Virus record (IMG/VR): IMGVR_UViG_3300045741_000623 | Span: 1 to 64,000 of that record | Source of the DNA: a virus | Length of the DNA stretch: 64,000 bases | Strand: one strand, 5' to 3' | Part shown: positions 1 through 64,000 of the stretch, piece by piece | Position numbering within the stretch: position 1 is the stretch's first letter | Layout: each line of letters begins with the position of its first letter | Translations under genes and position numbers: made by a program | The notes under the pieces: model-generated | What the model saw: only the letters and a program-made list of their open reading frames with translations | Database searches by the model: none | Told to the model about the DNA's origin: nothing

Positions 1-53
1 TTAAAAAAAAACGCCCCTTCAATCCGTCCGAGATAAAATCAAAGAAGCACGTC

Positions 54-335
54 TTGCAAGTGTTCCAATACGACCGTCGCCCGCCAAAACCGGCCAAGGA
101 CGAAAGTGTTGCGGTCGCTAAATCAATTTCCGGCGAGGCTGCTGGTGTTGGTCTCGTTGGTACTCGCGGGACAGGCGCAGACGCCGGGACGCTTGCGCCT
201 GTTCCCGCACCCCAGCCGGAACCGACCAGCGAGTTTGTTCCAGCGACCGCCAAGAAATCGTTCAAGATGCCCGTGCTGAAGAAAACTGAATCGCGGTCGC
301 TTTCCGGTGGAACGCCAATCACCGACGAGGAATAA
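54..335 (+). CDS. hypothetical protein (start uncertain)
   Basis: TTG-initiated 93-aa ORF. The same frame has no stop back to nt 3, so the gene could begin upstream of the window. Its TAA overlaps the next ATG by 1 nt (TAATG). Pro/Ala/Gly-rich, no motif recognised. Confidence 0.35.
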   Translation: MQVFQYDRRPPKPAKDESVAVAKSISGEAAGVGLVGTRGTGADAGTLAPVPAPQPEPTSEFVPATAKKSFKMPVLKKTESRSLSGGTPITDEE

Positions 336-2377
336 TGGTTACCTTTCTCCAGTTGAAGAATCTGATTCGGTTGCGCGTTTTTCCTGCGGGCGAAGCGCGC
401 AACCTCAGAATCGCGCATGACAAGTCCATCGTTGACGCCTTGATCGACTTGCAACGGTGGGTTCAATGTCTTCAGAACAAGAATTATTTTCTCGCGCCCC
501 ACTGCGCCACCTTCTTCAACTGCGGACTGACTTCGTTCGATTTTCCGCGCGGCATAATCAAGAAACTGTCCGTGGTGTCGAATGTCAAATCCGGCAGCAC
601 AGCAAGCGGCTCAAGCGGGAATGGCTCTTCCAACGGAGGTTCGACCGTTTCACCCGGAACCGTGGTTGCCACCGTCAATGACTCCATCGCAATCTTTGCC
701 GCGCCGAAATCGCTTCAGACGTTGTATGCGGTCGTATCGGACCAAACATTCGAGGTCGCCGTGACGATGGCCGGTCAGAACTGCGGTGGACCAGCTAAAT
801 CACAAAATGTTCGGACTACGATCGACTACACCGACGTCAATGGCGACGCCAAAACAATTCAGGTTGGTCAAGAGTGTCACCTGAACGAATGCAATGTTCA
901 GGGAATTGCGACTATTGCCGTAAAAGGCGGGACAACGATCCATTACACGCTCACACCGACGAACGTCCCGTTTACTGATGGCGGTGTCAATGTTGGGATC
1001 ACAGTCACGGCAGCCAGCAGTAACTCCGCTGTATCAAGCTCAGGCAGCACGACCAGCGCAACCAGCACAACGGCGGCGACCCAGGGCGGCGAATGGTGCG
1101 ACGAGATCGTTTACGATCAAGTCGAACCGTGCGACATTCAGGGGTACCTCTCCGAAAGCCGACGTTGCGGATTCTGCTACGACATCTCGGCGTTCTTCGC
1201 CATACCAAGCGCGTTGTGCGGGAACAAGACGACCATCCCGACACCGACCGACGTAGGTTTGGATCCCAAGCTTCCACCATTGCCGTTGGGTTATCATTAC
1301 CCCCAGGAATCAACCGATTCGAAATATGGTCGCGCCAAAGCAGGCGTGTGGGCGATCGAAGGCGGACGCGTTTACGTGGCTCCGTGGATTCAATCAACGG
1401 AGACTGTCGTGGCGAAATGGCAGGGCATCAAACGCGACTGGCAGGACACCGACGTTGTTGACGATGATCCGGGTTTATTCCGCGCGATCGAAGCCTACTT
1501 GCGCTGGGAACACGCTCGGGATTGGGATTCGGACCTGAACAAGACTCAAATCTACGAGATCGAATATCGCAAGGCGCTGGCGGACTTGATTTACGATTGC
1601 GCGGAGGAAAATCGCGTGCGCAGTTGCGAGCCAAGTTTGGCGCGAGCCACCGCGCCAGCCGATGCCGACCGATTTACGCCAGATGAACCGCAGACCCCGC
1701 CCGTGATCCCGCCTGTGATAATCCCAACCGAATTCTGGAACGACATCGACGCCGTTGCCACGATTACTTGTGCGAGTTTGCAGGAAGCAAGCGCGCCCGA
1801 GCCAACCGGTGCTGGAGTCACGGTAACGGTCAAGGCGCATACCGTGCATTCAACTTCGGTCGAAGCGGCAAATCTGCTGGCCCAGCAGACTGCCGACGCT
1901 CTAGCCCAGGCCCAGATCGCCGGGAAATGCACATTCTATAATCGAGCGGTAACGCGAACTGCCCATTGCCCAAACAACGATGGACCAGATGTGGATGCGA
2001 CCGTGCTTGAAGGTTTGCATTCCTCGACGGATTCTCAAGCGTTGGCCGACAGCATTGCCGCAGCGCAAGCGCAATTGGACGCGAACGCCCTCCTGCAATG
2101 CGGCGGGGTTGACGCGCACCTCTATTGGAACGCCTATTATGACAACTCAGCGGTTATCCAGTGTACGAGTGGCCACGTTGCTTGTCAGTACGTCCTCACG
2201 TTCTTCATGCCGGCGCACAAGATTTCATCGACAATTCCAGGCGATGCGGATGCCCAGTGCCGGGCCCGAGTTGATCTCAAAGTCCAGCAGGCAAAAGCCA
2301 AAGGTTGCACAAATCCAACTTGGTGCGGGAAAATCTTGCCGAACATCGAAGTGACGCCCATTGGCAACATAAAATGA
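335..2377 (+). CDS. virion-associated structural protein candidate with Ser/Thr-rich linkers and C-terminal Cys-bounded repeat modules
   Basis: 680-aa ORF. Two Ser/Thr/Gly-rich tracts (SGSTASGSSGNGSSNGGSTVS at ~nt 581-665; AASSNSAVSSSGSTTSATSTTAAT at ~nt 1000-1075) flank a beta-rich insert. The C-terminal third (~nt 1730-2377) holds three Cys-bounded modules with an S-x-x-(E/Q)-A...A...A signature. No enzyme motifs. Translationally coupled to the adhesin-like gene downstream. Confidence 0.5.
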   Translation: MVTFLQLKNLIRLRVFPAGEARNLRIAHDKSIVDALIDLQRWVQCLQNKNYFLAPHCATFFNCGLTSFDFPRGIIKKLSVVSNVKSGSTASGSSGNGSSNGGSTVSPGTVVATVNDSIAIFAAPKSLQTLYAVVSDQTFEVAVTMAGQNCGGPAKSQNVRTTIDYTDVNGDAKTIQVGQECHLNECNVQGIATIAVKGGTTIHYTLTPTNVPFTDGGVNVGITVTAASSNSAVSSSGSTTSATSTTAATQGGEWCDEIVYDQVEPCDIQGYLSESRRCGFCYDISAFFAIPSALCGNKTTIPTPTDVGLDPKLPPLPLGYHYPQESTDSKYGRAKAGVWAIEGGRVYVAPWIQSTETVVAKWQGIKRDWQDTDVVDDDPGLFRAIEAYLRWEHARDWDSDLNKTQIYEIEYRKALADLIYDCAEENRVRSCEPSLARATAPADADRFTPDEPQTPPVIPPVIIPTEFWNDIDAVATITCASLQEASAPEPTGAGVTVTVKAHTVHSTSVEAANLLAQQTADALAQAQIAGKCTFYNRAVTRTAHCPNNDGPDVDATVLEGLHSSTDSQALADSIAAAQAQLDANALLQCGGVDAHLYWNAYYDNSAVIQCTSGHVACQYVLTFFMPAHKISSTIPGDADAQCRARVDLKVQQAKAKGCTNPTWCGKILPNIEVTPIGNIK

Positions 2378-4866
2378 CATTGAACCTTGGCGAATTGAAA
2401 ATTGCTCAGTGCGTGAACGTGCCTCCCGGCCCGGATGCCCGTTGCGATGATCCCGCTTTTTCATTGGCGAATCCGGACCTCTGCCCGCAAGAACAACGGT
2501 TCATTATCAAACCTGGCATCGCAATCGTATGTTCACTCGGCAGCGTTGCTTTCTCGGCGTTCATTGTGGAAAACGGAGTTGAACGGGACGTGACAACCGA
2601 CACCGCCTTTTCCACTTCGGACCCGTCAATCCTTGTCATCACCGCAAACACCGGATTGGCAACCGGCATGACCCCCGGGGAAGCGGTTGTCACGGCCAAG
2701 TATCAGGATGTAACTGCGCAATCACCGGTCACAGTTCTTGCCGGCTCGAAATGTTGCGACGATGAAACAGTCGCGATCATGGTCATGGTCGATCAAACCC
2801 ATTCCATGAGTCAGACTTTCCCTGATTATTCCACCAAACTTGGCTACGCGAAGACGGCGGCAATTGCTCTGATTGACAGTGTGAACGAGCAGAAAGACAA
2901 GGTGGGTCTGATGCGGTTCACCAAGGACGCCCAGGTAGTGCTCTCCGTGCCCACGGCGGACAAAGGCACGGTCGCCGCGTTGGTGCCCGGGATCGCGCAA
3001 ACCCAAGTCAAAACCGAATTCTACGAGGCGCTTGCGACGGGAATTGCCACCCTTGACCTGACGGATGCTGATCGAAAAGTTCTCGTTCTATTTACCGACG
3101 GCGAGGATATGGCCGCAAGTTACACCACGAAAAATCCTCTCCAATTGGCCAGCGATTTCAAAGCCGCCGGTGGCATCGTGTTTTGTGTCGGCGCCCGGGC
3201 CCATGGTTCGGGATACAACTTTTTGTCGGCGCTCGCAACGGGCGGATTTTTCATCAATGCCCACAAGGATACGGCGGCGCAAACGTTGGGGTACATGATC
3301 GGTTTGAAGGGTTACATCTGCGGCGGCAATTGCGTGGAAGTTGGGGACGTGAACGATTATCGCGGTAACCTGTGCCACAAGAGCCTGAACTATTGGGACA
3401 TTCTCGATCCGCAAAACAAGTTCGGACTGCCCAACAATCCTGGGGCGGGTTTCATCGCCGCCGAGATTTATCCCACCATTGCGGACATTCAGCGTGGATC
3501 ACTCTACGTCACTGAAGGGCTCAAGCCGGGCGTCGATCTTATCGGAAATGGATTCTTCGATTACCTTCCATTGAACGGGTTGTATGTCGATTTACTTTCT
3601 GAATGTCAGGACGGCACGACGCCGCAGCCGATGCTGATGACGAAGGACGCGTTTCAACTCACCCAAGGGACTTGGTATAAGGTCCGGATCAAGGTCGCCG
3701 GCCCGCAGATCATTGCTGATGATGGCAATTATGTGGCGCCAAGTGTTGTCGTCGGGTTGGTCTCGTGCGACTCAGGCGATTACGTGCTGTTGGAGTCGGT
3801 GAAGATTCAGGATTACAAACAGGATTTCACCAACTACACATTCACGTTTCAAGCGCCCGCGACCGAGTTGGTCAAGCTGACCGTTCATCAAGATGCGATT
3901 TGGGTCGGTTCGGAAACGTCGGACAACCAGTTGCACGGAATTTTGCTGAAGGAAGTTGAACTCCGGGAGGTGACCGGCGTTCCCCTTTTCTTCGACAATT
4001 TCAACACGGAGAACCCGACTTACGTCGGCCCCAAGTGCGGTCAAGGAACTGTCTGGACCGTCATCGGGCAATACGATTCTGAAGGGCAAACCTTCTTGGA
4101 CTACGGCTACATGGCTGGCTACGACTGTTACGGCGATGGGTGTCTCGACACGCCGCCGATTGCGCAGTCGCAGGACCCGAAGCCGCTTCCTAACCTCGAA
4201 GCCGGCACTGGTGGAGGCATTTTCTACTCAACGCAAACCGCGTGCGCACCCGCTTGTCCGAAGGATCATGTCAACATTGGCCAGCCGCTCAGTTTTACGA
4301 CTCCAGCCGGAGGCGAAGTGTACGAAACCCGAATTCGCCTCAGCGCGGCTGCCGCTATCAAATTCTGGAAGGTGAAATTCAAGCGTGACTGGTCCGAGGC
4401 TCTTGAATCCAATCCGGTTCCATTGACACTTCAGGGGTCGAATAACGGAACAGTCTGGACTGAGATTGATACGCAACCGCAGGTTACCGGTGGAATTGCC
4501 GAGCTTGAATTGTTTTACGTGCTGGCAGCCGAGACTACCCCGTACACGTATTATCAAGCCAACCTTGGGCCGGGAACTCCGAGTGGAACGGCAAAGGTTT
4601 TAGGGTTGGAAGTTTACGCCGCGCCGCCAGACCCGGTTTGCAAGACTGCCACGGCGGTTGGCGCCACGCCGTCGCAGGCGATTTCCAATGCGCTGCAAGC
4701 TGCGATCAACGCCTCCGTCGCGCAGCAACATTGCCTTCGAGTTTACACCGCCACCGAGGTTTACCAAGCGGACGACGGGACAACGCAATCCGCCGTCGGC
4801 TCCAGCCTCAACAGCGAAGCCGAAGCCCAGGCTATCGCCGCCGCGAAAGCCGCCACCGCCGCTTGA
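2374..4866 (+). CDS. adhesin / tail-fibre-like protein with Big_2-like Ig, von Willebrand factor A and discoidin-like regions
   Basis: The ORF track starts at 2305, but the in-frame ATG at 2374 forms an ATGA overlap with the upstream stop. Big_2-like segment: VTTDTAFSTSDPSILVITANTGLATGMTPGEAVVTAKY. vWA-like region with a MIDAS-type DxTxS: VMVDQTHSMS ... VGLMRFTKDAQVV ... LVLFTDGEDMA. C-terminal galactose-binding/discoidin-like stretch: FWKVKFKRDW...LTLQGSNNGTVWTEID. Confidence 0.6.
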   Translation: MTLNLGELKIAQCVNVPPGPDARCDDPAFSLANPDLCPQEQRFIIKPGIAIVCSLGSVAFSAFIVENGVERDVTTDTAFSTSDPSILVITANTGLATGMTPGEAVVTAKYQDVTAQSPVTVLAGSKCCDDETVAIMVMVDQTHSMSQTFPDYSTKLGYAKTAAIALIDSVNEQKDKVGLMRFTKDAQVVLSVPTADKGTVAALVPGIAQTQVKTEFYEALATGIATLDLTDADRKVLVLFTDGEDMAASYTTKNPLQLASDFKAAGGIVFCVGARAHGSGYNFLSALATGGFFINAHKDTAAQTLGYMIGLKGYICGGNCVEVGDVNDYRGNLCHKSLNYWDILDPQNKFGLPNNPGAGFIAAEIYPTIADIQRGSLYVTEGLKPGVDLIGNGFFDYLPLNGLYVDLLSECQDGTTPQPMLMTKDAFQLTQGTWYKVRIKVAGPQIIADDGNYVAPSVVVGLVSCDSGDYVLLESVKIQDYKQDFTNYTFTFQAPATELVKLTVHQDAIWVGSETSDNQLHGILLKEVELREVTGVPLFFDNFNTENPTYVGPKCGQGTVWTVIGQYDSEGQTFLDYGYMAGYDCYGDGCLDTPPIAQSQDPKPLPNLEAGTGGGIFYSTQTACAPACPKDHVNIGQPLSFTTPAGGEVYETRIRLSAAAAIKFWKVKFKRDWSEALESNPVPLTLQGSNNGTVWTEIDTQPQVTGGIAELELFYVLAAETTPYTYYQANLGPGTPSGTAKVLGLEVYAAPPDPVCKTATAVGATPSQAISNALQAAINASVAQQHCLRVYTATEVYQADDGTTQSAVGSSLNSEAEAQAIAAAKAATAA

Positions 4867-4895
4867 TGCGGCTGCCATTTTTGGCAACTGCGTTG

Positions 4896-4924
4896 TTGAC
4901 AGCACTTGGGCCGGATTGTATTTT
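4896..4924 (+). promoter_or_regulatory. sigma70-like promoter candidate (TTGACA-N17-TATTTT)
   Basis: TTGACA at 4896-4901, an exact 17-nt spacer, then TATTTT at 4919-4924. It ends only 6 nt before the ATG at 4931, which implies a leaderless or near-leaderless transcript. The host promoter consensus is unknown. Confidence 0.3.
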
Positions 4925-4930
4925 TGTGAC

Positions 4931-5173
4931 ATGAAAGTTCAATCGCTGCCGCCAGAGGTGCCGCCGGAGAATGTGCCAGTGTTGCTTGATCCCTGCCCGT
5001 TTTGCGGAAAAGCGCCGAGGCTCTTGACGAGGCGGCGAAATGTTTTCGCGCTACTGGCTGGCTTCCCAGCCACAATCTACAAGGTCCATTGCGACCATTG
5101 CGAAGCAAGGTGTCCTGGCCCGTGGCGAACGTCGAAGGCGTTTGAAATCTCAACTTGGAATCATCGCGCATGA
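4931..5173 (+). CDS. Lar-family restriction alleviation protein-like zinc-ribbon protein
   Basis: 80 aa. CPFCG ... HCDHC zinc ribbon and a C-terminal ISTWNHRA. This CPFCG / V-x-C-x-x-C / WN-x-R-A pattern is what I associate with Lar-family proteins. The upstream part of the 4658 ORF is Pro/Arg-rich out-of-frame junk. ATGA overlap with the next gene. Confidence 0.55.
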   Translation: MKVQSLPPEVPPENVPVLLDPCPFCGKAPRLLTRRRNVFALLAGFPATIYKVHCDHCEARCPGPWRTSKAFEISTWNHRA

Positions 5174-7476
5174 CGATTACCTGCATGACCCTGACTTACG
5201 GCAGGGTTGAACGTCTGAACGAATGTCTCGAATCCTTTTTGCGGCAGGATTACGCCGACAAACGAATGGTGATTTTGAACACTTGCCCCCAGCAAGTTTT
5301 GCTTGGCCAATTTCCAAACGTGGAAATTTACAATCTGGCGGAACGCCCGCCCAATTTGGGTGCTGCCCGCAACTTGGCGGTTGACCGTTGCCCCGAAGGT
5401 TTGATTTGCACACTGGATGACGACGATCTTGCCTTGCCACATTACCTGAGCGTTTACGCGCGCGAACTGGTCGACCACCCAAAAGCTGAATGGGTATGGA
5501 TCGACAAGATGTTTTACGCCGAGAAGTGGCAAATCAAAAAATTGTCTGCTGGCGCGATGAACACGTTTGCGTTTACCAAGGAAGCATGGAGAAAAATCGG
5601 CGGCTACAATCCGCTCAATGTCGGTGAAGATCGAGATTTCGTTGGGCGAATGTGCGCCGCCAGTCCGGGGCGATACGTGAAAATTCTCCCCGAAGATGCG
5701 GGCTATATTTACTGTTGGGCGAACAACGTCTATCACGTCTCCGGACTTGGTGATCAAGGCGAAAAAAGTGCGTGGGAACGCGCCCGTAGGGATTTGCAGC
5801 AGCGTTTCCAGCGGCGGCAAGAGCTCGTGGGTCGGATTGAGTTGAATCCGGGCTGGAGACAGGACTATGCGAAGCAAGCAGCATCATTCGTCGCGCGCAC
5901 GCGGCCACCTAGCACGCCGGAAACAAAACCAGTCGCCGGCAATAAGCTCTGCATCGTCTTACTCGGAAGATACGGCGACATCATCAACATCCTGCCGGTC
6001 GCAAAGTTGATCTCTGAACGTCACGGGAAACCTTATTTCATCGTGAGTCGGCAGTTCGCCGATGTCCTCGACGGAGTCAGCTACGTTAATCCTGTCCCGG
6101 TGGACCTGAATTTCGACGCCATCAACGACGCCATCGACTTTGCCCATCGGAATTATGACATCGTTCTCAACGCGCAGATTTACGGCAAGAATTTCAAAAG
6201 CGAACGATCGACACCCGCCTTCAACGTGGAAAGTTGGAGACAGATCGGATTTGGAAGCCGGTTCTCGGATTTTACATTGTCCCCAGTATTTGACCGACGT
6301 GACCGAGACCAGGAGCAATCCATTTGCTCGAAGCTCGGCGACAAACCGTTGCTGTTGTTCAAGCTGACTGGCGGCATTTCATCGCCGTTCAAGCACGCGC
6401 AGCGGATGATCCAGCAACTCACCGCAAGATTCTCCGGGAGATTTTCACTTGTCGATCTTAGCCGGCTTCGTTGTGACCGGATTTATCATTTGCTCGGCGT
6501 AATGGACAAGGCAGCCGCCCTGCTCACCATTGATACGTCCATTTTACATCTTGCCACCGGCTCGACTGTGCCGGTTGTGGTTCTCACCAACTCCGCACCC
6601 TGGCTTGCGTCGCTCCCGAGATTTTTTTGCGCGAAATTCTCCTACACTGAGGCGGAGAAAAATCCTGAATCGGTTCTTGAAGCCCTGGAGGGCGCAATCC
6701 AAACCGGGCCGCGCCCATTGCTTTTCACCGTGTCATTGCTACCACCGAAGAGGAATTTGTTTCACGCGGTAGAACGCCATTTCACGCTGAACGACAAACG
6801 CAGGCAGACCGCCACTGTATCATGGGAACAACTCTACACCCAAGGCGTTTTTCCATGCCATTATTTCAAATACGCTCGCACGGCGAAGGCAATTTGCGAT
6901 CCTCGCGAGCTACCCTATCTGAAGGACGTTTTGAAGAACGCAATGAATCAAGCGAGCGACGCCGACATTATTATGTTTACGAACGACGACAACGTTCTCC
7001 ATCCGAATTTGCCGGGTTATCTGCGCTATCACGTTTCGGTTCATGGCCCTTGTTCCGCTCGGAGACGGGAACTGCGCGAGCCGATTCCGGACCTTTCGCA
7101 ACCTCCATCTGTGCTTGCAACGAAGGGTGTTGACCACGCTGGGCGCGATCTTTTCGCTTTCACGAAGCAGTGGTTGGTTGAAAAGTGGGACGAAATTCCG
7201 GACTTCATTCTTGGGGCATCGGATTGGGATTGGTGCATTGCCGCCATGATCCGGGTGCATCACGGCATCACGACGACGCGCAAGAACATCGAGCAAGCGA
7301 TTTTGCCGGCGGAAATACCCGATGGCTACGTGCTTCATCAATTCCACCCTCCGAGATGGATGGCCCCACACAACAATTTAGTCGCTGCCAGCCAAAGACA
7401 TAATCGGCGACTATTTAGCGAATGGGCGGCGGTAAACCTTCCGACGCTCGCCTTTGACAAGGACAACAGAATATGA
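5170..7476 (+). CDS. three-domain glycosyltransferase (GT2-like + GT9 heptosyltransferase-like + GT-A-like)
   Basis: In-frame ATG at 5170 gives an ATGA overlap. N-terminal GT-A/GT2-like region: MTLTYGRVERLNECLESFLRQDY ... CTLDDDD. Central GT9-like region: KLCIVLLGRYGDIINILPVAKLI ... LLTIDTSILHLATGSTVPVVVL. C-terminal GT-A-like region with DxD: DADIIMFTNDDNVLHP. Confidence 0.6.
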   Translation: MTITCMTLTYGRVERLNECLESFLRQDYADKRMVILNTCPQQVLLGQFPNVEIYNLAERPPNLGAARNLAVDRCPEGLICTLDDDDLALPHYLSVYARELVDHPKAEWVWIDKMFYAEKWQIKKLSAGAMNTFAFTKEAWRKIGGYNPLNVGEDRDFVGRMCAASPGRYVKILPEDAGYIYCWANNVYHVSGLGDQGEKSAWERARRDLQQRFQRRQELVGRIELNPGWRQDYAKQAASFVARTRPPSTPETKPVAGNKLCIVLLGRYGDIINILPVAKLISERHGKPYFIVSRQFADVLDGVSYVNPVPVDLNFDAINDAIDFAHRNYDIVLNAQIYGKNFKSERSTPAFNVESWRQIGFGSRFSDFTLSPVFDRRDRDQEQSICSKLGDKPLLLFKLTGGISSPFKHAQRMIQQLTARFSGRFSLVDLSRLRCDRIYHLLGVMDKAAALLTIDTSILHLATGSTVPVVVLTNSAPWLASLPRFFCAKFSYTEAEKNPESVLEALEGAIQTGPRPLLFTVSLLPPKRNLFHAVERHFTLNDKRRQTATVSWEQLYTQGVFPCHYFKYARTAKAICDPRELPYLKDVLKNAMNQASDADIIMFTNDDNVLHPNLPGYLRYHVSVHGPCSARRRELREPIPDLSQPPSVLATKGVDHAGRDLFAFTKQWLVEKWDEIPDFILGASDWDWCIAAMIRVHHGITTTRKNIEQAILPAEIPDGYVLHQFHPPRWMAPHNNLVAASQRHNRRLFSEWAAVNLPTLAFDKDNRI

Positions 7477-8036
7477 ACAGCAAGCTTATCGACGAAGTTA
7501 CAAACTTGGCCGGCTTTCTCCGGGCGACGACGATCCGCGCCGCCGCCACGTTCATCCTCGAAAACAACCTGCGAAACATTGTCGAGACGGGCTGCTATCG
7601 GGGCAACCCGGCAGACGGTAATTCAACGCTGATCTTCGCTATGCTCGTGAAGGAACTCAGTGGACAATTTAACAGTTACGATGTTTGCCCCAGTAATTGT
7701 GATAAGGCGATGGAGATGCTAAGCGCCAATGATCTCCCCGGATTTGTCACGCTACGTGACTCCGTGTTGGCTCTTGGCGAGCTAAACTCTGCCAGAGTTG
7801 ATTTCGTGTACCTCGATTCTTACGATCACGACCCGGGCAATCCGGGTCCTTGCCAACGGCACGAACTGGCTGAGATTGGAGCGGTTTATCACGCGCTGCG
7901 GACTCCGTGCGGCATATTACTTGACGACTGTATCCCTGAAACGGGCGGGAAAACCTTGTTGGGCGCGAAGTTTTTGGAAGATCGCGGTTGGAAACTGATC
8001 GCGCAGGGTTATCAACTTTTGTACGTGAGAACGTGA
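7473..8036 (+). CDS. class I SAM-dependent methyltransferase-like protein
   Basis: 187 aa. Motif I-like IVETGCYRGNPADGNSTLIFA and an acidic strand VDFVYLDSYDHD, typical of small O-methyltransferase-type Rossmann folds. ATGA overlap with the upstream gene. Confidence 0.55.
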   Translation: MNSKLIDEVTNLAGFLRATTIRAAATFILENNLRNIVETGCYRGNPADGNSTLIFAMLVKELSGQFNSYDVCPSNCDKAMEMLSANDLPGFVTLRDSVLALGELNSARVDFVYLDSYDHDPGNPGPCQRHELAEIGAVYHALRTPCGILLDDCIPETGGKTLLGAKFLEDRGWKLIAQGYQLLYVRT

Positions 8037-8046
8037 GGAAGAAACC

Positions 8047-8817
8047 ATGCTAAACGTTTTCACGATCGTACTGGATGGAATGCCCTTCATTGGTTCGCAT
8101 TTGCCGATCCTAAACACGCTCAAGATTGACTGGCGCTGGGTGATTGCCGAAGGCGCAGCGATGAACGTCAGGGACACGGGTTGGTGTCGGGAACAGACAC
8201 CAAGGTTAAGCACCGACGGCACGACAAGCTTTCTGAAGGGAATCCGGAGTCATCCCAGGATAACGGTCCTGCAAGCGAACCGTTGGGACGGCAAGGTGGA
8301 AATGGTCAACGCATGCCTTGCCGCGTTTAATAAGCCCGGTGTCCTGCTGCAAATGGATTCAGACGAAATGTGGACGGCGGAACAACTCGTTGGCTTGATG
8401 GATTTCTTCCATGCCTACGAAGTCAAAAGCGCACGGTTTCTCTGCCGTTACTTTGTTGGGCCGAATCTGATTATCACGAGTCGAAACACGTATGGCAATC
8501 GTCCGGGTGAATGGCATCGCGCGTGGCGATTTGAGCCGGGAATGGAATTCATATCGCATGAACCACCGCGATTGAACGCTGTCACCGAACCATGCGCAAC
8601 CCGGGAGCAAACGGAAGAATGCGGTTTGGTCTTCGAGCATTACGCCTACGTTTTGCAAAAGCAGGTGGCATACAAGGAAGATTACTACGGCTACCACAAC
8701 GCCGTTCAACACTGGTTGGAATTGCAAGCGGATGGATACTTTCCGGGTTTCAAAGCGAAGCTTGCGGATTACCTTCCCTGGGTAAAAGACGATGCCATTG
8801 TTGAATCCCTGCATTGA
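8047..8817 (+). CDS. GT-A fold glycosyltransferase-like protein
   Basis: 256 aa. N-terminal LNVFTIVLDGMPFI strand and a DxD-like LQMDSDEMW. It sits inside a glycosyltransferase block. The assignment is weak. Confidence 0.4.
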   Translation: MLNVFTIVLDGMPFIGSHLPILNTLKIDWRWVIAEGAAMNVRDTGWCREQTPRLSTDGTTSFLKGIRSHPRITVLQANRWDGKVEMVNACLAAFNKPGVLLQMDSDEMWTAEQLVGLMDFFHAYEVKSARFLCRYFVGPNLIITSRNTYGNRPGEWHRAWRFEPGMEFISHEPPRLNAVTEPCATREQTEECGLVFEHYAYVLQKQVAYKEDYYGYHNAVQHWLELQADGYFPGFKAKLADYLPWVKDDAIVESLH

Positions 8818-8818
8818 A

Positions 8819-9064
8819 ATGGACAGCACAATTATCCCCGAGTCCGATCGGAAGCTTGTCGCTCACGCGGTAGAACGGTTGCTGGAACATTTCGACAGCG
8901 TCCGGATATTTGTAACCCGGCACGATGGCGACAAGGACACAACCGTTGGTTATAGTCGCGGTGGCGGGAATTTTTACGCTCAGCGCGGACAAATAACCGA
9001 ATGGACCAATCAGCAACAACAAATTGAGTCCTCTCCGCAAGTAGACGAGAACGAAGACGAATGA
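8819..9064 (+). CDS. hypothetical protein
   Basis: 81 aa from the ATG at 8819, 1 nt after the upstream TGA. The ORF-track start at 8792 would overlap 26 nt. ATGA overlap with the downstream gene. No motif recognised. Confidence 0.45.
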   Translation: MDSTIIPESDRKLVAHAVERLLEHFDSVRIFVTRHDGDKDTTVGYSRGGGNFYAQRGQITEWTNQQQQIESSPQVDENEDE

Positions 9065-9999
9065 GCGCGCCAACACTTTCGGTAATTATTGCCACGCACA
9101 ACGATCACGTTGAATTGGCCAACACCGTTGCGAGTATTCGCGCCACTTCGGACGCCGACCGCGTTGAAGTTGTCGTGGTGGACGATTCTTCGTCTATTCC
9201 AGTGGCGCCAATTGAACGAGCCAAGCTTCGCCGGAACAGTCGAAGAATCGGTTGCGGCCCTTCACGATTCGTGGGGGCCACGATGGCAGATGGCGAGTAT
9301 TTCCTGATCTGCGACAGTCACATGCGTTTTGGTGATAACTGGTACCAGAATGCCATGCCATTGTTGCAACCGAAAACCCTGCATTGCGGAACGTGCGTTG
9401 CCTTGGGCAAAGAAATGAATCCGAACGTCGGCTCGCCGTATCACGGCGCAACTTGGAATTTTTGCGGGCCATTTCGAAGCGGAAAGTTGAAGGACGATCC
9501 GCGTTACAACCAAGTGTTTGAATGCGTTTGGGGCGAAAAACCGACAACTGACGAGTCTCCAATCCCTGCCGTCATGGGCGCGTCTTACTTCATCCATCGT
9601 GAATGGTTCTTCGAATTAGACCCGTTGCGGCACTTGAGAATGTGGGGCGGGGATGAACAGGAATTGTCACTCAAAGCCTGGCTGGCCGGCGGAGAAATAC
9701 GGCTGCTGAATACAGTTCGCATTGGCCATCTCTTTCGGGAAGGGAAAGTGTCCTCCAGTTACGTGATGCCATGGCACGTTCTCTACAACAAACTCTTTAT
9801 TGCGCACACCTGTTTACCGCCAGAATTGGCGATGCGGATTCATGCCAAGTTTCAGCGCGAACTGCAATTTAGCATGGCTTTATCAGCGATTCGCAACGAT
9901 TGGCATTTGTTGGAGACGGCGCGGAGTTACAACCTGAAGATTTTCGAGCAGTCTTTTGAGTGGTATTTAGAGGCGTTCGGATTAACTTTCCCGAGGTAG
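9061..9999 (+). CDS. polypeptide N-acetylgalactosaminyltransferase-like (GT27/GT2-type) glycosyltransferase
   Basis: 312 aa. GT-A N-terminus LSVIIATHNDHVELANTVASIRAT...VEVVVVDDSS. DxH metal motif in YFLICDSHMRF. MWGGDEQELSLKAWLAGGEIRLLNTVRIGHLFR aligns by eye with the Gal/GalNAc-T motif WGGEN-E-S-R-W-CGG......GH-FR of ppGalNAc-transferases. Confidence 0.7.
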   Translation: MSAPTLSVIIATHNDHVELANTVASIRATSDADRVEVVVVDDSSSIPVAPIERAKLRRNSRRIGCGPSRFVGATMADGEYFLICDSHMRFGDNWYQNAMPLLQPKTLHCGTCVALGKEMNPNVGSPYHGATWNFCGPFRSGKLKDDPRYNQVFECVWGEKPTTDESPIPAVMGASYFIHREWFFELDPLRHLRMWGGDEQELSLKAWLAGGEIRLLNTVRIGHLFREGKVSSSYVMPWHVLYNKLFIAHTCLPPELAMRIHAKFQRELQFSMALSAIRNDWHLLETARSYNLKIFEQSFEWYLEAFGLTFPR

Positions 10000-10009
10000 A
10001 AAAACGGCT

Positions 10010-11809
10010 ATGGCAAAGACATGGAAGCCAATCGCAATCTCGCCACTGACCGGGATGCTCGACACCCGTTCGAGACCAGCGGACCTTGCCCCGGGCTCAT
10101 TTCGCTACAAGCTCAACGCCGCAATCAATCGGAGCGGTTCGCTTTGCGTCCGAGGTGGGCACGCAGCGTTAAATTTCGGGTTGCGATCGGACTCCCCGCT
10201 GGCGATTCCCAATTGGGACTTTCATCGGAGGGACGTGCCGGTGCGGAACCCCATTACGTTCATTTTCGAAAGCACGTCACCGGCTGGCGCGCGCACCTTA
10301 TTCGTTGGGTCCGACTCTGAACTCTCGCGGCTGAATAACGATACTTCCGAATGGACGCAATTGTCGCCCGGCGGCACCGGGAAACGCTGGCACGCCGCCG
10401 CTTCCGGTGAGTACATCATTTTCACGAATGCCGGGGCGAACGGTGTTCAAAGCGGGGTCCTGTGTCATAAGTTGGGCCAGAACGGATTTAACTCGCCTCA
10501 CGCGATCATCCCGCGTTCCGCCGGCAACTACATCATGGTTGCCAAAGTTGCCATCGAATTCGCCGGGGTAGTGTTGTTGATGAACCTTACGGAAGGACCA
10601 GATAAGGATCATCTGCAAACAGTTTCGTCGAGGATCGCTTGGAGTGATTACAACGTTCCGTATGATTTTGAGAACGGAAAGGCGTCCTCCGTTGCGGGTT
10701 TCCAAGATTTGGATTATGGCGATGACATTCTTGCGGCTGCTGAAATGATGGGGTCCGTTTACATCTTCACCACGCGCTCAATCTGGCGCATGGTGACGAA
10801 CATTACCCAGGACACGATCTTCGCGTTTCAGAAAATTTATTCCGAGCCCAAGAATCAGAGTCGTTGTTTGGCTTACCCGAACACGTTGGTTACGACCGGT
10901 CGCGAATTGTTTTGGATGGGCCGGGACACCATTTGGACCTTTAATCCTTACATCTTGGGCCCGGAATCTCCGGAATGGCTTCTGAAATCGTCCGGCGCAT
11001 TATTCAGCGAGAGCAACGCTGATCGAATGGACAAACGTTGCTGTGACGCGATTTGCGGCGCCTTTCATCCGGTAGCCAATGAAGTGTGGTTTTCCTACCC
11101 TCAAGACCAGGGCAGGGACGTGTCAACCTGCATCAACAATCGTTGTCTGGTGCTCAACACCGAATTCAAAACTGCCGATTACGTGGACACCGGTTACAGC
11201 GCATTCGGAAATTTTCGGCGCACGGCGACCTCAAGCGAACAGTGCAATGCGGATCAAGTATTCATTGGAGGTTCAGCTTCAGATTATTGCCTCAAATCCA
11301 TTGGTGACGTTTTCTACCGGGAAACCGTGAACCTGACTGCCGGCAACGCATCGGCTGACATTCCAGACCTTTTGTACGCAACCAGCAAATCGGGATATTT
11401 CTTTCGGGTCATGGGCGAAATCCCACTTGGGTTGCCATTCGACACGAAGCAGGTTCGGGAGTTGCGCTTGGACGCTACCATAGCGCCAAACACTCTCATC
11501 GAAAACAATCTACTCACCCTTCGTATTGGCAACAGCGTGACGCCTGAAGACCCAGTCGCCAACAATGGCCGGTGCGGCGTTCAATGGCGGCAACAGGAAG
11601 ACCTGCCGTTGATCTGTTCGAATGATGTCACGCTTGAGACCATGGCGAAACTGGGGGAGAACCCGAGCGATCCTTTGGCTTGGACACTTTTCGAATACGG
11701 ACTACACCTTTACTTCGACGTCCGTCTCACTGGCCCAAACGGAATCGCCGCGCCGACGGATCACGACGTCGCTTTTAGCGCTTTCCGATTCGATTCGTTG
11801 CTCGTTTGA
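10010..11809 (+). CDS. hypothetical protein (possibly virion-associated, beta-rich)
   Basis: 599-aa ORF, last gene of the + strand block. Beta-strand-rich sequence with repeated aromatic-turn segments (SVYIFTTRSIWRM, EVWFSYPQD). No enzymatic motif. Function not assignable by eye. Confidence 0.4.
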   Translation: MAKTWKPIAISPLTGMLDTRSRPADLAPGSFRYKLNAAINRSGSLCVRGGHAALNFGLRSDSPLAIPNWDFHRRDVPVRNPITFIFESTSPAGARTLFVGSDSELSRLNNDTSEWTQLSPGGTGKRWHAAASGEYIIFTNAGANGVQSGVLCHKLGQNGFNSPHAIIPRSAGNYIMVAKVAIEFAGVVLLMNLTEGPDKDHLQTVSSRIAWSDYNVPYDFENGKASSVAGFQDLDYGDDILAAAEMMGSVYIFTTRSIWRMVTNITQDTIFAFQKIYSEPKNQSRCLAYPNTLVTTGRELFWMGRDTIWTFNPYILGPESPEWLLKSSGALFSESNADRMDKRCCDAICGAFHPVANEVWFSYPQDQGRDVSTCINNRCLVLNTEFKTADYVDTGYSAFGNFRRTATSSEQCNADQVFIGGSASDYCLKSIGDVFYRETVNLTAGNASADIPDLLYATSKSGYFFRVMGEIPLGLPFDTKQVRELRLDATIAPNTLIENNLLTLRIGNSVTPEDPVANNGRCGVQWRQQEDLPLICSNDVTLETMAKLGENPSDPLAWTLFEYGLHLYFDVRLTGPNGIAAPTDHDVAFSAFRFDSLLV

Positions 11810-12156
11810 CCGCCCAGTTCTTTCAGATTCGCGGCGCTAAGTTCCTGAAGAATTGATTCCTGGGGTTTACGGAGGTACGGAAATTTGAAGTTATGCCGGC
11901 GCAACCAGCGCCAGTGATTGCGCATTCGCCAAGGATTTACCTGAGTCCCGTAAAGGAAGGCGACGATCACGTCCAGTTTGACGCCATTCCAACTTCGTTT
12001 GCGCGCCGTCCGCAGATAGGTGCGTTCAGATAGCCGTGACCGCGCAACAATGACGGCGAGCGGGGTGCGGCGGCTTCGAGTCCTCGCAAGAGCGTGAGCC
12101 AGAAACGGCGGACACTTCGTCAGTTCATCCAGGGGGGTTTTCTTTGGGTACGCCAT
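11761..12156 (-). CDS. hypothetical basic protein (possible DNA-binding)
   Basis: The ORF track gives 11761..12213. I prefer the ATG at 12156 (MAYPKKTPLDEL...). Very Arg/Lys-rich. Its 3' end overlaps the convergent 10010-11809 gene by ~49 nt, which lowers confidence. Confidence 0.35.
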   Translation of the reverse strand: MAYPKKTPLDELTKCPPFLAHALARTRSRRTPLAVIVARSRLSERTYLRTARKRSWNGVKLDVIVAFLYGTQVNPWRMRNHWRWLRRHNFKFPYLRKPQESILQELSAANLKELGGQTSNESNRKALKATS

Positions 12157-12550
12157 TCGTTTTTGCCTTTTTCTGGTCGAATTTTTCCCGAATTTTTTTG
12201 AATGCCGGTTCACTCATCGGCACGATTTTACCCGCTAACCCTTGTTGCTTGAGAAAGTCCGACATGATGAAGGCATATTCCTCGCTGACGATGCAAGCGG
12301 TATAGCCGGCAGCCAACATCTGCTTGCAAGCGGAGCAAATGGATTTCGTGAGGATCGCATTGGGGTCAACCGTCGCGTTATCGAAAGTTTTTCCGCAGAC
12401 CGCGCAGAATTGCCGGGGACCAAACATCAAACCCGCTTTGCGATTGCGCCGCGTGGTTTGTTCGATGCGCCGCACCTCGCGGCGCATCATGCCGAATGCC
12501 CGGCGCAGGTTGTCCGGATTCGGCCCGTTGTTGTTTGGATTCTCGCTCAA
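12125..12550 (-). CDS. hypothetical zinc-ribbon protein
   Basis: 141 aa. CAVCG ... CSAC four-Cys pattern. 4-nt overlap with the upstream gene on the minus strand. Confidence 0.5.
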   Translation of the reverse strand: MSENPNNNGPNPDNLRRAFGMMRREVRRIEQTTRRNRKAGLMFGPRQFCAVCGKTFDNATVDPNAILTKSICSACKQMLAAGYTACIVSEEYAFIMSDFLKQQGLAGKIVPMSEPAFKKIREKFDQKKAKTNGVPKENPPG

Positions 12551-12861
12551 TTGGCGTGCTTGCCTTCCACACCACGTTTCACGCGATCCGCAGTGCGCTT
12601 TTCAAGCCACATCAGCGCACTCTCAATGTGCGTTAGCGCGATGTCGTTTTCGCGGCACGGAAACTTCCCTTGGAGATAGTGCAGCCGATGAATTAACACC
12701 TTCAAGACTTCCTCATTCGTCGTCCCGTCTTGAACCGTCTTGAGTTCGGATTTTCCTTTTGCCACCGGTGTTTTCTTGATGAAGCGCAGTGGTTGTCTGA
12801 AGTGATCTTTCCCCTCGCAGTTGTCGAGTTCGTAATGATGGCCGACATCGTGTATCAACAT
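12547..12861 (-). CDS. Acb2/Tad1-hairpin-like small phage protein (candidate cyclic-nucleotide sponge)
   Basis: 104 aa. The C-terminal TVQDGTTNEEVLKVLIHRLHYLQGKFPCRENDIALTHIESALMWLEKRTADRVKRGVEGKH matches, from memory, the widespread phage module NG..nE.lL.i..dRL..fQ.G.f.CrEN..A.t.lE.Al.WL..Rt..R..RGVEG. I believe this module is now named the Acb2/Tad1 hairpin domain. Confidence 0.4.
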   Translation of the reverse strand: MLIHDVGHHYELDNCEGKDHFRQPLRFIKKTPVAKGKSELKTVQDGTTNEEVLKVLIHRLHYLQGKFPCRENDIALTHIESALMWLEKRTADRVKRGVEGKHAN

Positions 12862-12891
12862 GACAACAAAGTGCCATTTTTGGCAGCGCAG

Positions 12892-15800
12892 TCAAGCAAG
12901 ACTCAACCGCAGACGCCGCCTTGCTGGACGCCGAATGCCGCGCACCAACCGGGGACCGACTCGCAGCCGGCCAATTTTCGTGCTTCCACGTAAGCTGAGA
13001 CGTCGTCCGCCCCGGAGACCAAGACGACCGCGCACGAGCCCGGGCCGACGCGCGGCGCGAATGCTTCCACCAATGCCGCCGCGTGGCATTCTGATACCGG
13101 CGCCGCCACCTGAAACGAGCCCACCCGCGCCCGCCAAGCCGCGTTCCGAAGCGAGTCCACCTGTCGCAGCCAAACCGCCACTGGCCGCAAGACCGCCACC
13201 TGTGTCGTTGCCCAGGTTCAAACCGCCGCCGGCTACTTTGGCCGGTTTCGTGGGTTCAAGCCCGATTGCCTGCGCCGCAAGCTTGTCCGCGCTGTTTGTC
13301 AGCTTGGAAACCAGTTTCCGGGCGTCTTGCGGGGTATCACTGGCGATCGTGTCGATGTCGTCCAAAACGGATTTCTTGAGCAATGCCCCGCTCTTGAGGG
13401 TGAACTGGGCAAATTGGTCATCGGTCAATGTCCCGTATTTTTCTTCAAGTGTGGCCCGGCGCAACACCGGCGGGGCGGCAGATTGCGCAAGAAGCGTCTG
13501 ATACAACTTTCGGTTCTCGGAATTGTCGGCAACCTGAAACGCGATCGGCACGCCCGTGTCCGCAATCTTTCCGTACCAAGTTTGATTGCCGAGTTTATCT
13601 CCAAACCGGTTCACAGCCGGACGTTGCATGAACGCCAACACCGGGAAACTCGCCAGCATCGCCGCTTGCATGCTGGAGGTGTCCACTTTGCCCATGGTAA
13701 TGTCCCGCATGCTACGTTGAAGACCGAGAAACGGCATGGTGGCGGAAGCAGTCACGCCGGCTATCCTTTGAGCAAGGGCCGTTTCCGAGCCGCCTTGGCT
13801 TCCGAACGCTTGACCCCAACTTGTCAAATTCTGAATCAACCCACGCTGGCCCATCAAGTTGATGTAGTTGCCCAAGCCGTAAGCCGATGTTTTCTCCCAC
13901 GTCTCCGTAAATGGATTTCCGGTGGATTCCTTTTCTTTCTTGCGCCAATTGTAATCGTCGCGAGCGGAGAGAATCCAAAACAGATGCGACATCGGTTCAC
14001 CCAACCTTGTCAACGGTACCGTGATCGCTTTGCCGTTGTGAAACATGACGAGCGAATTCGGGCGGAAACCCTGTTTCAACCAAGCATCCTGCAAATTGCG
14101 GTTGGACGGACCCATGCCCGTCACGAAAACGTTGTTCTTGCGGTCGGTGTCATTACTATTGGCGCTCTGCCCCCATAGCGCGAATCCAGTCGCAGTTAAC
14201 ACCGCTTGAACCGCCGTAGCTGCAAGCGCCTGTTTAAGCCGATATTTCTCCTGATACTCGTTGGCCAAAGATTGCTTGAACCAACGGGTTTCGCCGTGTC
14301 TCTTCTGGTATTCATGGATGCCCAGTCGGAGCAATCCATACGGACTGTTCCACGCGTAGAATCTTGCCGTGCGCAGCGGGATCGCCAGATAACCCATGAC
14401 CGCAACTGCGAGCATACGATCCTGTGAAGTGCCACGCCGCATTAGCGACGAGATGCGTAGAACGGTGTGGATAAATGCGTGCGACATTAACCCACCTTCC
14501 TCCGCTTCGAGAACACCCGGCGCCAGCCGTCCCACGCCGGCATACGCATCGTATTCAGCGGCTTTGCGCGCTTCCCGGGCGGCATCAGTTCCTTCCCGCC
14601 CCTTGACACCCCTTTCTTGGATCGCCTGTTTTATTTCCGATTGCAAAAGATCGACCAACAACGCGTCAGCATGAACCATCGCCCGGGTGCTGGAGTAACC
14701 ACGCCTCAGACCGTCCAAGTAAGCGGTTTCCTTGAGACGATGCGAAGCTTCAACCAGATTGCCGACATCGCCCGTGGTTAGACCAGCGGCGCGCATGGCT
14801 TCCCCGCCGTACATGACGAGTTGCGCTTCTCGAATTGACACCGCGCTTGCTTGGTCGAATGCGTTGAGCATCCGCATGAAGAACTGTTGCGAACCGTACA
14901 ACACTTTGATTACTCCCTTCGCGCGCCGCGCGGGCTCGCCACTGTTCAAATCGGTGCGTCCAGACTCGTACATGCGGCGCAACTCATTGCTGGCTGGCTC
15001 GAATTCGTTGTTGATGAACGTGTAAGCATCCGTCGTCACGGAATACTTAAACTCGTGCATGAAACTTTTGAACGCCGTCACCACTGGACGCCATGTTTCA
15101 TAGATTCGATGTGGAGCGGCAACGGTCATCAACGCGCGGTCCAGCGCCATCCACAGGGCTGGGCCCAAATAATTGATCGTGAAGGTGCGAATCCCCGTCA
15201 GGTTCGTTGCGATGAAATTCGAAGCGATGGAGTGAACCAGCGAAGGAGGCAAGCGCATGTGGAGGTAAATTCCCATCATGCGCTCGGTAATTTCTTTCCG
15301 CTCGATCAAGGTCAATTCGCCTTTCTGGTCCGACAATTCCATGTCCCACTCGGCAAGTTTCTTCCATTCCTCGGACGTCGGCAGCCGCCAGCCGGCTTTG
15401 CGTGCATAAGCCTCCGTCCAGGGTTTGTTCGGATCAGTCAATCCAACCCGGAACGCTTTGATGAATTCGTCCACGGATTCGGCGCCTGAAATTCTGGAGG
15501 TCAATCGCTTGGCCAACTCATCGGCTGCTTTATTCAGCGCGGTATTGAAACCTTCCTCGAAAAGTTGAACGGCTTCGGCAACGCGTTCGCGCCCAACGCC
15601 GTTGCTCAGAAACCATCGGGTTGCGACGTCATCGCGCCACGCTTTGGTTTGTTGCAGCAGAAACGGTGCGGCGATGATTTCGTCCATCAATTCGGCAATT
15701 CGTCCCGACTTTGCGGCGCGTTCCATGACGCGCACATTCGCGCTGGCGAACTGAGCCGAACGATCGTTGCCGACCGCTTGAGCTAATTCCTGGCGCACGA

Positions 15801-18800
15801 CCGGGTCCTTGACGCCAGCCGCTTCGAGCTTTGCCATGAGTTCCTGAAGGAACGGGTCCGGCACGAAAGGTTGACCTGCCGAAACATCCGTTATTGGGCC
15901 AATCCGCTTCGACGCTTCCAACGCGCCGTATTTTTCAATGTCTTGCTGGCTAGGTTTGATCTTCAGCGCTTCCCGAATGATTTCGCGCACCTGATTGATG
16001 ACGTCAGGCTTGACCCATTCCGCGCCGCGTTTCAACTCCAGTTGATTCAAAATGGCTTTCGCCGTTGTCTCTGCCAGACCCGCATTGCGTTTGGCTTCCT
16101 GCTCCCATAGCCGTCGGCGCCGATTCGAGTCCAGCATTTGCTTGCGGCGTTCAACTTGAAACGCCATTTCATCAGCCGTTTTCTTGGAGACACCCGCACG
16201 CAACATTTCGGCGGTCATATCTTCAAGGGAAACTTCGCCTTTCAGATATTTCTTGATGGCATCTTGCGCGAGACTCTTTCGATCCGGTTGCAGGAATTCA
16301 ACCGCATCTTGCGCCCAGCGCGAAAGCATGCCTTGAACTTTCGTATCTTCCCAGGTCGCTTCTTTGAGCCGCGCACGTTGCGCCTGTGTCCATTCGCGTT
16401 CGAGACGCACACTCCAGATGTTGTAGGCAAGCTCATCCATCTGCGCTTGCACCTTGGCTTCGTCGATCTCGATCTTTGGAATCTCCCTTGTCGGCTTGAA
16501 ATCCTCGCCGCCGGCAATTGCACCCGCCTCGTTCGCTTCCCGAATCTTGATGTTCTTACGCTCGATCTCGGCATTCGCCCGCTTGACGTAATCCTGGGCT
16601 GCCGCGAATAAATCGTCGGAAAGCTTGCGCTGGAATGCTTCGGGTCCGCCCGGAATATCCGCAATCGTCTTGCCACTAAGGGACTTTCGGAGTGCTTCCT
16701 GAACGATCTCTTTCATCCGATTGGTCACTCCGCTATCGACCCATTCGGTTGCCCGTTTTTGGTAGTTGTCCAAGAGTTGCTCGGCGTACTTTAATTCATC
16801 CGCCATCGCCAGCTTGGTAAGCCGTTCCGAAATGATTTGGGGAATGTCAGATGCCTTGACCTTTGGGTCGCCGAGTTCTTCTCGGATCACGCGGACAATC
16901 TCGCCCAATCGTTGGTCCCCAAACAGTTTGGTTTCCTTGAGGTCTTCAATGCCCTTGAAGATTTGCCGGGCGTTGTACCAAAGTGGACTTTCAGCCCCGG
17001 GACGACGTCCGCGCAGAATTGAACCCGCGACGGACCCGGACACCGCACCGAATCGGCTCGCAATGTCGGCATCGCGTTCGACCATAAACCGGAGCAAGAC
17101 TTGGTCGCCCGTGTCGCGCACCATGCGCACGGCGTAATCCCACGCATCGGACAGCATGATCGAGCCTGCCATTCTTTCGAGTGAAACCCCTTCGAGCCGC
17201 GCCAGTTCCGCTTGTGCTTGGGCTGGATCAACAAGCCGCGCCAGCAACGTTGCGACTCGCGCCGTGGTTTCGGGCGTCACGGGTCCGGTGAAATTCCATT
17301 CTGGTACCGCCCTTAACCTTCCCTGAATCTCGTCGATCTTTTCACGCGGATACTCAGGACCAATGGGCTCGCCGTAAACCTGCCGCCAACTGCGCTCCGT
17401 GTCGGCCCAGGCGAGCTCGGAATGATAGTCTGGCTGCAATGGACCGTACTCGTACCGGCCCCGGATCATATCCTGCCAGATTTCCTCGTCACGCGTGGTC
17501 AACTTGAACGCGCGGCGGATCATGTGGTAGAAGTCGCGTAGGATGTCCTTGAACCGTTCGAGCATTGTACGATCGGCTGGCCGCAAAAACTCTTTCACGG
17601 CGCGTTCGTTCATCATGTGCGCCCAGAACTCGTCACCGTTGATGAGGGGGTAAAGATCACGCAAAACGCGTTCGTTGTCGGAAGTCAGATGACTCACGAA
17701 TTCATGGCTTTCCATCGGCCCTTCCTTGAGCAAGCGGAGCAAGTTAATGCGCTGGTCCGCTTCCGCCGCCATGATCCGCGAGCCGTTGGCGTCAGCCCGG
17801 TTGCGGTCCTGATAAGCCTCGGCAAGTTTCAAGATGACTTCTTCGCGACGCCGGTCAATCGCCCATTGGCGATCTTCGTTGGTCATGTAGTTGAAGATAT
17901 GGTGGAGGATTTCTTCGGCTGTCACCTTTCCTTCCGCCGCCGTGTGCAGCCGCATCAAGCTTTTCCACCCTTCATCAAACGTCATCTCGCCCAAGCCCGT
18001 CCGATGCTGGAACGGGCCAGAATCAGCCATTTTTATCCAGTTGGTAAGCGCCAGCCTGAAGCCGGGAAGCGTGTCCCAAGACTTGGAAGTGACAAGGTGC
18101 CGCAAGATTGCCCGGGTTTCCTCGTTCATCATCACGTTGCCGCGATCCAGCAGCGCGAGAATGTCCGCCTTGGAATCGGCAGTAACAGTCTTCCAACGTT
18201 CGCCAAGCGGGGTTTGTTCGCCGTTCGTGGTAACGAGAGCCAGACTTGACGGTCGTCCACCGGCGCGCGTGCGCAACAGGGCGATAACCTCTTTCAATCG
18301 CTGGCGCTGTTCCTTGGTGAAAGCTTTCCGGGTTGTGGCGTCCTGATCGTTGACGGCAAGCTGACGTTCAAGAATGTCGGCAGCTTTAGCGGGATCACCG
18401 TACAACCGTTCAGCCGCATTTGCCGATTTGATTGGGTCAACTTCCTTTGCGACATCCTGAATACTGAACAGGTCATTCTGCTCAAGTTTCTGGTCGCCAA
18501 ACAACGTTTGATCCTTGGCCGGCGGAACTACCTTCGAAATCTCAACGGGTGATTCTTCTTTTTTTTTAGGCTCCGGCGCTGGGGGCGCAAATTGATCGGC
18601 AAGTTCCGGATTTTTGCGCAACTGCTCGATCTTGGATTCGAGTTCCGCAATCCGCTTGATGATGCCTTCCGGGTCTTTTACGTCAACACCGTGCTTGGCA
18701 GCCAGTTCCGGATTCTCTGCTGCGCCTTGAACTGCGTCGATTTCAGCGCTGAAACTCGCAATGAGTTTCTTGGCTTTTTGCCAATTGACTTCCCACTCCT

Positions 18801-21800
18801 TTACCAGCGAGTCGTCAGACGACCAGAATTGCCCTTGCTCACCCCTTTCGACCATCTGGATTGCCCGGTTTTTCTGCTGTTGCAGAAGTCCAGCAATGTC
18901 CTCGGCAGAGCGTCCTGCTTTGGCAAGTCTCCGACCTAAGTTCTGGGCAGCAGGGTTATTCGGCGACGTGCGCGCGATGGCGACGGCTTGCGCTTCCTTG
19001 ACGAGTCCGTTGACGTAGTCTGTCCAGAGATCATCCGTGCTGTTTTTGCCCAAGTCCCAGCCGGCACGGCCCTTAGATCGCGAAAGTAAGCCAGCCTCTC
19101 CGGCTTCTCGTTCTCCGAGATTTGTGCTTTGTTTGAAGAAATCTGCATAATCTCTGACGCTACCCTTTTCATCGCGGATATTTGAGATGGCGTCAAATAC
19201 TTTCGCTTGGGCAATCGTAAAATCCGGGCCCTCATTGACGATTTGCGCCGGAATAGTTTTCTCCCCGGTGCGTTCGGCAAGATCAAGCCGGTGGCGTCCG
19301 GTGACAATCTCAAGGTCGCCATTCAATCGCCGGATAAGCACGATCGGGGCATTGCCCAAACGTTCATATTTTCCGCCAAGCTCTTCCCCCCGGACAACCC
19401 CACGAGCATTGGCGTTTCGTTTGAACTGCCGAATGTCTTTGCTGAACTTGATTTGAGCCAGTGGAATTTCCTGGGTGGGATACTTTCCAGCATCGAGCGT
19501 GGTTACGACAGGTTGCGGTTCTGCTGGCGCAATTCGTTTGGGCGACTTGGGCTGAAGACCGGGCGTGGGCGGCGCAATGGGCTGCGGTACGGGTTGACCG
19601 CCCGCTTTAATGATGTTGAGGCGGTTACGGCGTTTCGCGGCTGCATCGGTTTTCTCGTAGTAATCGTTCCAAGTCTTGACGTCATGCCCGAGATAGGGCG
19701 TAAAATCGGCAGGAGAAAGCCCCTGCTCCAGCCACCGGTCGCCGCGAAACGATCGCATATCGTTCGCCGACATCGTATATCCTTCTGGCATCCCGAGACT
19801 GCGCCACAACGAATTGATATACGGATTGAGAGAGTGCGTGTCCTTCCATGTTGGCAACAGAACCTTATTGGTCGGCACACTCGGGTCCCAAGCTTTGTTG
19901 TAACCTCGTTCGCCAGCTTGCACGCGAGCCAATCGGTCCTGGTACAACCGCTTCAGGAAATCGGCGAGACCCGGGCTCAAACTTGGATCAAGCGGAAAGT
20001 CTCGAAAATGGCCTTTGCCCGACTTTTGCATGCCGCGATTGACGCCCGGAATGTGGATCACGCCATTCGCCCAATCAATGTCTCCCCATTGCAATGCGTG
20101 AGCTTCACCGGGGCGCGCACCAAGGAATGCCAAGAGTTCAATTGCATCGGCAATCGTCCGATAGTTTGAGTCGCGACCTTCAATCGAAGCTGCTTTTCCA
20201 GTTCGCCGCCATTCTTCCAGGCGCGCAAGCAGTGCCGGCGGAATTTCCCCCGGTTTAGCCTGTTCTCCACCAAAATCCCACCACGCGGGTTTGACGTTCG
20301 TTTGCTGATAATGACGCGGATTGGTGTCCCATTTCCGGACTGGATCATCCTCGGCAAGCCGAATCGGATTCTGTTGGATAAGACCAGATTTTCTGGCGGT
20401 TTCTAAAGCGGACCAAAGACGTGCCTTGGCTTTTTTCCACATCTCGTAAGACTGCGTTTTCTTCGCTTCCTCCTGCATCGCAAACAAAGCATCGACCGTA
20501 ACGTCTTGCGGTTTCGCTGTTCGCAAGTCGCCAAGGCCAGCACGCTCCCAAACGCGCAAGGCGGTTCGCACGTTATCGCGATAGTTAGTCGCCAAGTTCT
20601 CAACAACTTTTGGTTGATTCGCGCGCGTGACGTTTTGGCGGACATCGTCCCCAAGCGTCTTGCCGAACAATTCGCCCATAGACCCGGATTCGTGTGCGTC
20701 TGAGGCTTCCCAAGGAATGACCGCTTTTGAGGTGACGAGATTTTCCAACCGCGACCGCTTGGGTTCTTCTGGTGCTGATTCGCCGGTAAGCTCGTAAAGC
20801 GCTTTTCTCGCCGATCGCTCGTCCCATGTCTGTTTGAAATTGTCTCGAATATGCTGCAATGCAGCAGCCACGGCATCCGCTACCTTGCCACCGCCCTCAA
20901 TTACTCTCGCCAACACTTCAAGTGCCCCGTTCCAGACCGAAGGTGGAACGATGGTCATGTAAGTTTGACCGCGTTCATTGGTTAATTTCGCGGCTCGAAT
21001 CTTTGCTGCGAGTGAGTTAGCAGCGCTTTCGAAGGTAGCAGGTTGAGCAGGCGCAACGGGTGCCGGCGCCGCAGGTGGCACCGGCGGTCCCGCTGGTTCC
21101 GGAATTACTTCCGGCCCTTGCCTTTGCACTTCTTTGCCACTTGGGATCACCCCCTTTCCTAAATCTGGTGCTACCGGAGCGACAGGCGGCGCTGGCGGCG
21201 GGGTTTCCGCAACGGGCGCGACTGGCGGTGGTACTTCGGGAGGCGTCCCGGGTTGTCGAAGTGGTGTTTCCGGGCCCAAGCCTCCCCCTTCTGGCTGAAC
21301 GCCCACTTCCGCTGCTGCTGGCTGACGGCTGGCATTTTGTGCTCCTTCCTCTGTTGTCACGACTCCGTGTTTGCGTAATTCCTGTCGCAAAAGTGATCTG
21401 ACATTGCGCCATTTTATCTCGCGACCATGCTGTCTCTGAACCTCGTCAATGAACGTGTCAATCTCTGGAATTGGTCTTCCTTGGCGACCAACCAAATCGA
21501 CTTTTCGACCGAACAGAATTCCCTGTGCCGCCCGCTTAAGACCATCCTCAGTCAACGGTTCACTTCGATTTGAGTAGAACACCGGCTCTTCCGGCTTCGG
21601 CAGAATTGCCTTTTCAGGCGGCGTTGCGACCTCGTAAACGTCCTTATTTTTGTCGTAGCGATAGTCCCAAGTGCCCATCTCATTCCCAAGCCCTGCCAAC
21701 CTGACAATCGTACCGTCAATCGGAGCGCGTTCTTCCGGTTTCTCCTTGCTCGTCTGCGTTCGAATTGCCTCGTTCGCTTGATCGAACATGTCTCGACCGG

Positions 21801-22812
21801 CTTGAATGACGTCTTCGTCACTCGCTTTCTGCGCCGCCTCAATGAACTGGTTGTAAAGATCGGTTCGTTTCTTCTCAATCCGACTCGCCCGCGCGGCACC
21901 AGCTTTGTGCAACAAGCCACTGGCAAGATTGAGCATGACGAACCCGGGGATGCTACTGCCCGTCTCTTCAAACATCCGCTGGGGGTCAATCGGCTGGCCA
22001 TGAATCAAAGCATCGTACAACGTGCTCGCCGTTGTAAGCACGGCGGCATCTGCCGGCGCTTTGCCGAGGGTCATGCCAAGCAAAGTCTTCGCAGCAGGAA
22101 CGAAACTGAGCGCCCCACCTTCGGCGGCCCCTTTTATTCCGGCGTCAACGATGTCCGCCAGATTCTTTCCTTGGCCCGCCGCTTCGCCAGCGCTCATACG
22201 GGCGAACCCAGTCATTGCCGGGAGAACCCCAGCTTGCCAACGTTCCGCGTAAGTTGGCAGTCGTCCGGCTTTTGTTGCAGTTTCAAGGATGCGATTGCCG
22301 AGTTTGGCCACGGCAGGCCCGCCGCCGCCCAGGGACGAAATCAACATCGGAATCATCGCGCCCATCTGGGTTGCGATCGGATGCACCTTTAAGTCGGCGT
22401 CAAGTTGCGCTTGGTTTTCCTCATACCACTTCTGGCCCATCACCGATTTCTGAAGATTCGTAGTGAGTTTGTTCCCAATGGTACCAGCGAGAATATCGCC
22501 GCCGATAGCGCCAGCAACCATGCCGACCGGCCCTGTCTCCGAAAGTAAACCCGCACCGATTCTTGAGCCTAACGCGCCGGCAGCGAGAGTGCCGACCGCC
22601 GGAGCGGCGCCAGTGGCAAAGGCGCGACCAGCGCTTGCGAGTGCCCCTTCGGGTTGAACCGTCGAGACGGTGACATCGGAATTATTCAGGACGGGATAAT
22701 TCGACGGACTTGCGAAGTTGTAGGGAGACGGTTCCGGAACGTCCGCAACGAAATCTACTTGATCCGCTGCTGTTGATTCGACATCCGGAACAAAATCAAT
22801 GGTTGCGCCCAT
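12892..22812 (-). CDS. giant (3,306 aa) multi-domain virion/ejection 'polyvalent' protein candidate
   Basis: Uninterrupted 9,921-nt ORF. N-terminal Gly/Ala hydrophobic zipper-like stretch. Pro-rich linkers. Internal tyrosine-recombinase-like and ParB-like domains. Long helical/charged region. Hydrophobic segments at ~nt 14170-14420. Gly-rich then Arg-rich C-terminal tail. Co-oriented with three low-complexity proteins. Confidence 0.75.
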   Translation of the reverse strand: MGATIDFVPDVESTAADQVDFVADVPEPSPYNFASPSNYPVLNNSDVTVSTVQPEGALASAGRAFATGAAPAVGTLAAGALGSRIGAGLLSETGPVGMVAGAIGGDILAGTIGNKLTTNLQKSVMGQKWYEENQAQLDADLKVHPIATQMGAMIPMLISSLGGGGPAVAKLGNRILETATKAGRLPTYAERWQAGVLPAMTGFARMSAGEAAGQGKNLADIVDAGIKGAAEGGALSFVPAAKTLLGMTLGKAPADAAVLTTASTLYDALIHGQPIDPQRMFEETGSSIPGFVMLNLASGLLHKAGAARASRIEKKRTDLYNQFIEAAQKASDEDVIQAGRDMFDQANEAIRTQTSKEKPEERAPIDGTIVRLAGLGNEMGTWDYRYDKNKDVYEVATPPEKAILPKPEEPVFYSNRSEPLTEDGLKRAAQGILFGRKVDLVGRQGRPIPEIDTFIDEVQRQHGREIKWRNVRSLLRQELRKHGVVTTEEGAQNASRQPAAAEVGVQPEGGGLGPETPLRQPGTPPEVPPPVAPVAETPPPAPPVAPVAPDLGKGVIPSGKEVQRQGPEVIPEPAGPPVPPAAPAPVAPAQPATFESAANSLAAKIRAAKLTNERGQTYMTIVPPSVWNGALEVLARVIEGGGKVADAVAAALQHIRDNFKQTWDERSARKALYELTGESAPEEPKRSRLENLVTSKAVIPWEASDAHESGSMGELFGKTLGDDVRQNVTRANQPKVVENLATNYRDNVRTALRVWERAGLGDLRTAKPQDVTVDALFAMQEEAKKTQSYEMWKKAKARLWSALETARKSGLIQQNPIRLAEDDPVRKWDTNPRHYQQTNVKPAWWDFGGEQAKPGEIPPALLARLEEWRRTGKAASIEGRDSNYRTIADAIELLAFLGARPGEAHALQWGDIDWANGVIHIPGVNRGMQKSGKGHFRDFPLDPSLSPGLADFLKRLYQDRLARVQAGERGYNKAWDPSVPTNKVLLPTWKDTHSLNPYINSLWRSLGMPEGYTMSANDMRSFRGDRWLEQGLSPADFTPYLGHDVKTWNDYYEKTDAAAKRRNRLNIIKAGGQPVPQPIAPPTPGLQPKSPKRIAPAEPQPVVTTLDAGKYPTQEIPLAQIKFSKDIRQFKRNANARGVVRGEELGGKYERLGNAPIVLIRRLNGDLEIVTGRHRLDLAERTGEKTIPAQIVNEGPDFTIAQAKVFDAISNIRDEKGSVRDYADFFKQSTNLGEREAGEAGLLSRSKGRAGWDLGKNSTDDLWTDYVNGLVKEAQAVAIARTSPNNPAAQNLGRRLAKAGRSAEDIAGLLQQQKNRAIQMVERGEQGQFWSSDDSLVKEWEVNWQKAKKLIASFSAEIDAVQGAAENPELAAKHGVDVKDPEGIIKRIAELESKIEQLRKNPELADQFAPPAPEPKKKEESPVEISKVVPPAKDQTLFGDQKLEQNDLFSIQDVAKEVDPIKSANAAERLYGDPAKAADILERQLAVNDQDATTRKAFTKEQRQRLKEVIALLRTRAGGRPSSLALVTTNGEQTPLGERWKTVTADSKADILALLDRGNVMMNEETRAILRHLVTSKSWDTLPGFRLALTNWIKMADSGPFQHRTGLGEMTFDEGWKSLMRLHTAAEGKVTAEEILHHIFNYMTNEDRQWAIDRRREEVILKLAEAYQDRNRADANGSRIMAAEADQRINLLRLLKEGPMESHEFVSHLTSDNERVLRDLYPLINGDEFWAHMMNERAVKEFLRPADRTMLERFKDILRDFYHMIRRAFKLTTRDEEIWQDMIRGRYEYGPLQPDYHSELAWADTERSWRQVYGEPIGPEYPREKIDEIQGRLRAVPEWNFTGPVTPETTARVATLLARLVDPAQAQAELARLEGVSLERMAGSIMLSDAWDYAVRMVRDTGDQVLLRFMVERDADIASRFGAVSGSVAGSILRGRRPGAESPLWYNARQIFKGIEDLKETKLFGDQRLGEIVRVIREELGDPKVKASDIPQIISERLTKLAMADELKYAEQLLDNYQKRATEWVDSGVTNRMKEIVQEALRKSLSGKTIADIPGGPEAFQRKLSDDLFAAAQDYVKRANAEIERKNIKIREANEAGAIAGGEDFKPTREIPKIEIDEAKVQAQMDELAYNIWSVRLEREWTQAQRARLKEATWEDTKVQGMLSRWAQDAVEFLQPDRKSLAQDAIKKYLKGEVSLEDMTAEMLRAGVSKKTADEMAFQVERRKQMLDSNRRRRLWEQEAKRNAGLAETTAKAILNQLELKRGAEWVKPDVINQVREIIREALKIKPSQQDIEKYGALEASKRIGPITDVSAGQPFVPDPFLQELMAKLEAAGVKDPVVRQELAQAVGNDRSAQFASANVRVMERAAKSGRIAELMDEIIAAPFLLQQTKAWRDDVATRWFLSNGVGRERVAEAVQLFEEGFNTALNKAADELAKRLTSRISGAESVDEFIKAFRVGLTDPNKPWTEAYARKAGWRLPTSEEWKKLAEWDMELSDQKGELTLIERKEITERMMGIYLHMRLPPSLVHSIASNFIATNLTGIRTFTINYLGPALWMALDRALMTVAAPHRIYETWRPVVTAFKSFMHEFKYSVTTDAYTFINNEFEPASNELRRMYESGRTDLNSGEPARRAKGVIKVLYGSQQFFMRMLNAFDQASAVSIREAQLVMYGGEAMRAAGLTTGDVGNLVEASHRLKETAYLDGLRRGYSSTRAMVHADALLVDLLQSEIKQAIQERGVKGREGTDAAREARKAAEYDAYAGVGRLAPGVLEAEEGGLMSHAFIHTVLRISSLMRRGTSQDRMLAVAVMGYLAIPLRTARFYAWNSPYGLLRLGIHEYQKRHGETRWFKQSLANEYQEKYRLKQALAATAVQAVLTATGFALWGQSANSNDTDRKNNVFVTGMGPSNRNLQDAWLKQGFRPNSLVMFHNGKAITVPLTRLGEPMSHLFWILSARDDYNWRKKEKESTGNPFTETWEKTSAYGLGNYINLMGQRGLIQNLTSWGQAFGSQGGSETALAQRIAGVTASATMPFLGLQRSMRDITMGKVDTSSMQAAMLASFPVLAFMQRPAVNRFGDKLGNQTWYGKIADTGVPIAFQVADNSENRKLYQTLLAQSAAPPVLRRATLEEKYGTLTDDQFAQFTLKSGALLKKSVLDDIDTIASDTPQDARKLVSKLTNSADKLAAQAIGLEPTKPAKVAGGGLNLGNDTGGGLAASGGLAATGGLASERGLAGAGGLVSGGGAGIRMPRGGIGGSIRAARRPGLVRGRLGLRGGRRLSLRGSTKIGRLRVGPRLVRGIRRPARRRLRLSLA
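19230..19480 (-). other. ParB/Srx N-terminal-like domain inside the giant ORF
   Basis: IPLAQIKFSKDIRQFKRNANARGVVRGEELGGKYERLGNAPIVLIRRLNGDLEIVTGRHRLDLAERTGEKTIPAQIV. The V-x-G-R-H-R segment is equivalent to the ParB DGxHR box. Confidence 0.65.
19640..20590 (-). other. tyrosine recombinase (phage integrase family)-like domain inside the giant ORF
   Basis: Box I: AIELLAFLGARPGEAHALQWGDIDWANGVIHIP (Arg I). Lys-containing hairpin: MQKSGKGHFRDFPL. Box II: SANDMRSFRGDRWLEQGLSPADFTPYLGHDVKTWNDYY (Arg II, LGH His, terminal Tyr). The His of the canonical HxxR is Asn here. Confidence 0.65.
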
Positions 22813-22813
22813 T

Positions 22814-24124
22814 TTACGGCGGAAGTTTATAGCCCTTGGCTAAAGCTGATTTGAGTTGGTTTGCTGGGATTTTTCCGCGAACTCCGAGCGGACTGATTAC
22901 TGCGACCTGATTGCTTGTCTCGTAGTTCTTGAGAGTCTGTTGATATTTCTCAATTGCGCGTGCTTGGCGAAAGGCGCGAATGGGAGCGGCGCCAAAATAA
23001 TCCGCAACCCGAGCTTCCTTTGTTTGTTCGTCGATGTTGGGCAAGGCAGTTTCTTCCGTCACCCGGTCCAACTCTTTCTTGGCTGCCTTCACGTCTTCGA
23101 GCGTGGTGACTTTACGCTGCGAAGATGGCGCAGGTTGCGTCGCGATACTTACCGGAGGCGGAGCAGCGGTGACAGATGGCGGCGCGGCGGGTTGCGGTGT
23201 TGAGGTTGTGGTACCACCAAAATACGGTGACGGTTCGATTCCCTGGGCTGCGGCTGCCGGCGACGCAAATGAGGTGCCGGTCAATGTGGCCGTCGCGAAC
23301 GGATTTTCTGGCGGCGCTGGCGGATTTTCACCCCAATGTTGCAACATTGCTTCCGTGTCCACTGTCTGCGGCGGGTTCATGTTCAAGTTGGCGTTCCACT
23401 CGAATTGACCAGTCCCGCGATTAAACGCGACCTTGGATCGAAACTGCTCCGGAATACGCGCTTTGATTTCGCGTTCGATGTTTGTCAGAAAATAATCCGC
23501 GTTCTGCTTGAGTTTCGAAGGATCAATTTTAGCCATCGCGCGCGCAGTCGCGGCATTTGCTCCCGACAACATTCGATCGGGATATTGGCTGTGCAATTCT
23601 TCCGTCAACGATTGAACGCGATCGGGCTTGAGCGCGAACATAGTTCCGAGTGACTGCGGCGACATCTCGAAAGCTGCATCCGGATTTTTCGTGACGAATT
23701 CCATCAACTTCGATTCACCCGCAATTTGGGTTTGCTTCGCCTTTTCGGCATCGGCGATTTCACCTTGTTTCGTCGCGACATCGAAGTATCGCTGGTGGTA
23801 TGATTTTTCCTCTGCCAACCGGTCTGCGGCAAGTTTCGCCGCCGTCATCGCTTCCCAATTGCGCCGCTGTTTTTCTTCGGCGTCTCCTTGCTCTTTCAGA
23901 GCGAGTTGTTGAGCCGCCTGTTGCCGGGCGTAATCCTGGGTTTCATTGGAGCGTGCGAGTTGATAATAATTCTGCGCGTTCTGAATCAGTTGTTGGTCGT
24001 ATGCCGTTTGCCGGCCAATGTTCGCTTCCTGACCCGCGCGGTTCGCCTGTTCCCACTGATAAATCTGCGGGATCATCGTATCCGTCGCGCCACTCGACCA
24101 GATTGGAAAGGATGGGTTAGGCAT
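22814..24124 (-). CDS. hypothetical protein (internal virion/ejection block candidate)
   Basis: 436 aa. The N-terminal two-thirds are Gln/Ala/Glu-rich and coiled-coil-like. Pro/Ala/Thr-rich central linker. 1-nt spacer to the giant ORF downstream. Confidence 0.55.
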   Translation of the reverse strand: MPNPSFPIWSSGATDTMIPQIYQWEQANRAGQEANIGRQTAYDQQLIQNAQNYYQLARSNETQDYARQQAAQQLALKEQGDAEEKQRRNWEAMTAAKLAADRLAEEKSYHQRYFDVATKQGEIADAEKAKQTQIAGESKLMEFVTKNPDAAFEMSPQSLGTMFALKPDRVQSLTEELHSQYPDRMLSGANAATARAMAKIDPSKLKQNADYFLTNIEREIKARIPEQFRSKVAFNRGTGQFEWNANLNMNPPQTVDTEAMLQHWGENPPAPPENPFATATLTGTSFASPAAAAQGIEPSPYFGGTTTSTPQPAAPPSVTAAPPPVSIATQPAPSSQRKVTTLEDVKAAKKELDRVTEETALPNIDEQTKEARVADYFGAAPIRAFRQARAIEKYQQTLKNYETSNQVAVISPLGVRGKIPANQLKSALAKGYKLPP

Positions 24125-24127
24125 AAA

Positions 24128-25684
24128 TTACCAAGAGTAAGCTGGGTCGTAACTGTTGGGATTGTATGGCTCCGGCTGAATGGGCTGAGGGTTTTGTGGC
24201 CAAGTCGCGCTCAAAGCTCCACCGGGATATTGTCCGCCATAAGGATTCGCCGGGGGATGCGCCCGTGAGTACGCCATCACCTGTTCGATTCGCGATGGAG
24301 GCGGAGGATTGTTGCCCGTCCCGCCGACAGGGGGATAACCCGTGAAAGTATTTCCGGGCTGGGTCGGCGGCGGCAACGAATAACGGCTCGGGAAATTCGT
24401 CGGGAAATTCGGCTGCGGCAACCCGTAGTACTGCGGCTGCGTGATCGGCCCAGAGCCGGGAATGTAAACGTTCCCACGTTCGCCGCCGTACTGCTGCTCC
24501 AATCCGGCAGCTTGTCCAACCAGACCAAGTGAGCGCGACTTTTGCGCCTGCCACTCTGATACGAGCGAATTGATGATGCTCTCCGACAAGCCTTGATTGC
24601 GGAGATTTTGGACGGCGGCATTGTAACCGCGTTCCTTGACCATGAGATCGAGGTTTTGCAACTGTTGCTCGGTTGCCTTTCGCTGCAAAACGTTGCCCTG
24701 TTGCAAGCCGTAGATGTTCGATTCCGTCGGCATGTTGAGGTTTGCGATCCGCCCATACTGGCGCGCGGCGAGGTCGGAATAGAACGGTTGGTACCGGCCC
24801 AGTGCCTCGCCCATGTATTGACGACCTTGAATTTGGAACGGCAACGCAGCCTGAACCGCGCTGCGCCCGGCAATTTGGCCAATGGCAGAACTCGCGCCGC
24901 CGCCGGCACCAATGCCGTAGCGACTCACATACCCGGTCGCGCGCGCTTGGGCGTCCGCGACCGAAGCCGGGATGTCCTTATTGTAGAAGTCCTGTGCATT
25001 TTGCAGGTACTTGTCCAACGCCCCTTGACCCTGCACGCCATATCTGTTCAACACGTCTTCAGCTTGCCCGAGTTGTCCGCGCGCGGTGGTGGCATACTGG
25101 TTAGTCAACGATTGGGATTGAGCATCCAAAGCCCGTTGATTGGCTGCGTAATCGCCGATGTTGTTCGAAGCCTGAAACTGGTTGTAGCGGTTGGCCATTT
25201 CGGCATTGGCACCGCCAAACTGCGCTTTGAGCGCGTTGAAATCCAGCGAGCCGATGCCTTTGTCAGTGCCGGCGATGTCGCCGAACGCCTTGCTGGTTGC
25301 GCCAGAGACCTCGGGATATTTGGAGGGCATCTGATAATGCTCAAACAATTTTTCAAACGGAATTTCGCCGCGATCATAGGCGGCTTTCAAAGCCGTCAAT
25401 CGGTTAAGCGGCTGGCCGTTGGCATCGACGCCGTAAGCGCTGTTATCTCCGGGATTATTCCCGCGTGGCCCAACGATCCCGCTTGGAAGTCGAAAGGTGG
25501 TGTCAACTGTCGGTATTCCCATGCTGGCCCGGTACCGGTCGCCCGGCTGGCCATAGCCGGGGATGCTCGGCGCGATCCCCCAATTTGGTGATGGAGTCGT
25601 GAGCCATGAACCAGAGCTTCCGGGATAAGCCTTCCCTTGTATTGGATCAAGGTACCCTGATTTCGAGTATAGAGCGCTTGGCAT
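24128..25684 (-). CDS. hypothetical Gln/Asn/Gly/Tyr/Pro-rich protein (internal virion/ejection block candidate)
   Basis: 518 aa. Strongly biased composition. The C-terminal ~110 aa (PQYYGLPQPNFPTNFPSRYSLPPPTQPGNTF ... NPQPIQPEPYNPNSYDPAYSW) has almost no charged residues. 3-nt spacer to the next gene. Confidence 0.55.
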   Translation of the reverse strand: MPSALYSKSGYLDPIQGKAYPGSSGSWLTTPSPNWGIAPSIPGYGQPGDRYRASMGIPTVDTTFRLPSGIVGPRGNNPGDNSAYGVDANGQPLNRLTALKAAYDRGEIPFEKLFEHYQMPSKYPEVSGATSKAFGDIAGTDKGIGSLDFNALKAQFGGANAEMANRYNQFQASNNIGDYAANQRALDAQSQSLTNQYATTARGQLGQAEDVLNRYGVQGQGALDKYLQNAQDFYNKDIPASVADAQARATGYVSRYGIGAGGGASSAIGQIAGRSAVQAALPFQIQGRQYMGEALGRYQPFYSDLAARQYGRIANLNMPTESNIYGLQQGNVLQRKATEQQLQNLDLMVKERGYNAAVQNLRNQGLSESIINSLVSEWQAQKSRSLGLVGQAAGLEQQYGGERGNVYIPGSGPITQPQYYGLPQPNFPTNFPSRYSLPPPTQPGNTFTGYPPVGGTGNNPPPPSRIEQVMAYSRAHPPANPYGGQYPGGALSATWPQNPQPIQPEPYNPNSYDPAYSW

Positions 25685-25689
25685 AAATT

Positions 25690-26004
25690 TTAGGGTGATA
25701 ATTCGTCAATCTGCGTCTGGAGTTCGGCGATCTTTTCTTGCAAATCGTTTATCATGCTCTCCAGGGAAGCCTTGGTCTGAGTGTTGACGCGGTTAATTGC
25801 GATGTTGGTCTGTTCACGCCATGTCTCGAAAGACGCGGTGTTATTCCGATGCCAGTTGGTAAGCTCAGGCAGAACTTTGTTCACCTTGGGCGGAATTTCG
25901 ACGTGCGCCAATCGTGGGATAACCAAATTGGTTGCCGAGTCCGAAGCCAGCTTGGCGCCGATTTGGTTTTTCGACGCCTGTTTGATTTCAATGTCCGTTG
26001 GCAT
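25690..26004 (-). CDS. hypothetical protein
   Basis: 104 aa with a C-terminal coiled-coil-like MINDLQEKIAELQTQIDEL. Part of the tightly packed minus-strand block. Confidence 0.5.
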   Translation of the reverse strand: MPTDIEIKQASKNQIGAKLASDSATNLVIPRLAHVEIPPKVNKVLPELTNWHRNNTASFETWREQTNIAINRVNTQTKASLESMINDLQEKIAELQTQIDELSP

Positions 26005-26005
26005 C

Positions 26006-26218
26006 TTAATGATGAAAACTTGCGAGCGTCATGGCTAGCCGAGCCCGCCGCGCGAGCAAGGTGTTTTTCGATTTCGCGGCGAGTTGCAACCGGCGCTTGG
26101 GTATCTTTCGACCTTGCGGAATTCCCAATGACCGATGCAAACCGCCGACATGTTTTATCGCTCCTGCAATCCAATGATTAGGCATAGTTTTTCCAGCACC
26201 CCGGGAAGGCTGCTCCAA
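26006..26218 (-). CDS. hypothetical small basic protein
   Basis: 70 aa, first gene of the minus-strand block. IKHVGGLHRSLGIPQGRKIPKRRLQLAAKS...LARRARLA resembles a small conserved family whose name I cannot recall. Confidence 0.45.
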   Translation of the reverse strand: MEQPSRGAGKTMPNHWIAGAIKHVGGLHRSLGIPQGRKIPKRRLQLAAKSKNTLLARRARLAMTLASFHH

Positions 26219-26483
26219 TTAACTCCCAAACTCACAAATCCGCAAGGGGTTTCCATCCCAAGCGATCTGTGAGTAACTTGTGAATAACTCTGTCGGTAAG
26301 TTTTTTTGGATTTTTATTGCGTGATGAATCGGCATTTGAGAAAGGTTGCGCATGACTCTTTGGACGGGTTGTAAAATGTGGTTTTCGAGCCTTAAAATCG
26401 CCAGCTTGTGAAAGTCTTGGGTTCCGCCCTTGCGCTCGCATGGGACATCCCTGACCCGTCCACACAGGCTGGCGTTTTTAGAG

Positions 26484-26503
26484 TTCGAAAACGATTTTTC
26501 GAA
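26484..26503. promoter_or_regulatory. perfect 8-bp inverted repeat (TTCGAAAA-cgat-TTTTCGAA), operator or hairpin candidate
   Basis: Arms at 26484-26491 and 26496-26503 with a 4-nt spacer. It lies 17 nt upstream of the ATG of the first + strand gene (26521), in the ~300-nt divergent intergenic region 26219-26520. Confidence 0.35.
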
Positions 26504-26520
26504 TTTCTCAACTGACAAAT

Positions 26521-27459
26521 ATGGCAACAAAGAACGACGGTCTTGATCCTCATCCCATCTCGGAATTATTTCCGCCAATGTCTGACAGCGAGCTCGATGA
26601 ACTCCGGGAAGACATCAAAAATAATGGTCTCATCCATCCCATAGTTACGTTTGAGGACAAGATTCTGGACGGTCGCCACCGATATAAATGTTGCCAAGCA
26701 CTCGGGCTGGAACCACGCCTAGAATTGTATCGCGGCAAGGACCCGATTTCTTACGTTATCTCGGTAAATCTGAAACGCCGACATCTGGACACGTCACAAC
26801 GCTCAATGGTTGCGGCTAAACTTGTTACAACGAATTGGGGAGGGGACAGAAAGGCGTCGAAACAGGATCAAGGCGCAAAAATGCGCCTTGATATTTCGGT
26901 CGAAAAAGCGGCTGAAACCATGAACGTTTCCGAGCGTTCAGTTGATAAGGCAACCGCCGTTTTGAAGTCTTCCAAGAAGCTTGCGAACGAGGTTGCGGTT
27001 GGCAGCAAAAGTCTTAACGCGGCGTTGGAAGAGGCACGGGCAAAAAACAAGGCGAAGGAGCAACAGAACGAGCCGATGTACGACAAGGACGGATGGGAAA
27101 TTCCGTTTAAGATACAGGAGACTTGGTTGCGTGCGGCGGACAAGGCGAAGACGGCGATGACGGCGATTTCGAAGATGCGTAGTCTGTTGAGGGATGACGG
27201 CGAACAGAAAGACCCAGTCTATCGCGAGTTCAGATTTCAGGAGAATATCCTTCGATTGGATGCGATTTATGACGCGTACAAACTCAATGTGTTGCCGAAC
27301 ATCGTTTGCACCAGTTGCCAGGGGAAAGTGCCCGACTCCTGCACGTTCTGTAAGGGGCGCGGTTTCATCAGCGATCAACAGGCTTTTTTCGTGCCGGCTG
27401 AAGTGAAGGAACTTCGTAAAAAGGCGTTGGCCCTCAAAAAGTCGCAAGGTAAAAAATGA
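26521..27459 (+). CDS. ParB N-terminal domain (ParB/Srx-like nuclease) protein with C-terminal zinc motif
   Basis: 312 aa. HPISELFPPMSDSELDELREDIKNNGLIHPIVTFEDKILDGRHRYKCCQALGL (DGRHR box). KRRHLDTSQRSMVAAKL HTH-like region. C-terminal CTSCQGKVPDSCTFCKGRGFI. Confidence 0.75.
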   Translation: MATKNDGLDPHPISELFPPMSDSELDELREDIKNNGLIHPIVTFEDKILDGRHRYKCCQALGLEPRLELYRGKDPISYVISVNLKRRHLDTSQRSMVAAKLVTTNWGGDRKASKQDQGAKMRLDISVEKAAETMNVSERSVDKATAVLKSSKKLANEVAVGSKSLNAALEEARAKNKAKEQQNEPMYDKDGWEIPFKIQETWLRAADKAKTAMTAISKMRSLLRDDGEQKDPVYREFRFQENILRLDAIYDAYKLNVLPNIVCTSCQGKVPDSCTFCKGRGFISDQQAFFVPAEVKELRKKALALKKSQGKK

Positions 27460-29177
27460 TCGAAACGGCGGATCATCTCAGACCGTATCAGGTGAACGGG
27501 GTGGATGCGGTCTTCGAGCAGTGGGACAAGGGCATTCAAGCCACGCTCATCGACCAAGCGACGGGCACGGGAAAGACGGTTGAGATAGCGGAAGTCGTGC
27601 GGCGTGCTCAACCCAAACGCGCACTGATTCTGGCGCACCGGAGAGAATTGGTTTGGCAGGGTCACGAGAAGATCGAGAAATTCACCGGGCTCAACGTTGA
27701 AGTCGAAATGGCCGGCGAACGCGCCTCGGTCAATCTCTTCAGCAAATGTCATGCGGTTGTTTCCTCGGTTCAATCTCAAACCCCGGGCCGGCGGAGCGAT
27801 CCCAACTCATTTGATCTGCTGATTATCGACGAAGCGCATCACGTCAAGCCGGGTAACAAGAGTTATCTGGACGTCATCAATCACTACAAGCAGAACCCGA
27901 ACCTGAAAATTTTGGGCGTGACGGCGACGGTGGAACCGGCGTGTCTGAAGGTCTTCGAAAGCATCGCATATTCGTATCCACTGCTGACGGCGATAAGCGA
28001 AGGTTACCTCGTCAATGTCGAGCAGCAGATGGTAGAAGTCTTCGGCTTGGATTATTCGCACGTCCGAACCACGGCGGGGGATTTGAACGGGGCCGACTTG
28101 GCGGCGGTTGTGGAAAATGAACGCATCTGCCAGGGCATGATTACCGCCACGCTGGAGACGATGTTTGGCGTTCCGAATGGTGCGCTCAACGATTTGCCGA
28201 TTGAAAAATGGTCGGAGTATTTATTCGCGGACGGCAAACCGAAGCGCAACCTGATTTTCACCGTCTCAGTGGCTCAGGCGAAAATGATGTCCGACATTTT
28301 GAATCGCGTGCATCCCGGCATCTCCGCTTGGGTTTGTGGCGATTCGAATCTGGTTTCCGAAGAGCGCCGCGCTGAAATCGGTGAAGACTTCAACAACGGC
28401 AAGCTGCTGATCGTGTGCAATTGCGGCGTCTATTCCGAAGGATACGACAATCCCGGAATTGAAATGGTGACGATGGCGCGTCCGACGAAGAGCAAAACCT
28501 TGTTCACCCAACAAATCGGGCGCGGCACCCGGACGTTGGAAGGAACGATCGACGGATTAAACACAGCGGAGGAACGGTTGGCGGCGATTTCGGCGAGCAC
28601 AAAAAAATCTCTGCTGGTGCTAGATTTCGTTGGTAACTGCGGCAAACACAAGCTGATTAGCGCCGTTGATCTCCTGGGCGACAAGTTCAGCGAAGAAGTT
28701 CGCGAGCGTGCGCGGAAGAAAGTCACCAAAGCGGCGAAGCCCCAAAACATGGCCGAGTTGCTCAAGCTTTCCGAAGAGGAATTGGCAGCGGAAAAGCTGG
28801 AACGCGACCGGCAGGAAGCCGCGCGCAAGGCCAGACTGGTTGCCAAAGCTTCCTACCTCTTGACCTCGCTGGATCCGTTTGAGCGATTGAAGGTGAAACG
28901 GCAGCCGCCGTCGGCGTGGGAAAAGCGGAACGGCTTTGTCTTGAGCGAGAAACAGCGGGCAGTCATTCGCAACCTTGGGGTGTCGCCCGATGAAATTTCC
29001 GTCTCATGCGCTCGCAAACTCATCGGGGCGCATTTCAATGGACCATGCTCGGAAGCACAGGCAAAAGTTTTGAAAAAATTCGGTTACGAAACCAACTGCT
29101 CAAAAAAGGAAGCGAGCGCCATCATTGAGGCGCTGGCAAAAAACAACTGGCAACGACCAGTCGAACAACCCGCATGA
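27456..29177 (+). CDS. SF2 DEAD/DEAH-box helicase (type III restriction res-subunit-like)
   Basis: 573 aa. Motif I DQATGTGKT, motif II LLIIDEAHHV, motif III GVTATV, motif VI QQIGRGTR. ATGA overlap with the ParB-like gene. Confidence 0.85.
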   Translation: MIETADHLRPYQVNGVDAVFEQWDKGIQATLIDQATGTGKTVEIAEVVRRAQPKRALILAHRRELVWQGHEKIEKFTGLNVEVEMAGERASVNLFSKCHAVVSSVQSQTPGRRSDPNSFDLLIIDEAHHVKPGNKSYLDVINHYKQNPNLKILGVTATVEPACLKVFESIAYSYPLLTAISEGYLVNVEQQMVEVFGLDYSHVRTTAGDLNGADLAAVVENERICQGMITATLETMFGVPNGALNDLPIEKWSEYLFADGKPKRNLIFTVSVAQAKMMSDILNRVHPGISAWVCGDSNLVSEERRAEIGEDFNNGKLLIVCNCGVYSEGYDNPGIEMVTMARPTKSKTLFTQQIGRGTRTLEGTIDGLNTAEERLAAISASTKKSLLVLDFVGNCGKHKLISAVDLLGDKFSEEVRERARKKVTKAAKPQNMAELLKLSEEELAAEKLERDRQEAARKARLVAKASYLLTSLDPFERLKVKRQPPSAWEKRNGFVLSEKQRAVIRNLGVSPDEISVSCARKLIGAHFNGPCSEAQAKVLKKFGYETNCSKKEASAIIEALAKNNWQRPVEQPA

Positions 29178-29356
29178 TTACCCCGAATGTTGAACAACTG
29201 GAGGCGCACTGGCGCGATTTCCAGACCCTCTGGAACAACGTGTATCTTCCCGCCTTGCGGGAGAGTGTGCCGAGCCTCACGGAAAACGACGTGCTCAGCT
29301 ACAAAATGACCGCTTGGCGCTCGCATTTGATCGCAGAGCTTTCCGCGAATTGTTGA
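29174..29356 (+). CDS. hypothetical protein
   Basis: 60-aa ORF with an ATGA overlap with the helicase stop. No motif recognised. Confidence 0.45.
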   Translation: MITPNVEQLEAHWRDFQTLWNNVYLPALRESVPSLTENDVLSYKMTAWRSHLIAELSANC

Positions 29357-29363
29357 TCCGACC

Positions 29364-30245
29364 ATGAAATGGTTTCGCGTCAGCAAGAAGCAACCGTGCC
29401 CGATCTGTAACCACGGAGATTGGTGCGGTTTTTCGCCGGAATCCAACTTGATTATCTGCATGCGCGTGGCGAGCGATCGACGGAGCACCAACGGCGGTTA
29501 TCTTCATCGCTTGGATGGCGCGAAGCAACTCCGCTGCGAACCGAAACCGGAGCCAGTTGTCAGCATCGACGCCGAACGATTGGCGGTGACGTGGTACAGT
29601 TCAACTCGCCCCTCTGAATTCAAGCAACTTGGCGATAGCCTGGGTGTCGGCGAGAGTGCCTTGCAAATGCTTCGCTGCGGATGGGCGGCTGAACATCAGG
29701 CTTGGGCGTTTCCGATGCGCAACGGCGCGGGCGCGATCGTCGGGATCCGGCTGCGGGCTGGCAACGGGAAAAAATGGAGTGTTCGAGGTGGTCACGAAGG
29801 AGTTTTCCAGCCGTACTGCAATCCGCAAAAAACCGTTTACTGCCCGGAAGGACCGACTGACACCGCCGCGCTGTTGTCCATCGGCAAGTACGCGATTGGC
29901 CGGCCCTCCTGCATGAGCGGAATCAGCCAACTTTCCGCCGCCATCGCCCGGATGTCGATCCAACGCGCGGTCATCGTCGCCGACAACGACGAAGACAAAT
30001 TCCTTCCAGACGGAAAGCGCTGGAATCCCGGATGCGACGGCGCGCAACGACTCGCCAATGACATCGGGGTACCATGCTGCGTCCTTGTTCTGCCGGCCAA
30101 AGATTGTCGCGAAGCACTTCAACTCGGAATGACCGGACCCGTACTAGACTCACTCACCAACGCCCTAGTCTGGAAGCAACCAAAGACCAACGAAGCAACA
30201 AGTCACTCAGCCAAGATGACTTACTCTCACCACGCAACAACGTGA
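29364..30245 (+). CDS. Toprim-domain primase-like protein with N-terminal zinc motif
   Basis: 293 aa. N-terminal KKQPCPICNHGDWCGF...ICMR Cys/His cluster. Toprim Glu in VYCPEGPTDTAALL and DxD in AVIVADNDEDK. Confidence 0.6.
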   Translation: MKWFRVSKKQPCPICNHGDWCGFSPESNLIICMRVASDRRSTNGGYLHRLDGAKQLRCEPKPEPVVSIDAERLAVTWYSSTRPSEFKQLGDSLGVGESALQMLRCGWAAEHQAWAFPMRNGAGAIVGIRLRAGNGKKWSVRGGHEGVFQPYCNPQKTVYCPEGPTDTAALLSIGKYAIGRPSCMSGISQLSAAIARMSIQRAVIVADNDEDKFLPDGKRWNPGCDGAQRLANDIGVPCCVLVLPAKDCREALQLGMTGPVLDSLTNALVWKQPKTNEATSHSAKMTYSHHATT

Positions 30246-30254
30246 CAGTACTTT

Positions 30255-30605
30255 ATGAACGCGGAAAAAGTTTGTCAAGCAAATTCGGTCAGAGACGCAA
30301 AATTTTATTTGCAACGCGGCTACCGTTGGATGGACGAAGATGAAGTGGAAGCGGCGTGTCAACTGGTTCGGATGACTTGGGCGGAAGGAACGATTGAATT
30401 ACGGTTTATCAAGCGGATCAAACGGCTTTTGGACCTTGAGCCGCCAGTGATTACCGACCGATTGGCGGGCGGGATATGGCTTTTGCAATATCGGAACCGA
30501 CCGGTAATTGCGAGTCGTTGGAAGCAGCCGAAGAAATGGTGGCCAATGGTCCAGTTACGAATGAATCCGAATTGGCGTAAAAGCTCTACAAGAAGAAAAC
30601 AATGA
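30255..30605 (+). CDS. hypothetical protein
   Basis: 116-aa ORF with an ATGA overlap with the downstream Pol X gene. No motif recognised. Confidence 0.5.
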   Translation: MNAEKVCQANSVRDAKFYLQRGYRWMDEDEVEAACQLVRMTWAEGTIELRFIKRIKRLLDLEPPVITDRLAGGIWLLQYRNRPVIASRWKQPKKWWPMVQLRMNPNWRKSSTRRKQ

Positions 30606-31168
30606 GTGGCAAAACCAAGTTCCCATGGTCAGCCGCGAAAACCGTTGCTGAAGAACTGTGGTCCGAGTTGAAACACGTCTCCGAACCGAATCGTTGCCTC
30701 GTTGTCGGCTCTTTGCGCCGGCTGAAGCCGGAAGTCGGCGACATCGAAATCCTTTATGTGCCGATTTTCAAGCTGGGCACCGACGACCTTTTTACGCCCA
30801 GCATTCATAACATGGCGAATGCGCTGTTGGACAAATGGTTGGACTCGGGGCGACTCGTCAAACGTCCGAATGCAAGTGGCCACACGGCTTGGGGCGAACA
30901 CAACAAGTACGCCGTCCACGTCGCGAGCGGCATTCCGGTCGATTTCTTTGCAACGACCATTCCGAAGTGGTTTGTAAGTCTGGTGATTCGGACGGGTCCG
31001 AAGGAGTTGAACATCAGACTGTGCGAAGGCGCGCAAAAGCTCGGGGCGACTCTGAACCCTTACGGCGAAGGAATTGTGACGCATGCTGGCGGAGTTATTC
31101 GGGCCACGTCGGAGGAACATCTTTTCCAACTGTGCGGCGTGTCGTATGCGCAGCCAAGCAAGCGATGA
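30602..31168 (+). CDS. minimal family X DNA polymerase / nucleotidyltransferase (palm + thumb only)
   Basis: 188 aa. VVGSLRRLKPEVGDIEILYVP matches the Pol X GS-x-RRGK...GD-x-D-hh motif, but as D-x-E. Third carboxylate candidate in GIPVDFFATT. Thumb-like TGPKELNIRLCEGAQKLGATLNPYG. Pol X-type C-terminus EEHLFQLCGVSYAQPSKR. Confidence 0.75.
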   Translation: MSGKTKFPWSAAKTVAEELWSELKHVSEPNRCLVVGSLRRLKPEVGDIEILYVPIFKLGTDDLFTPSIHNMANALLDKWLDSGRLVKRPNASGHTAWGEHNKYAVHVASGIPVDFFATTIPKWFVSLVIRTGPKELNIRLCEGAQKLGATLNPYGEGIVTHAGGVIRATSEEHLFQLCGVSYAQPSKR

Positions 31169-31671
31169 TCGACACCACGTTTCAGCGTGTTCAATTGACG
31201 CCGGCTGAGGTTGCGTTTGCCCTGGCCATAGCGACGCAACGGGATGCGTGCAAAAAACCTGAACTGCGCGATTTTCGCCGGTCCAAAACGCATACTGGTT
31301 TCGGCGTGAATTTTGCCGGGTTGATTGGTGAAATGTGCGTGCGCCGAATCTATGGCGGCAAGATTGACCAGACGATCCGGCCCGCCGGGGACAATCACGC
31401 CGCCGACTTGCGCATGGCGGATGGGAAAAGGGTTGAGGTTAAAACCACTCTTTTTTCCGGCGACGCGGCTGACCTGAAATTTGAGCCGGGCGAAGTTGAC
31501 CGATTCGATTATTGTTGTTTCGTGAAAGTCGTTCTACCCGATCTCGGCTACGTTTACCCGATCTGGTCGAGTGAAGAACTGAAACCACTGTTCGAAATGA
31601 AAAATTACGGCAACGGTGAAATGTATATTTTCAATCCTTTTCGATACGCGATGGAGTTCGCCAAGGCATGA
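31165..31671 (+). CDS. hypothetical protein, PD-(D/E)xK nuclease-like
   Basis: The ORF track starts at 30835, inside the Pol X gene in another frame. The ATG at 31165 gives an ATGA overlap. AADLRMADGKRVEVKTT has a D...E-x-K arrangement typical of restriction-endonuclease-fold proteins. Weak assignment. Confidence 0.4.
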   Translation: MIDTTFQRVQLTPAEVAFALAIATQRDACKKPELRDFRRSKTHTGFGVNFAGLIGEMCVRRIYGGKIDQTIRPAGDNHAADLRMADGKRVEVKTTLFSGDAADLKFEPGEVDRFDYCCFVKVVLPDLGYVYPIWSSEELKPLFEMKNYGNGEMYIFNPFRYAMEFAKA

Positions 31672-32075
31672 AGGGGTTCGACATAACTTGGCTGATGAGT
31701 CATTACGCGAAGGAGAAAGCGAAACGACCTGCGCCTAATCCGCAATTTATCGAGGCGAAAAAGGAGACTGGCCATGAAGGTTTGCAACAACAAATCAAGG
31801 ACTGGTGCGACGCCCAGTGGCCGCATTGGGTTTACGATTTTCCGAGAACCGACCTAAAATCCACGCTGCCCGAGGGACGGCACGACGCGACTGTCTGGGG
31901 GCCGTATCCGCTCGTCTTTTGCATTGAAACCAAGGCGAAAGGGAAGAAACAGCGCCCCGAACAACTGATATGGCAAACCCGGATGCGGGCGCTGGGTTGG
32001 ACGGTTTTTGTGATATATTCACTTGACGAGTTTTTGAGTTTAGTGCAAGCTGGAACGCGAAAGTTAACCGAATGA
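31668..32075 (+). CDS. VRR-NUC domain nuclease
   Basis: 135 aa. GRHDATVWGPYPLVFCIETKAKGKKQRPEQLIWQTRMRALGWTVFVIYSLDEF fits the VRR-NUC D...E-x-K...Q..W...G pattern. Confidence 0.7.
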   Translation: MKGFDITWLMSHYAKEKAKRPAPNPQFIEAKKETGHEGLQQQIKDWCDAQWPHWVYDFPRTDLKSTLPEGRHDATVWGPYPLVFCIETKAKGKKQRPEQLIWQTRMRALGWTVFVIYSLDEFLSLVQAGTRKLTE

Positions 32076-32257
32076 GCATGATCGAACCCATGATCCGAAA
32101 AAGAGCCTTGGAATTGTTCAAAGTTCACCAAACGATCCAGCTTCAGACGATCGAGGAAATAATGATTGAGGGGGCTAAGATCGCGGTCGAGAGAACCACC
32201 GCGAGGTTATGCCAAGAACGGGAAAGCCTGGTTGAACAGCATCAGCTTTCGAGATGA
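32072..32257 (+). CDS. hypothetical protein
   Basis: 61-aa ORF with an ATGA overlap with the upstream stop. Confidence 0.45.
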   Translation: MSMIEPMIRKRALELFKVHQTIQLQTIEEIMIEGAKIAVERTTARLCQERESLVEQHQLSR

Positions 32258-32264
32258 AAACCCC

Positions 32265-32552
32265 ATGACGCGCCAGCGTGCCTATCAACTCCGACGAATC
32301 AAGCAAGGGCTTTGCTCGGTTTGCGGTCGCGCGCCATTATTCAGCAGTGTGCTCTGTCTTCGGTGCCTGAAGAAAAACCGCGCGCGCAGTTTGATTTGGA
32401 TGCGGAAGAATGTGTACGGAATTCCTGTCAAGAGCCCTCCGCGCCGGACGGGACGATTGACCACGGAACGCAAGTTAGCCTTGCGAAGAGCGCTTGTGAA
32501 AAGGTTGGCAAAGCGTAAGTTCGGAGCAAGTAAAGTGCGCCGGCATGATTGA
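32265..32552 (+). CDS. hypothetical zinc-ribbon protein
   Basis: The in-frame ATG at 32265 follows the upstream stop. The 32166 start would overlap 92 nt. GLCSVCGRAPLFSSVLCLRCLKKNR four-Cys pattern. Very basic. Confidence 0.5.
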   Translation: MTRQRAYQLRRIKQGLCSVCGRAPLFSSVLCLRCLKKNRARSLIWMRKNVYGIPVKSPPRRTGRLTTERKLALRRALVKRLAKRKFGASKVRRHD

Positions 32553-32847
32553 GTACACAACCCAAGTTGCGAAGTCGCTCGCCGAATCAAGAGCTTTGAG
32601 TTCGAGCTTGGCGCATCCACCCCTGGCAACCGCCAGCGAATCGGCGCTAAATTCGGTCGCGACATCGGCAGCTTACGCCGCATCGGTTGCGGACAGTAAA
32701 GCGACGGCGGGGGTTGGCGGCGGCGCGTTATCGTCGCTTTCGGACGTTCAAATAGTGGGCGTGACAGACGGTGAGCTTCTGGCTTACGACGCTGGCATCG
32801 GCAAATGGGTAAACGGGGCCGTTATTGCGTTAGACGGACCATTCTGA
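32545..32847 (+). CDS. tail-fibre-associated protein candidate
   Basis: 100 aa. Ala/Ser-rich N-terminus, then LSSLSDVQIVGVTDGELLAYDAGIGKWVNG, a motif type common at tail-fibre N-termini. Immediately upstream of the fibre gene. Confidence 0.45.
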   Translation: MIEYTTQVAKSLAESRALSSSLAHPPLATASESALNSVATSAAYAASVADSKATAGVGGGALSSLSDVQIVGVTDGELLAYDAGIGKWVNGAVIALDGPF

Positions 32848-32851
32848 GGTT

Positions 32852-34564
32852 ATGGGACTGCGCTTTCAATTTTTCAACCGGACAGACGCGGAATGGCAGG
32901 CGGCAAATCCGACCCTGCTGCTCGGCGAGCTTGGCATTGAGTCTAACACGAGCCTTTTCAAGATCGGCGATGGATCGACCCCGTGGAATTCGCTGGCATA
33001 CGGCGGATTTCAAGGCGCACAAGGCAGCCAACTACAGGGACCGCAGGGCGTGCAGGGCGAACCTTCCACCGTTCAAGGGCCGCAAGGACCACAGGGCAGT
33101 CAACTTCAAGGTGCGCAAGGCGTTCAGGGCCCGCAAGGAAGTCAGTTGCAAGGTTCGCAGGGTGTTCAGGGACAACCGAGCACCGTTCAAGGACCACAGG
33201 GCCCGCAGGGCAGCCAATTGCAAGGCGCTCAGGGTGTGCAGGGGCCGCAAGGTTCTCAATTACAGGGCGCTCAAGGGGTTCAGGGCCCGCAAGGATCGCA
33301 ATTGCAAGGCGCCCAGGGTGTACAAGGTCAACCGAGCAATGTTCAAGGTCCACAAGGACCACAGGGCAGCCAATTGCAGGGGTCGCAAGGTGTTCAAGGA
33401 TCCCAAGGGAGTCAACTTCAGGGCGCTCAAGGCGTACAGGGTCAACCTTCGAACGTGCAGGGACCGCAGGGAGCGCAAGGAAGCCAATTGCAGGGAGCGC
33501 AAGGCGCTCAAGGGTCGCAGCTTCAAGGTGCGCAAGGTGTCCAAGGTCCCCAATCTGGACTTCAAGGAGTTCAAGGCGATCAGGGCAGCCAATTGCAAGG
33601 TGCGCAGGGCGTCCAAGGTCCGCAGGGCTCGCAGCTTCAGGGCGCACAGGGTGTTCAAGGTCAACCGAGTAATGTCGTAGGACCGCAAGGTCCGCAAGGC
33701 AGCCAACTTCAAGGTGCTCAGGGTGTTCAAGGGCCACAGGGGTCTCAACTTCAAGGTGCGCAAGGCGTCCAAGGTCCCCAATCTGGACTTCAAGGAGTTC
33801 AAGGCGCTCAGGGCAGCCAATTGCAAGGTGCGCAAGGGGTGCAGGGATCGCAGGGCTCGCAGCTTCAGGGCGCACAGGGTGTTCAGGGTGCGCAAGGAAG
33901 CCAACTGCAAGGTTCTCAAGGTGTACAAGGCGTGCCCGGAACGTTGCAAGGTCCGCAAGGTGTTCAAGGCGCTCAAGGTTCTCAACTCCAAGGGGCACAA
34001 GGGGTGCAAGGCACGCCGGGCACCGTTCAAGGTCCACAAGGAGCTCAAGGGTCTCAACTTCAGGGCGCGCAAGGCGTACAAGGATCCCAAGGATCGCAAG
34101 GGGCTCAAGGTGCGCAAGGCACGGTGACGCGAATGGGTTATCAGACTGGCGGAGCACAAAACTACGCTGGCGCTCAAGGCATGCAACAGATTGGCGGGCT
34201 AAAGCTGACTTCCACTGGTGCAGGGACGTTTTACTACGAAGCCATGCTGTCGTTTACTGTGGGCGCGGTAGCTACCGGATGCCAATTCGGAGTACAGCAT
34301 ACAGGATCGGGTGTATCAATGGACGGCCAGATCGCGGGTGGCGCCTCGCGCACGGTATGGGTTAACGGTCGCCAAACCACTTTGCTTTCCGGCGCGGGCT
34401 GTCAGGCTTTGGGAGCGTCATCTGGTGTTACCTGCACCGCTATCCTGGGCGGACAAGTCATTGCTGGTGGTGATGGTGACTTCTGCATTGTCGCGACCAA
34501 GATTACCGATTCAACCTTAGCCGTGAACCCCGGTAGTTGGGTGCGACTCCAAAAGGTAGCATGA
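32852..34564 (+). CDS. tail fibre with Mtd-N-like N-terminus, ~370-aa interrupted collagen-like (G-x-Q) region and globular C-terminal domain
   Basis: 570 aa. The N-terminus FFNRTDAEWQAANPTLLLGELGIESNTSLFKIGDGSTPWNSLAY matches the tail-fibre/major-tropism-determinant N-terminal motif (W...NP.L..GE.g.E.dt...KiGDG.t.Wn.L.Y). A long QG-x-QG-x tract follows. The last ~145 aa are Gly/Thr/Val-rich and beta-type. Confidence 0.8.
   Translation: MGLRFQFFNRTDAEWQAANPTLLLGELGIESNTSLFKIGDGSTPWNSLAYGGFQGAQGSQLQGPQGVQGEPSTVQGPQGPQGSQLQGAQGVQGPQGSQLQGSQGVQGQPSTVQGPQGPQGSQLQGAQGVQGPQGSQLQGAQGVQGPQGSQLQGAQGVQGQPSNVQGPQGPQGSQLQGSQGVQGSQGSQLQGAQGVQGQPSNVQGPQGAQGSQLQGAQGAQGSQLQGAQGVQGPQSGLQGVQGDQGSQLQGAQGVQGPQGSQLQGAQGVQGQPSNVVGPQGPQGSQLQGAQGVQGPQGSQLQGAQGVQGPQSGLQGVQGAQGSQLQGAQGVQGSQGSQLQGAQGVQGAQGSQLQGSQGVQGVPGTLQGPQGVQGAQGSQLQGAQGVQGTPGTVQGPQGAQGSQLQGAQGVQGSQGSQGAQGAQGTVTRMGYQTGGAQNYAGAQGMQQIGGLKLTSTGAGTFYYEAMLSFTVGAVATGCQFGVQHTGSGVSMDGQIAGGASRTVWVNGRQTTLLSGAGCQALGASSGVTCTAILGGQVIAGGDGDFCIVATKITDSTLAVNPGSWVRLQKVA
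33011..34120 (+). repeat. tandem, degenerate ~42-nt (14-codon) coding repeats of the collagen-like tract
   Basis: Basic unit QGAQGVQGPQGSQL. About 19 GSQLQG punctuations, and longer variants carrying QPS(T/N)V or PQSGL / PGT(L/V). The lack of stops in this array creates long shadow ORFs in other frames on both strands. Confidence 0.85.
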
Positions 34565-35109
34565 TCCCGAGACTTCATCTTTTGATGCCGTGCGCATATC
34601 CCGACCGGCTGAATGCAATCCTGCCGAGCTACACAACGGCGATGGAAAAGCACGGGTGGGAATTGCGGGTTCATCTGCTCATCCAAGGCCCGGACCCGGA
34701 CCCGAAAGGCATCCTGAAGGTGAACGAGGCGCTGGACGAAATTCGCGGCTATGGCGGTTGGTTTATGACGCCATCCGACGACACGATTCAGCATCCCGCT
34801 TTGTTCCGCCGGCTCTTCGAGGAACTGGAAAAGAATCCTGATGCGGTGGCTATGGTCGTTGGGCAGGAACGCCGCGACGGGCTTGGCAATCTTTGGGCTT
34901 CACCGGACCAAGTTCGTATCGGGCGAATTGACGGCTGCCAAGTGTGCTGGAATCGCGATTGGATCAGGAGCGAGCGGTATGAGTGGGAAAAGTTTGGCTG
35001 TTACTGCGATGGCGAATTTGCGGTGCGAATGTTCGCGCGTGCGCCGCAACGATTCGTTTTCATCAACGAGATGTTGACGCGACACAACAGTTTGCAATGG
35101 CAAATTTGA
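34561..35109 (+). CDS. hypothetical protein, small GT-A-like glycosyltransferase candidate
   Basis: The ATG at 34561 gives an ATGA overlap with the fibre stop; the 34537 start is rejected. MIPRLHLLMPCAYPDRLNAILPS... and FMTPSDDTIQHP (DxD-like). Weak assignment. Confidence 0.35.
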   Translation: MIPRLHLLMPCAYPDRLNAILPSYTTAMEKHGWELRVHLLIQGPDPDPKGILKVNEALDEIRGYGGWFMTPSDDTIQHPALFRRLFEELEKNPDAVAMVVGQERRDGLGNLWASPDQVRIGRIDGCQVCWNRDWIRSERYEWEKFGCYCDGEFAVRMFARAPQRFVFINEMLTRHNSLQWQI

Positions 35110-35112
35110 ATT

Positions 35113-35361
35113 ATGAAATACCGAAAGAAACCCGTGGTAATCGAAGCCGAACAATGGAAAGGCGACAACCTCAACGATGACAACTCACTGTTCCAATCGC
35201 CGGAAGTCCTCATCGCATCGGACGGCTCAGAGTTCATGGTGAGCACGCTCGAAGGCACAATGACCGGCCAGAAAGGTGACTGGCTGATTCGAGGCGTGAA
35301 GGGTGAACTGTATCCATGCAAACCGGACATCTTCGCCGCGACCTACGAAGCTGTTGAATGA
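35113..35361 (+). CDS. PGDYG-like small phage protein
   Basis: 82 aa. YRKKPVVIEAEQW ... TLEGTMTGQKGDWLIRGVKGELYPCKPDIFAATYE matches the common phage module KKPV.veA.q....T.eG.....GDy.i.G..GE.YpcK.diF..tYe. Confidence 0.5.
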   Translation: MKYRKKPVVIEAEQWKGDNLNDDNSLFQSPEVLIASDGSEFMVSTLEGTMTGQKGDWLIRGVKGELYPCKPDIFAATYEAVE

Positions 35362-36569
35362 TCTCGGTCTTCACGCCAACGCACAATCTGTGCTGGTTGC
35401 ACGAAGCCTACGCCAGCCTGTGCTCGCAAACCCGTGGCGATTGGGAATGGATCATCATTCCGAACGGCGCGGCGCGCGGTTACTTGCGCGGGTTCAACGA
35501 TACCCGGGTGCGCGTCATCAATTGTCCGCCGGAGATTGACGGCAAGATTGGGCCGCTGAAAAAGTTCGCATGCGCCCAGGCGCGCGGCGTGGCGGTGTTG
35601 GAACTGGATCACGATGACATCCTGTTGCCGGAAGCCATTGCCGAGGCGGAGATTGCCTTCGCGGACGAAACCGTTGACTTCGCCTACTCGAATGCGGTGA
35701 ATCACGATTTCCGGGTTGATTACCCGATGACATGGAACGGGACGTATGGTTGGACGCATCGCCCGTTTTCGTGGCAGGGCCGTTGGATGTTGGAGTCGGT
35801 GAACGGCGCTCCGAATCCGGCCAATTTTTCCCGCATCTGGTATGCGCCGAATCATTTTCGCGCGTGGCGCAAGACGTTTTACGACCGAATCGGCGGGCAC
35901 AACGCGGCAATGACTGCCGGCGACGATCACGAATTGGTCTGCCGTAGCTACATCGAGGGTGGCTGCCGGCACATCGACAAGCCGCTCTACATCTACCGGG
36001 TCAACGGAGAAAATTCATGGCTGAAGCATCAAGAGGAAATCCAAAAGGTGCAGTGGCAGAATCACGATACTTACATCGAAGCGATGGTGGCGAAGTGGTG
36101 TCGCGAGAACGGCGGCTTGAAACGCATCGCCATTGGAGAACCGAATCCGACGGATGGCTATGAATTTGAATCGTGGCGACTGCCTTTGCATAAGTCTTGG
36201 CATTTTTCGAATTCAACTCTTGGCGCGATCCGCGCGACCAACGTATTTCAATTCATCGACGATCCAGTCCACGTAATGAACGAAGCTTACCGAGCGTTGG
36301 CGCACGGCGGCTGGATGTTCATCACCGTGCCGTCATCGACTGGACTCGGAGCGCATGACCATCCGCTCAACCGAAGTTTCTGGAACAGCCGATCCTTCCG
36401 TTATTACACGGAGAAGGACATGCAGAAGCTTGTTCCCGGATTGAAATGCCGCTTCCAGAAAGTGAAATGCGACACGGTGCGAACCGCTGAGGGAGTGGAC
36501 TACGTCGTTGCGCATCTGGTGGCGGTCAAGGAAGAGTCCCCGAGGTTTTACGGTGAACTTTTGATCTAA
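35358..36569 (+). CDS. bifunctional-looking GT2 glycosyltransferase with C-terminal methyltransferase-fold-like region
   Basis: 403 aa. N-terminus ISVFTPTHNLCWLHEAYASLCSQTRGDWEWIIIPNG and LELDHDDIL (GT-A DxD). C-terminus LGAIRATNVFQFIDDPVHVMNEAYRALAHGGWMFITVPS resembles the distal half of class I methyltransferases. No clear GxGxG seen. Confidence 0.55.
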   Translation: MISVFTPTHNLCWLHEAYASLCSQTRGDWEWIIIPNGAARGYLRGFNDTRVRVINCPPEIDGKIGPLKKFACAQARGVAVLELDHDDILLPEAIAEAEIAFADETVDFAYSNAVNHDFRVDYPMTWNGTYGWTHRPFSWQGRWMLESVNGAPNPANFSRIWYAPNHFRAWRKTFYDRIGGHNAAMTAGDDHELVCRSYIEGGCRHIDKPLYIYRVNGENSWLKHQEEIQKVQWQNHDTYIEAMVAKWCRENGGLKRIAIGEPNPTDGYEFESWRLPLHKSWHFSNSTLGAIRATNVFQFIDDPVHVMNEAYRALAHGGWMFITVPSSTGLGAHDHPLNRSFWNSRSFRYYTEKDMQKLVPGLKCRFQKVKCDTVRTAEGVDYVVAHLVAVKEESPRFYGELLI

Positions 36570-36589
36570 CAACCAAACCCCATTCGATT

Positions 36590-37567
36590 ATGAAAATCAG
36601 CCATTGGACGGTGGCGAACAATTCGGGCATGAGCAATTTCGCGCGCTCATTAGCTTTGGCGGAAGTCGGTCTCGGACTCGATCCCACGATTCACAACCCA
36701 CAAGACCCGGCTACCTGGGTGTCAGCCGAGGCAAGCGACATTCATGTTGTTCACACGCATTTCCCGGATGCGATGCGCAAACGGGTAAAGCAACCGCTCA
36801 AGCTGGTGTGGGTGGCGCACGGCACGCCGGAGCATGTGTTTCAGACGTCAGTCGAGACGGGTTTACACAGTGGTTACGGAGCTTCGGACAGTTGGATGCT
36901 CCTGCAATACTGGCTGCAACACGCCGATGCGGTCGTCACCTTCTGGCCGCGTCACAAAGAAATCTATCAATCACTCTGCGACAAGGGACGGGAAATAACC
37001 CTCATCCCGCTTGGGGTGGACAAGACAGTCTGGAAACCGGTTGCGTCCCGGGGAAAATTCGCCGGCAATCCATCGGTGTTCACGGCGGAGAACCCGCACT
37101 ACATCAAATGGCCATTGGACCTGCTGATTGCGTGGCCCTGGGTGTGCAGGGAAGTGCCGGAAGCCAAGTTGCATCTGGCGTACATGGTGCGCGATCAGCT
37201 TCGGTGGTTTTCCCCGCTGGCGAACCGGAATGGCGCGGGATTTTCCTCTTACATTTCCGAGATTCGATTAGAGCCGGAAGATTTGCGCAACGCGTTCTGT
37301 TCCGTGGACTACTTCATCGGGCTCGTGCGCTACGGCGATTTCAACCAACTCTCGTTGCAGGCGGCGGCGTGCGGGGCGAAGACAATTTCGTACCGGGGCA
37401 ATCCGTATGCGGATTACTGGGTCAGCGAGGGCGACCAGCGAACGATTGCCCAGGAATTGCAAAGCATTTTCACCCTGAAAAACACGTTTCGAGACGCGCT
37501 GCCAGTGCCCAGCATCCGCGAAACCGCCATTGCGTTCGGCGATCTTTACGAAAAAATTGTTGCATGA
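36590..37567 (+). CDS. GT-B fold (GT4/GT1-like) glycosyltransferase candidate
   Basis: 325 aa. N-terminus MKISHWTVANNSGMSNFARSLALAEVGLG. C-terminal FIGLVRYGDFNQLSLQAAACGAKTISY resembles the E-x-fG-l..lEAmAcG motif region of GT-B enzymes. Confidence 0.5.
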   Translation: MKISHWTVANNSGMSNFARSLALAEVGLGLDPTIHNPQDPATWVSAEASDIHVVHTHFPDAMRKRVKQPLKLVWVAHGTPEHVFQTSVETGLHSGYGASDSWMLLQYWLQHADAVVTFWPRHKEIYQSLCDKGREITLIPLGVDKTVWKPVASRGKFAGNPSVFTAENPHYIKWPLDLLIAWPWVCREVPEAKLHLAYMVRDQLRWFSPLANRNGAGFSSYISEIRLEPEDLRNAFCSVDYFIGLVRYGDFNQLSLQAAACGAKTISYRGNPYADYWVSEGDQRTIAQELQSIFTLKNTFRDALPVPSIRETAIAFGDLYEKIVA

Positions 37568-38010
37568 AAATCATCAATTATGTTGACAGCACGGCGAGGA
37601 TCGGCAAGGGTAGCGTTGTGTGGCACTTTGCCGTCATTTTGAGGAACGTTTTTATTGGCGAGAATTGTTCGATCGGATCGGGGGCGGAGATCGGGGAGCG
37701 GTCTCATATTGGCCAAGGCACCCGGGTTAGCGCGCGCGTGTTTATGCCGCCGCGAAGCATTATTGGCGATCAAGTCTTCATCGGGCCGGGAACAGTTTTC
37801 ACGGATGATTTCAAACCGAAAGCCGGCCATAAATACAAAGGGCATCCGCCGATTGTATGCGATCGCGCGAGCATTGGGGCGGGCTGCGTGATCCTGCCCG
37901 GTGTCGTAATTGGTGTCGGAGCGATGATCGGAGCGGGCAGTGTAGTCACGAAGAACGTGCCGCCACGCGCGTTGATCTACGGAGAACCTGCAACGATAAG
38001 GAATATATGA
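37564..38010 (+). CDS. hexapeptide-repeat (left-handed beta-helix) acyl/acetyltransferase
   Basis: Only the last 148 codons of the 36604-38010 ORF are used, from the ATG at 37564 (ATGA overlap). Imperfect hexapeptide repeats: IGKGSVVWHFAVI, IGENCSIGSGAEIGERSHIGQGTRV, IGAGCVILPGVVIGVGAMIGAGSVV. Confidence 0.75.
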   Translation: MKIINYVDSTARIGKGSVVWHFAVILRNVFIGENCSIGSGAEIGERSHIGQGTRVSARVFMPPRSIIGDQVFIGPGTVFTDDFKPKAGHKYKGHPPIVCDRASIGAGCVILPGVVIGVGAMIGAGSVVTKNVPPRALIYGEPATIRNI

Positions 38011-38972
38011 AAGCAACAGTCATCTACCACAGTGCCGACTTCGACGGCATCTTCTGCCGCGAAATCGCGCGCAAGTTTCTGCCGCCAGACACCATCTTCA
38101 TTGGTTGGAACTTCGGCGATGAACCCCTCCCCATCCCGGACGGCCCAATCTACGTGCTGGACCTGCCGGTGGATCGGGTGTTTAACCGGGTATTCAACAA
38201 CATGGCAGCGAACAATGTCGTTCTTCCGCAATTCACGCGCGAAGAGAATCAGAGATTGATCTGGATCGACCATCACAAATCCTCGATCGAAACGCATCCC
38301 GAATCCATTCCCGGCTACCGCATCGACGGAGTCGCCGCCTGTAGGCTGGCATGGCAGTGGTTCGCATGCGAAGGGCGATTCGACATGGACGCCCCCGCCC
38401 TTGAGCACTACGTTGACCGCAGAGTTTCTGAACCCTGGGCCGTGCGGCTGGCCGGCGAATACGACATCTGGGACAAGCGGGATCCGGATGCCGAACTCTT
38501 CCAACACGGGCTGCGTTCCCGACAACTTGGTCCGGATACTTGGGACATTCTATTATCGGGTCCAACCGAGCAGGTGGGTGACCGGAAAGGGCTGGCGGAA
38601 CTCTACGTAGCAACCCTGCTGGATGCTGGCCAAGCGCTGCAATACGCCCGCACCCAGGAAAACGCCTCCATCATCAAGGAACTTGGCTTCACGTTTCAAT
38701 GGGAAGGGTTGACGTGGCTAGCGTGTAATCACGTCCGCTACAACTCACTGCTCTTCACCGCCGGGATCAAGCCGGAACACGACGCCTGTTTCGGGTTCAA
38801 GTTCACTGGAAACGCCGAGCCTGGGCGACCGAGCAAAGACTGGTCAATCAGCCTTTACCACGCGCCGGGCAAGGAGCATCACGATCTCTCCAACATTGCC
38901 AAGAAATACGGCGGGGGCGGTCACAAAGGCGCGTGCGGTTTTCAAACCGACAAACTACCTTTTTTGTTATGA
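38007..38972 (+). CDS. DHH/DHHA1 family phosphoesterase (NrnA-like size)
   Basis: The ATG at 38007 gives an ATGA overlap; the 37857 start is rejected. Motifs VIYHSADFDGIFC (DxD), YVLDLP, LIWIDHHKSS (DHH), GEYDIWD, and the DHHA1 motif GGGGHKGACGF. Confidence 0.7.
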   Translation: MKATVIYHSADFDGIFCREIARKFLPPDTIFIGWNFGDEPLPIPDGPIYVLDLPVDRVFNRVFNNMAANNVVLPQFTREENQRLIWIDHHKSSIETHPESIPGYRIDGVAACRLAWQWFACEGRFDMDAPALEHYVDRRVSEPWAVRLAGEYDIWDKRDPDAELFQHGLRSRQLGPDTWDILLSGPTEQVGDRKGLAELYVATLLDAGQALQYARTQENASIIKELGFTFQWEGLTWLACNHVRYNSLLFTAGIKPEHDACFGFKFTGNAEPGRPSKDWSISLYHAPGKEHHDLSNIAKKYGGGGHKGACGFQTDKLPFLL

Positions 38973-39202
38973 GCCAATCGACGCCGGTTTGTTCGCTGTT
39001 CTGCTCTAAGTGCAAACGCGAGTCTGCAAAGTCTTTCCGGCATTACGATCGCGGTCATGTGAGAGACTATCTTGATATAGAGGTAGTCGGCGTGACGGCT
39101 GCTGGTGCGGCGAAGTGCCGTTGCCGGAAATGCGGCTACGAATACAAGTCAACCTCTGCGGCGGCAAGACGTGAAGCTCGCCATTTTCTGAAAACCGAAT
39201 GA
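38969..39202 (+). CDS. hypothetical zinc-ribbon protein
   Basis: 77 aa from the ATG at 38969 (ATGA overlap). CSKCK ... CRKCG four-Cys pattern. Confidence 0.5.
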   Translation: MSQSTPVCSLFCSKCKRESAKSFRHYDRGHVRDYLDIEVVGVTAAGAAKCRCRKCGYEYKSTSAAARREARHFLKTE

Positions 39203-39206
39203 TTTT

Positions 39207-39452
39207 ATGAACCCTTTGCCACCTACCAAACCAGTGCCGGAGTTGCAGCAAATTCTTCTGGCAAGCGTCACAACGATAATCCTGATTGGGTTTACGATCT
39301 TTTTTGTGGTTGTTATCAATCGGGCTTGGGACAACGAGCAACTGAACACTGCCGAGATCGTTCGGCTGCGGCAGGAGAATCTGGCGAACGAGCATCTGAT
39401 TAAGAAACTGCTTGCGGAACGAAACGTGACGAATGTCTGGTTGAAGCCATGA
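39207..39452 (+). CDS. small membrane protein (N-terminal TM + coiled-coil-like tail)
   Basis: 81 aa. Hydrophobic ILLASVTTIILIGFTIFFVVVI followed by charged heptad-like EIVRLRQENLANEHLIKKLLAE. The topology resembles i-spanin/holin-antiholin types, but no endolysin is adjacent. Confidence 0.45.
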   Translation: MNPLPPTKPVPELQQILLASVTTIILIGFTIFFVVVINRAWDNEQLNTAEIVRLRQENLANEHLIKKLLAERNVTNVWLKP

Positions 39453-40030
39453 AAACACTGAAGACCATTGCGACGGCTCTGATGATTTTGTTGGTGCCGC
39501 AAAAGCCGTCCCCGGCGGTGAGCCTCCCGTTGGCGGGGTTTTGTTTTGCGGCGGCGGCGGGGGCGACGGTGGGGATCATCTACATCTATTCGCGGTGCGG
39601 GCCCAAGTCGTATTGTGTGCGCACGCTGAACGATCTCGGGCAACCGGAGGGATCGTATTACTGCCTGAGTTTGGGGACGCGGGCGGATGCGGCCAAGCTG
39701 GGGGTTCAGATTGAATCGGGACCGTATAAGAGCCAGCGCATTTGTTTTCCATCGTGCGACACGAATAATTTCCCGGTATTCAACCTGCGCGTGCCGTGGG
39801 AGTCGCCGTCGCCATCGGATTTCATTCCTTCGTTCAACACTGTGCAAGGGACGATGCACGTTCTGCGGTGTCTGGATTTAGGGCGCGGCGAGTGGGAAGA
39901 GGTTGACAGTTTCGAGACGGAGATGCAGGTCAACGACGATGGTTCGCCGGAGTTTTGTTTTGAGCGGATGCTAATCAAACAGCCCCGGATCCAGGCGTTT
40001 TACTGGTTGTTCTTTACGCCGGAATTATGA
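39449..40030 (+). CDS. hypothetical secreted/membrane protein
   Basis: 193 aa. N-terminal hydrophobic MKTLKTIATALMILLV and a second hydrophobic LAGFCFAAAAGATVGIIYIY. ATGA overlap with the upstream gene. Confidence 0.5.
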   Translation: MKTLKTIATALMILLVPQKPSPAVSLPLAGFCFAAAAGATVGIIYIYSRCGPKSYCVRTLNDLGQPEGSYYCLSLGTRADAAKLGVQIESGPYKSQRICFPSCDTNNFPVFNLRVPWESPSPSDFIPSFNTVQGTMHVLRCLDLGRGEWEEVDSFETEMQVNDDGSPEFCFERMLIKQPRIQAFYWLFFTPEL

Positions 40031-40221
40031 CTCCCATTGACTGCAATCGGTGCGGCAAGGCGAAGATGCTCCTGACCGACTCGCCGCGAGATGCCGAGCA
40101 AGTAGCAGACATTCTCCGTTGCCGCGCGAGAGGATGCCGCGAGCATTGGCCTAACAGTAAGGTAAGCTACCACGCCGACAACGCGGGTGGAGCGCACGGA
40201 AAGGATTCAAATGACAAGTGA
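40027..40221 (+). CDS. hypothetical zinc-ribbon protein
   Basis: 64 aa. CNRCG ... CRARGC. ATGA overlap. Confidence 0.45.
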   Translation: MTPIDCNRCGKAKMLLTDSPRDAEQVADILRCRARGCREHWPNSKVSYHADNAGGAHGKDSNDK

Positions 40222-40486
40222 CTCTCAATCGGAAAGCGGGGGCGTGGTTAGCTCGACCGCTTTGTTAGACTGCGAATGGAAAATCGAGCACAGGAACGAC
40301 GGAATCTCCTTCATGGCATTCCCATATAAGGTCCGTGGAAAGACCGAATACGGATGGACGATTGGGCCGATGGATAGACATGTGGCCGAGTGGCTGTTTG
40401 ATGCCGTGAAGCGCAAGCAGTCTAACGGTCAAGCTCACCCACCGCCGGGACAACGCGGGTTGAGCGCAAAGGAGACTCACGAATGA
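40211..40486 (+). CDS. hypothetical protein
   Basis: 91 aa from the ATG at 40211; the alternative ATG is at 40187. ATGA overlap with the downstream gene. No motif recognised. Confidence 0.45.
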   Translation: MTSDSQSESGGVVSSTALLDCEWKIEHRNDGISFMAFPYKVRGKTEYGWTIGPMDRHVAEWLFDAVKRKQSNGQAHPPPGQRGLSAKETHE

Positions 40487-40716
40487 AAACGAAAGCTCGA
40501 ACGGAAAACGCACACGGCGGTTGCGGTGCAGCGCGATTGTTAGCCTGCTCGTCGTGTGGGGAGATGCCGACTATGACGCACTCAATCTACGGGCCGGAGA
40601 AATACGCGGTGTGGTGTGACAGATGCAAAACGGCTGGCCCGCTGAGAGTGTATCGGATGCGGGCTGCGCGTGACTGGAACAAGAGCCAGCAGGCTAACGA
40701 AAAAGCTCAGCCATGA
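40483..40716 (+). CDS. second Lar-family restriction alleviation-like zinc-ribbon protein
   Basis: 77 aa. LACSSCGEMPT...YAVWCDRCKTAGPL...AARDWNKSQ follows the same C-x-x-CG / V-x-C-x-x-C / A...WN layout as the 4931-5173 protein. ATGA-coupled to the Dam-like gene. Confidence 0.5.
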   Translation: MKTKARTENAHGGCGAARLLACSSCGEMPTMTHSIYGPEKYAVWCDRCKTAGPLRVYRMRAARDWNKSQQANEKAQP

Positions 40717-41480
40717 CGCCTCAAGAGACATCCGATTTCACGCTGGACGCGATGGCGTCATTGGCTGCAGTGCCTGGTTCGGCGCACGGTGTGATGGGGA
40801 AAGGCCAAGGACACCCGACGCTGACAAGCAAGAGCGTGGTGTATGGAACGCCGCTGAAATTGTTCCGTGAACTCGACGCTGAATTTCACTTCACGACCGA
40901 CGTGTGCTCAATCCCTGAACTCGCGCTGTGCGAGCACTACTACACCCCCGAAGTGGACGGACTGGCGCAAGAATGGAAAGGCATCTGCTGGATGAATCCG
41001 CCATACGGCAAAGAAATCCGGCGGTGGGTGCAAAAGGCATACGAGGAAAGCCAGCGCGGGGCAACGGTGGTCGGACTCTTGCCTGCCCGAATGGATGCCT
41101 TCTGGTTTCACGATTGGATATACCGAAAGGCTGAACTCCGCTTCCCGAAAGGCAGGTTACACTTTCGCGGTGTCGTGAGCCGAGGCCCGTGGAAGCCTCA
41201 TTCCGCTCCGTTCGCTTGCATGATAGCGGTGTGGACACCACCGAGCGCGAGTGCGCCGAACGTCCCGGATCAGCGACCGGGCGAATCACCCAAGAGGTTG
41301 GTTCGGCGCGTGGACCGCTCGCCCATGAATCCACAGCGCTTTTGCTGCGAACTGGAATGCGGACACGAACAATGGGTCACGTCCAAACGTAAGCCAAAAT
41401 TCACTTTTATGAAGTGCTCAACGTGTCCAGCGCCGCCTAACGTCCCGGATGAGCGACCGCCCGGAAAACCGACAACGTAA
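40713..41480 (+). CDS. phage-type DNA N6-adenine methyltransferase (Dam family) with C-terminal zinc-ribbon extension
   Basis: 255 aa. YGTPLKLFRELDAEFHFTTDVCS...HYYTPEVDGLAQEWKGICWMNPPYGKEIRRWVQKAYEE...VVGLLPARMDAFWFHDWI...LRFPKGRLHF, including the NPPY catalytic motif. The last ~75 aa carry CCELECGH...MKCSTC flanked by repeated PNVPD(Q/E)RP. Confidence 0.8.
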   Translation: MTPQETSDFTLDAMASLAAVPGSAHGVMGKGQGHPTLTSKSVVYGTPLKLFRELDAEFHFTTDVCSIPELALCEHYYTPEVDGLAQEWKGICWMNPPYGKEIRRWVQKAYEESQRGATVVGLLPARMDAFWFHDWIYRKAELRFPKGRLHFRGVVSRGPWKPHSAPFACMIAVWTPPSASAPNVPDQRPGESPKRLVRRVDRSPMNPQRFCCELECGHEQWVTSKRKPKFTFMKCSTCPAPPNVPDERPPGKPTT

Positions 41481-41484
41481 CTCT

Positions 41485-41619
41485 ATGTCAGAAGCAAAAC
41501 TGAAACGCGGGTCGGCGGTTCGCTCCAACCGGATTGTTCTACGGCGACTGATGACGAAAATGCCGGTGTCATTAACCACTGATGCAAAGCCAGTTGAGTC
41601 TGCTCCGAAAAATACTTGA
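41485..41619 (+). CDS. hypothetical micro-protein (44 aa)
   Basis: ATG 5 nt after the Dam stop. Basic sequence MSEAKLKRGSAVRSNRIVLRRLMTK.... Below the ORF-track size cut-off; found by reading the sequence. Confidence 0.3.
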   Translation: MSEAKLKRGSAVRSNRIVLRRLMTKMPVSLTTDAKPVESAPKNT

Positions 41620-41800
41620 AAAAAATACTTGCGCGACTTCCGGTGTCGTGGGATTTGTTTGCGCAGTTAAAAAAAGGTTCAGGGCCGTAGCTGGTCACCA
41701 GACATGAAAACGAACAAAACAAATTTAGATTCCCGGTCTTCCTACTCGACGAAAGTCGGGTACAGCATGTCTGTGCTGTCAGCTACAGGATTGGGCATCG

Positions 41801-41838
41801 TCCCCGTCCCACTTAACCGTGGTGACGGGGGTTCTTTT
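41801..41838 (+). terminator. intrinsic (Rho-independent) terminator candidate
   Basis: GC-rich stem CCCCGTC(41802-41808)/GACGGGG(41824-41830), extended inward by CCAC/GTGG with a 1-nt bulge and a 6-nt loop, followed by GTTCTTTT (41831-41838). It lies at the end of the 26.5-41.6 kb + strand gene chain. Confidence 0.6.
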
Positions 41839-41841
41839 GAA

Positions 41842-41925
41842 GCCGGCTTTGGTGTAACGCTTGCGCACCGCATTCCGGTCGCTCCGGGTGCGGAGGATGA
41901 GGTTCAATTCCTCGGGCTGGCTCCA
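41842..41925 (+). ncRNA. tRNA-like element (acceptor stem, T-arm, CCA end; non-canonical middle), possible tRNA remnant / attP core
   Basis: T-arm TGAGG-TTCAATT-CCTCG (41898-41914) has a canonical GGTTCAATTCC box. The 3' acceptor strand GGCTGGC + T + CCA ends at 41925. The 5' strand GCCGGCT (41842-41848) pairs 7/7 with two G-U pairs. T at position 8. GGTG/CACC gives a D-like stem. No 5-bp/7-nt anticodon arm can be drawn, and the D-loop lacks GG. Confidence 0.35.
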
Positions 41926-43693
41926 TTTTCAAAAACTCTGCGGCAGGGCTCTCAGGGAGGATTACTTCAACGCGCGTCGGTTCTCCAATCTGTGCAGCCT
42001 TGCGCGGTTTCACTACGAGCCTTGCCGCTTCAACAACGTTCACTAAGGCGATACACTGCCAATAGTTCATGTCCCAGGTTGACCGGTGACCAACACCCGT
42101 TGCAACCTGGGACACCGGTTTCCAGTTCTCAGAAATTCATCACCATGCCCCAATGCAGTAAGGGTCAGGTTCGTTCAACCCGCCAGAGTCGGCCATCTCC
42201 GACGCGGCCCCTGAAGATGATGGTAAGTGCGGGGCAATTAAAGCAACCGCCCGGCGCGCCTGCCGCCGTCATGGGTCGTCGCTCAATAACCAAAACCATA
42301 AGGTGCCAGTCCGTCGCACCAGCAGGCTCTCCTTTCTCCAAGTTTTGTTCCCCTGCAACCTGGCGATCTGGCGCGTCTCAAGAGCAAATGTGCGTGACGT
42401 CGTGGGAACAACGGTTGCTGAATTACCGACTGAATACGACTAATTCGCTCAACGCCAGAACTTTACAGAAGGAGGCATCCTTGTGATCCGGCGCTTTCGA
42501 TCGTCATATCGAAAAGACATTTACGCCATCTGGCGTTACGAGCACGCCGATCGAACTGTTCATATCCCGACTCCTGGCCGTTCCTGCAACAAAAAAGACC
42601 TCCAAACCAAATTCCTCCACGTAACCACTCAATTCTGGTCTGCTTCTGCAATGTGGAGAAAGATTTATGGCGTATGGTGTTGCGCCAAAGCCGATCCTCG
42701 CTTGTCTTGGATGACCGGTAAATCCCCTGCCCAAGTCCATCTGGAATTACTCCGGCTCGACGCGGACTATTCGTGGGGAACAACGCCTTTCGATCATTCG
42801 CTTAACCGCACGTCTGACAATGCCTGTTCCGCTGATTCTAACCTTGGTGTCTCTGGAAAAACTCTCCCCCTAAAGCAGCAAGCTTCCCAGCCTAACCCGG
42901 TGGTCGCTTGTTGTGGGGTGGCTAATCATGCCGCCCCCAAGACGGGCCGGTTGAATACCATCACACCAAATTGTCAGCAAACGCCATCAGTTCAAACGTC
43001 GGTTCGGTAACCTGATCTTAAATCCGAGATAGTGTCAGGCGGTAGAATATACGGCGCATGTGCCCCGCCCCTGCTCCCTTGCAGGAAAATTTGACTCTCG
43101 CTAATCAACTCAAAGAAGTTCGCCCGGGCTTTCATTCGCATGACCTTTACCCGGACTCCAACACGGAGTATCAGCTTCACCGCTGGAACATCCTCTCGAC
43201 AGCTATAGTCGCAAACCAACCCCGTCATGTCGGCCAACCGTTCAAGATTTCCGGACGCCGATCACCAGTGTTTTCCAGGTGACCAAGATCAATCTATTAC
43301 CTTGGGGGGGGATCACCATCGCAATCACACCCAGCCAAATCCTACTCTCTTTACCCAGTCACTCAAAAGCAACTCCCGTAACCCACATCCCTTTCCATCC
43401 CAATACCTTCCTTCTTCACCCTCAAAAACCCCAGCCAAAACCAGACACGGATCGAGAAAGGGGGCTAACACGTTGTAGCACAAGCGCGTGCCACCCCCAA
43501 AAACCCGCCCCCGGGGTCGCGCACCTCCCCATCGGATTTAACACCACGCGCGCCGCGTCATGCACGCTTTCGCGTCCACCGTTTTGTAATAACCTCCGTT
43601 TGTCGCATCGCCGAGCAGAACCAAAAGCCGACCGAAAAGATGTCAGCACACCCAAGGGACGACCAAAGAGCGCTTGCGTTGATGACTTTGCCT

Positions 43694-44131
43694 TCAGTCC
43701 TCGGGCTCAGGGTCAACTCCGGCGTTGCATGGGTCAGTCAACTCGCGACTCCGACCGTGGCAGCTAAGTTGCCAGACAGTTATCGGGAACGACCCGGGCC
43801 GACAGAGCATCAGCCAAAGAAGCCAGATCAGCCGGCGCGACGTTGCATCCGGATTGCCATCCTTTCGCAACCAGCGTCTAACCGTTGGTTGGTTACACCC
43901 GAACAGGACCGCAACATCATCCCAAGAACCGCGAACGTGCCGGCGAATATCAAGGAGCATGGCGCAACACTCCGATTCTGTTGGCTGACAAAGCCGTTTG
44001 AATTCGTCCAGATCGCGAACGATTGAGCTTGGAGGATCAGGGTCGCAATCTCGACGATCCAGCGGAAAACTCCGCGACATGACCCGCTTTCGGTAACCCA
44101 TGAAACGTAGGTACCCCGTCGGGAATCGCAA
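43694..44131 (-). CDS. HTH transcriptional regulator (Xre/Cro-CI-like), start uncertain
   Basis: SWDDVAVLFGCNQPTVRRWLRKDGNPDATSRRLIWLLWLM is a typical HTH followed by a P....rli.ll tail. It is the only minus-strand gene between two long + strand blocks and is divergent from the early genes. Internal ATGs at 44080 and 43960 are alternative starts. Confidence 0.55.
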   Translation of the reverse strand: MRFPTGYLRFMGYRKRVMSRSFPLDRRDCDPDPPSSIVRDLDEFKRLCQPTESECCAMLLDIRRHVRGSWDDVAVLFGCNQPTVRRWLRKDGNPDATSRRLIWLLWLMLCRPGSFPITVWQLSCHGRSRELTDPCNAGVDPEPED

Positions 44132-44180
44132 CGCAAGCCGGGACGCGAGAGAGGGAGAAACGAGCGCCAGCGCAGCCCCA

Positions 44181-44200
44181 GGAACAGTGCGCCCTGTTCC
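44181..44200. promoter_or_regulatory. perfect 7-bp inverted repeat GGAACAG-N6-CTGTTCC, operator candidate
   Basis: Located in the 211-nt divergent spacer between the HTH gene (start at or before 44131) and the first early + gene (44343). A second hairpin CCCCGC-N9-GCGGGG lies at 44220-44240. Confidence 0.35.
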
Positions 44201-44342
44201 CTAACGACCCGACCAACGACCCCGCCGCTTTCGAGCGGGGCAATCGGGCATACAAACAAGCGCTCGGGCGATTGCCCGGGCGCGGCATTGAAACCGCAGG
44301 CTTCACCTTTGACGGCGAAGTCTCTTACGAGGATGAAAGACC

Positions 44343-44597
44343 ATGAACGAACCAGAAACAACCACACCCGGACCATGGCACGTCGAAAAGGCGTGCGGGC
44401 GCTACGAAGTCTGGCCACAGGACCACGGGCAGGCTCACACGTCAGTTGCCACCGTGCCAAGGAAGATTGACGCCGCCCTGATTGCCGCCACGCCGGAATT
44501 GTTCGCTTTGGTCCGTGCTTGGTTGCTTACCGACCCGCACGGCACCCATAGCGATGCTTGTCGCTCCGCCATCGCGAAAGCGAAAGGAACACCATGA
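44343..44597 (+). CDS. hypothetical early protein
   Basis: 84 aa. TPGPWHVE...IDAALIAATPELFALVRAWL resembles a common phage small-protein motif (GPW ... dA.LIAAAPeL). Confidence 0.5.
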   Translation: MNEPETTTPGPWHVEKACGRYEVWPQDHGQAHTSVATVPRKIDAALIAATPELFALVRAWLLTDPHGTHSDACRSAIAKAKGTP

Positions 44598-44875
44598 ACA
44601 CCGAAAACATTTATCCCATGTCACCCGCCCCCGTGCGTCGCATTGTCCCGGGCGAGCAAGTCATAAAAACCAAGTGCCTAAAATGCGGCAACGAAATTAA
44701 GATCGCCGTTGAAGGACTCACCCGGGCGCAAGTCGAAGCGGCAATTGAACAGTTCGACCATAACACGGGCGAATGTCCCGGAGGTTATCACATTGAACTC
44801 TCGGGCTGGCGCCGCATGTGGGACTTAGACCGGGCAGTCGCGGAGTATTACGACGGCAAGGAGACGCAACCATGA
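44594..44875 (+). CDS. hypothetical zinc-binding protein
   Basis: 93 aa from the ATG at 44594 (ATGA overlap). CLKCG ... ECPGGYH. Confidence 0.5.
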   Translation: MNTENIYPMSPAPVRRIVPGEQVIKTKCLKCGNEIKIAVEGLTRAQVEAAIEQFDHNTGECPGGYHIELSGWRRMWDLDRAVAEYYDGKETQP

Positions 44876-45036
44876 ACCTGAAACTCTGGACCGTAAAACT
44901 CTATCGTCACGGACGACCGTACCGCGCAGCCATTGTGAGGACGTGTTATGCCACCAGTGCAAAGAGCGCCAAAGCAATAACATTCCCATTCTTCGACCGT
45001 AGGGCACGAAGCATCGGGTATTTAACCACAAAATAA
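44872..45036 (+). CDS. hypothetical micro-protein
   Basis: 54 aa from the ATG at 44872 (ATGA overlap). Confidence 0.4.
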   Translation: MNLKLWTVKLYRHGRPYRAAIVRTCYATSAKSAKAITFPFFDRRARSIGYLTTK

Positions 45037-45041
45037 CAGCC

Positions 45042-45296
45042 ATGAACGCGCAAAGCACAATCCCGACGGAAAGCTTGTCCGGGTGCATCATCCGCCAGCT
45101 TTACCACGGCACGCCATATTTCGTATTCGTCCAACACGCCAGGGGCAATCAGCCCCGGGCCGTGGCCCGCGTGGCCCGCAATGGCTCAGGCTGGAAAGTC
45201 AAAGGACCAAGGATTCAATTCCAGAGCAACGAGACTGAAGACGCAATGGTACTGTGCGCCGAATATCTTCAGGAAACACGAGGGAGGTTCGCATGA
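45042..45296 (+). CDS. hypothetical protein
   Basis: 84-aa ORF in the + chain. Confidence 0.45.
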   Translation: MNAQSTIPTESLSGCIIRQLYHGTPYFVFVQHARGNQPRAVARVARNGSGWKVKGPRIQFQSNETEDAMVLCAEYLQETRGRFA

Positions 45297-45481
45297 ACCC
45301 GAGACTTGAAACGCCCACCAATTACGCGCGACCGACCGAGCGAGGCATTGCAATCCGCCTGCTGCGCTGGCCAATGTGGGAGCGCGTCCCGCTTTGGGAC
45401 GTGCGCGTCAGCCTCTCCAAAGGCTGGGTCATGTTCGGCCCCTACGAACTTAGGCTTGAGGTTTACAAGGACACACCGTGA
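45293..45481 (+). CDS. hypothetical protein
   Basis: 62 aa from the ATG at 45293 (ATGA overlap). Confidence 0.4.
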   Translation: MNPRLETPTNYARPTERGIAIRLLRWPMWERVPLWDVRVSLSKGWVMFGPYELRLEVYKDTP

Positions 45482-45843
45482 AACCCTTCAACCATACCCG
45501 CCCGCGTCGCAATGGCGCGGGCGACGTCATCGGCGAGAACCCCGCCCCAGTCTCGCGCGTGACGGTCGCCGCCCTGGGTGGACAGTTTGGCCCGGACAAA
45601 CGCCGGCGACTTGTCGTGACCCTCAAAGCGGGCGACATCATCGAATTTAGACCCGAACGCACCCGGCAGATTGTAACCATGGCTGCCGTGGACTTGTATC
45701 GCATCGCACTGCAACGCCGCGCCGCGTGCGTCGCACTGGAAAAGGCACGCCAGACCAAGCAACGCAAAGCCGATGCCCGCGCCGCGCGGCGCATTGCCTA
45801 CACCGATCGCAAATTGACCAACCAAGCAAAAAAAGACTGTTGA
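45478..45843 (+). CDS. hypothetical basic protein
   Basis: 121 aa. GTG start forms a GTGA overlap with the upstream stop. Arg/Lys-rich. Confidence 0.45.
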   Translation: MKPFNHTRPRRNGAGDVIGENPAPVSRVTVAALGGQFGPDKRRRLVVTLKAGDIIEFRPERTRQIVTMAAVDLYRIALQRRAACVALEKARQTKQRKADARAARRIAYTDRKLTNQAKKDC

Positions 45844-45868
45844 CACCAAACGAGACCCTCGTTATCGT
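45840..45868 (+). promoter_or_regulatory. sigma70-like promoter candidate (TTGACA-N17-TATCGT)
   Basis: TTGACA at 45840-45845 overlaps the upstream stop. 17-nt spacer, then TATCGT at 45863-45868. It sits in the 71-nt gap before the AAA+ gene. A purine-rich AAAGGAAAAAG precedes the ATG at 45915. Confidence 0.3.
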
Positions 45869-45914
45869 GAGGGTGAAGTAAGAGACCAACCGAACAAAGA
45901 AAAGGAAAAAGACC

Positions 45915-47384
45915 ATGACTCAAGTTCATCCATTCCGGCAGGCACGCAGAGCCGCTTGCCCCATCATCGGTATCAACACCGCAGACCCCACCGCAACGAT
46001 CGCCGCTTGCGCCGCCACGCGTAACGGCAAAGCCGACGCGTTCCTCAGTTGGGACAGTGTCGCCGGGTTGCAAGGTCTGGACAAAGACGGCATTGCGATT
46101 GCCGCCACAATTGGCGAGCCGGCAGACACACAGAACCTTGTTCAATGTCTCGCTCTGATTGCCGACAAGAAACCCGCACGCTGTTCAGTGTTCATTCATA
46201 ACGCGCACAATGCCTTCGCCGATTCATCCGCCAAGCAAGCGATTTGGAACTTGCGCGACACCCTGCCCGCCGTGGGCTCTTGTCTCGTTCTACTCGGGCC
46301 CGCACTGACTTTGCCGCCGGAACTCGCCAACGACATGCAAGTTTTAGACGAGCCGACGCCCGCAACCGAGGACATTCAAGCTTGCATTGATGATGCCATA
46401 AATGACATTAAGAAGTCAGTGCCAGAGTTGCCCGAAATTGTTGCGGAGGAAAAGTCTCGCATCGTGGATTGCTTGACTGGTTATCTCTCGGTGTTCGCCA
46501 TCAAGCAAAGCCTGGCGCTGGCCAGCACCAAGACCGGCATTGATCCGCGCCGCTTGTGGGAGTTGAAAGTTGCCAGCTTGCGCGGGACCGCCGGGCTCGA
46601 CATCTCGCAACCCACCGTTGGATTTCAAGACCTCGCCGGCACGTTCGGCGCGAAGGATTTCTTCGGCAAGCTCATCAATGGACGTCAGCGGGTGCGTGGC
46701 GTGTTCTTCCTCGACGAAATTGAAAAGATGCTCGCCGGGCGCACCGGGCTCGACGGCACCACTCAAGCCATGATTGAGCAATTCCTTTACTGGACCGAAG
46801 CGAAGAAAGTTCTCGCCGTGCTGCTCCTGGGCGTGCCGGGCTCGGGCAAGTCTTGGACGGCTCAATGTGTGGCCGGAGAAGCCAAGGTACCACTGCTGCG
46901 CGGCAGCATGAGCACCGTGAAGGGCAGTCTTGTCGGTGAATCGGAGCAGAACATGAAGAAGCTCTTGCGCACCGTGGACAGTGTCACGCAGGAAAGCACG
47001 TTGATGATTGCAACGTGCAACTCGATCGAAGATTTGACCCCGGAAATTCTCGCCCGTTTCAAGCTGGGCATTTTCTTCTACGATTACCCAACCCAGACAG
47101 AACAAGCCGCATTGTGGGACCTTTACCGGGCCAAGTACAAAATCACTGGCGAATGTCCGGAAGTGGAAAACTGGGTTGGTCGCGAAGTAGAGTCCTGCTG
47201 TCACCGCGCATGGCTCTTCAACGTGCCGCTTGCTGAAGCCGCCGCAACCGTTGTGCCTATCTGTCAAGCGAACGCCGCGAAGATGCAGGCACTTCGCAAG
47301 TCGGCATCGGGCCGGTTTTTGTCCGCCGCGAGCCCGGGCGTGTTCAAGATCACCGAAACCACCGGAAGGAGTTTGAGCCTATGA
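45915..47384 (+). CDS. Ycf46-like AAA+ ATPase (unusual Walker motif order)
   Basis: 489 aa. The N-terminal half is like the Ycf46 N-domain (CPIIGINT...AFLSWDSVAGL...SVFIHNAHNAF...NLRDTL...LVLLGPALTLPPEL). P-loop GVPGSGKS (nt 46830-46853). LVGESEQNMKKLL. Sensor-1-like LMIATCN. A Walker-B-like VFFLDEIEK lies upstream of the P-loop (nt 46701-46727). Confidence 0.7.
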   Translation: MTQVHPFRQARRAACPIIGINTADPTATIAACAATRNGKADAFLSWDSVAGLQGLDKDGIAIAATIGEPADTQNLVQCLALIADKKPARCSVFIHNAHNAFADSSAKQAIWNLRDTLPAVGSCLVLLGPALTLPPELANDMQVLDEPTPATEDIQACIDDAINDIKKSVPELPEIVAEEKSRIVDCLTGYLSVFAIKQSLALASTKTGIDPRRLWELKVASLRGTAGLDISQPTVGFQDLAGTFGAKDFFGKLINGRQRVRGVFFLDEIEKMLAGRTGLDGTTQAMIEQFLYWTEAKKVLAVLLLGVPGSGKSWTAQCVAGEAKVPLLRGSMSTVKGSLVGESEQNMKKLLRTVDSVTQESTLMIATCNSIEDLTPEILARFKLGIFFYDYPTQTEQAALWDLYRAKYKITGECPEVENWVGREVESCCHRAWLFNVPLAEAAATVVPICQANAAKMQALRKSASGRFLSAASPGVFKITETTGRSLSL

Positions 47385-47809
47385 AGCAAACCGCAAAGAA
47401 AAATTCTCAGAGCGCGAAGCGTGAAGATAGAATCCGATCACTCGAAAAGGCTAACGCCAGCTTGATACTCACTCATCAAGCTTGGCGCGAATCATATTCG
47501 GATGTGCATCAGAAAAACGAGACGCTAAAAAAGCAACTGGAAAGCGCGACTGAAAAACTGAGCGCACTTGAGTTACGAAACGCAGTTCTCAGTCAACGAG
47601 TTTCAAATTTGATCGAAGATGTTAACCAAGTCGTAATCAAGCGCGACCAGTTCAAAAAAGAGGCTGAGGAAATGCGCGCCAAGTATTGCCACAGCCAAGT
47701 ACTCGCGGGAACGTGGCAGCAAGAAATCGAAAAGGTGCGGGGGGAATTGAACGAATTGAAAACGACGCTCGCAGTCTTTTTGCGCTTGAATCAATGGCAT
47801 CATTTATGA
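47381..47809 (+). CDS. hypothetical coiled-coil protein
   Basis: 142 aa, heptad-rich (LKKQLESATEKLSALELRNAVLSQRVSNLIEDV). ATGA overlap. Confidence 0.5.
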   Translation: MKQTAKKNSQSAKREDRIRSLEKANASLILTHQAWRESYSDVHQKNETLKKQLESATEKLSALELRNAVLSQRVSNLIEDVNQVVIKRDQFKKEAEEMRAKYCHSQVLAGTWQQEIEKVRGELNELKTTLAVFLRLNQWHHL

Positions 47810-48198
47810 GCGAAAACCACCAACACGCCCGAATTGAAACTTGGATCACGCCCGCCTACTCCGAGCGGTTGACCGCGAAGATGATTCACCTATTCCCGGG
47901 CGACACGATGCCCGAGCACACAACCGGGCCGGGGCGGGAAGAAGTCATTGTGTGCATTTACGGCGCGATTGTCGTCACGCTGGCCGACCGTAGCGTGGAG
48001 ATCACAAGCGGGGAGACCTACTTTATCCCCGAGAACACCAAACACGCCATAGCGCTTGCTGAGGGCCAGGACGGGGCACAATACGCTTACGTCGCGACAA
48101 AGCGCAGCGAGACGGGCGATTACTCGTTGCCGGCGAACATCGAAGACCTTGAGCGAAAACCATTCCCGCAAACCATGGGAGAACTTTATGCCTTGTGA
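47806..48198 (+). CDS. cupin domain protein
   Basis: 130 aa from the ATG at 47806 (ATGA overlap). MIHLFPGDTMPEHTTGPGREEVIVCIYGAIVVTLADRSVEITSGETYFIPENTKHAI fits the cupin G..p.H.H...E / G....P....H pattern. Confidence 0.6.
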   Translation: MSENHQHARIETWITPAYSERLTAKMIHLFPGDTMPEHTTGPGREEVIVCIYGAIVVTLADRSVEITSGETYFIPENTKHAIALAEGQDGAQYAYVATKRSETGDYSLPANIEDLERKPFPQTMGELYAL

Positions 48199-48493
48199 CA
48201 GCATCCGATTGACCAGCGTGAACCTCGAAAAGTGCAACGCTGCGCTTATGATGGCAGCGCTTGCCGAGCTTGGACTTGGCCCCGTGCTCCAAGCGGACGG
48301 ACACACGATCCGCTTCGATTCAAACCAGAGTATCGACTGCTCTACGGGACAAGCACAGTTGAGCCGTTACGCCAGCGTTGACCAATTGAAGCGGGCATAC
48401 TCCGCCGCCGTGGTCAAAGCGACCGCGAAGAAATTCGGCTGGACGCCAAACCAGACCAACACCAACCAGCAATTCGTTTTCAAACGCCGTTGA
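48188..48493 (+). CDS. DUF1257 (Ycf35)-like protein
   Basis: 101 aa from the ATG at 48188. LEKCNAALMMAALAELGLG ... LKRAYSAAVVKATAKKFGW...QQFVFKRR resembles Ycf35/DUF1257 N- and C-terminal signatures recalled from memory. Confidence 0.45.
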   Translation: MPCDSIRLTSVNLEKCNAALMMAALAELGLGPVLQADGHTIRFDSNQSIDCSTGQAQLSRYASVDQLKRAYSAAVVKATAKKFGWTPNQTNTNQQFVFKRR

Positions 48494-48496
48494 CCT

Positions 48497-48697
48497 ATGC
48501 CCGACACAATTCAAATCTCCATTCTCGAAGATGGCACCATCAAAGTTGAGACCGACAAAATCAGCGGGCCAAACCATCTCAACGCGACTCAATTTCTCGC
48601 CGAAATGTCACGCTTGGCGGGAGGCAAAACCGAAGTGAAACAAAAGACCGCAAAGGCTGTTGTGACGCAGCCGGCGCAAGTGAGACTCAACCAATGA
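48497..48697 (+). CDS. DUF2997-like protein
   Basis: 66 aa. IQISILEDGTIKVETDKISGPNHLNATQFLAEMSRLAGG resembles the DUF2997 pattern I.i.I..DG.v.ve..g..G..C...t..le..lG. Confidence 0.45.
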   Translation: MPDTIQISILEDGTIKVETDKISGPNHLNATQFLAEMSRLAGGKTEVKQKTAKAVVTQPAQVRLNQ

Positions 48698-48927
48698 TGT
48701 CGCCCGAAACAGTCAAACGGAATTCAATTTGTCCGTGCGGTTTCCCGGTGCTGCAAGAGCCGCGCGGCATCGGAACCGTTTACGAAATTGATCGGGAAAA
48801 AACTACGGTTGTTGACTGGTATTGCGGCGGGTGCAGACAGGTTTCAAAGCATCGCGCAGTCTGGGCGTTAGGTAGCGACGGCAACCCAGGTTATTTGCCG
48901 TTGGGCATTTTCGAGCCGAATAACTAA
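48694..48927 (+). CDS. hypothetical zinc-ribbon protein
   Basis: 77 aa. CPCG ... CGGC. ATGA overlap. Confidence 0.45.
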   Translation: MMSPETVKRNSICPCGFPVLQEPRGIGTVYEIDREKTTVVDWYCGGCRQVSKHRAVWALGSDGNPGYLPLGIFEPNN

Positions 48928-48957
48928 AAACCAAAAACACCGAAAGGAACACAGACC

Positions 48958-49962
48958 ATGAATGAGAACCAAGGAAACTTGACCACGATCGACATTGCCA
49001 AGTTTAAGGACACCGTCCTTTTTTCGATCACCATCCGACGCTTTGGCAATTCCAAAGGCGTCAAGGATATGGCCGCACTGGCGGAATACATGAAACTTTG
49101 CAAGCAGACCACGAACGGCGACGCGGAAGGCGGCGAGCCCGTTGTTTTCGTTGCCAGCGACCGCACCAAGACCACGAAGAAATTGCTTAGCTCGAAGCGG
49201 CTGGACCGGCTGAACAAAGCGATGACCGCCCTAAAGGGCCGCGTGGAAAGTGTCAGCATCCCCAGCATGTTCCGACCGGGATTGTTTGTCTCCAAGCAAT
49301 CCAACGTCCTTCAGGTCGAAAAAATGTTGAAGGAAGGCTGGCAGAAGATCGCCGATAACGAGTTGAAAGATTTCATCACCAACTATCCCGACGACAAAGA
49401 AGCCGCCAAGTCCGCCCCCGTGAAGAAAGGCGGGTTGGGCCCGCTCTACGTGGAGACCGATTATCCCACGCCCGAGGAACTGGAAAAGCTGTTCGGGATT
49501 GAATGGTACTGGATGAAGTTGTCTGTTCCGGAGAACATCCCGGACGAACTCCGCGCCGAAGCAAACGAGAAATTCAAACGGCGCATGGAAGACGCCGCCG
49601 CGCAGATCGAAGAGGCGCTACGTAAAGAGTTGCTGGAACTCGTTGCCCACGCCGCCGAAGTCTTAGCGCCTGTTCCCGGGGAGAAGCCAAAGGTCATCCG
49701 GGACAGTTGCATCGGCAATCTGGTGCAGTTCATCGAAACGTTTGAGGCGCGCGACGTGTTCTCGGATGAAAAACTCAAACCGATCATGGAACAGGTGCGC
49801 GGAATTCTGCTCGACCAAAGCGGCAAGGTGAAAATCGCCCCGCAGAAGTTGCGCGAGTATGGGGACGTGCGCGCGCAAGCCGCCGCCGCCTTCACCGACA
49901 TCAAAGGCAAGCTCGACTCGTTGATTGTGAGTCAGGGCCGACAACTCGACCTCGAAGATTAA
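48958..49962 (+). CDS. hypothetical protein
   Basis: 334-aa ORF, largely helical and charged. No motif I can name with confidence. Confidence 0.55.
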   Translation: MNENQGNLTTIDIAKFKDTVLFSITIRRFGNSKGVKDMAALAEYMKLCKQTTNGDAEGGEPVVFVASDRTKTTKKLLSSKRLDRLNKAMTALKGRVESVSIPSMFRPGLFVSKQSNVLQVEKMLKEGWQKIADNELKDFITNYPDDKEAAKSAPVKKGGLGPLYVETDYPTPEELEKLFGIEWYWMKLSVPENIPDELRAEANEKFKRRMEDAAAQIEEALRKELLELVAHAAEVLAPVPGEKPKVIRDSCIGNLVQFIETFEARDVFSDEKLKPIMEQVRGILLDQSGKVKIAPQKLREYGDVRAQAAAAFTDIKGKLDSLIVSQGRQLDLED

Positions 49963-50001
49963 CGCAACCGCCCGGGGAGCAATCCCCGGGCAACTCAAAA
50001 T

Positions 50002-50514
50002 ATGAACTTCAAAAACCTTGCAAAAGAAAAGCAGCACGTTCTGAACGGTGCGCTCGAAACCGCTCGCCAATGCTTTGAACTTGATGGTTATTGCGCACCG
50101 GTCTTACTGATTGGTGATCCGAAGAAAGAAACCGTAATTCCGTTGTTAGCCCAAGGGGTGCCGAAAAGCACCATTGGCCATTACATCTCAGTCGCGAGTC
50201 AAAGAGGTTTTGCAATCTTCGTCGCTGAGGCGTGGCTTACCGAAGTAAGAAGAGACCAGAATTCACTGCTCGCCCGGGCCATCATGGATGATCCGGAAAA
50301 TGCAGTGATCCTGCCGCCCCACGACGATCCGAACCGCAAAGAAGGGGTCATGGTGCAGTACCACGAGGGCGACCGGCTAATAATGATTACCGCCATCATC
50401 ACGCGCGACGGAGCAAAGCCTAGTCTCGGGGAGTGGACATCCCTGGACAACATAGAGCCGGGGCAAAAAGTTTTGCCAATTCACTTCGGTCCGCCAGATG
50501 CACGATGCGCGTAA
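50002..50514 (+). CDS. hypothetical protein
   Basis: 170-aa ORF. No motif recognised. Confidence 0.55.
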   Translation: MNFKNLAKEKQHVLNGALETARQCFELDGYCAPVLLIGDPKKETVIPLLAQGVPKSTIGHYISVASQRGFAIFVAEAWLTEVRRDQNSLLARAIMDDPENAVILPPHDDPNRKEGVMVQYHEGDRLIMITAIITRDGAKPSLGEWTSLDNIEPGQKVLPIHFGPPDARCA

Positions 50515-50521
50515 AAATTGT

Positions 50522-50896
50522 ATGGGCCGCAAAGCATCAACCGGAAGCTGTTATCAAAGCGCCGCGAATCTTTTGTTTGAAGCGCGATTCACGGACATGC
50601 GCTTGGCGCACGGCACTTGCACCGGTCATCAGGAAATTGCCGGGGTTGCTTTTGGTCATGCCTGGGTGGAAACCGAAGACCTCGTTTTCGATCGGGACAA
50701 CGTGTTTCGCAAGGACCTGTATTATCGCGTCGGCGCGTGTCGCAGTGTTCATCTTTACACCATTGAGAAAGCAAGACGGATGCTGCTTCGACACCGTCAT
50801 TATGGACCGTGGCACGAGGACAACGAGCCGGTTGCTTTTGCGCCGGCTTCCAAAAAACGCATGTCATTTTCTAAGGGCAGGAGACAAACAGCATGA
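50522..50896 (+). CDS. hypothetical protein (possible Cys/His hydrolase-like)
   Basis: 124 aa from the non-overlapping ATG at 50522; the track start is 50498. GSCYQSAANLL ... GHAWVETEDLVFD gives a C...H...D order reminiscent of papain-like folds. Speculative. Confidence 0.45.
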   Translation: MGRKASTGSCYQSAANLLFEARFTDMRLAHGTCTGHQEIAGVAFGHAWVETEDLVFDRDNVFRKDLYYRVGACRSVHLYTIEKARRMLLRHRHYGPWHEDNEPVAFAPASKKRMSFSKGRRQTA

Positions 50897-51069
50897 CACA
50901 CCGCTTAATTATTGAATCCATCGGCGACTATCCGACCGCCAAATGCGCCTGCGGCAAGTGGGCTTACGTCACCAGCGCTAAACCCCAGGACACGCCCGAA
51001 AGTAAAATGGCACTTCTACGCGAGATGCACGAGAAACACCAAACCGACGAAAAAAGCACCAAGCCATGA
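50893..51069 (+). CDS. hypothetical micro-protein (58 aa)
   Basis: Not in the ORF track (below the cut-off). ATG at 50893 forms ATGA with the upstream stop, and its own stop forms ATGA with the next ATG at 51066. Confidence 0.4.
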   Translation: MTHRLIIESIGDYPTAKCACGKWAYVTSAKPQDTPESKMALLREMHEKHQTDEKSTKP

Positions 51070-51245
51070 CCAGTAAACGAGAAAAAAACTGCTACCTCCG
51101 ATTGCTGAAAGAATTCGCGCAATTGGCAGTCGAAAATAAAAAGCTCAAGCACCGCGCCATTGAGGACCAGGGCACCCTGAAAATGCTCGAACAGGAAATG
51201 TCTCGCCTACACCACGAGATTAATCTGCTGAGGAATTCACCATGA
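51066..51245 (+). CDS. hypothetical micro-protein (59 aa, coiled-coil-like)
   Basis: Not in the ORF track. ATGA overlaps at both ends. NKKLKHRAIEDQGTLKMLEQEMSRLHHEINLL. Confidence 0.4.
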   Translation: MTSKREKNCYLRLLKEFAQLAVENKKLKHRAIEDQGTLKMLEQEMSRLHHEINLLRNSP

Positions 51246-51823
51246 ACCCAGTCCAAAGATACACGTTCGAGATTTCAGAACGTTACCGCGAAGTGCACTT
51301 CAAGGACCATCGAGCGACGATCATCGCACCTTTGGAAGACTCGCCGGTCGCTGTCATCAATTGGCAGAAGCCCGGAACGTGGAATTACGGTTGCCGCTTC
51401 ATAATTCATCGCCGCTGGTTGGTCGTTGTCGGCGATATTGGCGAAGCCGTATTTGAATGGGGCCAGGACATCACGCCCGAATTCCTTCTGAAGATCAACT
51501 TAGATTATTTCCTAGGCAAATGTCAGGCGTCTCATAACGGAAGAAAATTTGAGGGCTGGAATAATCAGGTTGCGTTGGAAAACTCCGTAAGGTTTTTCAG
51601 CGATGGCATGGAATCGCTGAGGAATGAACTTTGCGCTGAGTTCACGCTGGGCACGAGCAAGGACGAATATGAAGCAGTCGCCCGGGTGTATTACGATAGC
51701 ACTGGCAATGCCGAGTGTGCTTCGGCAATCAGTTCATTCGGCATTGTTCCAGACAGTTGCGCAATTGGGATGTTTGTAGGATTGCAGATGGCACTGGCGC
51801 TATTGAAGGGGGAAAAGCCATGA
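51242..51823 (+). CDS. hypothetical protein
   Basis: 193-aa ORF in the coupled chain. Confidence 0.55.
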   Translation: MNPVQRYTFEISERYREVHFKDHRATIIAPLEDSPVAVINWQKPGTWNYGCRFIIHRRWLVVVGDIGEAVFEWGQDITPEFLLKINLDYFLGKCQASHNGRKFEGWNNQVALENSVRFFSDGMESLRNELCAEFTLGTSKDEYEAVARVYYDSTGNAECASAISSFGIVPDSCAIGMFVGLQMALALLKGEKP

Positions 51824-52023
51824 AATTGACTAGCGACATTTACAAGGTAAAGGAAGTGCAGCAAGCCTGCGAACGCGCTGAACGCAGAGCGGATGAAAGG
51901 GGGGAAGATTGGGCGGTTTATGTGGATCCTCTTTGTCATACGCGCACATTTACTACCCCAAGCAGTGATCCATGCCCCGGGATATGCGTGTTCGACACCG
52001 CAGACGGAGGCAAGCTGCTGTGA
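51820..52023 (+). CDS. hypothetical protein
   Basis: 67 aa from the ATG at 51820 (ATGA overlap). Confidence 0.45.
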   Translation: MKLTSDIYKVKEVQQACERAERRADERGEDWAVYVDPLCHTRTFTTPSSDPCPGICVFDTADGGKLL

Positions 52024-52607
52024 ACCCCATTGAACAACTCCGCGACGACTTCGACAAGTTGCTCGCACGCGGACGAGCCGCCAAGGAAAACAAGTTCCAG
52101 CCCGCTTGCGACCAATGCCAATTGGACGCGTGCTGTTACGAGCCGGTCTTTGCCGATAAACAGGAAGTCGCAGACATCCTTTCGCGATTGTCACCCGAAC
52201 GGATCGTAATGCTCAAGCTGGACGTAACGAAATGGCTGTTACGCGCCAAGCCGCTCCTGCAACGCGCCAAGGAGGGTTTGGCATTCGACTATCGCGACGC
52301 GGCGATACGCTGCCCGTTCCTATTTTGGGGGCGGTGCAGTATTTACGCGTTCCGCCCGTTCAGTTGCCGCAGCCACTTCGCCTTGAGCAATCCGGAGAAC
52401 TGCAAAATGCCGGCACGCAAAGAGCAGAAGTACGCGATGTGGAAATTCGACAGGTCGTATCGGGAGATCATCATAAAATACATGGCTGCAATTGGCGGCA
52501 TTGAGATCGACCACCTTGGCTTGCTCATTTACAACGAGCTATTCGGGTTCAACGAGGAATCCGCCGCAGCCGAAAAATATCAAATTGAAAAGGAGGAAAG
52601 CAAATGA
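52020..52607 (+). CDS. YkgJ-family (CxxCxxCC) cysteine-cluster protein
   Basis: GTG at 52020 forms a GTGA overlap; the track start is 51972. ACDQCQLDACCYEPV and IRCPFLFWGRCSIYAFRPFSCRSHF fit the YkgJ/UPF0153 zinc/iron-chelating pattern. Confidence 0.55.
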   Translation: MNPIEQLRDDFDKLLARGRAAKENKFQPACDQCQLDACCYEPVFADKQEVADILSRLSPERIVMLKLDVTKWLLRAKPLLQRAKEGLAFDYRDAAIRCPFLFWGRCSIYAFRPFSCRSHFALSNPENCKMPARKEQKYAMWKFDRSYREIIIKYMAAIGGIEIDHLGLLIYNELFGFNEESAAAEKYQIEKEESK

Positions 52608-52939
52608 ACCCAAAAACTGAAAGAGCACTTAGAAAAGCCTGTGCCCACTGGAAACGGTTGGCAACAGGTAAGCAAAAGCGCAGGGAGTCTATCTTCGCAA
52701 AAGATTGCGCCTTGTGTAAGTTGTTCGTCATTCCATATAAAAAGCGGACGAAGGATTGCGCTGGTTGTCCGGTGCGCAAGCGCACTGGTTGGCCGCTCTG
52801 TAAGGGTAGTCCGTGGAGCAGAGTCTATAACATTTTTAATTACGCCAATACGCACGGCGCAGAGTTCCGAGAAGCGGCCCGGGCTCAACTTGAGTTTTTG
52901 CAATCCCTGCTGCCGAAGAAACGGAGGAAAACAAAATGA
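52604..52939 (+). CDS. hypothetical Cys-rich protein
   Basis: 111 aa. CALCK ... CAGCP ... LCKG. ATGA overlap. Confidence 0.5.
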   Translation: MNPKTERALRKACAHWKRLATGKQKRRESIFAKDCALCKLFVIPYKKRTKDCAGCPVRKRTGWPLCKGSPWSRVYNIFNYANTHGAEFREAARAQLEFLQSLLPKKRRKTK

Positions 52940-53142
52940 ACTTAACTCCGGAAAACCGCGCTACGATTGATACCAAAACCATCATCGAATTGCTGGACAG
53001 AATCAGATTTGCCCCAGCCGGCGATCCGTGGTTTCAAGGCGAGACCGGTGATTATTGGCTTAAACGGTACAGCGCTTTGAAAAACGCAGACCCTGGTGCC
53101 GCCGTCGCAGCATCGAAAACGCTCGGATGGGAGAAACGATGA
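52936..53142 (+). CDS. hypothetical protein
   Basis: 68 aa. ATGA overlap. Confidence 0.45.
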   Translation: MNLTPENRATIDTKTIIELLDRIRFAPAGDPWFQGETGDYWLKRYSALKNADPGAAVAASKTLGWEKR

Positions 53143-53420
53143 ACACGCAGCCCAAAATGATCTTCTGGCATTACGACCAGTTTCCGTATTGCTTATCAGG
53201 ATTAGGGGAGATTTTACCAAGCGGATTGGCTTACGTGCCCTCGTACCGCAGTTCCTTCAAACCGTTCCTCGTGCTCGACATCGACGAAGGTAAAAAGATG
53301 AAAGCAAAACGCGACGCCCTCCAAGCCGAGTATGATGAAGCGCGGAAAACGCTCCGGGCAGGATTCAACGCGCGTCTTCGCGACATCTGTCCCGAGACGC
53401 TAGAAAAAAAGGAAACTTAA
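53139..53420 (+). CDS. hypothetical protein
   Basis: 93 aa from the ATG at 53139 (ATGA overlap). Confidence 0.45.
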   Translation: MNTQPKMIFWHYDQFPYCLSGLGEILPSGLAYVPSYRSSFKPFLVLDIDEGKKMKAKRDALQAEYDEARKTLRAGFNARLRDICPETLEKKET

Positions 53421-53422
53421 AT

Positions 53423-53656
53423 ATGATGACTTGGTATTTCAAAGCCTGGGGCAAGCATACGCATGTGCGAGTATTTATGAACGGCGCCAAGTGCGGCACT
53501 CTGACTTTTCGCAATGAGGAATTCAAGCTGTTGCAACACGAGGAAGCGCACCGCAGCACGCCGCTCGGAAAACAGTTCGCTCCGTTTATTAAGTTCGTTG
53601 AAGAAGCGGAAGTGAGCATCCGACGAAACTGGACGAGGAATGAGGAATTGAAATGA
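53423..53656 (+). CDS. hypothetical protein
   Basis: 77-aa ORF. Confidence 0.45.
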   Translation: MMTWYFKAWGKHTHVRVFMNGAKCGTLTFRNEEFKLLQHEEAHRSTPLGKQFAPFIKFVEEAEVSIRRNWTRNEELK

Positions 53657-53739
53657 TCGACATCATTGTAATCGCAGCGTGCCTCGCGCTCACCGCGTTT
53701 GTTGTTCGCAGTGCATACGAGGTATGGAAACATCTATAA
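53653..53739 (+). CDS. hydrophobic micro-peptide (28 aa)
   Basis: MIDIIVIAACLALTAFVVRSAYEVWKHL is a single TM-length hydrophobic stretch. ATGA overlap upstream and TAATG overlap downstream. Confidence 0.3.
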   Translation: MIDIIVIAACLALTAFVVRSAYEVWKHL

Positions 53740-53831
53740 TGCAAAACCTTGCCCCATCCCGTTGCGCGAGTGCATCCGCGCAGGCGATTGGTCTTCGCCT
53801 CCTTGCGGGGTGGGGCATCCCTTACTTTTAG
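53739..53831 (+). CDS. micro-ORF (30 aa)
   Basis: MQNLAPSRCASASAQAIGLRLLAGWGIPYF. It fills the gap exactly between the previous micro-peptide and the ATG at 53837. Coding status uncertain. Confidence 0.2.
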   Translation: MQNLAPSRCASASAQAIGLRLLAGWGIPYF

Positions 53832-53836
53832 AAATT

Positions 53837-54046
53837 ATGACAAGCAACTACACGATCATTTATGAGGAATTCCGCTGCTACCAGTGCGGCACATTTTGGG
53901 CGATAGAAGTTACCCGAAAACCAGGGACTTGTGTTTGCCCGCGTTGCGCAGCAAAGTCGATTGAAGCCGCCAACATGGCGGCTGATAAATCCGAACGTTC
54001 CGCCAGAAGTTTGCGTGGAGCACTGAAAAGGAGCAAAAAGCAATGA
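53837..54046 (+). CDS. hypothetical zinc-ribbon protein
   Basis: 69 aa from the ATG at 53837. CYQCG ... CPRC. Confidence 0.45.
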   Translation: MTSNYTIIYEEFRCYQCGTFWAIEVTRKPGTCVCPRCAAKSIEAANMAADKSERSARSLRGALKRSKKQ

Positions 54047-54570
54047 ACTACGAAGGCATGTTGGACCCGGAAACTGTTGCTGAAGCCCGCAAAGTCTCAC
54101 GCCGGCTGAGACCGTCAAGATTCTGGCGACCGATGAAAAAAACCGATCGCCGAACAGCCGACGGCGCCGAGATGTGGCAGAATTATTTGTACATCGTGAC
54201 CGCACGGAACATCGTCGGGAATCCATTCGTAAAATCGTTTGGTACCGTTAACGGAGTCGTCCTCGGAATCCATTGTCCGGACGGCGAACCCCGGCACGAC
54301 TGGCGCGAGTTCCAGCGCATCAAGAACGACATCGTTGGCCCGGAATGGGAAGCCGTAGAGCTTTATCCCGCCGAATCGAGGCTCCTTGATCCCTCGAATT
54401 ACTATATGCTCTGGTGCTGGCAACGCATCCCCATCGGCAAAGACACTGGACGCGTCATCGCCGGTCCCGTGGACTGCATCGCACCGCAACGCGGATGGAC
54501 AGAGGACGACGAACCACCGGAGCTCGCTGGCTGGACTAAAATTCCAGCAGAACCGAAAGGAGCAAAATAA
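54043..54570 (+). CDS. hypothetical protein
   Basis: 175-aa ORF. ATGA overlap. Confidence 0.55.
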   Translation: MNYEGMLDPETVAEARKVSRRLRPSRFWRPMKKTDRRTADGAEMWQNYLYIVTARNIVGNPFVKSFGTVNGVVLGIHCPDGEPRHDWREFQRIKNDIVGPEWEAVELYPAESRLLDPSNYYMLWCWQRIPIGKDTGRVIAGPVDCIAPQRGWTEDDEPPELAGWTKIPAEPKGAK

Positions 54571-54839
54571 TGGAAAATTATCTGCGTGCCCGTCGGGCCA
54601 TACTCGAAGAATTGAAACGCCGGTTCAAAGCCGGAGACAAAGGCGTCCTGCCGAGTCGGCACAAGTTTCAAACTGAATACGACGATGAGCCGCCGAAATC
54701 TGAGAACTATTATTCCGGTGGCGGCGAAATGCCTTGCCCGATCTGTTCGACTGGAACCCTCAGATACAGCCGCAGCAGTTACAACGGGCATGTTCACGCA
54801 AGCTGCACGACCCCGAGTTGCGTCCGATGGATGGAATGA
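54570..54839 (+). CDS. hypothetical zinc-binding protein
   Basis: 89 aa. CPICSTG ... HASCTTPSC. TAATG 1-nt overlap. Confidence 0.5.
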   Translation: MENYLRARRAILEELKRRFKAGDKGVLPSRHKFQTEYDDEPPKSENYYSGGGEMPCPICSTGTLRYSRSSYNGHVHASCTTPSCVRWME

Positions 54840-54882
54840 AATTCTCGTTGCAAACCAGCAAGCCCCTTGTTAAAGTGTGAGC

Positions 54883-55176
54883 ATGAAGAACGCCTTGGAA
54901 CTTTGTGAACCTTGCCTTACGAAGTTGCGTGCCGCCGCCGCGCGCGGGGGGCGGTCTGGCAGCCGGGAGTCGAAGGTGAAAGCCGCCATCGCCAGCGTCG
55001 CAGAGCGCCGTAAAACCGCCGCCCGATTGACGTTCAACGGCAAAACCCTCTCGATCATCGACTGGGCAAAACGCATCGGCGTGGCCAAGAAGACGATTTA
55101 CCGCCGGCTCAAACGAAACATGCCGATTGAAAAAGTCTTGTCAAAACACGGCGCCGAACATTTGCCGCTTTTATGA
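54883..55176 (+). CDS. HTH DNA-binding protein candidate
   Basis: ATG at 54883; the track uses GTG at 54877. LTFNGKTLSIIDWAKRIGVAKKTIYRRLKRNMPIEKVL is a typical phage HTH segment. Confidence 0.45.
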   Translation: MKNALELCEPCLTKLRAAAARGGRSGSRESKVKAAIASVAERRKTAARLTFNGKTLSIIDWAKRIGVAKKTIYRRLKRNMPIEKVLSKHGAEHLPLL

Positions 55177-55460
55177 ATAACTGCTCGCAATGCACTGCCG
55201 AATACGGATCACGTTGGAACTTTATCAAGGGTGGCTTGTGTAAGAAATGCTTTATGAGAACGGCAGTTCCAGTCGCAATTTACACGCACGACAGCGTTGG
55301 CGATGACGATGTCTATTACCATCATTTCAAATTCGAAACTCCGGCAAGGTGCCCCGGCTGTGGACACGTAGCAACAACATCTAGGAAAGCTTGCCGTGAG
55401 TTGAACGGAGAAACCGCGCATTTAACCGAAACAAAAACCAACACCAGCAAAACACCATGA
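55173..55460 (+). CDS. hypothetical zinc-ribbon protein
   Basis: 95 aa. CSQC ... CKKC ... CPGCGH. ATGA overlap. Confidence 0.5.
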   Translation: MNNCSQCTAEYGSRWNFIKGGLCKKCFMRTAVPVAIYTHDSVGDDDVYYHHFKFETPARCPGCGHVATTSRKACRELNGETAHLTETKTNTSKTP

Positions 55461-56611
55461 ACCTAGAAGTCACCAGTCCCGAAGTCGTCCAGCCGAGTGC
55501 GCTGGAAGCCATCAGCAACGCTGAAATCAATCAGTCAATCGCCACCGCGCGACGTTTCCCGCGCAACCTGCCTGCCGTCAAGCTGGCCATGATGTCCTTC
55601 GCGACTCTTGACCAAGAGACTGCGGAAAGTTGCTTTTACACGTTGCCCCGTGGCGGCAAAAACATCCAAGGGCCCAGCGTGCGCCTCGCCGAGATTGCGA
55701 TTTCCTGTTACGGCAATCTGCGCGTCGCAAGCCGCATCATCGACACTGTTGCTACCGGCGACAATCCGCACGTCACAATTCAGGCGGTCGCGATGGACCT
55801 CGAAAGAAACGTCTCAATCAGCATCGAGAAACGGCGGCGCATCGTCGGCAAAAAGAAAGCCGGCGGCGCGATCGACGAAGACGACATTAACCTTGCCAGC
55901 AATGCCGGCTCAGCCATTGCCCTACGGGATGCCGTTTTCAAAGTGGTGCCACTGGCGCTTATCAAGCCCGTGTTTGACGCCGCGCGCAAGGTAGCCATCG
56001 GCGACGAGCGCACGTTGAAAGATCGGCGCTCGAAAGCATTGGCGACGTTCGCCAAGATGGGCGTGCCCAAAGAGCGGGTTCTTCACAAGATGGAAAAAAC
56101 ATCCGTCGAAGACATCGGTTTGGCAGAACTGGAAACGCTGATCGGCTTGTTTAACGCGATCAAGGAAGGGGAAGTAACCATTGACGACGCGTTTCCCGGG
56201 ATCAAGGAAGCGGATACATCGGACCTGGGCAAGAAAGTGCCAACGGCTGCGCCCACGGCTGCGCCCACGCCGCCGGCTGAAGCTGTCGCCGCGCCATCGA
56301 CCACGCCGCCGCCAACCACGCCGGCACCCGAACCCGCCACGCCGGCACCCGCCGCCGAGCCAGTTCCCGCGCCGTCTCCCGAACCCGAACCGCTGACCGG
56401 CTCTGAAGCGCTTGAACAACTGGCAGTGCTTGCGGACGAAGGCGGTATCTCCGAAGCATCGCTTCTCACGTTTTGCGTGCGGAAGAAATTGGCGAAACCC
56501 GAGCAAAAGCTGGTCGCGGATTTGAGCACGAAGAAACTCAATGATCTGCTGCGGACATGGCCAACGATCCTGCCAGAGTTGAAGACAATCGAAGCTGAGA
56601 CGAAGAAATAA
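55457..56611 (+). CDS. single-strand annealing protein candidate (RecT/Red-beta-superfamily-like) with Pro/Ala linker and acidic tail
   Basis: 384 aa. Conserved-looking core CFYTLPRGGKNIQGPSVRLAEIAISCYGNLRV...VTIQAVAMDLERNVSISIEKRRRI, then a ~70-aa Pro/Ala/Thr linker and a helical C-terminal module. A Cas4-like exonuclease is encoded 2 kb downstream. The assignment is by context and weak motif memory. Confidence 0.35.
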   Translation: MNLEVTSPEVVQPSALEAISNAEINQSIATARRFPRNLPAVKLAMMSFATLDQETAESCFYTLPRGGKNIQGPSVRLAEIAISCYGNLRVASRIIDTVATGDNPHVTIQAVAMDLERNVSISIEKRRRIVGKKKAGGAIDEDDINLASNAGSAIALRDAVFKVVPLALIKPVFDAARKVAIGDERTLKDRRSKALATFAKMGVPKERVLHKMEKTSVEDIGLAELETLIGLFNAIKEGEVTIDDAFPGIKEADTSDLGKKVPTAAPTAAPTPPAEAVAAPSTTPPPTTPAPEPATPAPAAEPVPAPSPEPEPLTGSEALEQLAVLADEGGISEASLLTFCVRKKLAKPEQKLVADLSTKKLNDLLRTWPTILPELKTIEAETKK

Positions 56612-56725
56612 GAATCTCAGGAGCGTGCCGAGCCTGCCGGTGAGAGGCAAAACAGGCGCAAGTCAGTCGGGTCCTCGTCTGTCCGTGATTCTCCGGGGAC
56701 GAAAGGCCCGGCTGGCCCCCTCAAT

Positions 56726-56980
56726 ATGAAACTGGACACTTCAAAACATCCGCACCTTGGCAGGTTCGCGCTGCTCCCGCCGAAACCCGGGACTTGTCAG
56801 GAATGCGCGGTGGATCACGATCCGGCGAACGCGCACAATCAACAGTCGATGTATTGGCAGTATCATTTCTACGGAAAGCACGGGCGCTGGCCGACGTGGC
56901 ACGATGCGATGGCGCATTGCACGCCCGAGGTTAAAGACCAGTGGATCACGTTGCTCAAAGAAGCTGGAGTAAAATTATGA
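56726..56980 (+). CDS. hypothetical protein
   Basis: 84 aa. CQECAVDHDP...HNQQSMYWQYHFYGKHGRWPTW. Confidence 0.5.
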   Translation: MKLDTSKHPHLGRFALLPPKPGTCQECAVDHDPANAHNQQSMYWQYHFYGKHGRWPTWHDAMAHCTPEVKDQWITLLKEAGVKL

Positions 56981-57246
56981 GTGGCGACGCCCAAGAGACA
57001 ACCGTTGCTGAGGTGATGCGTCCATTTGAACAGCAAACCGCGTTGGAAAGGGAGCTCCGCGTGCATCTGTGGATTGCAAACGACACGTTGAGTCGCGGAG
57101 AACGAGCGCTTCCACGCTGCGTAAAAAGACAGGAATACGCGGAGGCTGGACAGTGGCAACGACGCATGCTCCAAGCGGAGTCTGACAAGGAAGATTTTAA
57201 ACACCTATTGGAGTTGTACGAACTGGAACGGAAGGAAAACAAATGA
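56977..57246 (+). CDS. hypothetical protein
   Basis: 89 aa from the ATG at 56977 (ATGA overlap). Confidence 0.45.
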   Translation: MSGDAQETTVAEVMRPFEQQTALERELRVHLWIANDTLSRGERALPRCVKRQEYAEAGQWQRRMLQAESDKEDFKHLLELYELERKENK

Positions 57247-57587
57247 GTACGACGAGACGTAAGGACGAACTCGAAGACGGAAGGATCGACCCCGACACAA
57301 AGCGCGGGGAACTGCTGGGATTTACAAAGAAAAAGTTTGACGGCTACTTGTGGAAAGTTGATAGCGCAATTTACATTTCCTACATCGCGTCCAAGCGGCG
57401 CGGCAACTTTCGAAAACTGGTGAGCCGGATTCATGCTCTCGGATTCACGGTGAAAGTTCCGACACCGCTTGGACGGATGCAGGACATTTTGCTCAGGAAC
57501 GGTTACATACATACAATCGAATTCCACGATTACAACCCCGAAGATCACGTTGAAGTTTGGGTGCTCGACCCGCCAAAAAAACCATGA
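57243..57587 (+). CDS. hypothetical protein
   Basis: 114 aa. ATGA overlap. Confidence 0.5.
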   Translation: MSTTRRKDELEDGRIDPDTKRGELLGFTKKKFDGYLWKVDSAIYISYIASKRRGNFRKLVSRIHALGFTVKVPTPLGRMQDILLRNGYIHTIEFHDYNPEDHVEVWVLDPPKKP

Positions 57588-58009
57588 ACTCAGATAATCC
57601 CGAAGACCAAATCCCGCTCCCATCCGAACCGGTGTTGAGCGAGGAAGAGACCGGCAAACAATTGCGCGAAGATTATTGCCGGCAATATCGCGAGCGCATC
57701 AAACAACTCGAAGGTGAGCTTGGCGCCTTCTGCGCAGTGTTGAATTGCACATACCTGCCGCCGGAATCTAACGTCGTTTCCGCAATGGTACGGCTCAGAG
57801 ACGTGTTGCAGAAAGACAGGCTCAAGACCGACGAAATCAACATTCTCGTGAAAAAGAATCGGAAGTTGCTTACAGCGCTTGCAGAATCCGTAAAGCTTCA
57901 AAGTCATTACGCCATGTTGCTCAACGCATACGACGGAGGACAACGCATCCGCTTCAATGACGCTGCCGCTTGGATTGCGCGACTCCGCGAAACTGGAACG
58001 ATCAAATGA
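57584..58009 (+). CDS. hypothetical protein
   Basis: 141 aa from the ATG at 57584 (ATGA overlap). Confidence 0.5.
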   Translation: MNSDNPEDQIPLPSEPVLSEEETGKQLREDYCRQYRERIKQLEGELGAFCAVLNCTYLPPESNVVSAMVRLRDVLQKDRLKTDEINILVKKNRKLLTALAESVKLQSHYAMLLNAYDGGQRIRFNDAAAWIARLRETGTIK

Positions 58010-58266
58010 AAACTGGACCGCTGCCAGTTTCCCCGTGTCCTACCTGCGGCTATGAAATGGACGCCGCCACCTGTCCGGAAGAGCCAGCAGCAAAACCCTC
58101 GGTGGATGATCTGTCCGTGTGTATCAAGTGCGGCGAACTTCTTGTGTTCCAAGATGATCTTACGCTGAGGCCCATGGAACTAAACGACATGCTCAGTCTC
58201 GACGAAGCAACTAAAAATGAACTTTTGAAAGTGCAATCCATTATTCGAAAATTAAGGATGGAATAA
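58006..58266 (+). CDS. hypothetical zinc-ribbon protein
   Basis: 86 aa from the ATG at 58006 (ATGA overlap). CPTCG ... CIKCG. Confidence 0.5.
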   Translation: MKTGPLPVSPCPTCGYEMDAATCPEEPAAKPSVDDLSVCIKCGELLVFQDDLTLRPMELNDMLSLDEATKNELLKVQSIIRKLRME

Positions 58267-58538
58267 TGAAACCAAAACACGTTTACGAATTCGGCGTCCG
58301 CTTTCCGCTCAGAAGTTTGATGAGCACCGTTAGCGACTTCGAAGATTCCATCAACCAGACCATGCAGGAATTCGGGTTCTCCGAGAAAATGCTCCTTACC
58401 TCAACCGTGCCGTTGGAGATGGCCGTTAACCGCGAACTCGCTGCGGCGGAACTGAATCAAATCAAAGCTTTAATCGAGCAACAATTCTGCGCCGAATTCG
58501 AAGGGGCCAAGATTGAGTACGTCAAGAAGCTTTCGTGA
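58266..58538 (+). CDS. hypothetical protein
   Basis: 90 aa. TAATG 1-nt overlap. Confidence 0.5.
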   Translation: MKPKHVYEFGVRFPLRSLMSTVSDFEDSINQTMQEFGFSEKMLLTSTVPLEMAVNRELAAAELNQIKALIEQQFCAEFEGAKIEYVKKLS

Positions 58539-58541
58539 CCT

Positions 58542-59702
58542 ATGGATGAACGTCTCGGACTTCCTTCCGCCTCCAGTTTCTATGCCGACGCACTTTGCCC
58601 GGGACGCCAGAATCTCATTGCCGCATTGCGGTTGGAACAACCGGAGGTTGACGAGTCCAGCGCGGATCCGATCGCCGCGCGCGGCACGAAGATTCACAAG
58701 GCATTCGAGACGGACATGGTCTTCGATCTCACCCCGGACGAACTGGTCGCCTACCAAAACGGGCTCAAGTTAAAGGAGCAGTTGCTTCGGGAATGGATTC
58801 AAGACTTCGGGATAACCACCTACGAAGAAGGACCTCGGGAAGCACGGTTCTGGTTGCATCATCCGGATAACTTGTCGCCGCTGCTTTCGGGACAGTTGGA
58901 CGTTCATTACCTGTCCCGTTTTAGTGGCCATATGTTAGTAATTGACTACAAGACATCTACGGGTCGCTCCGCCGCCCCAGCAAACCGGAACTGGCAGGGC
59001 CGGATTCAAGCGCTTCTCGGAGCCAAAGAATACGACGGCATCAAGCATGTCCGATTTGCGCTTATCAAGCCGGAAGCTTTCGGGCGGCAGATCGACACTG
59101 TGGATTTCACCGCGTTCACGTTGGACCAAATCGAGCGCTCGGTTTATCAGGTGCTTTGGAACTCGCAGCAGCCAGATGCGCCAACGATTGCCGGCGATCA
59201 TTGCCGCTATTGCCCGGCCAAGGCGCAATGCAAAGCGGCGTTGACCTGGGCGATGCAGCCGATTCCCTATCTCGAAGTCGTTCCGCAGAGTAACGGGTCG
59301 CTGACGAAGAAAGACGTCACGGAGATCGTCAACCGAGCGCCGGTGGAAGCTTTACGCGAAGTTTTCGCCAAGCGTTCGGTGCTGAAATACATCATGGACG
59401 CCGTTGCCGCACGGCTCGCAGCATTGCCCGAGGACGAACAGTATCGGCTGGAATTGAAACTCAATCTCGGGCGATCGGCGGATTACATTCGCGACACCAA
59501 AGCCGCTTACGACGCGCTTTTGGCGGCTGGGTTCTCCGAGTCGGACTTGTTCGAGTGCTTGAGTTTCCGGAAGGCGGATTTGGTGAGGCTCTACCAGCGC
59601 TGGCGGAACTGCCGCGACGCAGAAGCCGAAGCCTGGTACGAAAGCCAGATGGACGAATTCATCGAACGCGTTCGCGGGAATCCGGTACTGGCAGAAGCGT
59701 AA
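58542..59702 (+). CDS. PD-(D/E)xK Cas4/RecB-like exonuclease (DUF2800-like)
   Basis: 386 aa. N-terminal Cys (ADALCPGRQ). GQLDVHYLSRFSGHMLVIDYKTSTG has the D ... hhh-D-Y-K nuclease core. C-terminal GDHCRYCPAKAQCKAAL three-Cys cluster is typical of Cas4-type Fe-S nucleases. Confidence 0.7.
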   Translation: MDERLGLPSASSFYADALCPGRQNLIAALRLEQPEVDESSADPIAARGTKIHKAFETDMVFDLTPDELVAYQNGLKLKEQLLREWIQDFGITTYEEGPREARFWLHHPDNLSPLLSGQLDVHYLSRFSGHMLVIDYKTSTGRSAAPANRNWQGRIQALLGAKEYDGIKHVRFALIKPEAFGRQIDTVDFTAFTLDQIERSVYQVLWNSQQPDAPTIAGDHCRYCPAKAQCKAALTWAMQPIPYLEVVPQSNGSLTKKDVTEIVNRAPVEALREVFAKRSVLKYIMDAVAARLAALPEDEQYRLELKLNLGRSADYIRDTKAAYDALLAAGFSESDLFECLSFRKADLVRLYQRWRNCRDAEAEAWYESQMDEFIERVRGNPVLAEA

Positions 59703-59703
59703 G

Positions 59704-60585
59704 TTACGAAAGATCAGCAGTCGCCGTCACAGTTTCAATTTGTTCGATGGCCGGGCGCGCGGGTTCGGTTCGTTTGTGGCCGAGGCATCGAGCGCACATA
59801 TCAAGCTTCACTTTTCCGCTAATCGCCTCTTTCCGTATCCGAGCAAACTTCTCTGAACGCCAAATTTCCATGAGGCTAGCATTGTGAATATTCCCCATGA
59901 TGGGTTTGCCCAAGGTCGTCTGGCAGCAAAGCAGAACGTCGCCAGTAGCTCGGATGGTCAAGGAATTTGCCAACCAAATACATCGGCGATGACGTCGATG
60001 ACTTGGGACATTCACTCGACCGCTCCAGTTCGTAAGCCAGTTGGCACCGTCGATGACGCCGCGAAACGTAATCCAACGCCCAAAATCCGCGCGCAATTCC
60101 TGCAAGTTACGCATCCACGCCGCGCTGCTCGGTGGATGCTGCGTAACAGTGATGTTGTTCATTCCAGCCGCAATGAGTGATTTCATTCGCGTTGGCGTCA
60201 AGGCATCTGCGTTGCTGTAAACTCTGGGTAGTGAATGGGGCAAACGCTGCTTTGTTCTCGCGATGAAGTACTCAAGCCGCTCATCCAACAATGGCTCGTT
60301 AAGAAAATGATAGGTAACGACGCCGTTCCACCTAATTTCCTCCAGGCGATCCAAACAACGTTCAAAAACTCCGGCTGGCATCTTTGATTTTGGCTGGGGC
60401 GCAACTGAGTTCGCACAATAAACGCAGGAACGATTGCAATGGGAGTGCGTCTCAATGGCGATGCTACGAGGAAAGTGGCGTTCACCGTACTTCAACTGGT
60501 GCTTCACCTCAAACCAGTATCGAGTTAAGTGATCTGCCACCGGGACAGGCAATGCAAAATTTGCAAGGTGCGATAAGGACATCAT
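59704..60585 (-). CDS. radical SAM protein with SPASM-like C-terminal Cys cluster
   Basis: 293 aa. IAIETHSHCNRSCVYCANS (CxxxCxxC). C-terminal CIWL...GDVLLCCQT...GNIHNASLMEIW...LDMCARC. Its stop is 1 nt from the convergent + gene stop. Confidence 0.75.
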   Translation of the reverse strand: MMSLSHLANFALPVPVADHLTRYWFEVKHQLKYGERHFPRSIAIETHSHCNRSCVYCANSVAPQPKSKMPAGVFERCLDRLEEIRWNGVVTYHFLNEPLLDERLEYFIARTKQRLPHSLPRVYSNADALTPTRMKSLIAAGMNNITVTQHPPSSAAWMRNLQELRADFGRWITFRGVIDGANWLTNWSGRVNVPSHRRHRRCIWLANSLTIRATGDVLLCCQTTLGKPIMGNIHNASLMEIWRSEKFARIRKEAISGKVKLDMCARCLGHKRTEPARPAIEQIETVTATADLS

Positions 60586-60599
60586 AGGAATGGTGGGAG

Positions 60600-61022
60600 T
60601 TACGGCACCGCGCCGCCCGCCATCATCCCGTCCACGATCGCAATCGTCACCGGTTTAAGTTGTTCGGCACGGATAATATCCACGTTGGACCAACCCGCCG
60701 CCGCAACGGTAATGCGCGCGCCGCCGATGATGAGTTGCGCCTTTGAACTCTTGAGCTTCTTGACCGGGAGTTGATCCAAAATCGCAAACAAACGTTCCAC
60801 CGTAATGTCTGGTTGCGCGGCCAGCGTCAACAGTTCACTTTCCACCTTCAGGAAAGTTGTCTTGGATTCGGGCTTCTGAATCAGGGCGAGTTGAGTGCCA
60901 ACCGTTGCCGCTTCTTTGACGGTCGCGACGATCCTGGGCACGTCCGGTACGGTTTTGCCAGCTTGATTGGTGGTACACGCCGAAAAAGCGAGCGCGCAGA
61001 TAAGAATCAGTATTTGTTTCAT
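60600..61022 (-). CDS. lipoprotein
   Basis: 140 aa. Signal peptide MKQILILICALAFSAC with a lipobox-like FSAC followed by TTNQ. Confidence 0.6.
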   Translation of the reverse strand: MKQILILICALAFSACTTNQAGKTVPDVPRIVATVKEAATVGTQLALIQKPESKTTFLKVESELLTLAAQPDITVERLFAILDQLPVKKLKSSKAQLIIGGARITVAAAGWSNVDIIRAEQLKPVTIAIVDGMMAGGAVP

Positions 61023-61297
61023 GGTTCAGTTTTTGTTGGTGTGGTTTCGGTTTCAACTCCGGGCAAATGACCGGATGAAAGTTGAGCGATACTGCGGTCA
61101 AAGTAAGCAATCAATGTGGACCCGGTGACAGCGAGACAGCCGATGGCGGTTTGCAACCAATCCCCCCAACCAAGCTTGGAGATGTCGAGGTTCGCGGTTG
61201 CCGTGATCCAACAACCCCAGGCGGTGCTCAGGCAATACAATGACATCCTAATCACCACGAGCCGCTTTAGGAATTTGCCATTCATAGTTTTCGTCAC
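61019..61297 (-). CDS. small membrane protein (two hydrophobic segments, holin-like topology)
   Basis: 92 aa. LVVIRMSLYCLSTAWGCWITA and WLQTAIGCLAVTGSTLIAYF. 4-nt overlap with the lipoprotein gene downstream. Confidence 0.45.
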   Translation of the reverse strand: MTKTMNGKFLKRLVVIRMSLYCLSTAWGCWITATANLDISKLGWGDWLQTAIGCLAVTGSTLIAYFDRSIAQLSSGHLPGVETETTPTKTEP

Positions 61298-61325
61298 TCC
61301 TGCGTTGGTTCAAGTTTTTCCTTTT

Positions 61326-62117
61326 TTAGGACTTCATTCCAGTCAACTTCAATTTTACCGCATTCCAAAATGCCAAAGCCGGATTCAAGGTGTAATACGG
61401 TTTTCCTGTTTTCAGCACCCCATGAAATCCAAAGCTCTGACTCGGCTTCCAGAACGGATAATCTTCAATTGGATATTCCGTACACCATTTCATCGCTACG
61501 GCAACCGGAGCAAATCTGCAACCCAGCGCTTCAAGTTGTTTGTGATAGACTCGCGATGTGCAGATGTCCTCTTGCCAGTAATCGTCTGGTGAGTAATCTA
61601 TACTAGCTGTTGCTTCCAAAAACTTCTTACTCCGAAACGAAAATCCACCGCCGCCCACTCGACGAGCCATCGAACCTCGCATAAATAAAGTCGCCCACAA
61701 AGGCCACGGAGCACCAATGTAGTCCCACTGTAGAAACTCATTCGTCCAAGCTTTTTCACAGGTTGCATGGCCATCGGATTGAACGATGATTACGGCGTCG
61801 GTCGTGATGTAATTGACCAATCGTTTGACGGTCCACTCACCTAGTCGCGTAAATGCCTGCTTCCGTCCATCACCCCAATCATAGTCTTGGACCCACTCAA
61901 TGTCTGGATTCCTTGGGGGAGTCGGCGAGATCATCAGCATCTTGCACTTGAAGGGAATTCGCTCGCAGGTTTGCAGCATCGCCTGTTCGTGTCGGGGGAT
62001 ATTACGATTTGCCAATGCCACGACCGTTATCGTGCCGGCTGGTGACGAAGCATAGGCTTCCCACTTTCTTCGCATGGTGTCCACGTAGTCAATCGTTGGT
62101 TTCATTCTCCAGATCAA
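61326..62117 (-). CDS. DUF5672-like (GT-A-related) protein
   Basis: 263 aa. VIIVQSDGH ... LQWDYIGAPWPLW ... RRVGGGGFSFRSKKFLE matches the yDYIGAPW ... GNGGfSLRs signature I associate with DUF5672. The start could be one of the internal Met codons. Confidence 0.5.
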   Translation of the reverse strand: MIWRMKPTIDYVDTMRRKWEAYASSPAGTITVVALANRNIPRHEQAMLQTCERIPFKCKMLMISPTPPRNPDIEWVQDYDWGDGRKQAFTRLGEWTVKRLVNYITTDAVIIVQSDGHATCEKAWTNEFLQWDYIGAPWPLWATLFMRGSMARRVGGGGFSFRSKKFLEATASIDYSPDDYWQEDICTSRVYHKQLEALGCRFAPVAVAMKWCTEYPIEDYPFWKPSQSFGFHGVLKTGKPYYTLNPALAFWNAVKLKLTGMKS

Positions 62118-62607
62118 GCAAAGTTGCCATCATCAGCAGCGGAGACACGAAGAACGCCACAGGATAAATTAGCATCCACTTTGATTCATAGGGATCAACT
62201 CGCCCCAGCAGACACCCAATCAATAGACCAAAACAGGCAACCGTGAAAATGATGTTCAATGCAAGAATCCGAAACCGCATGGTCTTAAAAACCAACAGCA
62301 CGATCCCCACCACCGCTGCCAGTGCGAAAGCGATTTGAGGATGCCATAACAACACCCTCAAACCCGTTGACCACGGTGATGTCCTTGGTCCTTCCAAGCC
62401 AACATGATTCAAGTCTGACCATACGGCTATCGCACTCGTGTCGGGATTCATCGCTTGGGATACATTGACCCCAAGAGGACCGTCGTTGGAGAACACCACG
62501 AGGTTTTTTTTAAGCGGGAAGAGGGGGCCAAGCTGGTGCTTAAACTCGCACAAAAAGAGAGCCAGTCCCAGCCACCATGCAACAATAATAATGCGTGCGA
62601 TTAACAT
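62089..62607 (-). CDS. polytopic membrane protein
   Basis: I prefer the ATG at 62607 (MLIARIIIVAWWLGLALFL...) over the track start at 62691. At least five hydrophobic segments. Confidence 0.5.
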   Translation of the reverse strand: MLIARIIIVAWWLGLALFLCEFKHQLGPLFPLKKNLVVFSNDGPLGVNVSQAMNPDTSAIAVWSDLNHVGLEGPRTSPWSTGLRVLLWHPQIAFALAAVVGIVLLVFKTMRFRILALNIIFTVACFGLLIGCLLGRVDPYESKWMLIYPVAFFVSPLLMMATLLDLENETND

Positions 62608-62834
62608 TGTTGGCCCCTGGTTGTGAACATGCAATACAGATACACGGACACGACATACAGCGTCAGGCCCACGGCTACCGGCCCGGCCCAAATGTTGTCG
62701 GGGTCGTTTGCGGACATCGCCATGAACTGCACGGCGAGCGCCATCGCTGGAAATGCCAGCAGAACAACCGCAAGCGGGATCAGTTCACTTTTGGTCATAA
62801 TTAGTGCTCCAATGGCGAGCCTTCCGTTGGCCAA
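62601..62834 (-). CDS. small membrane protein
   Basis: 77 aa. Two to three hydrophobic segments (LIPLAVVLLAFPAMALAVQFMAM; GPVAVGLTLYVVSVYLYCMF). Confidence 0.45.
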   Translation of the reverse strand: MANGRLAIGALIMTKSELIPLAVVLLAFPAMALAVQFMAMSANDPDNIWAGPVAVGLTLYVVSVYLYCMFTTRGQQC

Positions 62835-63039
62835 TCGCAGTCCAATAATCGCACGGACAATCTTTTGAGGAAATCACACATCAAGTTCGGTGTCTTTTGT
62901 TTGTTCGCCTAAGACCCCTTTTGAGCGCGCGCATTTTGAGGTAGGAATCCGTTCCAACACAGACAATCTTCGACTTCAACAATTCCCGCGTCAACTGCCG
63001 AATTCGTTGTTGCAAGTAACGGTGCATAGAGAGACCAGA

Positions 63040-63315
63040 CTATGGTCGTCGCAGCATCAAAATTGCATCATGGTTTACCTGAAGCTCTTTTTTGATGAAG
63101 CTCAATTCGGATTTTATATCCGTTATGTCCTGCTGGTAATTATCCTTAAACCACCGGGGCGGATATTCTGATGGCATCCGGGCTTTTGTCTCCGCAAGGT
63201 CCGTTCGGAGACTTCCGATCGCGTTCAACGCCCAGGATGAAATGCCAAGTGAGATGCACACCAAAACGTTGCACGCGTACAACGCGGCATCCTTCCAAAA
63301 GGTTTTGTCGTTCAT
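63040..63315 (-). CDS. small membrane protein with coiled-coil-like tail
   Basis: 91 aa. Hydrophobic AALYACNVLVCISLGISSWAL, then DITDIKSELSFIKKELQVN. 4-nt overlap with the upstream gene. Confidence 0.45.
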   Translation of the reverse strand: MNDKTFWKDAALYACNVLVCISLGISSWALNAIGSLRTDLAETKARMPSEYPPRWFKDNYQQDITDIKSELSFIKKELQVNHDAILMLRRP

Positions 63316-64000
63316 CGTCCGATCCTCAAAGTTCGGTAGGTTTTAGTTGGGGTTACTTGTTTCACAAATTCTTGCATCGCCTCGCTCCAAACCGCCGCCG
63401 ATGCGTTAGAATTATAGTACGCCTGGTTGTAGCTCAAGCTGTTTGTCCTGCCGGCTGGCCCATTGGGCGAATTGAAAATAACCGGCAACTGCATGTCATA
63501 CACGATCCGTCCTGATTTCACCGCGTCAGTCGTGTTGGACACGTAGATCGCCCATTCAGTTAGCATAACCTTTGGCCATGTCGGATAATTGGTGCGCAGA
63601 TAATTTGTAAAGCTTCGCATCCACTGAATGCGAGCCGTAAAGTTTGTCCAGCCCGGAGGATTCTGGTCCGGGTGATAGTAGTCAGTTTCTTGCCATGGCG
63701 GGTAACTTACAACACCCTGACCGGGAACGTGCGAGTAATCGTGCATTATCAACCCATCGTAGTTCGTCAACGAAACCATCGTGTTCGTCATATACGAGAT
63801 ACTGTAATCGTTCAACCACGCTGGCCCCAGCAATGGTTTATTGGTGACGGCGGCGCGAAACAAAAGCGTCGTCGAATTTGCGATGGAATAATTCGTTTCT
63901 TCGTTAATCGGGATCACCGCCGCAATCAACGGATAGCGCGCGAGTATCTGAGGCACAAAACTCGCAATCGCATTCGTCGGCACGCCGTAGATTCCCCAAA
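63312..64000 (-). CDS. glycoside-hydrolase-like protein (partial; 5' end beyond window)
   Basis: The frame stays open to nt 64000 (...WGIYG-V-PTNAIASF), so the GTG at 63983 is probably not the true start. KVMLTEWAIY resembles a TIM-barrel GH nucleophile strand. Asn/Tyr/Trp-rich, as in carbohydrate-active proteins. Weak assignment. Confidence 0.3.
   Translation of the reverse strand, partial: WGIYGVPTNAIASFVPQILARYPLIAAVIPINEETNYSIANSTTLLFRAAVTNKPLLGPAWLNDYSISYMTNTMVSLTNYDGLIMHDYSHVPGQGVVSYPPWQETDYYHPDQNPPGWTNFTARIQWMRSFTNYLRTNYPTWPKVMLTEWAIYVSNTTDAVKSGRIVYDMQLPVIFNSPNGPAGRTNSLSYNQAYYNSNASAAVWSEAMQEFVKQVTPTKTYRTLRIGR

What the first reader, a model, noticed from the sequence alone, without database searches (positions are those of the whole stretch)
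9061..9999. Phage gene with hallmarks of mucin-type polypeptide GalNAc-transferases (DxH + Gal/GalNAc-T motif)
The protein has three signatures that define the catalytic unit of GT27 ppGalNAc-transferases, the enzymes that start protein O-glycosylation on Ser/Thr. First, a GT-A N-terminus (VIIATHNDH...VVVVDDSS). Second, a DxH metal site (ICDSHMRF). Third, MWGGDEQELSLKAWLAGGEIRLLNTVRIGHLFR, which aligns residue-for-residue by eye with the animal Gal/GalNAc-T motif (WGGEN-E-S-R-W-CGG-LE.....VGHVFR). Plausible acceptor tracts exist in the same operon: the Ser/Thr-rich linkers at ~581-665 and ~1000-1075 of the 335-2377 protein. This points to phage-encoded O-glycosylation of virion proteins rather than LPS or DNA modification.
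Basis: partly seen in the sequence, partly recalled or inferred. Interest (0 to 1): 0.7.

Follow-up and report, generated by a model that had tools for sequence, protein, structure and literature searches.

The report
Phage enzyme resembling animal mucin glycosyltransferases
An uncultured tailed phage carries, among its tail genes, a small soluble sugar-transferring enzyme whose closest solved relatives are the animal and Toxoplasma enzymes that start mucin-type protein O-glycosylation, so the phage may sugar-coat its own particle proteins, although no target was demonstrated.

Summary
ORF 9061-9999 (+, 312 aa) has all three quoted motifs. Its best sequence and fold matches among solved structures are all GT27 polypeptide GalNAc-transferases: phmmer E 4e-16 over the whole catalytic domain, family profile E 3.5e-33, and a Foldseek top 50 that is entirely GT27. 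The best non-GT27 structure scores 2e-12 and matches only the first ~100 residues. The Mn2+ triad (D85, H87, H223) and the donor-site residues are nearly invariant across 202 related domains. The protein lacks the lectin domain and membrane anchor of canonical GT27. It also reads WGGDE where GT27 reads WGGEN. It is therefore a lectin-less prokaryotic/viral GT27-like enzyme, not a canonical ppGalNAc-T. The gene is the last one in an accessory cassette of three glycosyltransferases and a methyltransferase. In this uncultured podovirus-like lineage the cassette is inserted between a VWA protein gene and the tail-hub gene. Related phages lack the cassette. Virion-protein O-glycosylation is the best reading (~0.45) but rests on inference. 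Statistical links between the enzyme and poly-Thr proteins are weak.

The parts
9061..9999 (+). GT27-like glycosyltransferase (312 aa, soluble, no lectin domain). DD at nt 9181-9186 (D41, D42); DSH at nt 9313-9321 (D85, H87); WGGDE at nt 9643-9657; third metal ligand H223 at nt 9727-9729.
5170..7476 (+). First gene of the glycosylation cassette: a 768-aa multidomain glycosyltransferase with an N-terminal GT2 domain. Orthologues also carry GT9-like domains.
   Evidence: Pfam PF00535 E 2.7e-11; gene call; orthologue domains; synteny.
7473..8036 (+). Class I SAM methyltransferase-like protein (187 aa). Its start overlaps the upstream gene by 4 nt. A relative of the enzyme (P0038) has a domain of this kind fused to its C-terminus.
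   Evidence: PF13578 E 3e-3 and phrog_24975 E 1e-25; fusion seen; gene gaps.
8047..8817 (+). 256-aa protein with weak GT-A similarity; a possible third glycosyltransferase. Conserved in several related cassettes.
   Evidence: PF00535 E 1.6e-3, below the curated cut-off; orthologues in L016, L022, L048, L054, L059; no detectable relation to the GT27-like family.
8792..9064 (+). 90-aa protein of unknown function. Its stop codon overlaps the ATG of the GT27-like gene (ATGA).
335..2377 (+). 680-aa structural-module protein with C-terminal DUF5977 repeats. An inserted CBM-like beta-sandwich (aa 110-226) is flanked by two disordered Ser/Thr/Gly-rich linkers (aa 86-103 and 230-252).
2374..4866 (+). 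VWA-domain protein (830 aa). This conserved structural-module gene forms the upstream border of the cassette insertion site.
10010..11809 (+). 599-aa virion protein homologous to the podovirus tail hub (nozzle). It starts 10 nt after the GT27-like gene and forms the downstream border of the cassette. It is the conserved neighbour in ~25 related phage contigs.
   Evidence: phrog_3287 E 3.5e-18; profile hit to PDB 9nwi_Y E 3e-5, identified as Pa223 tail hub gp59 by its length and copy number; synteny.

Best explanation
The gene encodes a soluble, cytoplasmic, Mn2+-dependent GT-A glycosyltransferase with the active-site architecture of GT27 polypeptide GalNAc-transferases. This comprises the DxH plus distal His metal triad, the GT27-type RxGxxxSR donor loop, the Gal/GalNAc-T motif and a flexible loop after GHxFR. 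It has none of the eukaryotic accessories (membrane anchor, stem, lectin domain). It is made late in infection together with the tail proteins. It most likely transfers the first sugar, probably a HexNAc from a host UDP-sugar, onto Ser/Thr of one or more virion proteins as they fold in the cytoplasm. The other cassette enzymes (a 768-aa multidomain GT, a 256-aa GT-like protein and a methyltransferase) would then extend and methylate the glycan. In this phage the best candidate sites are the two disordered Ser/Thr-rich linkers that hold a CBM-like domain on the DUF5977 protein. Shown here: the homology, the fold, the conservation of catalytic residues, the phage and tail-module context, and the accessory nature of the cassette. 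Inferred: the donor sugar, the anomeric outcome, the protein acceptor and the biological role (shielding or stabilising exposed linkers).
For: All 16 best PDB sequence hits are GT27 and span the whole catalytic domain. 8uhv, deposited as 'Glycosyl transferase', is T. gondii GalNAc-T3. The next-best structures (K4CP chondroitin synthase and others, E 2e-12 or weaker) match only the first ~100 residues. The AF2 model has pLDDT 95.8, and its Foldseek top 50 are all GT27. Across 202 domains, D42, D85, H87, E199, H223, R62, R69 and G173 are almost invariant. Five of 37 family members also hit PF02709 and four hit PF11397, the GT60 polypeptide GlcNAc-transferase model. The cassette genes overlap or lie within 10 nt of each other on the strand of the structural genes, and none has a convincing TM segment. 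The cassette lies between the VWA gene and the tail-hub gene, and relatives have those two genes adjacent with no cassette. No priming phosphoglycosyltransferase, flippase or polymerase was seen in the cassette. No hydroxymethylase-type gene was seen among the ORFs scanned. The Ser/Thr tracts are predicted disordered and flank a surface-type beta-sandwich. In other lineages, mucin-like poly-Thr proteins sit 21-1000 nt from the enzyme gene (L032, L034, L041, L005). Four of ten poly-Thr genes lie within 1.1 kb of the enzyme gene, p~0.018. Phage-encoded glycosylation of capsid and tail proteins is already established in mycobacteriophages (Freeman et al. 2023, as cited in PMC12619734).
Against: No acceptor was demonstrated. 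Ser/Thr tracts in the DUF5977 protein occur in only 6 of 64 orthologues and are missing from other enzyme-bearing phages (P0190/P0192, P0225, P0246). Poly-Thr genes occur in 9 of 30 enzyme-positive loci against 1 of 15 enzyme-negative loci, Fisher p = 0.13. None of 120 random poly-Thr-encoding IMG/VR loci carries a member of this family. All characterised GT27 enzymes are eukaryotic and luminal, and no prokaryotic member has a known substrate. The family has an invariant acidic residue (E199) where GT27 has Asn335. From my own recollection, this is the position of the catalytic base Asp318 in inverting beta4GalT1, so chemistry and linkage may differ from GT27.
Confidence: 0.45

Rival explanations
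1. The cassette, including this enzyme, builds or modifies a non-protein glycan. The target could be a host envelope polysaccharide or a lipid-linked intermediate (LPS, capsule, teichoic acid), changed during infection to mask receptors, block superinfection or aid release.
For: Soluble GT-A enzymes commonly act on lipid-linked acceptors at the membrane. JGI named the protein 'glycosyltransferase involved in cell wall biosynthesis'. Pfam and NCBIfam give only generic GT2-type N-terminal matches. The orthologous multidomain GT carries GT9 (heptosyltransferase-like) domains typical of LPS core synthesis. The link to Ser/Thr tracts is statistically weak.
Against: Beyond residue ~110 the only solved relatives are polypeptide-modifying GT27 enzymes. 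The cassette sits inside the late tail-gene operon of an apparently lytic phage lineage, which was essentially absent from 185,579 genomes (one 2.3-kb MAG contig). It is not next to an integrase or attachment site as in seroconverting prophages. No TM segments, flippase or polymerase were found.
Confidence: 0.25
2. The enzyme glycosylates host proteins or peptides rather than virion proteins, as a takeover or defence-evasion function. Bacterial relatives may similarly modify peptides.
For: The GT27 and GT60 relatives are all polypeptide-modifying. Bacterial relatives are fused to LanC-like domains and lie beside radical-SAM enzymes and a second GT, a context that could indicate peptide modification.
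Against: The gene is co-oriented and translationally packed with late structural genes rather than early genes. No obvious precursor peptide was found in the LanC-fusion loci. No hit to any defence or anti-defence family was sought or found.
Confidence: 0.1
3. The enzyme glycosylates phage DNA (hypermodified bases) to evade restriction.
For: Phage glycosyltransferases are classically DNA-modifying, and the literature lists this as the default role.
Against: No base-hydroxymethylase or thymidylate-synthase-like gene was found among the ORFs scanned. The only DNA-modification gene seen is a Dam-type methylase. The gene lies in the tail module, not the replication module. There is no similarity to any cultured-phage protein, including the known DNA glycosyltransferases in INPHARED.
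Confidence: 0.05
4. The GT27 resemblance is superficial and this is an ordinary inverting GT2 enzyme that shares only the GT-A nucleotide-binding half.
For: Pfam assigns only PF00535, residues 7-110. The WGG[DE]E acid pair resembles the ED-type catalytic base motif of inverting GT-A enzymes (from my own recollection).
Against: The alignment to GalNAc-T2 runs through residue 304 and includes an ungapped 32-residue Gal/GalNAc-T motif and the third metal ligand. The profile E-value gap between GT27 and the best GT2 structure is ~20 orders of magnitude, and GT2 matches stop at ~100 residues. The Foldseek top 50 are all GT27.
Confidence: 0.05

Closest known systems
GT27 polypeptide GalNAc-transferases (human GalNAc-T2/T10/T4/T12, Drosophila PGANT9, Toxoplasma GalNAc-T3)
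   Same: The whole catalytic domain aligns (query 3-304 to T2 135-431). Shared features are the DxH plus distal His Mn2+ triad, the DD uridine-binding pair, the RRxGxxxSRxxGA loop, an ungapped Gal/GalNAc-T motif and the GHxFR entry to the flexible loop. The fold matches with TM 0.70-0.77.
   Different: Only ~20% identical. It has no N-terminal membrane anchor or stem and no C-terminal ricin-type lectin domain. It is cytoplasmic rather than Golgi-luminal. WGGEN is replaced by WGGDE (Glu334 to Asp, Asn335 to invariant Glu). It has a family-specific YNK motif. Donor, acceptor and stereochemistry are unknown.
Bacterial lectin-less GT27-like proteins (the candidate GT27 reported in Bacillus firmus GB1 by CAZy annotation; Cytobacillus spongiae WP_233812127.1)
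   Same: Single-domain ~290-310-aa soluble proteins with DxH, WGxE[DE] and HLFR motifs, and GT27 as their best PDB matches (Cytobacillus protein E 7e-21). CAZy-based annotation has already listed a Bacillus protein as GT27 (PMC3178493).
   Different: Only 27% identical to the phage protein. They are chromosomal or megaplasmid genes near cotE and a GT7-like gene, not in a virion module. None has been characterised.
Mycobacteriophage virion glycosylation (Che8, Corndog, Myrna; Freeman et al. 2023)
   Same: Phage-encoded glycosyltransferases modify virion structural proteins, producing glycans on capsid and tail-tube subunits (as summarised in PMC12619734; PMC11256854).
   Different: tblastn of this protein against 50,697 cultured-phage genomes, which should include those phages, found nothing even at E <= 5, so the enzyme family is different. 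Here the cassette sits within the tail-gene block of a podovirus-like lineage with an unknown host, and glycosylation has not been shown.
GT60 cytoplasmic polypeptide alpha-GlcNAc-transferases (Pfam PF11397; Dictyostelium Gnt1 type)
   Same: Soluble, lectin-less enzymes related to GT27 that act on proteins in the cytoplasm (from my own recollection). Four of 37 family members, and the N-terminal domains of tandem-GT relatives, hit PF11397. BFVD structural neighbours include uncultured-phage proteins annotated 'Glycosyltransferase, GlcNAc'.
   Different: The query itself does not reach PF11397 at E <= 1. No GT60 structure was available for comparison.

Membership tests
CAZy GT27 (polypeptide GalNAc-transferases) | Sequence similarity across the whole catalytic domain (GT-A half plus Gal/GalNAc-T half) | tested here: met
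   phmmer E 3.9e-16 with query 3-304 against T2 135-431. Profile E 3.5e-33 to 4e-24 for all 16 GT27 PDB sequences, with the next family at 2e-12 and N-terminal only.
CAZy GT27 (polypeptide GalNAc-transferases) | GT27 catalytic-domain fold | tested here: met
   AF2 pLDDT 95.8. Foldseek top 50 PDB hits are all GT27, E 2e-18 to 3e-15, TMq 0.63-0.77.
CAZy GT27 (polypeptide GalNAc-transferases) | DxH motif plus distal His forming the Mn2+ site | tested here: met
   D85, H87 and H223 align to D224, H226 and H359 of T2. Counts over 202 aligned domains, of which ~190 have a residue at each column: D85 190, H87 183 (8 have D instead), H223 186.
CAZy GT27 (polypeptide GalNAc-transferases) | Gal/GalNAc-T motif WGGENxExSxRxWxCGGxxExxPCSxVGHVFR | tested here: inconclusive
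   Ungapped alignment with 13 of 32 residues identical. However, E334 is replaced by D198, N335 by invariant E199, and the Cys residues are absent. The query itself does not reach PF02709, but 5 of 37 relatives do.
CAZy GT27 (polypeptide GalNAc-transferases) | C-terminal ricin B-type lectin domain | tested here: not met
   The protein ends at residue 312, right after the catalytic-domain helices. No PF00652 hit in any of the 37 members. Fusion partners in relatives are other GTs, a methyltransferase or LanC-like domains.
CAZy GT27 (polypeptide GalNAc-transferases) | Type II membrane topology (N-terminal anchor and stem, luminal enzyme) | tested here: not met
   The GT-A strand starts at residue 6. 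Maximum 19-residue Kyte-Doolittle hydropathy is 0.81.
CAZy GT27 (polypeptide GalNAc-transferases) | Retaining transfer of GalNAc from UDP-GalNAc to Ser/Thr of polypeptides | not testable with these tools
   Needs an enzyme assay and NMR or MS of the product.
CAZy GT27 (polypeptide GalNAc-transferases) | Assignment by the CAZy/dbCAN family HMM | not testable with these tools
   No dbCAN library was available. Indirect evidence: CAZy annotation has placed a Bacillus firmus protein in GT27 (PMC3178493).
GT2 (Pfam PF00535; inverting GT-A) | Match to the GT2 profile, and to GT2 structures beyond the nucleotide-binding half | tested here: inconclusive
   PF00535 E 9e-13 covers only residues 7-110. 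From my own recollection this model also covers that region in GT27 enzymes. All GT2 structures match only profile positions ~4-114.
GT60 (Pfam PF11397, polypeptide GlcNAc-transferases) | Match to PF11397 | tested here: not met
   No hit for the query at E <= 1. Four of 37 relatives hit, best E 1.4e-5.
Phage virion glycosylation systems (mycobacteriophage type) | Phage-encoded GT (and methyltransferase) genes expressed with, or acting on, structural proteins | tested here: met
   A cassette of three GT-like genes and one methyltransferase-like gene, packed on the strand of the structural genes between the VWA and tail-hub genes.
Phage virion glycosylation systems (mycobacteriophage type) | Homology to the characterised mycobacteriophage glycosyltransferases | tested here: not met
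   tblastn against INPHARED found no match at E <= 5.
Phage virion glycosylation systems (mycobacteriophage type) | Glycans detected on capsid or tail proteins | not testable with these tools
   The phage is uncultured. Needs glycoproteomics or heterologous co-expression.

The most novel reading that the evidence does not exclude
Lectin-less GT27-like enzymes form a large prokaryotic and viral family, with ~1,200 clusters at 50% identity scoring E < 1e-30. In this reading, they are the cytoplasmic ancestors or sisters of the eukaryotic mucin-type O-glycosylation initiators. Environmental podovirus-like phages would use them, within mobile glycosylation cassettes, to place mucin-type O-glycans on exposed Ser/Thr linkers of tail or appendage proteins. 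That would be a second, independent origin of glycan-coated phage particles, outside the actinobacteriophages.
Probability: 0.35. Interest if true: 0.8.

Novelty: new variant of a known kind. Interest (0 to 1): 0.6.

Why it matters
Mucin-type O-glycosylation is regarded as a eukaryotic secretory-pathway process started by GT27 enzymes. A well-conserved, soluble, single-domain version in phages and bacteria offers a minimal model of the GT27 catalytic core. It also gives a handle on where the family came from. If the enzyme acts on virion proteins, phage-particle glycosylation would extend from mycobacteriophages to an unrelated, uncultured podovirus-like lineage. That bears on phage stability, receptor recognition and immune visibility. 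A small cytoplasmic enzyme that starts O-glycans on Ser/Thr would also be a useful tool for bacterial glycoengineering.

Tried and rejected
- **Cultured-phage relatives.** tblastn of the protein against INPHARED found nothing at E <= 1e-5 or at E <= 5.
- **Curated prokaryotic families.** NCBIfam gave only sub-threshold N-terminal GT-A matches. PHROGs gave only a generic glycosyltransferase hit, E 2.6e-4.
- **Poly-Thr enrichment near the enzyme.** 9 of 30 enzyme-positive loci against 1 of 15 enzyme-negative loci, Fisher p = 0.13, not significant. For the (ACN)8 pattern, 4 of 30 against 0 of 15.
- **Inverse test.** 120 IMG/VR loci carrying (ACN)8, ~1 Mb in all, contain no member of the family (best 38 bits).
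- **Conservation of the proposed acceptor.** Only 6 of 64 DUF5977 orthologues have Ser/Thr tracts, so I rejected it as a general acceptor.
- **Host identification.** The tail-hub profile found one 2.3-kb MAG contig (uncultured Rhodoferax), which is unreliable. MAG hits to the enzyme lack phage synteny.
- **Fold of the DUF5977 protein.** Only the inserted beta-sandwich found weak CBM-like or jelly-roll matches. The core has no structural neighbour.
- **Relation of the 256-aa GT-like protein to the family.** hhalign found none.
- **Methyltransferase against PDB.** No informative hit.
- **Promoter and terminator scans.** No more sites than in shuffled sequence.
- **Freeman et al. 2023.** The paper is not held in the library, so it is cited only through papers that summarise it.
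- **LanC-fusion loci.** No convincing precursor peptide was found.
Full report
**Observation.** The window has an ORF at 9061..9999 on the + strand encoding 312 aa. Pfam recognises only the N-terminal GT-A half (PF00535, residues 7-110, E 9e-13). NCBIfam gives only sub-threshold N-terminal matches.

**Relation to GT27, by sequence.** A phmmer search of all PDB sequences returns polypeptide GalNAc-transferases as its 16 best hits. 8uhv, deposited as 'Glycosyl transferase', is Toxoplasma GalNAc-T3. The best E-value is 3.9e-16, and the alignment runs from query residue 3 to 304 against residues 135-431 of human GalNAc-T2, which is the whole catalytic domain. In that alignment:
- D41-D42 pair with D175-D176.
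- RRIGCGPSRFVGA pairs with RREGLMRSRVRGA.
- D85-S86-H87 pair with D224-S225-H226.
- MGA pairs with the AGG sugar loop.
- W195-R226 pair without a gap with W331-R362 (13 of 32 identical).
- H223 falls on the third metal ligand, H359.

A profile of 37 family members raises the GT27 scores to E 3.5e-33 through 4e-24. The next-best structures (K4CP chondroitin synthase, heparosan synthase and other GT2 enzymes) score 2e-12 or weaker and match only the first ~100 profile positions.

**Relation to GT27, by fold.** An AlphaFold2 model built on the family alignment is very confident (pLDDT 95.8, pTM 0.93). Its 50 best Foldseek matches in the PDB are all GT27 enzymes (E 2e-18 to 3e-15, TM 0.63-0.77 on the query). 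Predicted viral structures match less well (best 2e-14).

**How it differs from GT27.** The protein starts directly with the first GT-A strand and ends after the catalytic-domain helices. It has no hydrophobic anchor (maximum hydropathy 0.81) and no lectin domain. The motif reads WGGDE where GT27 reads WGGEN. The second acidic residue, E199, is present in 187 of 189 aligned domains. From my own recollection, that position holds the catalytic base Asp318 in inverting beta4GalT1 (WGGED), so the stereochemical outcome cannot be assumed. I therefore treat the protein as a lectin-less, soluble GT27-like enzyme rather than a canonical ppGalNAc-T.

**Size and spread of the family.** The family is not small. 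A word-indexed search found 41 metagenomic homologues at 25-64% identity. An exhaustive profile search found 1,201 clusters (50% identity) at E < 1e-30. Members include tandem-GT fusions, a methyltransferase fusion and GT-LanC-like fusions. Across 202 domains, D42, D85, H87, E199, H223, R62, R69, G173, A174 and Y176, plus a family-specific N243-K244, are nearly invariant. This argues for active enzymes. Bacterial versions exist, for example a 291-aa Cytobacillus spongiae protein whose best PDB hits are also GT27 (E 7e-21). A CAZy-based paper had already listed a Bacillus firmus protein as candidate GT27 (PMC3178493). I found no paper describing a phage-encoded GT27-like enzyme. No cultured phage in INPHARED has a detectable homologue.

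**Genomic context.** The window is part of a ~78-kb phage contig. An identical contig from another run supplied the 10 kb upstream of the window (L013). The order of genes there is:
- a large terminase (phrog_2, E 3.5e-17);
- five unannotated structural-module genes;
- the DUF5977 protein (335-2377);
- a VWA protein (2374-4866);
- a 768-aa GT2-type multidomain enzyme (5170-7476);
- a methyltransferase-like protein (7473-8036);
- a weak GT-like protein (8047-8817);
- a 90-aa ORF (8792-9064);
- the GT27-like gene (9061-9999);
- a 599-aa virion protein (10010-11809; phrog_3287, E 3.5e-18).

A profile of that last protein hits PDB 9nwi chain Y (E 3e-5). The chain's length (513 aa) and copy number (six) identify it as the hexameric tail hub gp59 of Pseudomonas podophage Pa223, despite the deposited name 'Capsid and scaffold protein'. 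The cassette genes overlap or lie within 10 nt of each other. Elsewhere the window encodes a collagen-like tail fibre, a helicase, a primase, an exonuclease and a Dam methylase. It has no tRNAs.

**Comparative genomics.** In about 25 related IMG/VR and metagenome contigs, the GT27-like gene lies within ~3 kb upstream of the tail-hub orthologue, directly abutting it in the window and its closest relatives, and usually comes after one or more other GT genes. Related phages such as L056, L057, L069, L073 and L075 have the VWA gene directly followed by the tail-hub gene, with no cassette. The cassette is thus an accessory, variable insertion at a fixed site in the tail-gene block. One lineage (L017/L049) carries only the GT27-like gene, between the terminase and tail-hub genes.

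**Acceptor question.** An AF2 model of that protein (pLDDT 78) predicts both tracts as disordered linkers (aa 86-103 and 230-252). They flank an inserted beta-sandwich (aa 110-226) whose only structural neighbours are CBM-like or jelly-roll domains. That is the kind of exposed linker that is O-glycosylated in many systems. However, only 6 of 64 orthologues have such tracts, and orthologues from other enzyme-bearing phages lack them.

Across lineages some arrangements are striking:
- In L032, a 428-aa protein with a ~100-residue poly-Thr run ends 52 nt before the enzyme gene.
- In L034, a 519-aa protein with a 125-residue Thr/Pro/Ser tract ends 21 nt before a GT2-GT27-like fusion.
- In L041, a Thr/Ala/Pro-rich protein lies 1 kb upstream of a GT27-like-methyltransferase-GT2 fusion.
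- In the Longimicrobiaceae MAG locus L005, a PKD, poly-Thr and TM protein lies 51 nt from the enzyme gene, convergently.

Four of ten poly-Thr genes lie within 1.1 kb of the enzyme gene (binomial p~0.018). The broader tests are weak. Poly-Thr genes occur in 9 of 30 enzyme-positive loci against 1 of 15 enzyme-negative loci (Fisher p = 0.13). None of 120 random poly-Thr-encoding viral loci contains a family member. The protein-acceptor idea is therefore plausible and has some independent support, but it is not established.

**Mechanism and rivals.** The best-supported reading (about 0.45) is a late-expressed, cytoplasmic, Mn2+-dependent enzyme that transfers the first sugar onto Ser/Thr of virion, probably tail or appendage, proteins. 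The other cassette enzymes would extend and methylate the glycan. Supporting points:
- every solved relative beyond the generic GT-A half modifies polypeptides;
- weak links to GT60 and PF02709;
- the position and tight packing of the gene within the tail operon;
- the absence of membrane segments and of any priming, flippase or polymerase genes;
- the precedent of mycobacteriophage virion glycosylation.

Rivals are modification of a host envelope glycan or lipid-linked intermediate (0.25), host-protein or peptide modification (0.10), DNA glycosylation (0.05), and a merely superficial GT27 resemblance (0.05, largely refuted).

**Novelty and verdict.** Phage-encoded virion glycosylation is known, and GT27-like bacterial sequences have been catalogued. 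This is therefore not categorically new. What is new is a well-defined, conserved, lectin-less GT27-like family embedded in mobile glycosylation cassettes in the tail module of an uncultured podovirus-like lineage. That makes mucin-type-like O-glycosylation of phage particles, and a prokaryotic or viral root of GT27, directly testable. I score interest at 0.6 and class it as a new variant of a known kind.

Noticed in passing
window 12892-22812 (-): A giant 3,306-aa ORF next to the tail-hub gene has internal tyrosine-recombinase-like (Phage_integrase, E 2e-4; phrog_1, E 2e-15) and ParB-like segments. Orthologues of 1,800-3,800 aa sit at the same position in relatives. It may be an internal or ejected virion protein, but its function is unexplained.
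   Followed up: partly
window 10010-11809; PDB 9nwi chain Y: The only PDB sequence relative of the 599-aa virion protein is deposited as 'Capsid and scaffold protein'. Its length (513 aa) and six copies match the Pa223 tail hub gp59 described in the preprint. The PDB molecule name appears to be a carried-over mis-annotation.
   Followed up: partly
L083 4211-6271; L084 8001-9905: Bacterial relatives of the enzyme are fused to a LanC-like domain. In two different contigs they lie beside a radical-SAM(/SPASM) enzyme and a second glycosyltransferase, one of which carries a eukaryote-type 'Branch' (GT14-like) domain. This may be a glycosylated-peptide pathway, but no clear precursor peptide was found.
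   Followed up: partly
L082 (Cytobacillus spongiae NZ_CP089998.1) 8001-9938: A GT27-like gene (WP_233812127.1) lies next to a 'galactosyltransferase-related' gene with a GWGGEDD motif, a few kb from cotE and among coiled-coil hypothetical proteins. This hints at spore-surface glycosylation by a GT27-like/GT7-like enzyme pair.
   Followed up: partly
L034 8744-10920: The GT2 gene ends with the N-terminal third of a GT27-like domain and the next ORF begins at the DSHMRF motif. This looks like a frameshift or sequencing error splitting a GT2-GT27-like fusion.
   Followed up: no
L030 1682-3724: Two tandem 339-aa paralogues have an N-terminal Thr/Ser/Gly/Asp repeat followed by BNR/Asp-box beta-propeller repeats. 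They follow a 555-aa protein with a Thr10 run and CHB_HEX_C/Fn3-associated domains, ~6-8 kb upstream of the GT27-like gene.
   Followed up: partly
window 2374-4866: An 830-aa protein with a von Willebrand factor A domain (PF13519, E 3e-12) is a conserved member of the tail or structural gene block in this lineage. That is an unusual domain for a virion module.
   Followed up: no
window 32852-34564: A collagen-like tail fibre protein (multiple PHROG tail-fibre families, E down to 4e-32) lies far from the main structural block, among replication-type genes.
   Followed up: no
L001-L003 7259-8104: In the related cassette of another phage, a 281-aa gene product is recorded with Pfam PF25187 (Acb3). 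No counterpart is recognised in the window's cassette, which shows that cassette gene content varies.
   Followed up: no
L053 76-1815 (-): The p576 orthologue of a relative with no GT27-like gene within 10 kb still carries a poly-Thr tract. Such tracts therefore do not strictly depend on a nearby copy of the enzyme.
   Followed up: partly

What the first reader, a model, noticed from the sequence alone, without database searches (positions are those of the whole stretch)
12892..22812. One 9.9-kb ORF (3,306 aa), mostly without assignable domains, heading an ejection-protein-like block
This ORF takes about 15% of the window. It starts with a Gly/Ala hydrophobic 'glycine-zipper'-like stretch (AFATGAAPAVGTLAAGALGSRIGAGLL...VGMVAGAIGGDILAGTIG). 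It contains two Pro-rich linkers and about 1,500 aa of helical, charged sequence with no motif I recognise. Hydrophobic segments occur near nt 14170-14420 (MLAVAVMGYLAIPL; ALAATAVQAVLTATGFALWG). It is co-oriented with, and separated by only 1-5 nt from, three compositionally odd proteins (22814-26004). That arrangement resembles the internal/ejection protein cassette of podoviruses, but this protein is several times larger than usual.
Basis: partly seen in the sequence, partly recalled or inferred. Interest (0 to 1): 0.65.

Follow-up and report, generated by a model that had tools for sequence, protein, structure and literature searches.

The report
Giant cysteine-free phage ejection protein
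This 3,306-residue phage gene most likely encodes a giant protein that is packed in the virus particle and injected with the DNA, and it carries an integrase-like and a ParB-like DNA-handling domain as cargo, a combination I found no report of.

Summary
The ORF is real: minus strand, 12892-22812, 3,306 aa. It is the last and largest of four tightly coupled genes, not the first.

It is not domain-free. It contains:
- a tyrosine-recombinase (integrase) domain at aa ~740-1061, with R, K, R, H and Y catalytic residues in place;
- a ParB/Noc/KorB-like domain at aa ~1108-1406;
- a conserved ~850-aa helical C-terminal module at aa ~2320-3165.

The C-terminal module defines an unnamed, metagenome-only family of at least 212 clusters (50% identity) of 1.3-4.8 kaa proteins. 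Relatives carry hallmark "polyvalent protein" cargo instead: SNF2/ResIII helicase, Eco57I methylase, ART-PolyVal, ddrB-ParB, DarA_C and PBECR5.

The predicted fold of the module matches C-terminal parts of viral polyvalent proteins and the "internal virion protein" of cyanopodovirus S-CBP3. It does not match T7 gp16, by sequence or by solved structure.

All four genes have 0 Cys in 4,364 aa, against 1.9% elsewhere in the window. T7 gp15/gp16 and N4 vRNAP are also Cys-free. The family also shares a duplicated acidic N-terminal motif and a poly-Arg C-terminal tail.

Verdict: a polyvalent ejection protein, a new variant of a known kind. Virion packaging and recombinase activity are inferred, not shown.

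The parts
12892..22812 (-). Giant ORF, 3,306 aa, ATG start 1 nt after the upstream stop codon
22738..22800 (-). N-terminal duplicated acidic/aromatic motif (IDFVPDV aa 5-11; VDFVADV aa 19-25). About 40 of 105 full-length relatives carry an equivalent duplicated motif in their first ~45 residues.
22297..22626 (-). Gly/Ala-rich, weakly hydrophobic 'glycine-zipper-like' region, aa 63-172. It is part of an N-terminal domain (aa ~100-360) shared with relatives P0129 and P0144.
21016..21324 (-). Pro-rich linker 1, aa ~497-599 (29% Pro in aa 501-600)
19630..20595 (-). Tyrosine-recombinase (integrase)-like domain, aa ~740-1061. Residues aligned to catalytic positions: R900 (GARPGE), K930/K933 (KSGKGHFRDFPL), N1017-x-x-R1020 (His replaced by Asn), H1042 (LGHD), Y1052 (NDYYEK).
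   Evidence: phrog_1 E 2.2e-15; Pfam PF00589 21.8 bits, below the cut-off; tblastn to integrases E 4e-6; alignment; Foldseek 3nkh E 1.8e-4, TM 0.61-0.63; homologue P0005 passes the Pfam cut-off
19498..19629 (-). Pro-rich linker 2, aa ~1062-1105
18595..19491 (-). ParB/Noc/KorB-like module, aa ~1108-1406: N-terminal ParB/Srx-type domain with TGRHR and NIRD motifs, then a helical DNA-binding-like part
   Evidence: phrog_3264 E 5.4e-5; 34-46% identity to modules in 12 relatives and 40% to Vibrio/Shewanella phage giant proteins; profile vs PDB ParB E 0.027; Foldseek 6t1f E 1.9e-5, TM 0.60
15856..18525 (-). Helical, charged region with no assignable family, aa ~1430-2319. Three to seven relatives share aa 1450-1800. 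The number sharing aa ~1800-2319 rises from about 12 to about 90 towards the C-terminal module.
13318..15855 (-). Family-defining C-terminal module, aa ~2320-3165, almost all alpha-helical. It includes the two conserved hydrophobic helices at aa 2800-2820 and 2861-2881.
   Evidence: phmmer: 212 representatives; alignment A1; AF2 pLDDT 80.4, pTM 0.77; BFVD fold matches E 1.8e-12 to 1e-4
13078..13239 (-). Gly-rich spacer with GGL repeats, aa ~3192-3245
12895..13077 (-). Poly-Arg C-terminal tail, aa 3246-3306: 20 R/K and 0 D/E in 61 residues, ending RRRLRLSLA. It is conserved in the family.
22814..24124 (-). Upstream gene, 436 aa, Q/A/E-rich with a Pro-rich centre, 0 Cys. It is 33% identical to the gene in the equivalent position in L008.
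24128..25684 (-). Upstream gene, 518 aa, G/Q/N/P/Y-rich, 0 Cys. It is 58% identical to the L008 counterpart.
25690..26004 (-). First gene of the block, 104 aa, coiled-coil-like C-terminus, 0 Cys. It is 53% identical to the L008 counterpart.
12547..12861 (-). Small gene 30 nt downstream on the same strand, a candidate Acb2/Tad1-type anti-defence sponge. It is probably in the same transcription unit.
   Evidence: Pfam PF24729 27.0 bits, equal to the cut-off, E 5e-6; conserved position in L008

Best explanation
The ORF most likely encodes a 'polyvalent ejection protein'. It is the largest and last product of a four-gene, cysteine-free internal-virion-protein operon of an uncultured phage.

Proposed mechanism:
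- The conserved C-terminal third (aa ~1800/2320-3165, plus the Gly-rich spacer and poly-Arg tail) is the part that gets the protein into the capsid. After release through the tail it contributes, with the three upstream proteins, to the trans-envelope DNA conduit. This is the gp16 / N4-vRNAP position.
- The N-terminal acidic repeats and the Gly/Ala region are a targeting and/or membrane-active leader.
- Between these, joined by Pro-rich linkers, sit exchangeable cargo domains that reach the host cytoplasm with the leading end of the genome.
- In this phage the cargo is a tyrosine-recombinase-like domain and a ParB/Noc/KorB-like domain. I infer that they bind and process the incoming phage DNA before any phage gene is expressed, for example by circularisation, end sealing/protection or loading onto DNA.

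Shown here: domain identities, family membership, synteny and the compositional signature.

Inferred: packaging, ejection, conduit formation and any activity of the cargo.
For: 1. Family. The C-terminal module is found at the C-terminus of at least 212 representative proteins of 1.3-4.8 kaa. Regions N-terminal to it are shared by only 0-26 of the 151 retrieved family proteins (149 of the 150 representatives listed, plus P0001 and P0002).

2. Relatives carry polyvalent-protein cargo:
- ResIII 8/12, SNF2 5/12, Sno-type AAA_34/Helicase_C_4 4/12, Eco57I methylase 3/12;
- ddrB-ParB 2/12, ART-PolyVal 2/12, DarA_C, N6_N4_Mtase;
- PBECR5;
- ART-PolyVal at 60 bits in an IMG/VR viral contig.

3. Fold. 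The AF2 model (pLDDT 80, pTM 0.77) matches BFVD models with probability 1.0 and TM 0.4-0.5. The matches are 'Large polyvalent protein associated domain-containing', 'ART-PolyVal-like', 'MuF C-terminal' and 'PolyVal ADP-ribosyltransferase' proteins. It also matches 'Internal virion protein' of Synechococcus phage S-CBP3 (E 1.3e-7) and a protein of cyanophage NATL2A-133.

4. Operon. Four genes are separated by 1-5 nt. The same layout, 2-3 Q/N/A-rich proteins followed by the giant, is seen in L002, L003, L008 and L009.

5. Cysteine.
- The block has 0 Cys in 4,364 aa, against 1.9% elsewhere in the window.
- The family has a Cys fraction of 1e-4.
- The genes just upstream of the giant in L002 and L003 are also Cys-free, while their neighbours hold 1.3-4%.
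- Proven ejected proteins share this: T7 gp15 and gp16, 0/2,065; N4 vRNAP, 0/3,500.

6. Precedent.
- The phi24B 2,811-aa polyvalent gp47 was found in virions by proteomics and proposed to be an ejection protein (bioRxiv 10.64898/2026.04.10.717836).
- Polyvalent proteins are predicted to be injected with the DNA (PMC5512222).

7. Cargo identity: see parts.
Against: - No capsid, portal or terminase gene was recognised in the 64-kb window, and there are no proteomic data, so virion association is circumstantial.
- There is no sequence similarity to T7 gp16 (hhalign).
- There is no significant match to any solved structure; the best PDB hit is E 0.1 and the T7 core chain 9jyy_G is E 0.87.
- There is no BLAST-detectable relative of the C-terminal module in 50,697 GenBank phage records, even at E<=1.
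- None of the Pfam hallmark polyvalent domains (LPDs, MuF, ART, ddrB-ParB) is detected in this protein itself.
- The hydrophobic stretches are too weak for classical transmembrane helices.
- In the closest relative, P0003, the integrase-like domain has lost the NxxR and His positions and is not detected by Pfam. Catalysis is therefore not conserved throughout.
Confidence: 0.68

Rival explanations
1. It is a cytoplasmic, non-packaged genome-maintenance protein. In this reading it is a fused partition/recombination factor (ParB plus integrase) for a plasmid-prophage or integrative life style, expressed after infection.
For: - It carries ParB-like and integrase-like domains.
- The block is divergently placed next to replication genes that include a separate ParB-like gene, a helicase and a primase.
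- No other integrase was seen in the window.
Against: - It does not explain the 0 Cys across four genes, or the same signature in T7 gp15/16 and N4 vRNAP.
- It does not explain why the conserved part is a ~850-aa helical module shared with proteins whose cargo is ART, methylase-helicase, DarA_C or PBECR5.
- It does not explain the fold match to internal virion / polyvalent proteins.
- The domains are embedded in 3,306 aa with Pro-rich linkers, unlike any known ParB or integrase.
Confidence: 0.12
2. It is a tail structural protein, such as a tape measure, a tail fibre or a central needle/fibre, rather than an internal ejected protein.
For: - It is very long and helical with Gly-rich hydrophobic segments, as in some tape measure proteins.
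- Convergent neighbours include a 'virion structural protein' family, and large DUF5977/VWA proteins lie nearby.
- There is one BFVD 'tape measure' hit at E 0.31.
Against: - No Pfam, PHROG or NCBIfam tape-measure or fibre family is hit.
- The significant BFVD matches are polyvalent or internal virion proteins.
- Enzymatic DNA-acting cargo is not expected in a fibre.
- The length varies 3.5-fold within the family, which is incompatible with a length-determining ruler.
Confidence: 0.05
3. The 9.9-kb ORF is an assembly or annotation artefact that fuses several genes.
For: In one relative (L001) the equivalent region is two ORFs of 646 and 743 aa in different frames, 33 nt apart.
Against: - Over 100 independent metagenomic representatives have single ORFs of 1.5-4.8 kaa ending with the same module.
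- The closest relative is collinear at 44% identity over about 2,400 aa.
- IMG/VR loci have uninterrupted ORFs of 2,991 and 3,592 aa.
- Codon-position GC is uniform, and the other frames hold 99 and 114 stops.
Confidence: 0.02
4. It is a virion-delivered protein, but the integrase-like and ParB-like modules are catalytically dead DNA- or protein-binding scaffolds. They might tether the genome end to the conduit or act as decoys, rather than as enzymes.
For: - The first His of the HxxR motif is Asn.
- P0003 has lost several catalytic positions.
- The ParB box is GRHR rather than GERR, and Pfam ParB_N and ddrB-ParB are not hit.
- No candidate recombination site was found.
Against: - R, K, R, H and Y are all retained in the window protein and in P0005 at 38% overall identity.
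- F, K, G, H, R, N, I and D positions are invariant in the ParB-like module across 11 sequences at 28-55% identity.
Confidence: 0.3

Closest known systems
Polyvalent proteins of phages and conjugative elements (Iyer, Burroughs, Anand, de Souza, Aravind 2017, PMC5512222), e.g. P1 DarB/DdrB; phi24B gp47 (bioRxiv 10.64898/2026.04.10.717836)
   Same: - It is a giant single polypeptide that strings unrelated domains together through linkers.
- It is encoded by a phage.
- Cargo is swapped between relatives on a constant framework.
- Relatives carry the hallmark domains ART-PolyVal, ddrB-ParB, DarA_C, PBECR5, SNF2 helicase and N6A methylase.
- The ParB-like module is 34% identical to one in an LPD3-containing protein and 40% identical to one in a 2,715-aa Vibrio phage protein. 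That gene lies downstream of genes annotated 'head completion adaptor' and 'stabilization protein'.
- The C-terminal fold matches BFVD models of polyvalent proteins.
   Different: - No Pfam LPD, MuF, ART or ddrB-ParB domain is detectable in this protein itself.
- It carries a tyrosine-recombinase domain. The words integrase and tyrosine recombinase do not occur in the 2017 survey, and I found no later report.
- The C-terminal module, the Cys-free signature, the duplicated N-terminal motif and the poly-Arg tail are not described there: 'cysteine', 'arginine-rich' and 'internal virion' have 0 occurrences.
N4 virion RNA polymerase gp50 (Schitoviridae), the giant third ejection protein
   Same: - The size is about 3,300-3,500 aa.
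[quoted passage not shown]
- It is the last and largest gene of a short co-oriented ejection operon.
- It has zero cysteines.
   Different: - No RNA polymerase domain or any N4 vRNAP PHROG/Pfam match is present.
- The cargo here acts on DNA (recombinase and ParB).
- No sequence relationship was detected.
T7 gp16 (internal virion protein D) and the gp13-gp14-gp15-gp16 core/ejectosome cassette; 'internal virion protein' of cyanopodovirus S-CBP3
   Same: - The gene order is small, medium, medium, then the largest protein last.
- Minimal family members (1.15-1.4 kaa) are the size of gp16 (1,318 aa).
- gp15 and gp16 are Cys-free.
- The predicted fold matches the S-CBP3 protein (E 1.3e-7, TM 0.46).
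   Different: - hhalign against T7 gp16 finds nothing.
- Foldseek against solved T7 core proteins is not significant (9jyy_G, E 0.87).
- There is no lytic transglycosylase domain.
- The upstream proteins show no detectable similarity to any known family.
Tyrosine recombinases (Pfam Phage_integrase PF00589: lambda Int, XerC/D, Cre, IntI, Tn1549 Int)
   Same: - There is a core-binding plus catalytic fold.
- It is 27-30% identical to satellite-phage integrases.
- R-K-R-H-Y are aligned to the catalytic residues.
   Different: - It is embedded in the middle of a 3,306-aa protein.
- The first His of HxxR is Asn.
- The Pfam score is below the gathering cut-off for this copy (21.8 vs 27.1 bits).
- No att, dif or lox-like site was identified.
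ParB/Noc/KorB CTP-dependent DNA clamps, and ParB/Srx-type nucleases (DdrB-like ParB of polyvalent proteins)
   Same: - The predicted fold covers the ParB N-terminal domain plus the DNA-binding domain (6t1f, E 1.9e-5, TM 0.60; also Noc and KorB).
- There is an invariant G-x-H-R box and an N-I-x-D box.
   Different: - The box is GRHR instead of GERR.
- Pfam ParB_N and ddrB-ParB models do not hit it or its closest homologues.
- No ParA partner or parS site is known.
- It is unrelated in sequence to the stand-alone ParB-like gene at 26521-27459.

Membership tests
Polyvalent proteins (Iyer et al. 2017) | Two or more domains of disparate biochemical activity in one polypeptide of a phage or plasmid | tested here: met
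   There is a tyrosine-recombinase-like domain, a ParB-like domain and a large helical module. The context is phage-like: tail fibre, PHROG virion protein and IMG/VR relatives.
Polyvalent proteins (Iyer et al. 2017) | Presence of hallmark domains (LPDs, MuF, zincin MPTase, ART-PolyVal, ddrB-ParB, SNF2 + N6A methylase, PBECR) | tested here: inconclusive
   None is detected in this protein by Pfam. Proteins sharing its C-terminal module do carry them, and its ParB-like module is homologous to one in an LPD3 protein.
Polyvalent proteins (Iyer et al. 2017) | Packaged in the virion and injected with the DNA | not testable with these tools
   This needs virion proteomics or infection assays. The indirect support is the Cys-free signature and the fold match.
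T7 gp16 / internal virion protein D | Sequence homology to gp16 | tested here: not met
   hhalign of family profile A1 against T7 gp16 gives probability 0.08. There is no Pfam or PHROG internal-virion-protein hit.
T7 gp16 / internal virion protein D | Structural similarity to solved T7 core/ejectosome proteins | tested here: not met
   In Foldseek against the PDB, the best T7 core chain is 9jyy_G at E 0.87, TM 0.06.
T7 gp16 / internal virion protein D | Last and largest gene of a co-oriented cassette of internal virion proteins | tested here: met
   The gene order is 104, 518, 436 and 3,306 aa with gaps of 5, 3 and 1 nt. The order is conserved in L008, L002, L003 and L009.
T7 gp16 / internal virion protein D | N-terminal lytic transglycosylase domain | tested here: not met
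   There is no such hit in Pfam, PHROGs or NCBIfam.
Cyanopodovirus 'internal virion protein' (S-CBP3 I3ULX4) / C-terminal module of BFVD polyvalent proteins | Shared fold of the ~850-aa helical module | tested here: met
   In Foldseek against BFVD there are 28 hits at E<=1e-3 with probability 1.0 and TM 0.3-0.5, including I3ULX4 at E 1.3e-7. Both sides are predictions, not solved structures.
Tyrosine recombinase (PF00589) | Profile match | tested here: inconclusive
   Pfam gives 21.8 bits, below the 27.1 cut-off. However, phrog_1 gives E 2.2e-15, tblastn gives E 4e-6, and the 38%-identical homologue P0005 scores 39.2 bits.
Tyrosine recombinase (PF00589) | Catalytic-domain fold | tested here: met
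   Foldseek against the PDB matches S. aureus integrase 3nkh (E 1.8e-4, TM 0.61-0.63), IntI 2a3v, Tn1549 Int, XerA, lambda Int and XerD. The model pLDDT in this part is only 55-93.
Tyrosine recombinase (PF00589) | Catalytic R-K-H-R-H/W-Y residues | tested here: met
   R900, K930/933, R1020, H1042 and Y1052 are aligned. The first His is Asn1017. The pattern is the same in P0005 and degenerate in P0003. The alignment rests on four sequences.
Tyrosine recombinase (PF00589) | Site-specific strand exchange at a defined DNA site | not testable with these tools
   A palindrome scan gave no candidate site.
ParB/Srx superfamily (ParB_N PF02195; ddrB-ParB PF18763) | Profile match | tested here: inconclusive
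   There is no Pfam hit at E<=1 for the tile or for homologues P0009 and P0106. phrog_3264 gives E 5.4e-5. The module profile against PDB ParB gives E 0.027.
ParB/Srx superfamily (ParB_N PF02195; ddrB-ParB PF18763) | ParB N-terminal fold with a conserved Arg box | tested here: met
   Foldseek matches Caulobacter ParB 6t1f (E 1.9e-5, TM 0.60) and also Myxococcus ParB, Noc and KorB. The model pLDDT is 80-95 in this part. There is an invariant G..H-R.
N4 vRNAP family | Single-subunit RNA polymerase domain | tested here: not met
   There is no RNAP family hit in Pfam or PHROGs.
Tape measure protein | Match to TMP families; length tied to tail length | tested here: not met
   There are no TMP hits. 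The family length varies from 1.3 to 4.8 kaa.

The most novel reading that the evidence does not exclude
The phage pre-loads its particle with an active tyrosine recombinase and a ParB-type DNA clamp or nickase, tethered to the ejection machinery. The incoming linear genome would then be circularised, end-sealed (protelomerase-like) or integrated, and coated, within seconds of entry. This would happen independently of phage gene expression and out of reach of RecBCD and restriction systems. It would be a virion-delivered site-specific recombinase, a cargo class I found no report of in ejected phage proteins.
Probability: 0.22. Interest if true: 0.8.

Novelty: new variant of a known kind. Interest (0 to 1): 0.6.

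Why it matters
- Injected phage proteins act before any phage gene is expressed, so they decide the outcome of the first minutes of infection.
- This protein links two concepts that have been treated separately: the podovirus ejectosome (T7 gp16, N4 vRNAP) and the 'polyvalent' anti-defence proteins. The link is a large, unnamed, metagenome-only family with one constant C-terminal module and swappable cargo.
- It adds a recombinase/ParB cargo, which suggests that genome circularisation or end protection could be delivered ready-made.
- Complete absence of cysteine appears across the whole operon, the whole family, T7 gp15/16, N4 vRNAP and a Vibrio phage polyvalent protein. This offers a simple sequence-only marker for finding ejected proteins in uncharacterised phage genomes.
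- The adjacent Acb2/Tad1-like gene hints that this transcription unit is an early-conflict locus.

Tried and rejected
- Whole-protein search of the 5.8-billion-protein set timed out.
- Tiled searches there gave one hit for the C-terminal tile, one hit for the integrase-plus-ParB tile and nothing for aa 1410-2150.
- PDB sequence searches with the whole protein, with the integrase tile and with the C-terminal profile gave nothing significant.
- NCBIfam gave nothing.
- Exact-peptide search of IMG/VR with the single protein found nothing, and alignment A1 was too divergent to search with. The narrower alignment A2 gave three loci.
- The GTDB genome scan with A2 found no prophage copy.
- tblastn of the C-terminal module against 50,697 phage records found no match, even at E<=1.
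- hhalign of the family profile against T7 gp16 and against the C-terminus of the Vibrio phage 1.211.A giant protein was negative.
- Foldseek of the C-terminal model against the PDB gave no significant hit. The weak hits to importins and membrane transporters at E 0.1-2 are treated as noise.
- Tape-measure and tail-fibre readings were rejected for lack of any hit.
- N4-type RNAP was rejected for the same reason.
- The stand-alone ParB-like gene at 26521-27459 is not a paralogue of the module in the giant protein.
- A short-palindrome scan for a lox/dif-like site was uninformative.
- The promoter and terminator scans around the block found no more sites than in the shuffled controls.
- A possible correspondence between the N-terminal Gly/Ala region and a separate 506-aa gene in L008 is only E 0.08, so it is left as a lead.
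- The search for capsid, portal or terminase genes in the window failed.


Full report
**1. The observation**

The ORF listing and translate confirm a single ORF at 12892-22812 with an ATG start and 3,306 codons, but it is on the minus strand. The other two frames of that strand contain 99 and 114 stops. GC1>GC2 periodicity holds in every 300-codon window. It is therefore a genuine coding region and not a chance ORF.

- a Gly/Ala-rich stretch at aa 63-172 with several small-xxx-small-xxx-small motifs;
- a Pro-rich linker with 29% Pro in aa 501-600, and shorter ones at aa ~1062-1105 and ~1408-1422;
- two hydrophobic segments at aa 2800-2820 and 2861-2881, nt ~14170-14415;
- three co-oriented, compositionally odd genes (436, 518 and 104 aa), separated by 1, 3 and 5 nt.

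Two corrections are needed:
- On the minus strand the giant gene is the last of the four, not the head.
- No 19-residue window reaches Kyte-Doolittle 1.5, so these are not classical transmembrane helices.

**2.

The four minus-strand genes contain no cysteine at all in 4,364 residues. Twenty-one other genes of the window hold 177 Cys in 9,301 residues, or 1.9%. The binomial P is about 4e-37.

The same pattern holds elsewhere:
- In related loci, the giant gene and most of the Q/N/A-rich genes just upstream of it are Cys-free, while every other neighbour has 1.3-4% Cys. The exceptions are the 506-aa gene next to the giant in L008 (4 Cys) and the 322-aa gene upstream in L001 (3 Cys).
- In 151 retrieved family proteins (149 family representatives, plus P0001 and P0002), the Cys fraction is 1e-4.
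- Experimentally established ejected proteins show the same property. T7 gp15 and gp16 have 0 Cys in 2,065 residues, against 1.4-2.7% in T7 enzymes. N4 vRNAP has 0 Cys in 3,500 residues.
- A 2,715-aa polyvalent protein of Vibrio phage 1.211.A also has none.

I infer a shared constraint: passage in an extended state through the tail and the oxidising periplasm. This inference has not been demonstrated.

**3. Assignable domains**

*Integrase-like domain (aa ~740-1061)*
- PHROGs gives phrog_1 (integrase) at E 2.2e-15 over aa 740-1055, and Pfam gives Phage_integrase at 21.8 bits, below the 27.1 cut-off.
- tblastn finds 27-30% identity to satellite-phage integrases over aa ~882-1061, E 4e-6.
- Two family members share the cassette. 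P0005 is 38% identical over 840 aa, and its integrase domain passes the Pfam cut-off at 39.2 bits. P0003 is 26% identical.
- Alignment with a bona fide integrase places R900, K930/933, N1017-x-x-R1020, H1042 and Y1052 at the catalytic positions. P0005 has the same pattern, and P0003 is degenerate.

*ParB-like module (aa ~1108-1406)*
- It hits phrog_3264 (ParB-like) at E 5.4e-5.
- It is 40% identical to part of giant proteins of Vibrio and Shewanella phages. In Vibrio phage 1.211.A that gene lies downstream of genes annotated 'head completion adaptor' and 'stabilization protein'.
- It is 34% identical to a module in an LPD3-containing protein.
- It recurs in 12 family members with invariant F-K, G..H-R and N-I-x-D positions.
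- Pfam ParB_N and ddrB-ParB do not detect it, and a profile search of PDB sequences gives Caulobacter ParB only at E 0.027.

*Structure prediction of both domains*
- An AF2 model of aa 720-1420 has pLDDT 70 overall, 80-95 in the ParB part and 55-93 in the integrase part.
- It matches solved ParB/Noc/KorB structures (6t1f, E 1.9e-5, TM 0.60).
- It also matches tyrosine recombinases (3nkh, E 1.8e-4, TM 0.61-0.63; IntI, Tn1549 Int, XerA, lambda Int, XerD).

**4. The C-terminal module and its family**

phmmer of aa 2101-3165 against 1.84 billion representatives found 212 proteins at E<=1e-3, of which 132 are at E<=1e-30. Nearly all are 1.3-4.8 kaa with the match at their extreme C-terminus.

Within the family, conservation depends strongly on position:
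- Almost all members share aa ~2320-3165.
- From about 12 to about 90 members share aa 1800-2320.
- At most 12 share anything further upstream.

This is a constant framework with swappable N-terminal cargo. Cargo detected in relatives:
- ResIII/SNF2/Helicase_C, Strawberry-notch-type AAA_34/Helicase_C_4, Eco57I and N6_N4 methylases, ddrB-ParB, ART-PolyVal, DarA_C and a beta-clamp domain;
- PBECR5;
- ART-PolyVal at 60 bits in an IMG/VR viral contig.

These are the signature domains of the polyvalent proteins of Iyer et al. 2017 (PMC5512222).

All members looked up are unnamed metagenomic proteins. No GenBank phage has a BLAST-detectable copy, even at E<=1, and no GTDB genome was found with one.

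Family-wide features:
- The tail is acid-free and poly-Arg. 92 of 153 sequences have at least 10 R/K in the last 40 residues, the median is 18 R/K and 0 D/E in the last 60, and the consensus ending is ..RRR-[LIV]-x-[LYF]-A.
- About 40 of 105 full-length members carry a duplicated short acidic/aromatic motif in the first ~45 residues. Examples are IDFVPDV/VDFVADV here, NGFELID x2, FDPFEAG x2 and NPFDEFD x2.

**5. Fold of the module**

AF2 on a 27-sequence alignment gave pLDDT 80.4 and pTM 0.77, almost entirely helical.

Foldseek found no significant solved structure. The best hit was E 0.1, and the T7 core chain 9jyy_G scored E 0.87.

Against BFVD it found 28 predicted viral structures at E<=1e-3, with probability 1.0 and TM 0.3-0.5:
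- 'Large polyvalent protein associated domain-containing', 'ART-PolyVal-like', 'MuF C-terminal', 'PolyVal ADP-ribosyltransferase' and 'Nuclease' proteins;
- 'Internal virion protein' of Synechococcus phage S-CBP3 (E 1.3e-7);
- a protein of cyanophage NATL2A-133.

Many of these are entries with _2 suffixes, which I read as later segments of long proteins. hhalign against T7 gp16 is negative.

**6. Context**

The closest relative locus, L008, is syntenic:
- replication genes lie on the opposite strand;
- then come counterparts of the 104-, 518- and 436-aa genes (53, 58 and 33% identity);
- then the giant gene (44% identity over ~2,400 aa);
- then three small genes and a convergent 586-aa 'virion structural protein' homologue.

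The first small gene downstream is window 12547-12861 on the minus strand. It scores exactly at the Pfam cut-off for Acb2_Tad1_hairpin (27.0 bits).

L002, L003 and L009 show the same pattern of two Q/N-rich Cys-free genes followed by the giant. They also share conserved GT2, 256-aa and DUF5977/VWA neighbours.

The window has a collagen/Mtd_N tail fibre. No capsid, portal or terminase gene was recognised.

**7. Interpretation**

The best-supported reading is a polyvalent ejection protein. The architecture is an N-terminal leader (acidic repeats plus a Gly/Ala region), linker-separated cargo and a large conserved C-terminal domain. This parallels the published description of N4 vRNAP, which occupies the gp16 slot in schitoviruses (PMC13434306).

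A 2,811-aa polyvalent protein of phi24B was recently detected in virions and proposed to be an ejection protein. Minimal family members of 1.15-1.4 kaa are the size of gp16.

What is new here:
- the cargo, a recombinase-like domain with its catalytic residues in place next to a ParB/Noc/KorB-like domain;
- the recognition of the family and its signatures.

I found no report of an integrase domain in a polyvalent or ejected protein.

Function of the cargo, all inferred: binding and processing of the entering genome (circularisation, end sealing or protection, clamp loading), or action on host or rival DNA. The degenerate copy in P0003 and the His-to-Asn change warn that it may be a non-catalytic DNA-binding module.

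**8. Limits**

- Packaging, ejection, channel formation and all enzymatic activities are inferred.
- The fold matches are between predicted structures.
- The catalytic-residue alignment rests on four sequences.
- aa 1-740 (apart from composition) and aa 1430-2320 remain unassigned.

Noticed in passing
window 12547-12861 (-): A 104-aa gene lies 30 nt downstream of the giant ORF on the same strand. It scores 27.0 bits (equal to the gathering cut-off, E 5e-6) for Pfam Acb2_Tad1_hairpin, the anti-CBASS/anti-Thoeris nucleotide sponges. It is 59% identical to the gene in the same position in relative L008.
   Followed up: partly
window ~12176-12466 (-) and ~11839-12135 (-): Two further small minus-strand genes follow the Acb2/Tad1-like gene. 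They are 66% and 62% identical to L008 counterparts and have no family hit, so the transcription unit probably runs from 26004 down to ~11839.
   Followed up: partly
window 12892-26004 (-); L002, L003, L008; T7 gp15/gp16; N4 gp50; Vibrio phage 1.211.A NVP1211A_14: Complete absence of cysteine appears to be a general signature of ejected podovirus proteins and polyvalent proteins. It could serve as a sequence-only marker.
   Followed up: partly
window 26521-27459 (+): A stand-alone ParB-like gene (phrog_21315, E 2e-24; ParB-like partition/nuclease PHROGs) is the first gene of the divergent replication operon. It is unrelated in sequence to the ParB-like module of the giant protein.
   Followed up: partly
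window 335-2377 (+) and 2305-4866 (+); L009 28829-31241: The DUF5977 protein (680 aa) and the VWA protein (853 aa) are adjacent and overlap by 73 nt. In relative L009 the same domains, plus a faint discoidin hit, sit in one 1,660-aa protein. This may be a split/fused receptor-binding or tail protein.
   Followed up: no
window 5155-7476, 9061-9999, 35358-36569, 36604-38010 (+): There is an unusual density of sugar-modifying genes: three GT2 glycosyltransferases (one fused to a methyltransferase) and a hexapeptide acyltransferase. The 773-aa GT2 protein and the 256-aa protein at 8047-8817 are conserved in all IMG/VR relatives.
   Followed up: no
window 32852-34564 (+): This tail-fibre-like protein has an Mtd_N (major tropism determinant N-terminal) domain and collagen repeats. 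No reverse transcriptase was noticed, so a diversity-generating retroelement is not implied.
   Followed up: no
whole window 1-64000: No major capsid, portal or terminase gene was recognised by Pfam or PHROGs among 43 of the larger ORFs scanned. Either the head module lies outside the window or it is too divergent to detect.
   Followed up: partly
window ~20100-21900 (-), codons 300-900 of the giant ORF: GC3 drops to 0.51-0.53 here, against 0.55-0.70 in the rest of the ORF. The dip covers the Pro-rich linker and the start of the integrase-like cassette, which may hint that the cargo was acquired separately.
   Followed up: no
L008 8386-9906 (+): The closest relative has an extra 506-aa G/A-rich gene (4 Cys) between the 338-aa gene and its giant gene. 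It has a weak match (E 0.08) to the window's GAAPAVGTLAAGALG stretch. The N-terminal Gly/Ala domain may be a separate gene there.
   Followed up: partly
L001 1726-5930: In one relative the framework is encoded as two ORFs (646 and 743 aa) in different frames, 33 nt apart. This could be a true split, a frameshift or an assembly error.
   Followed up: no
L009 2979-6056 (-): The primase-helicase of a relative carries an intein (Hom_end_hint, Hom_end and LAGLIDADG_3 hits).
   Followed up: no
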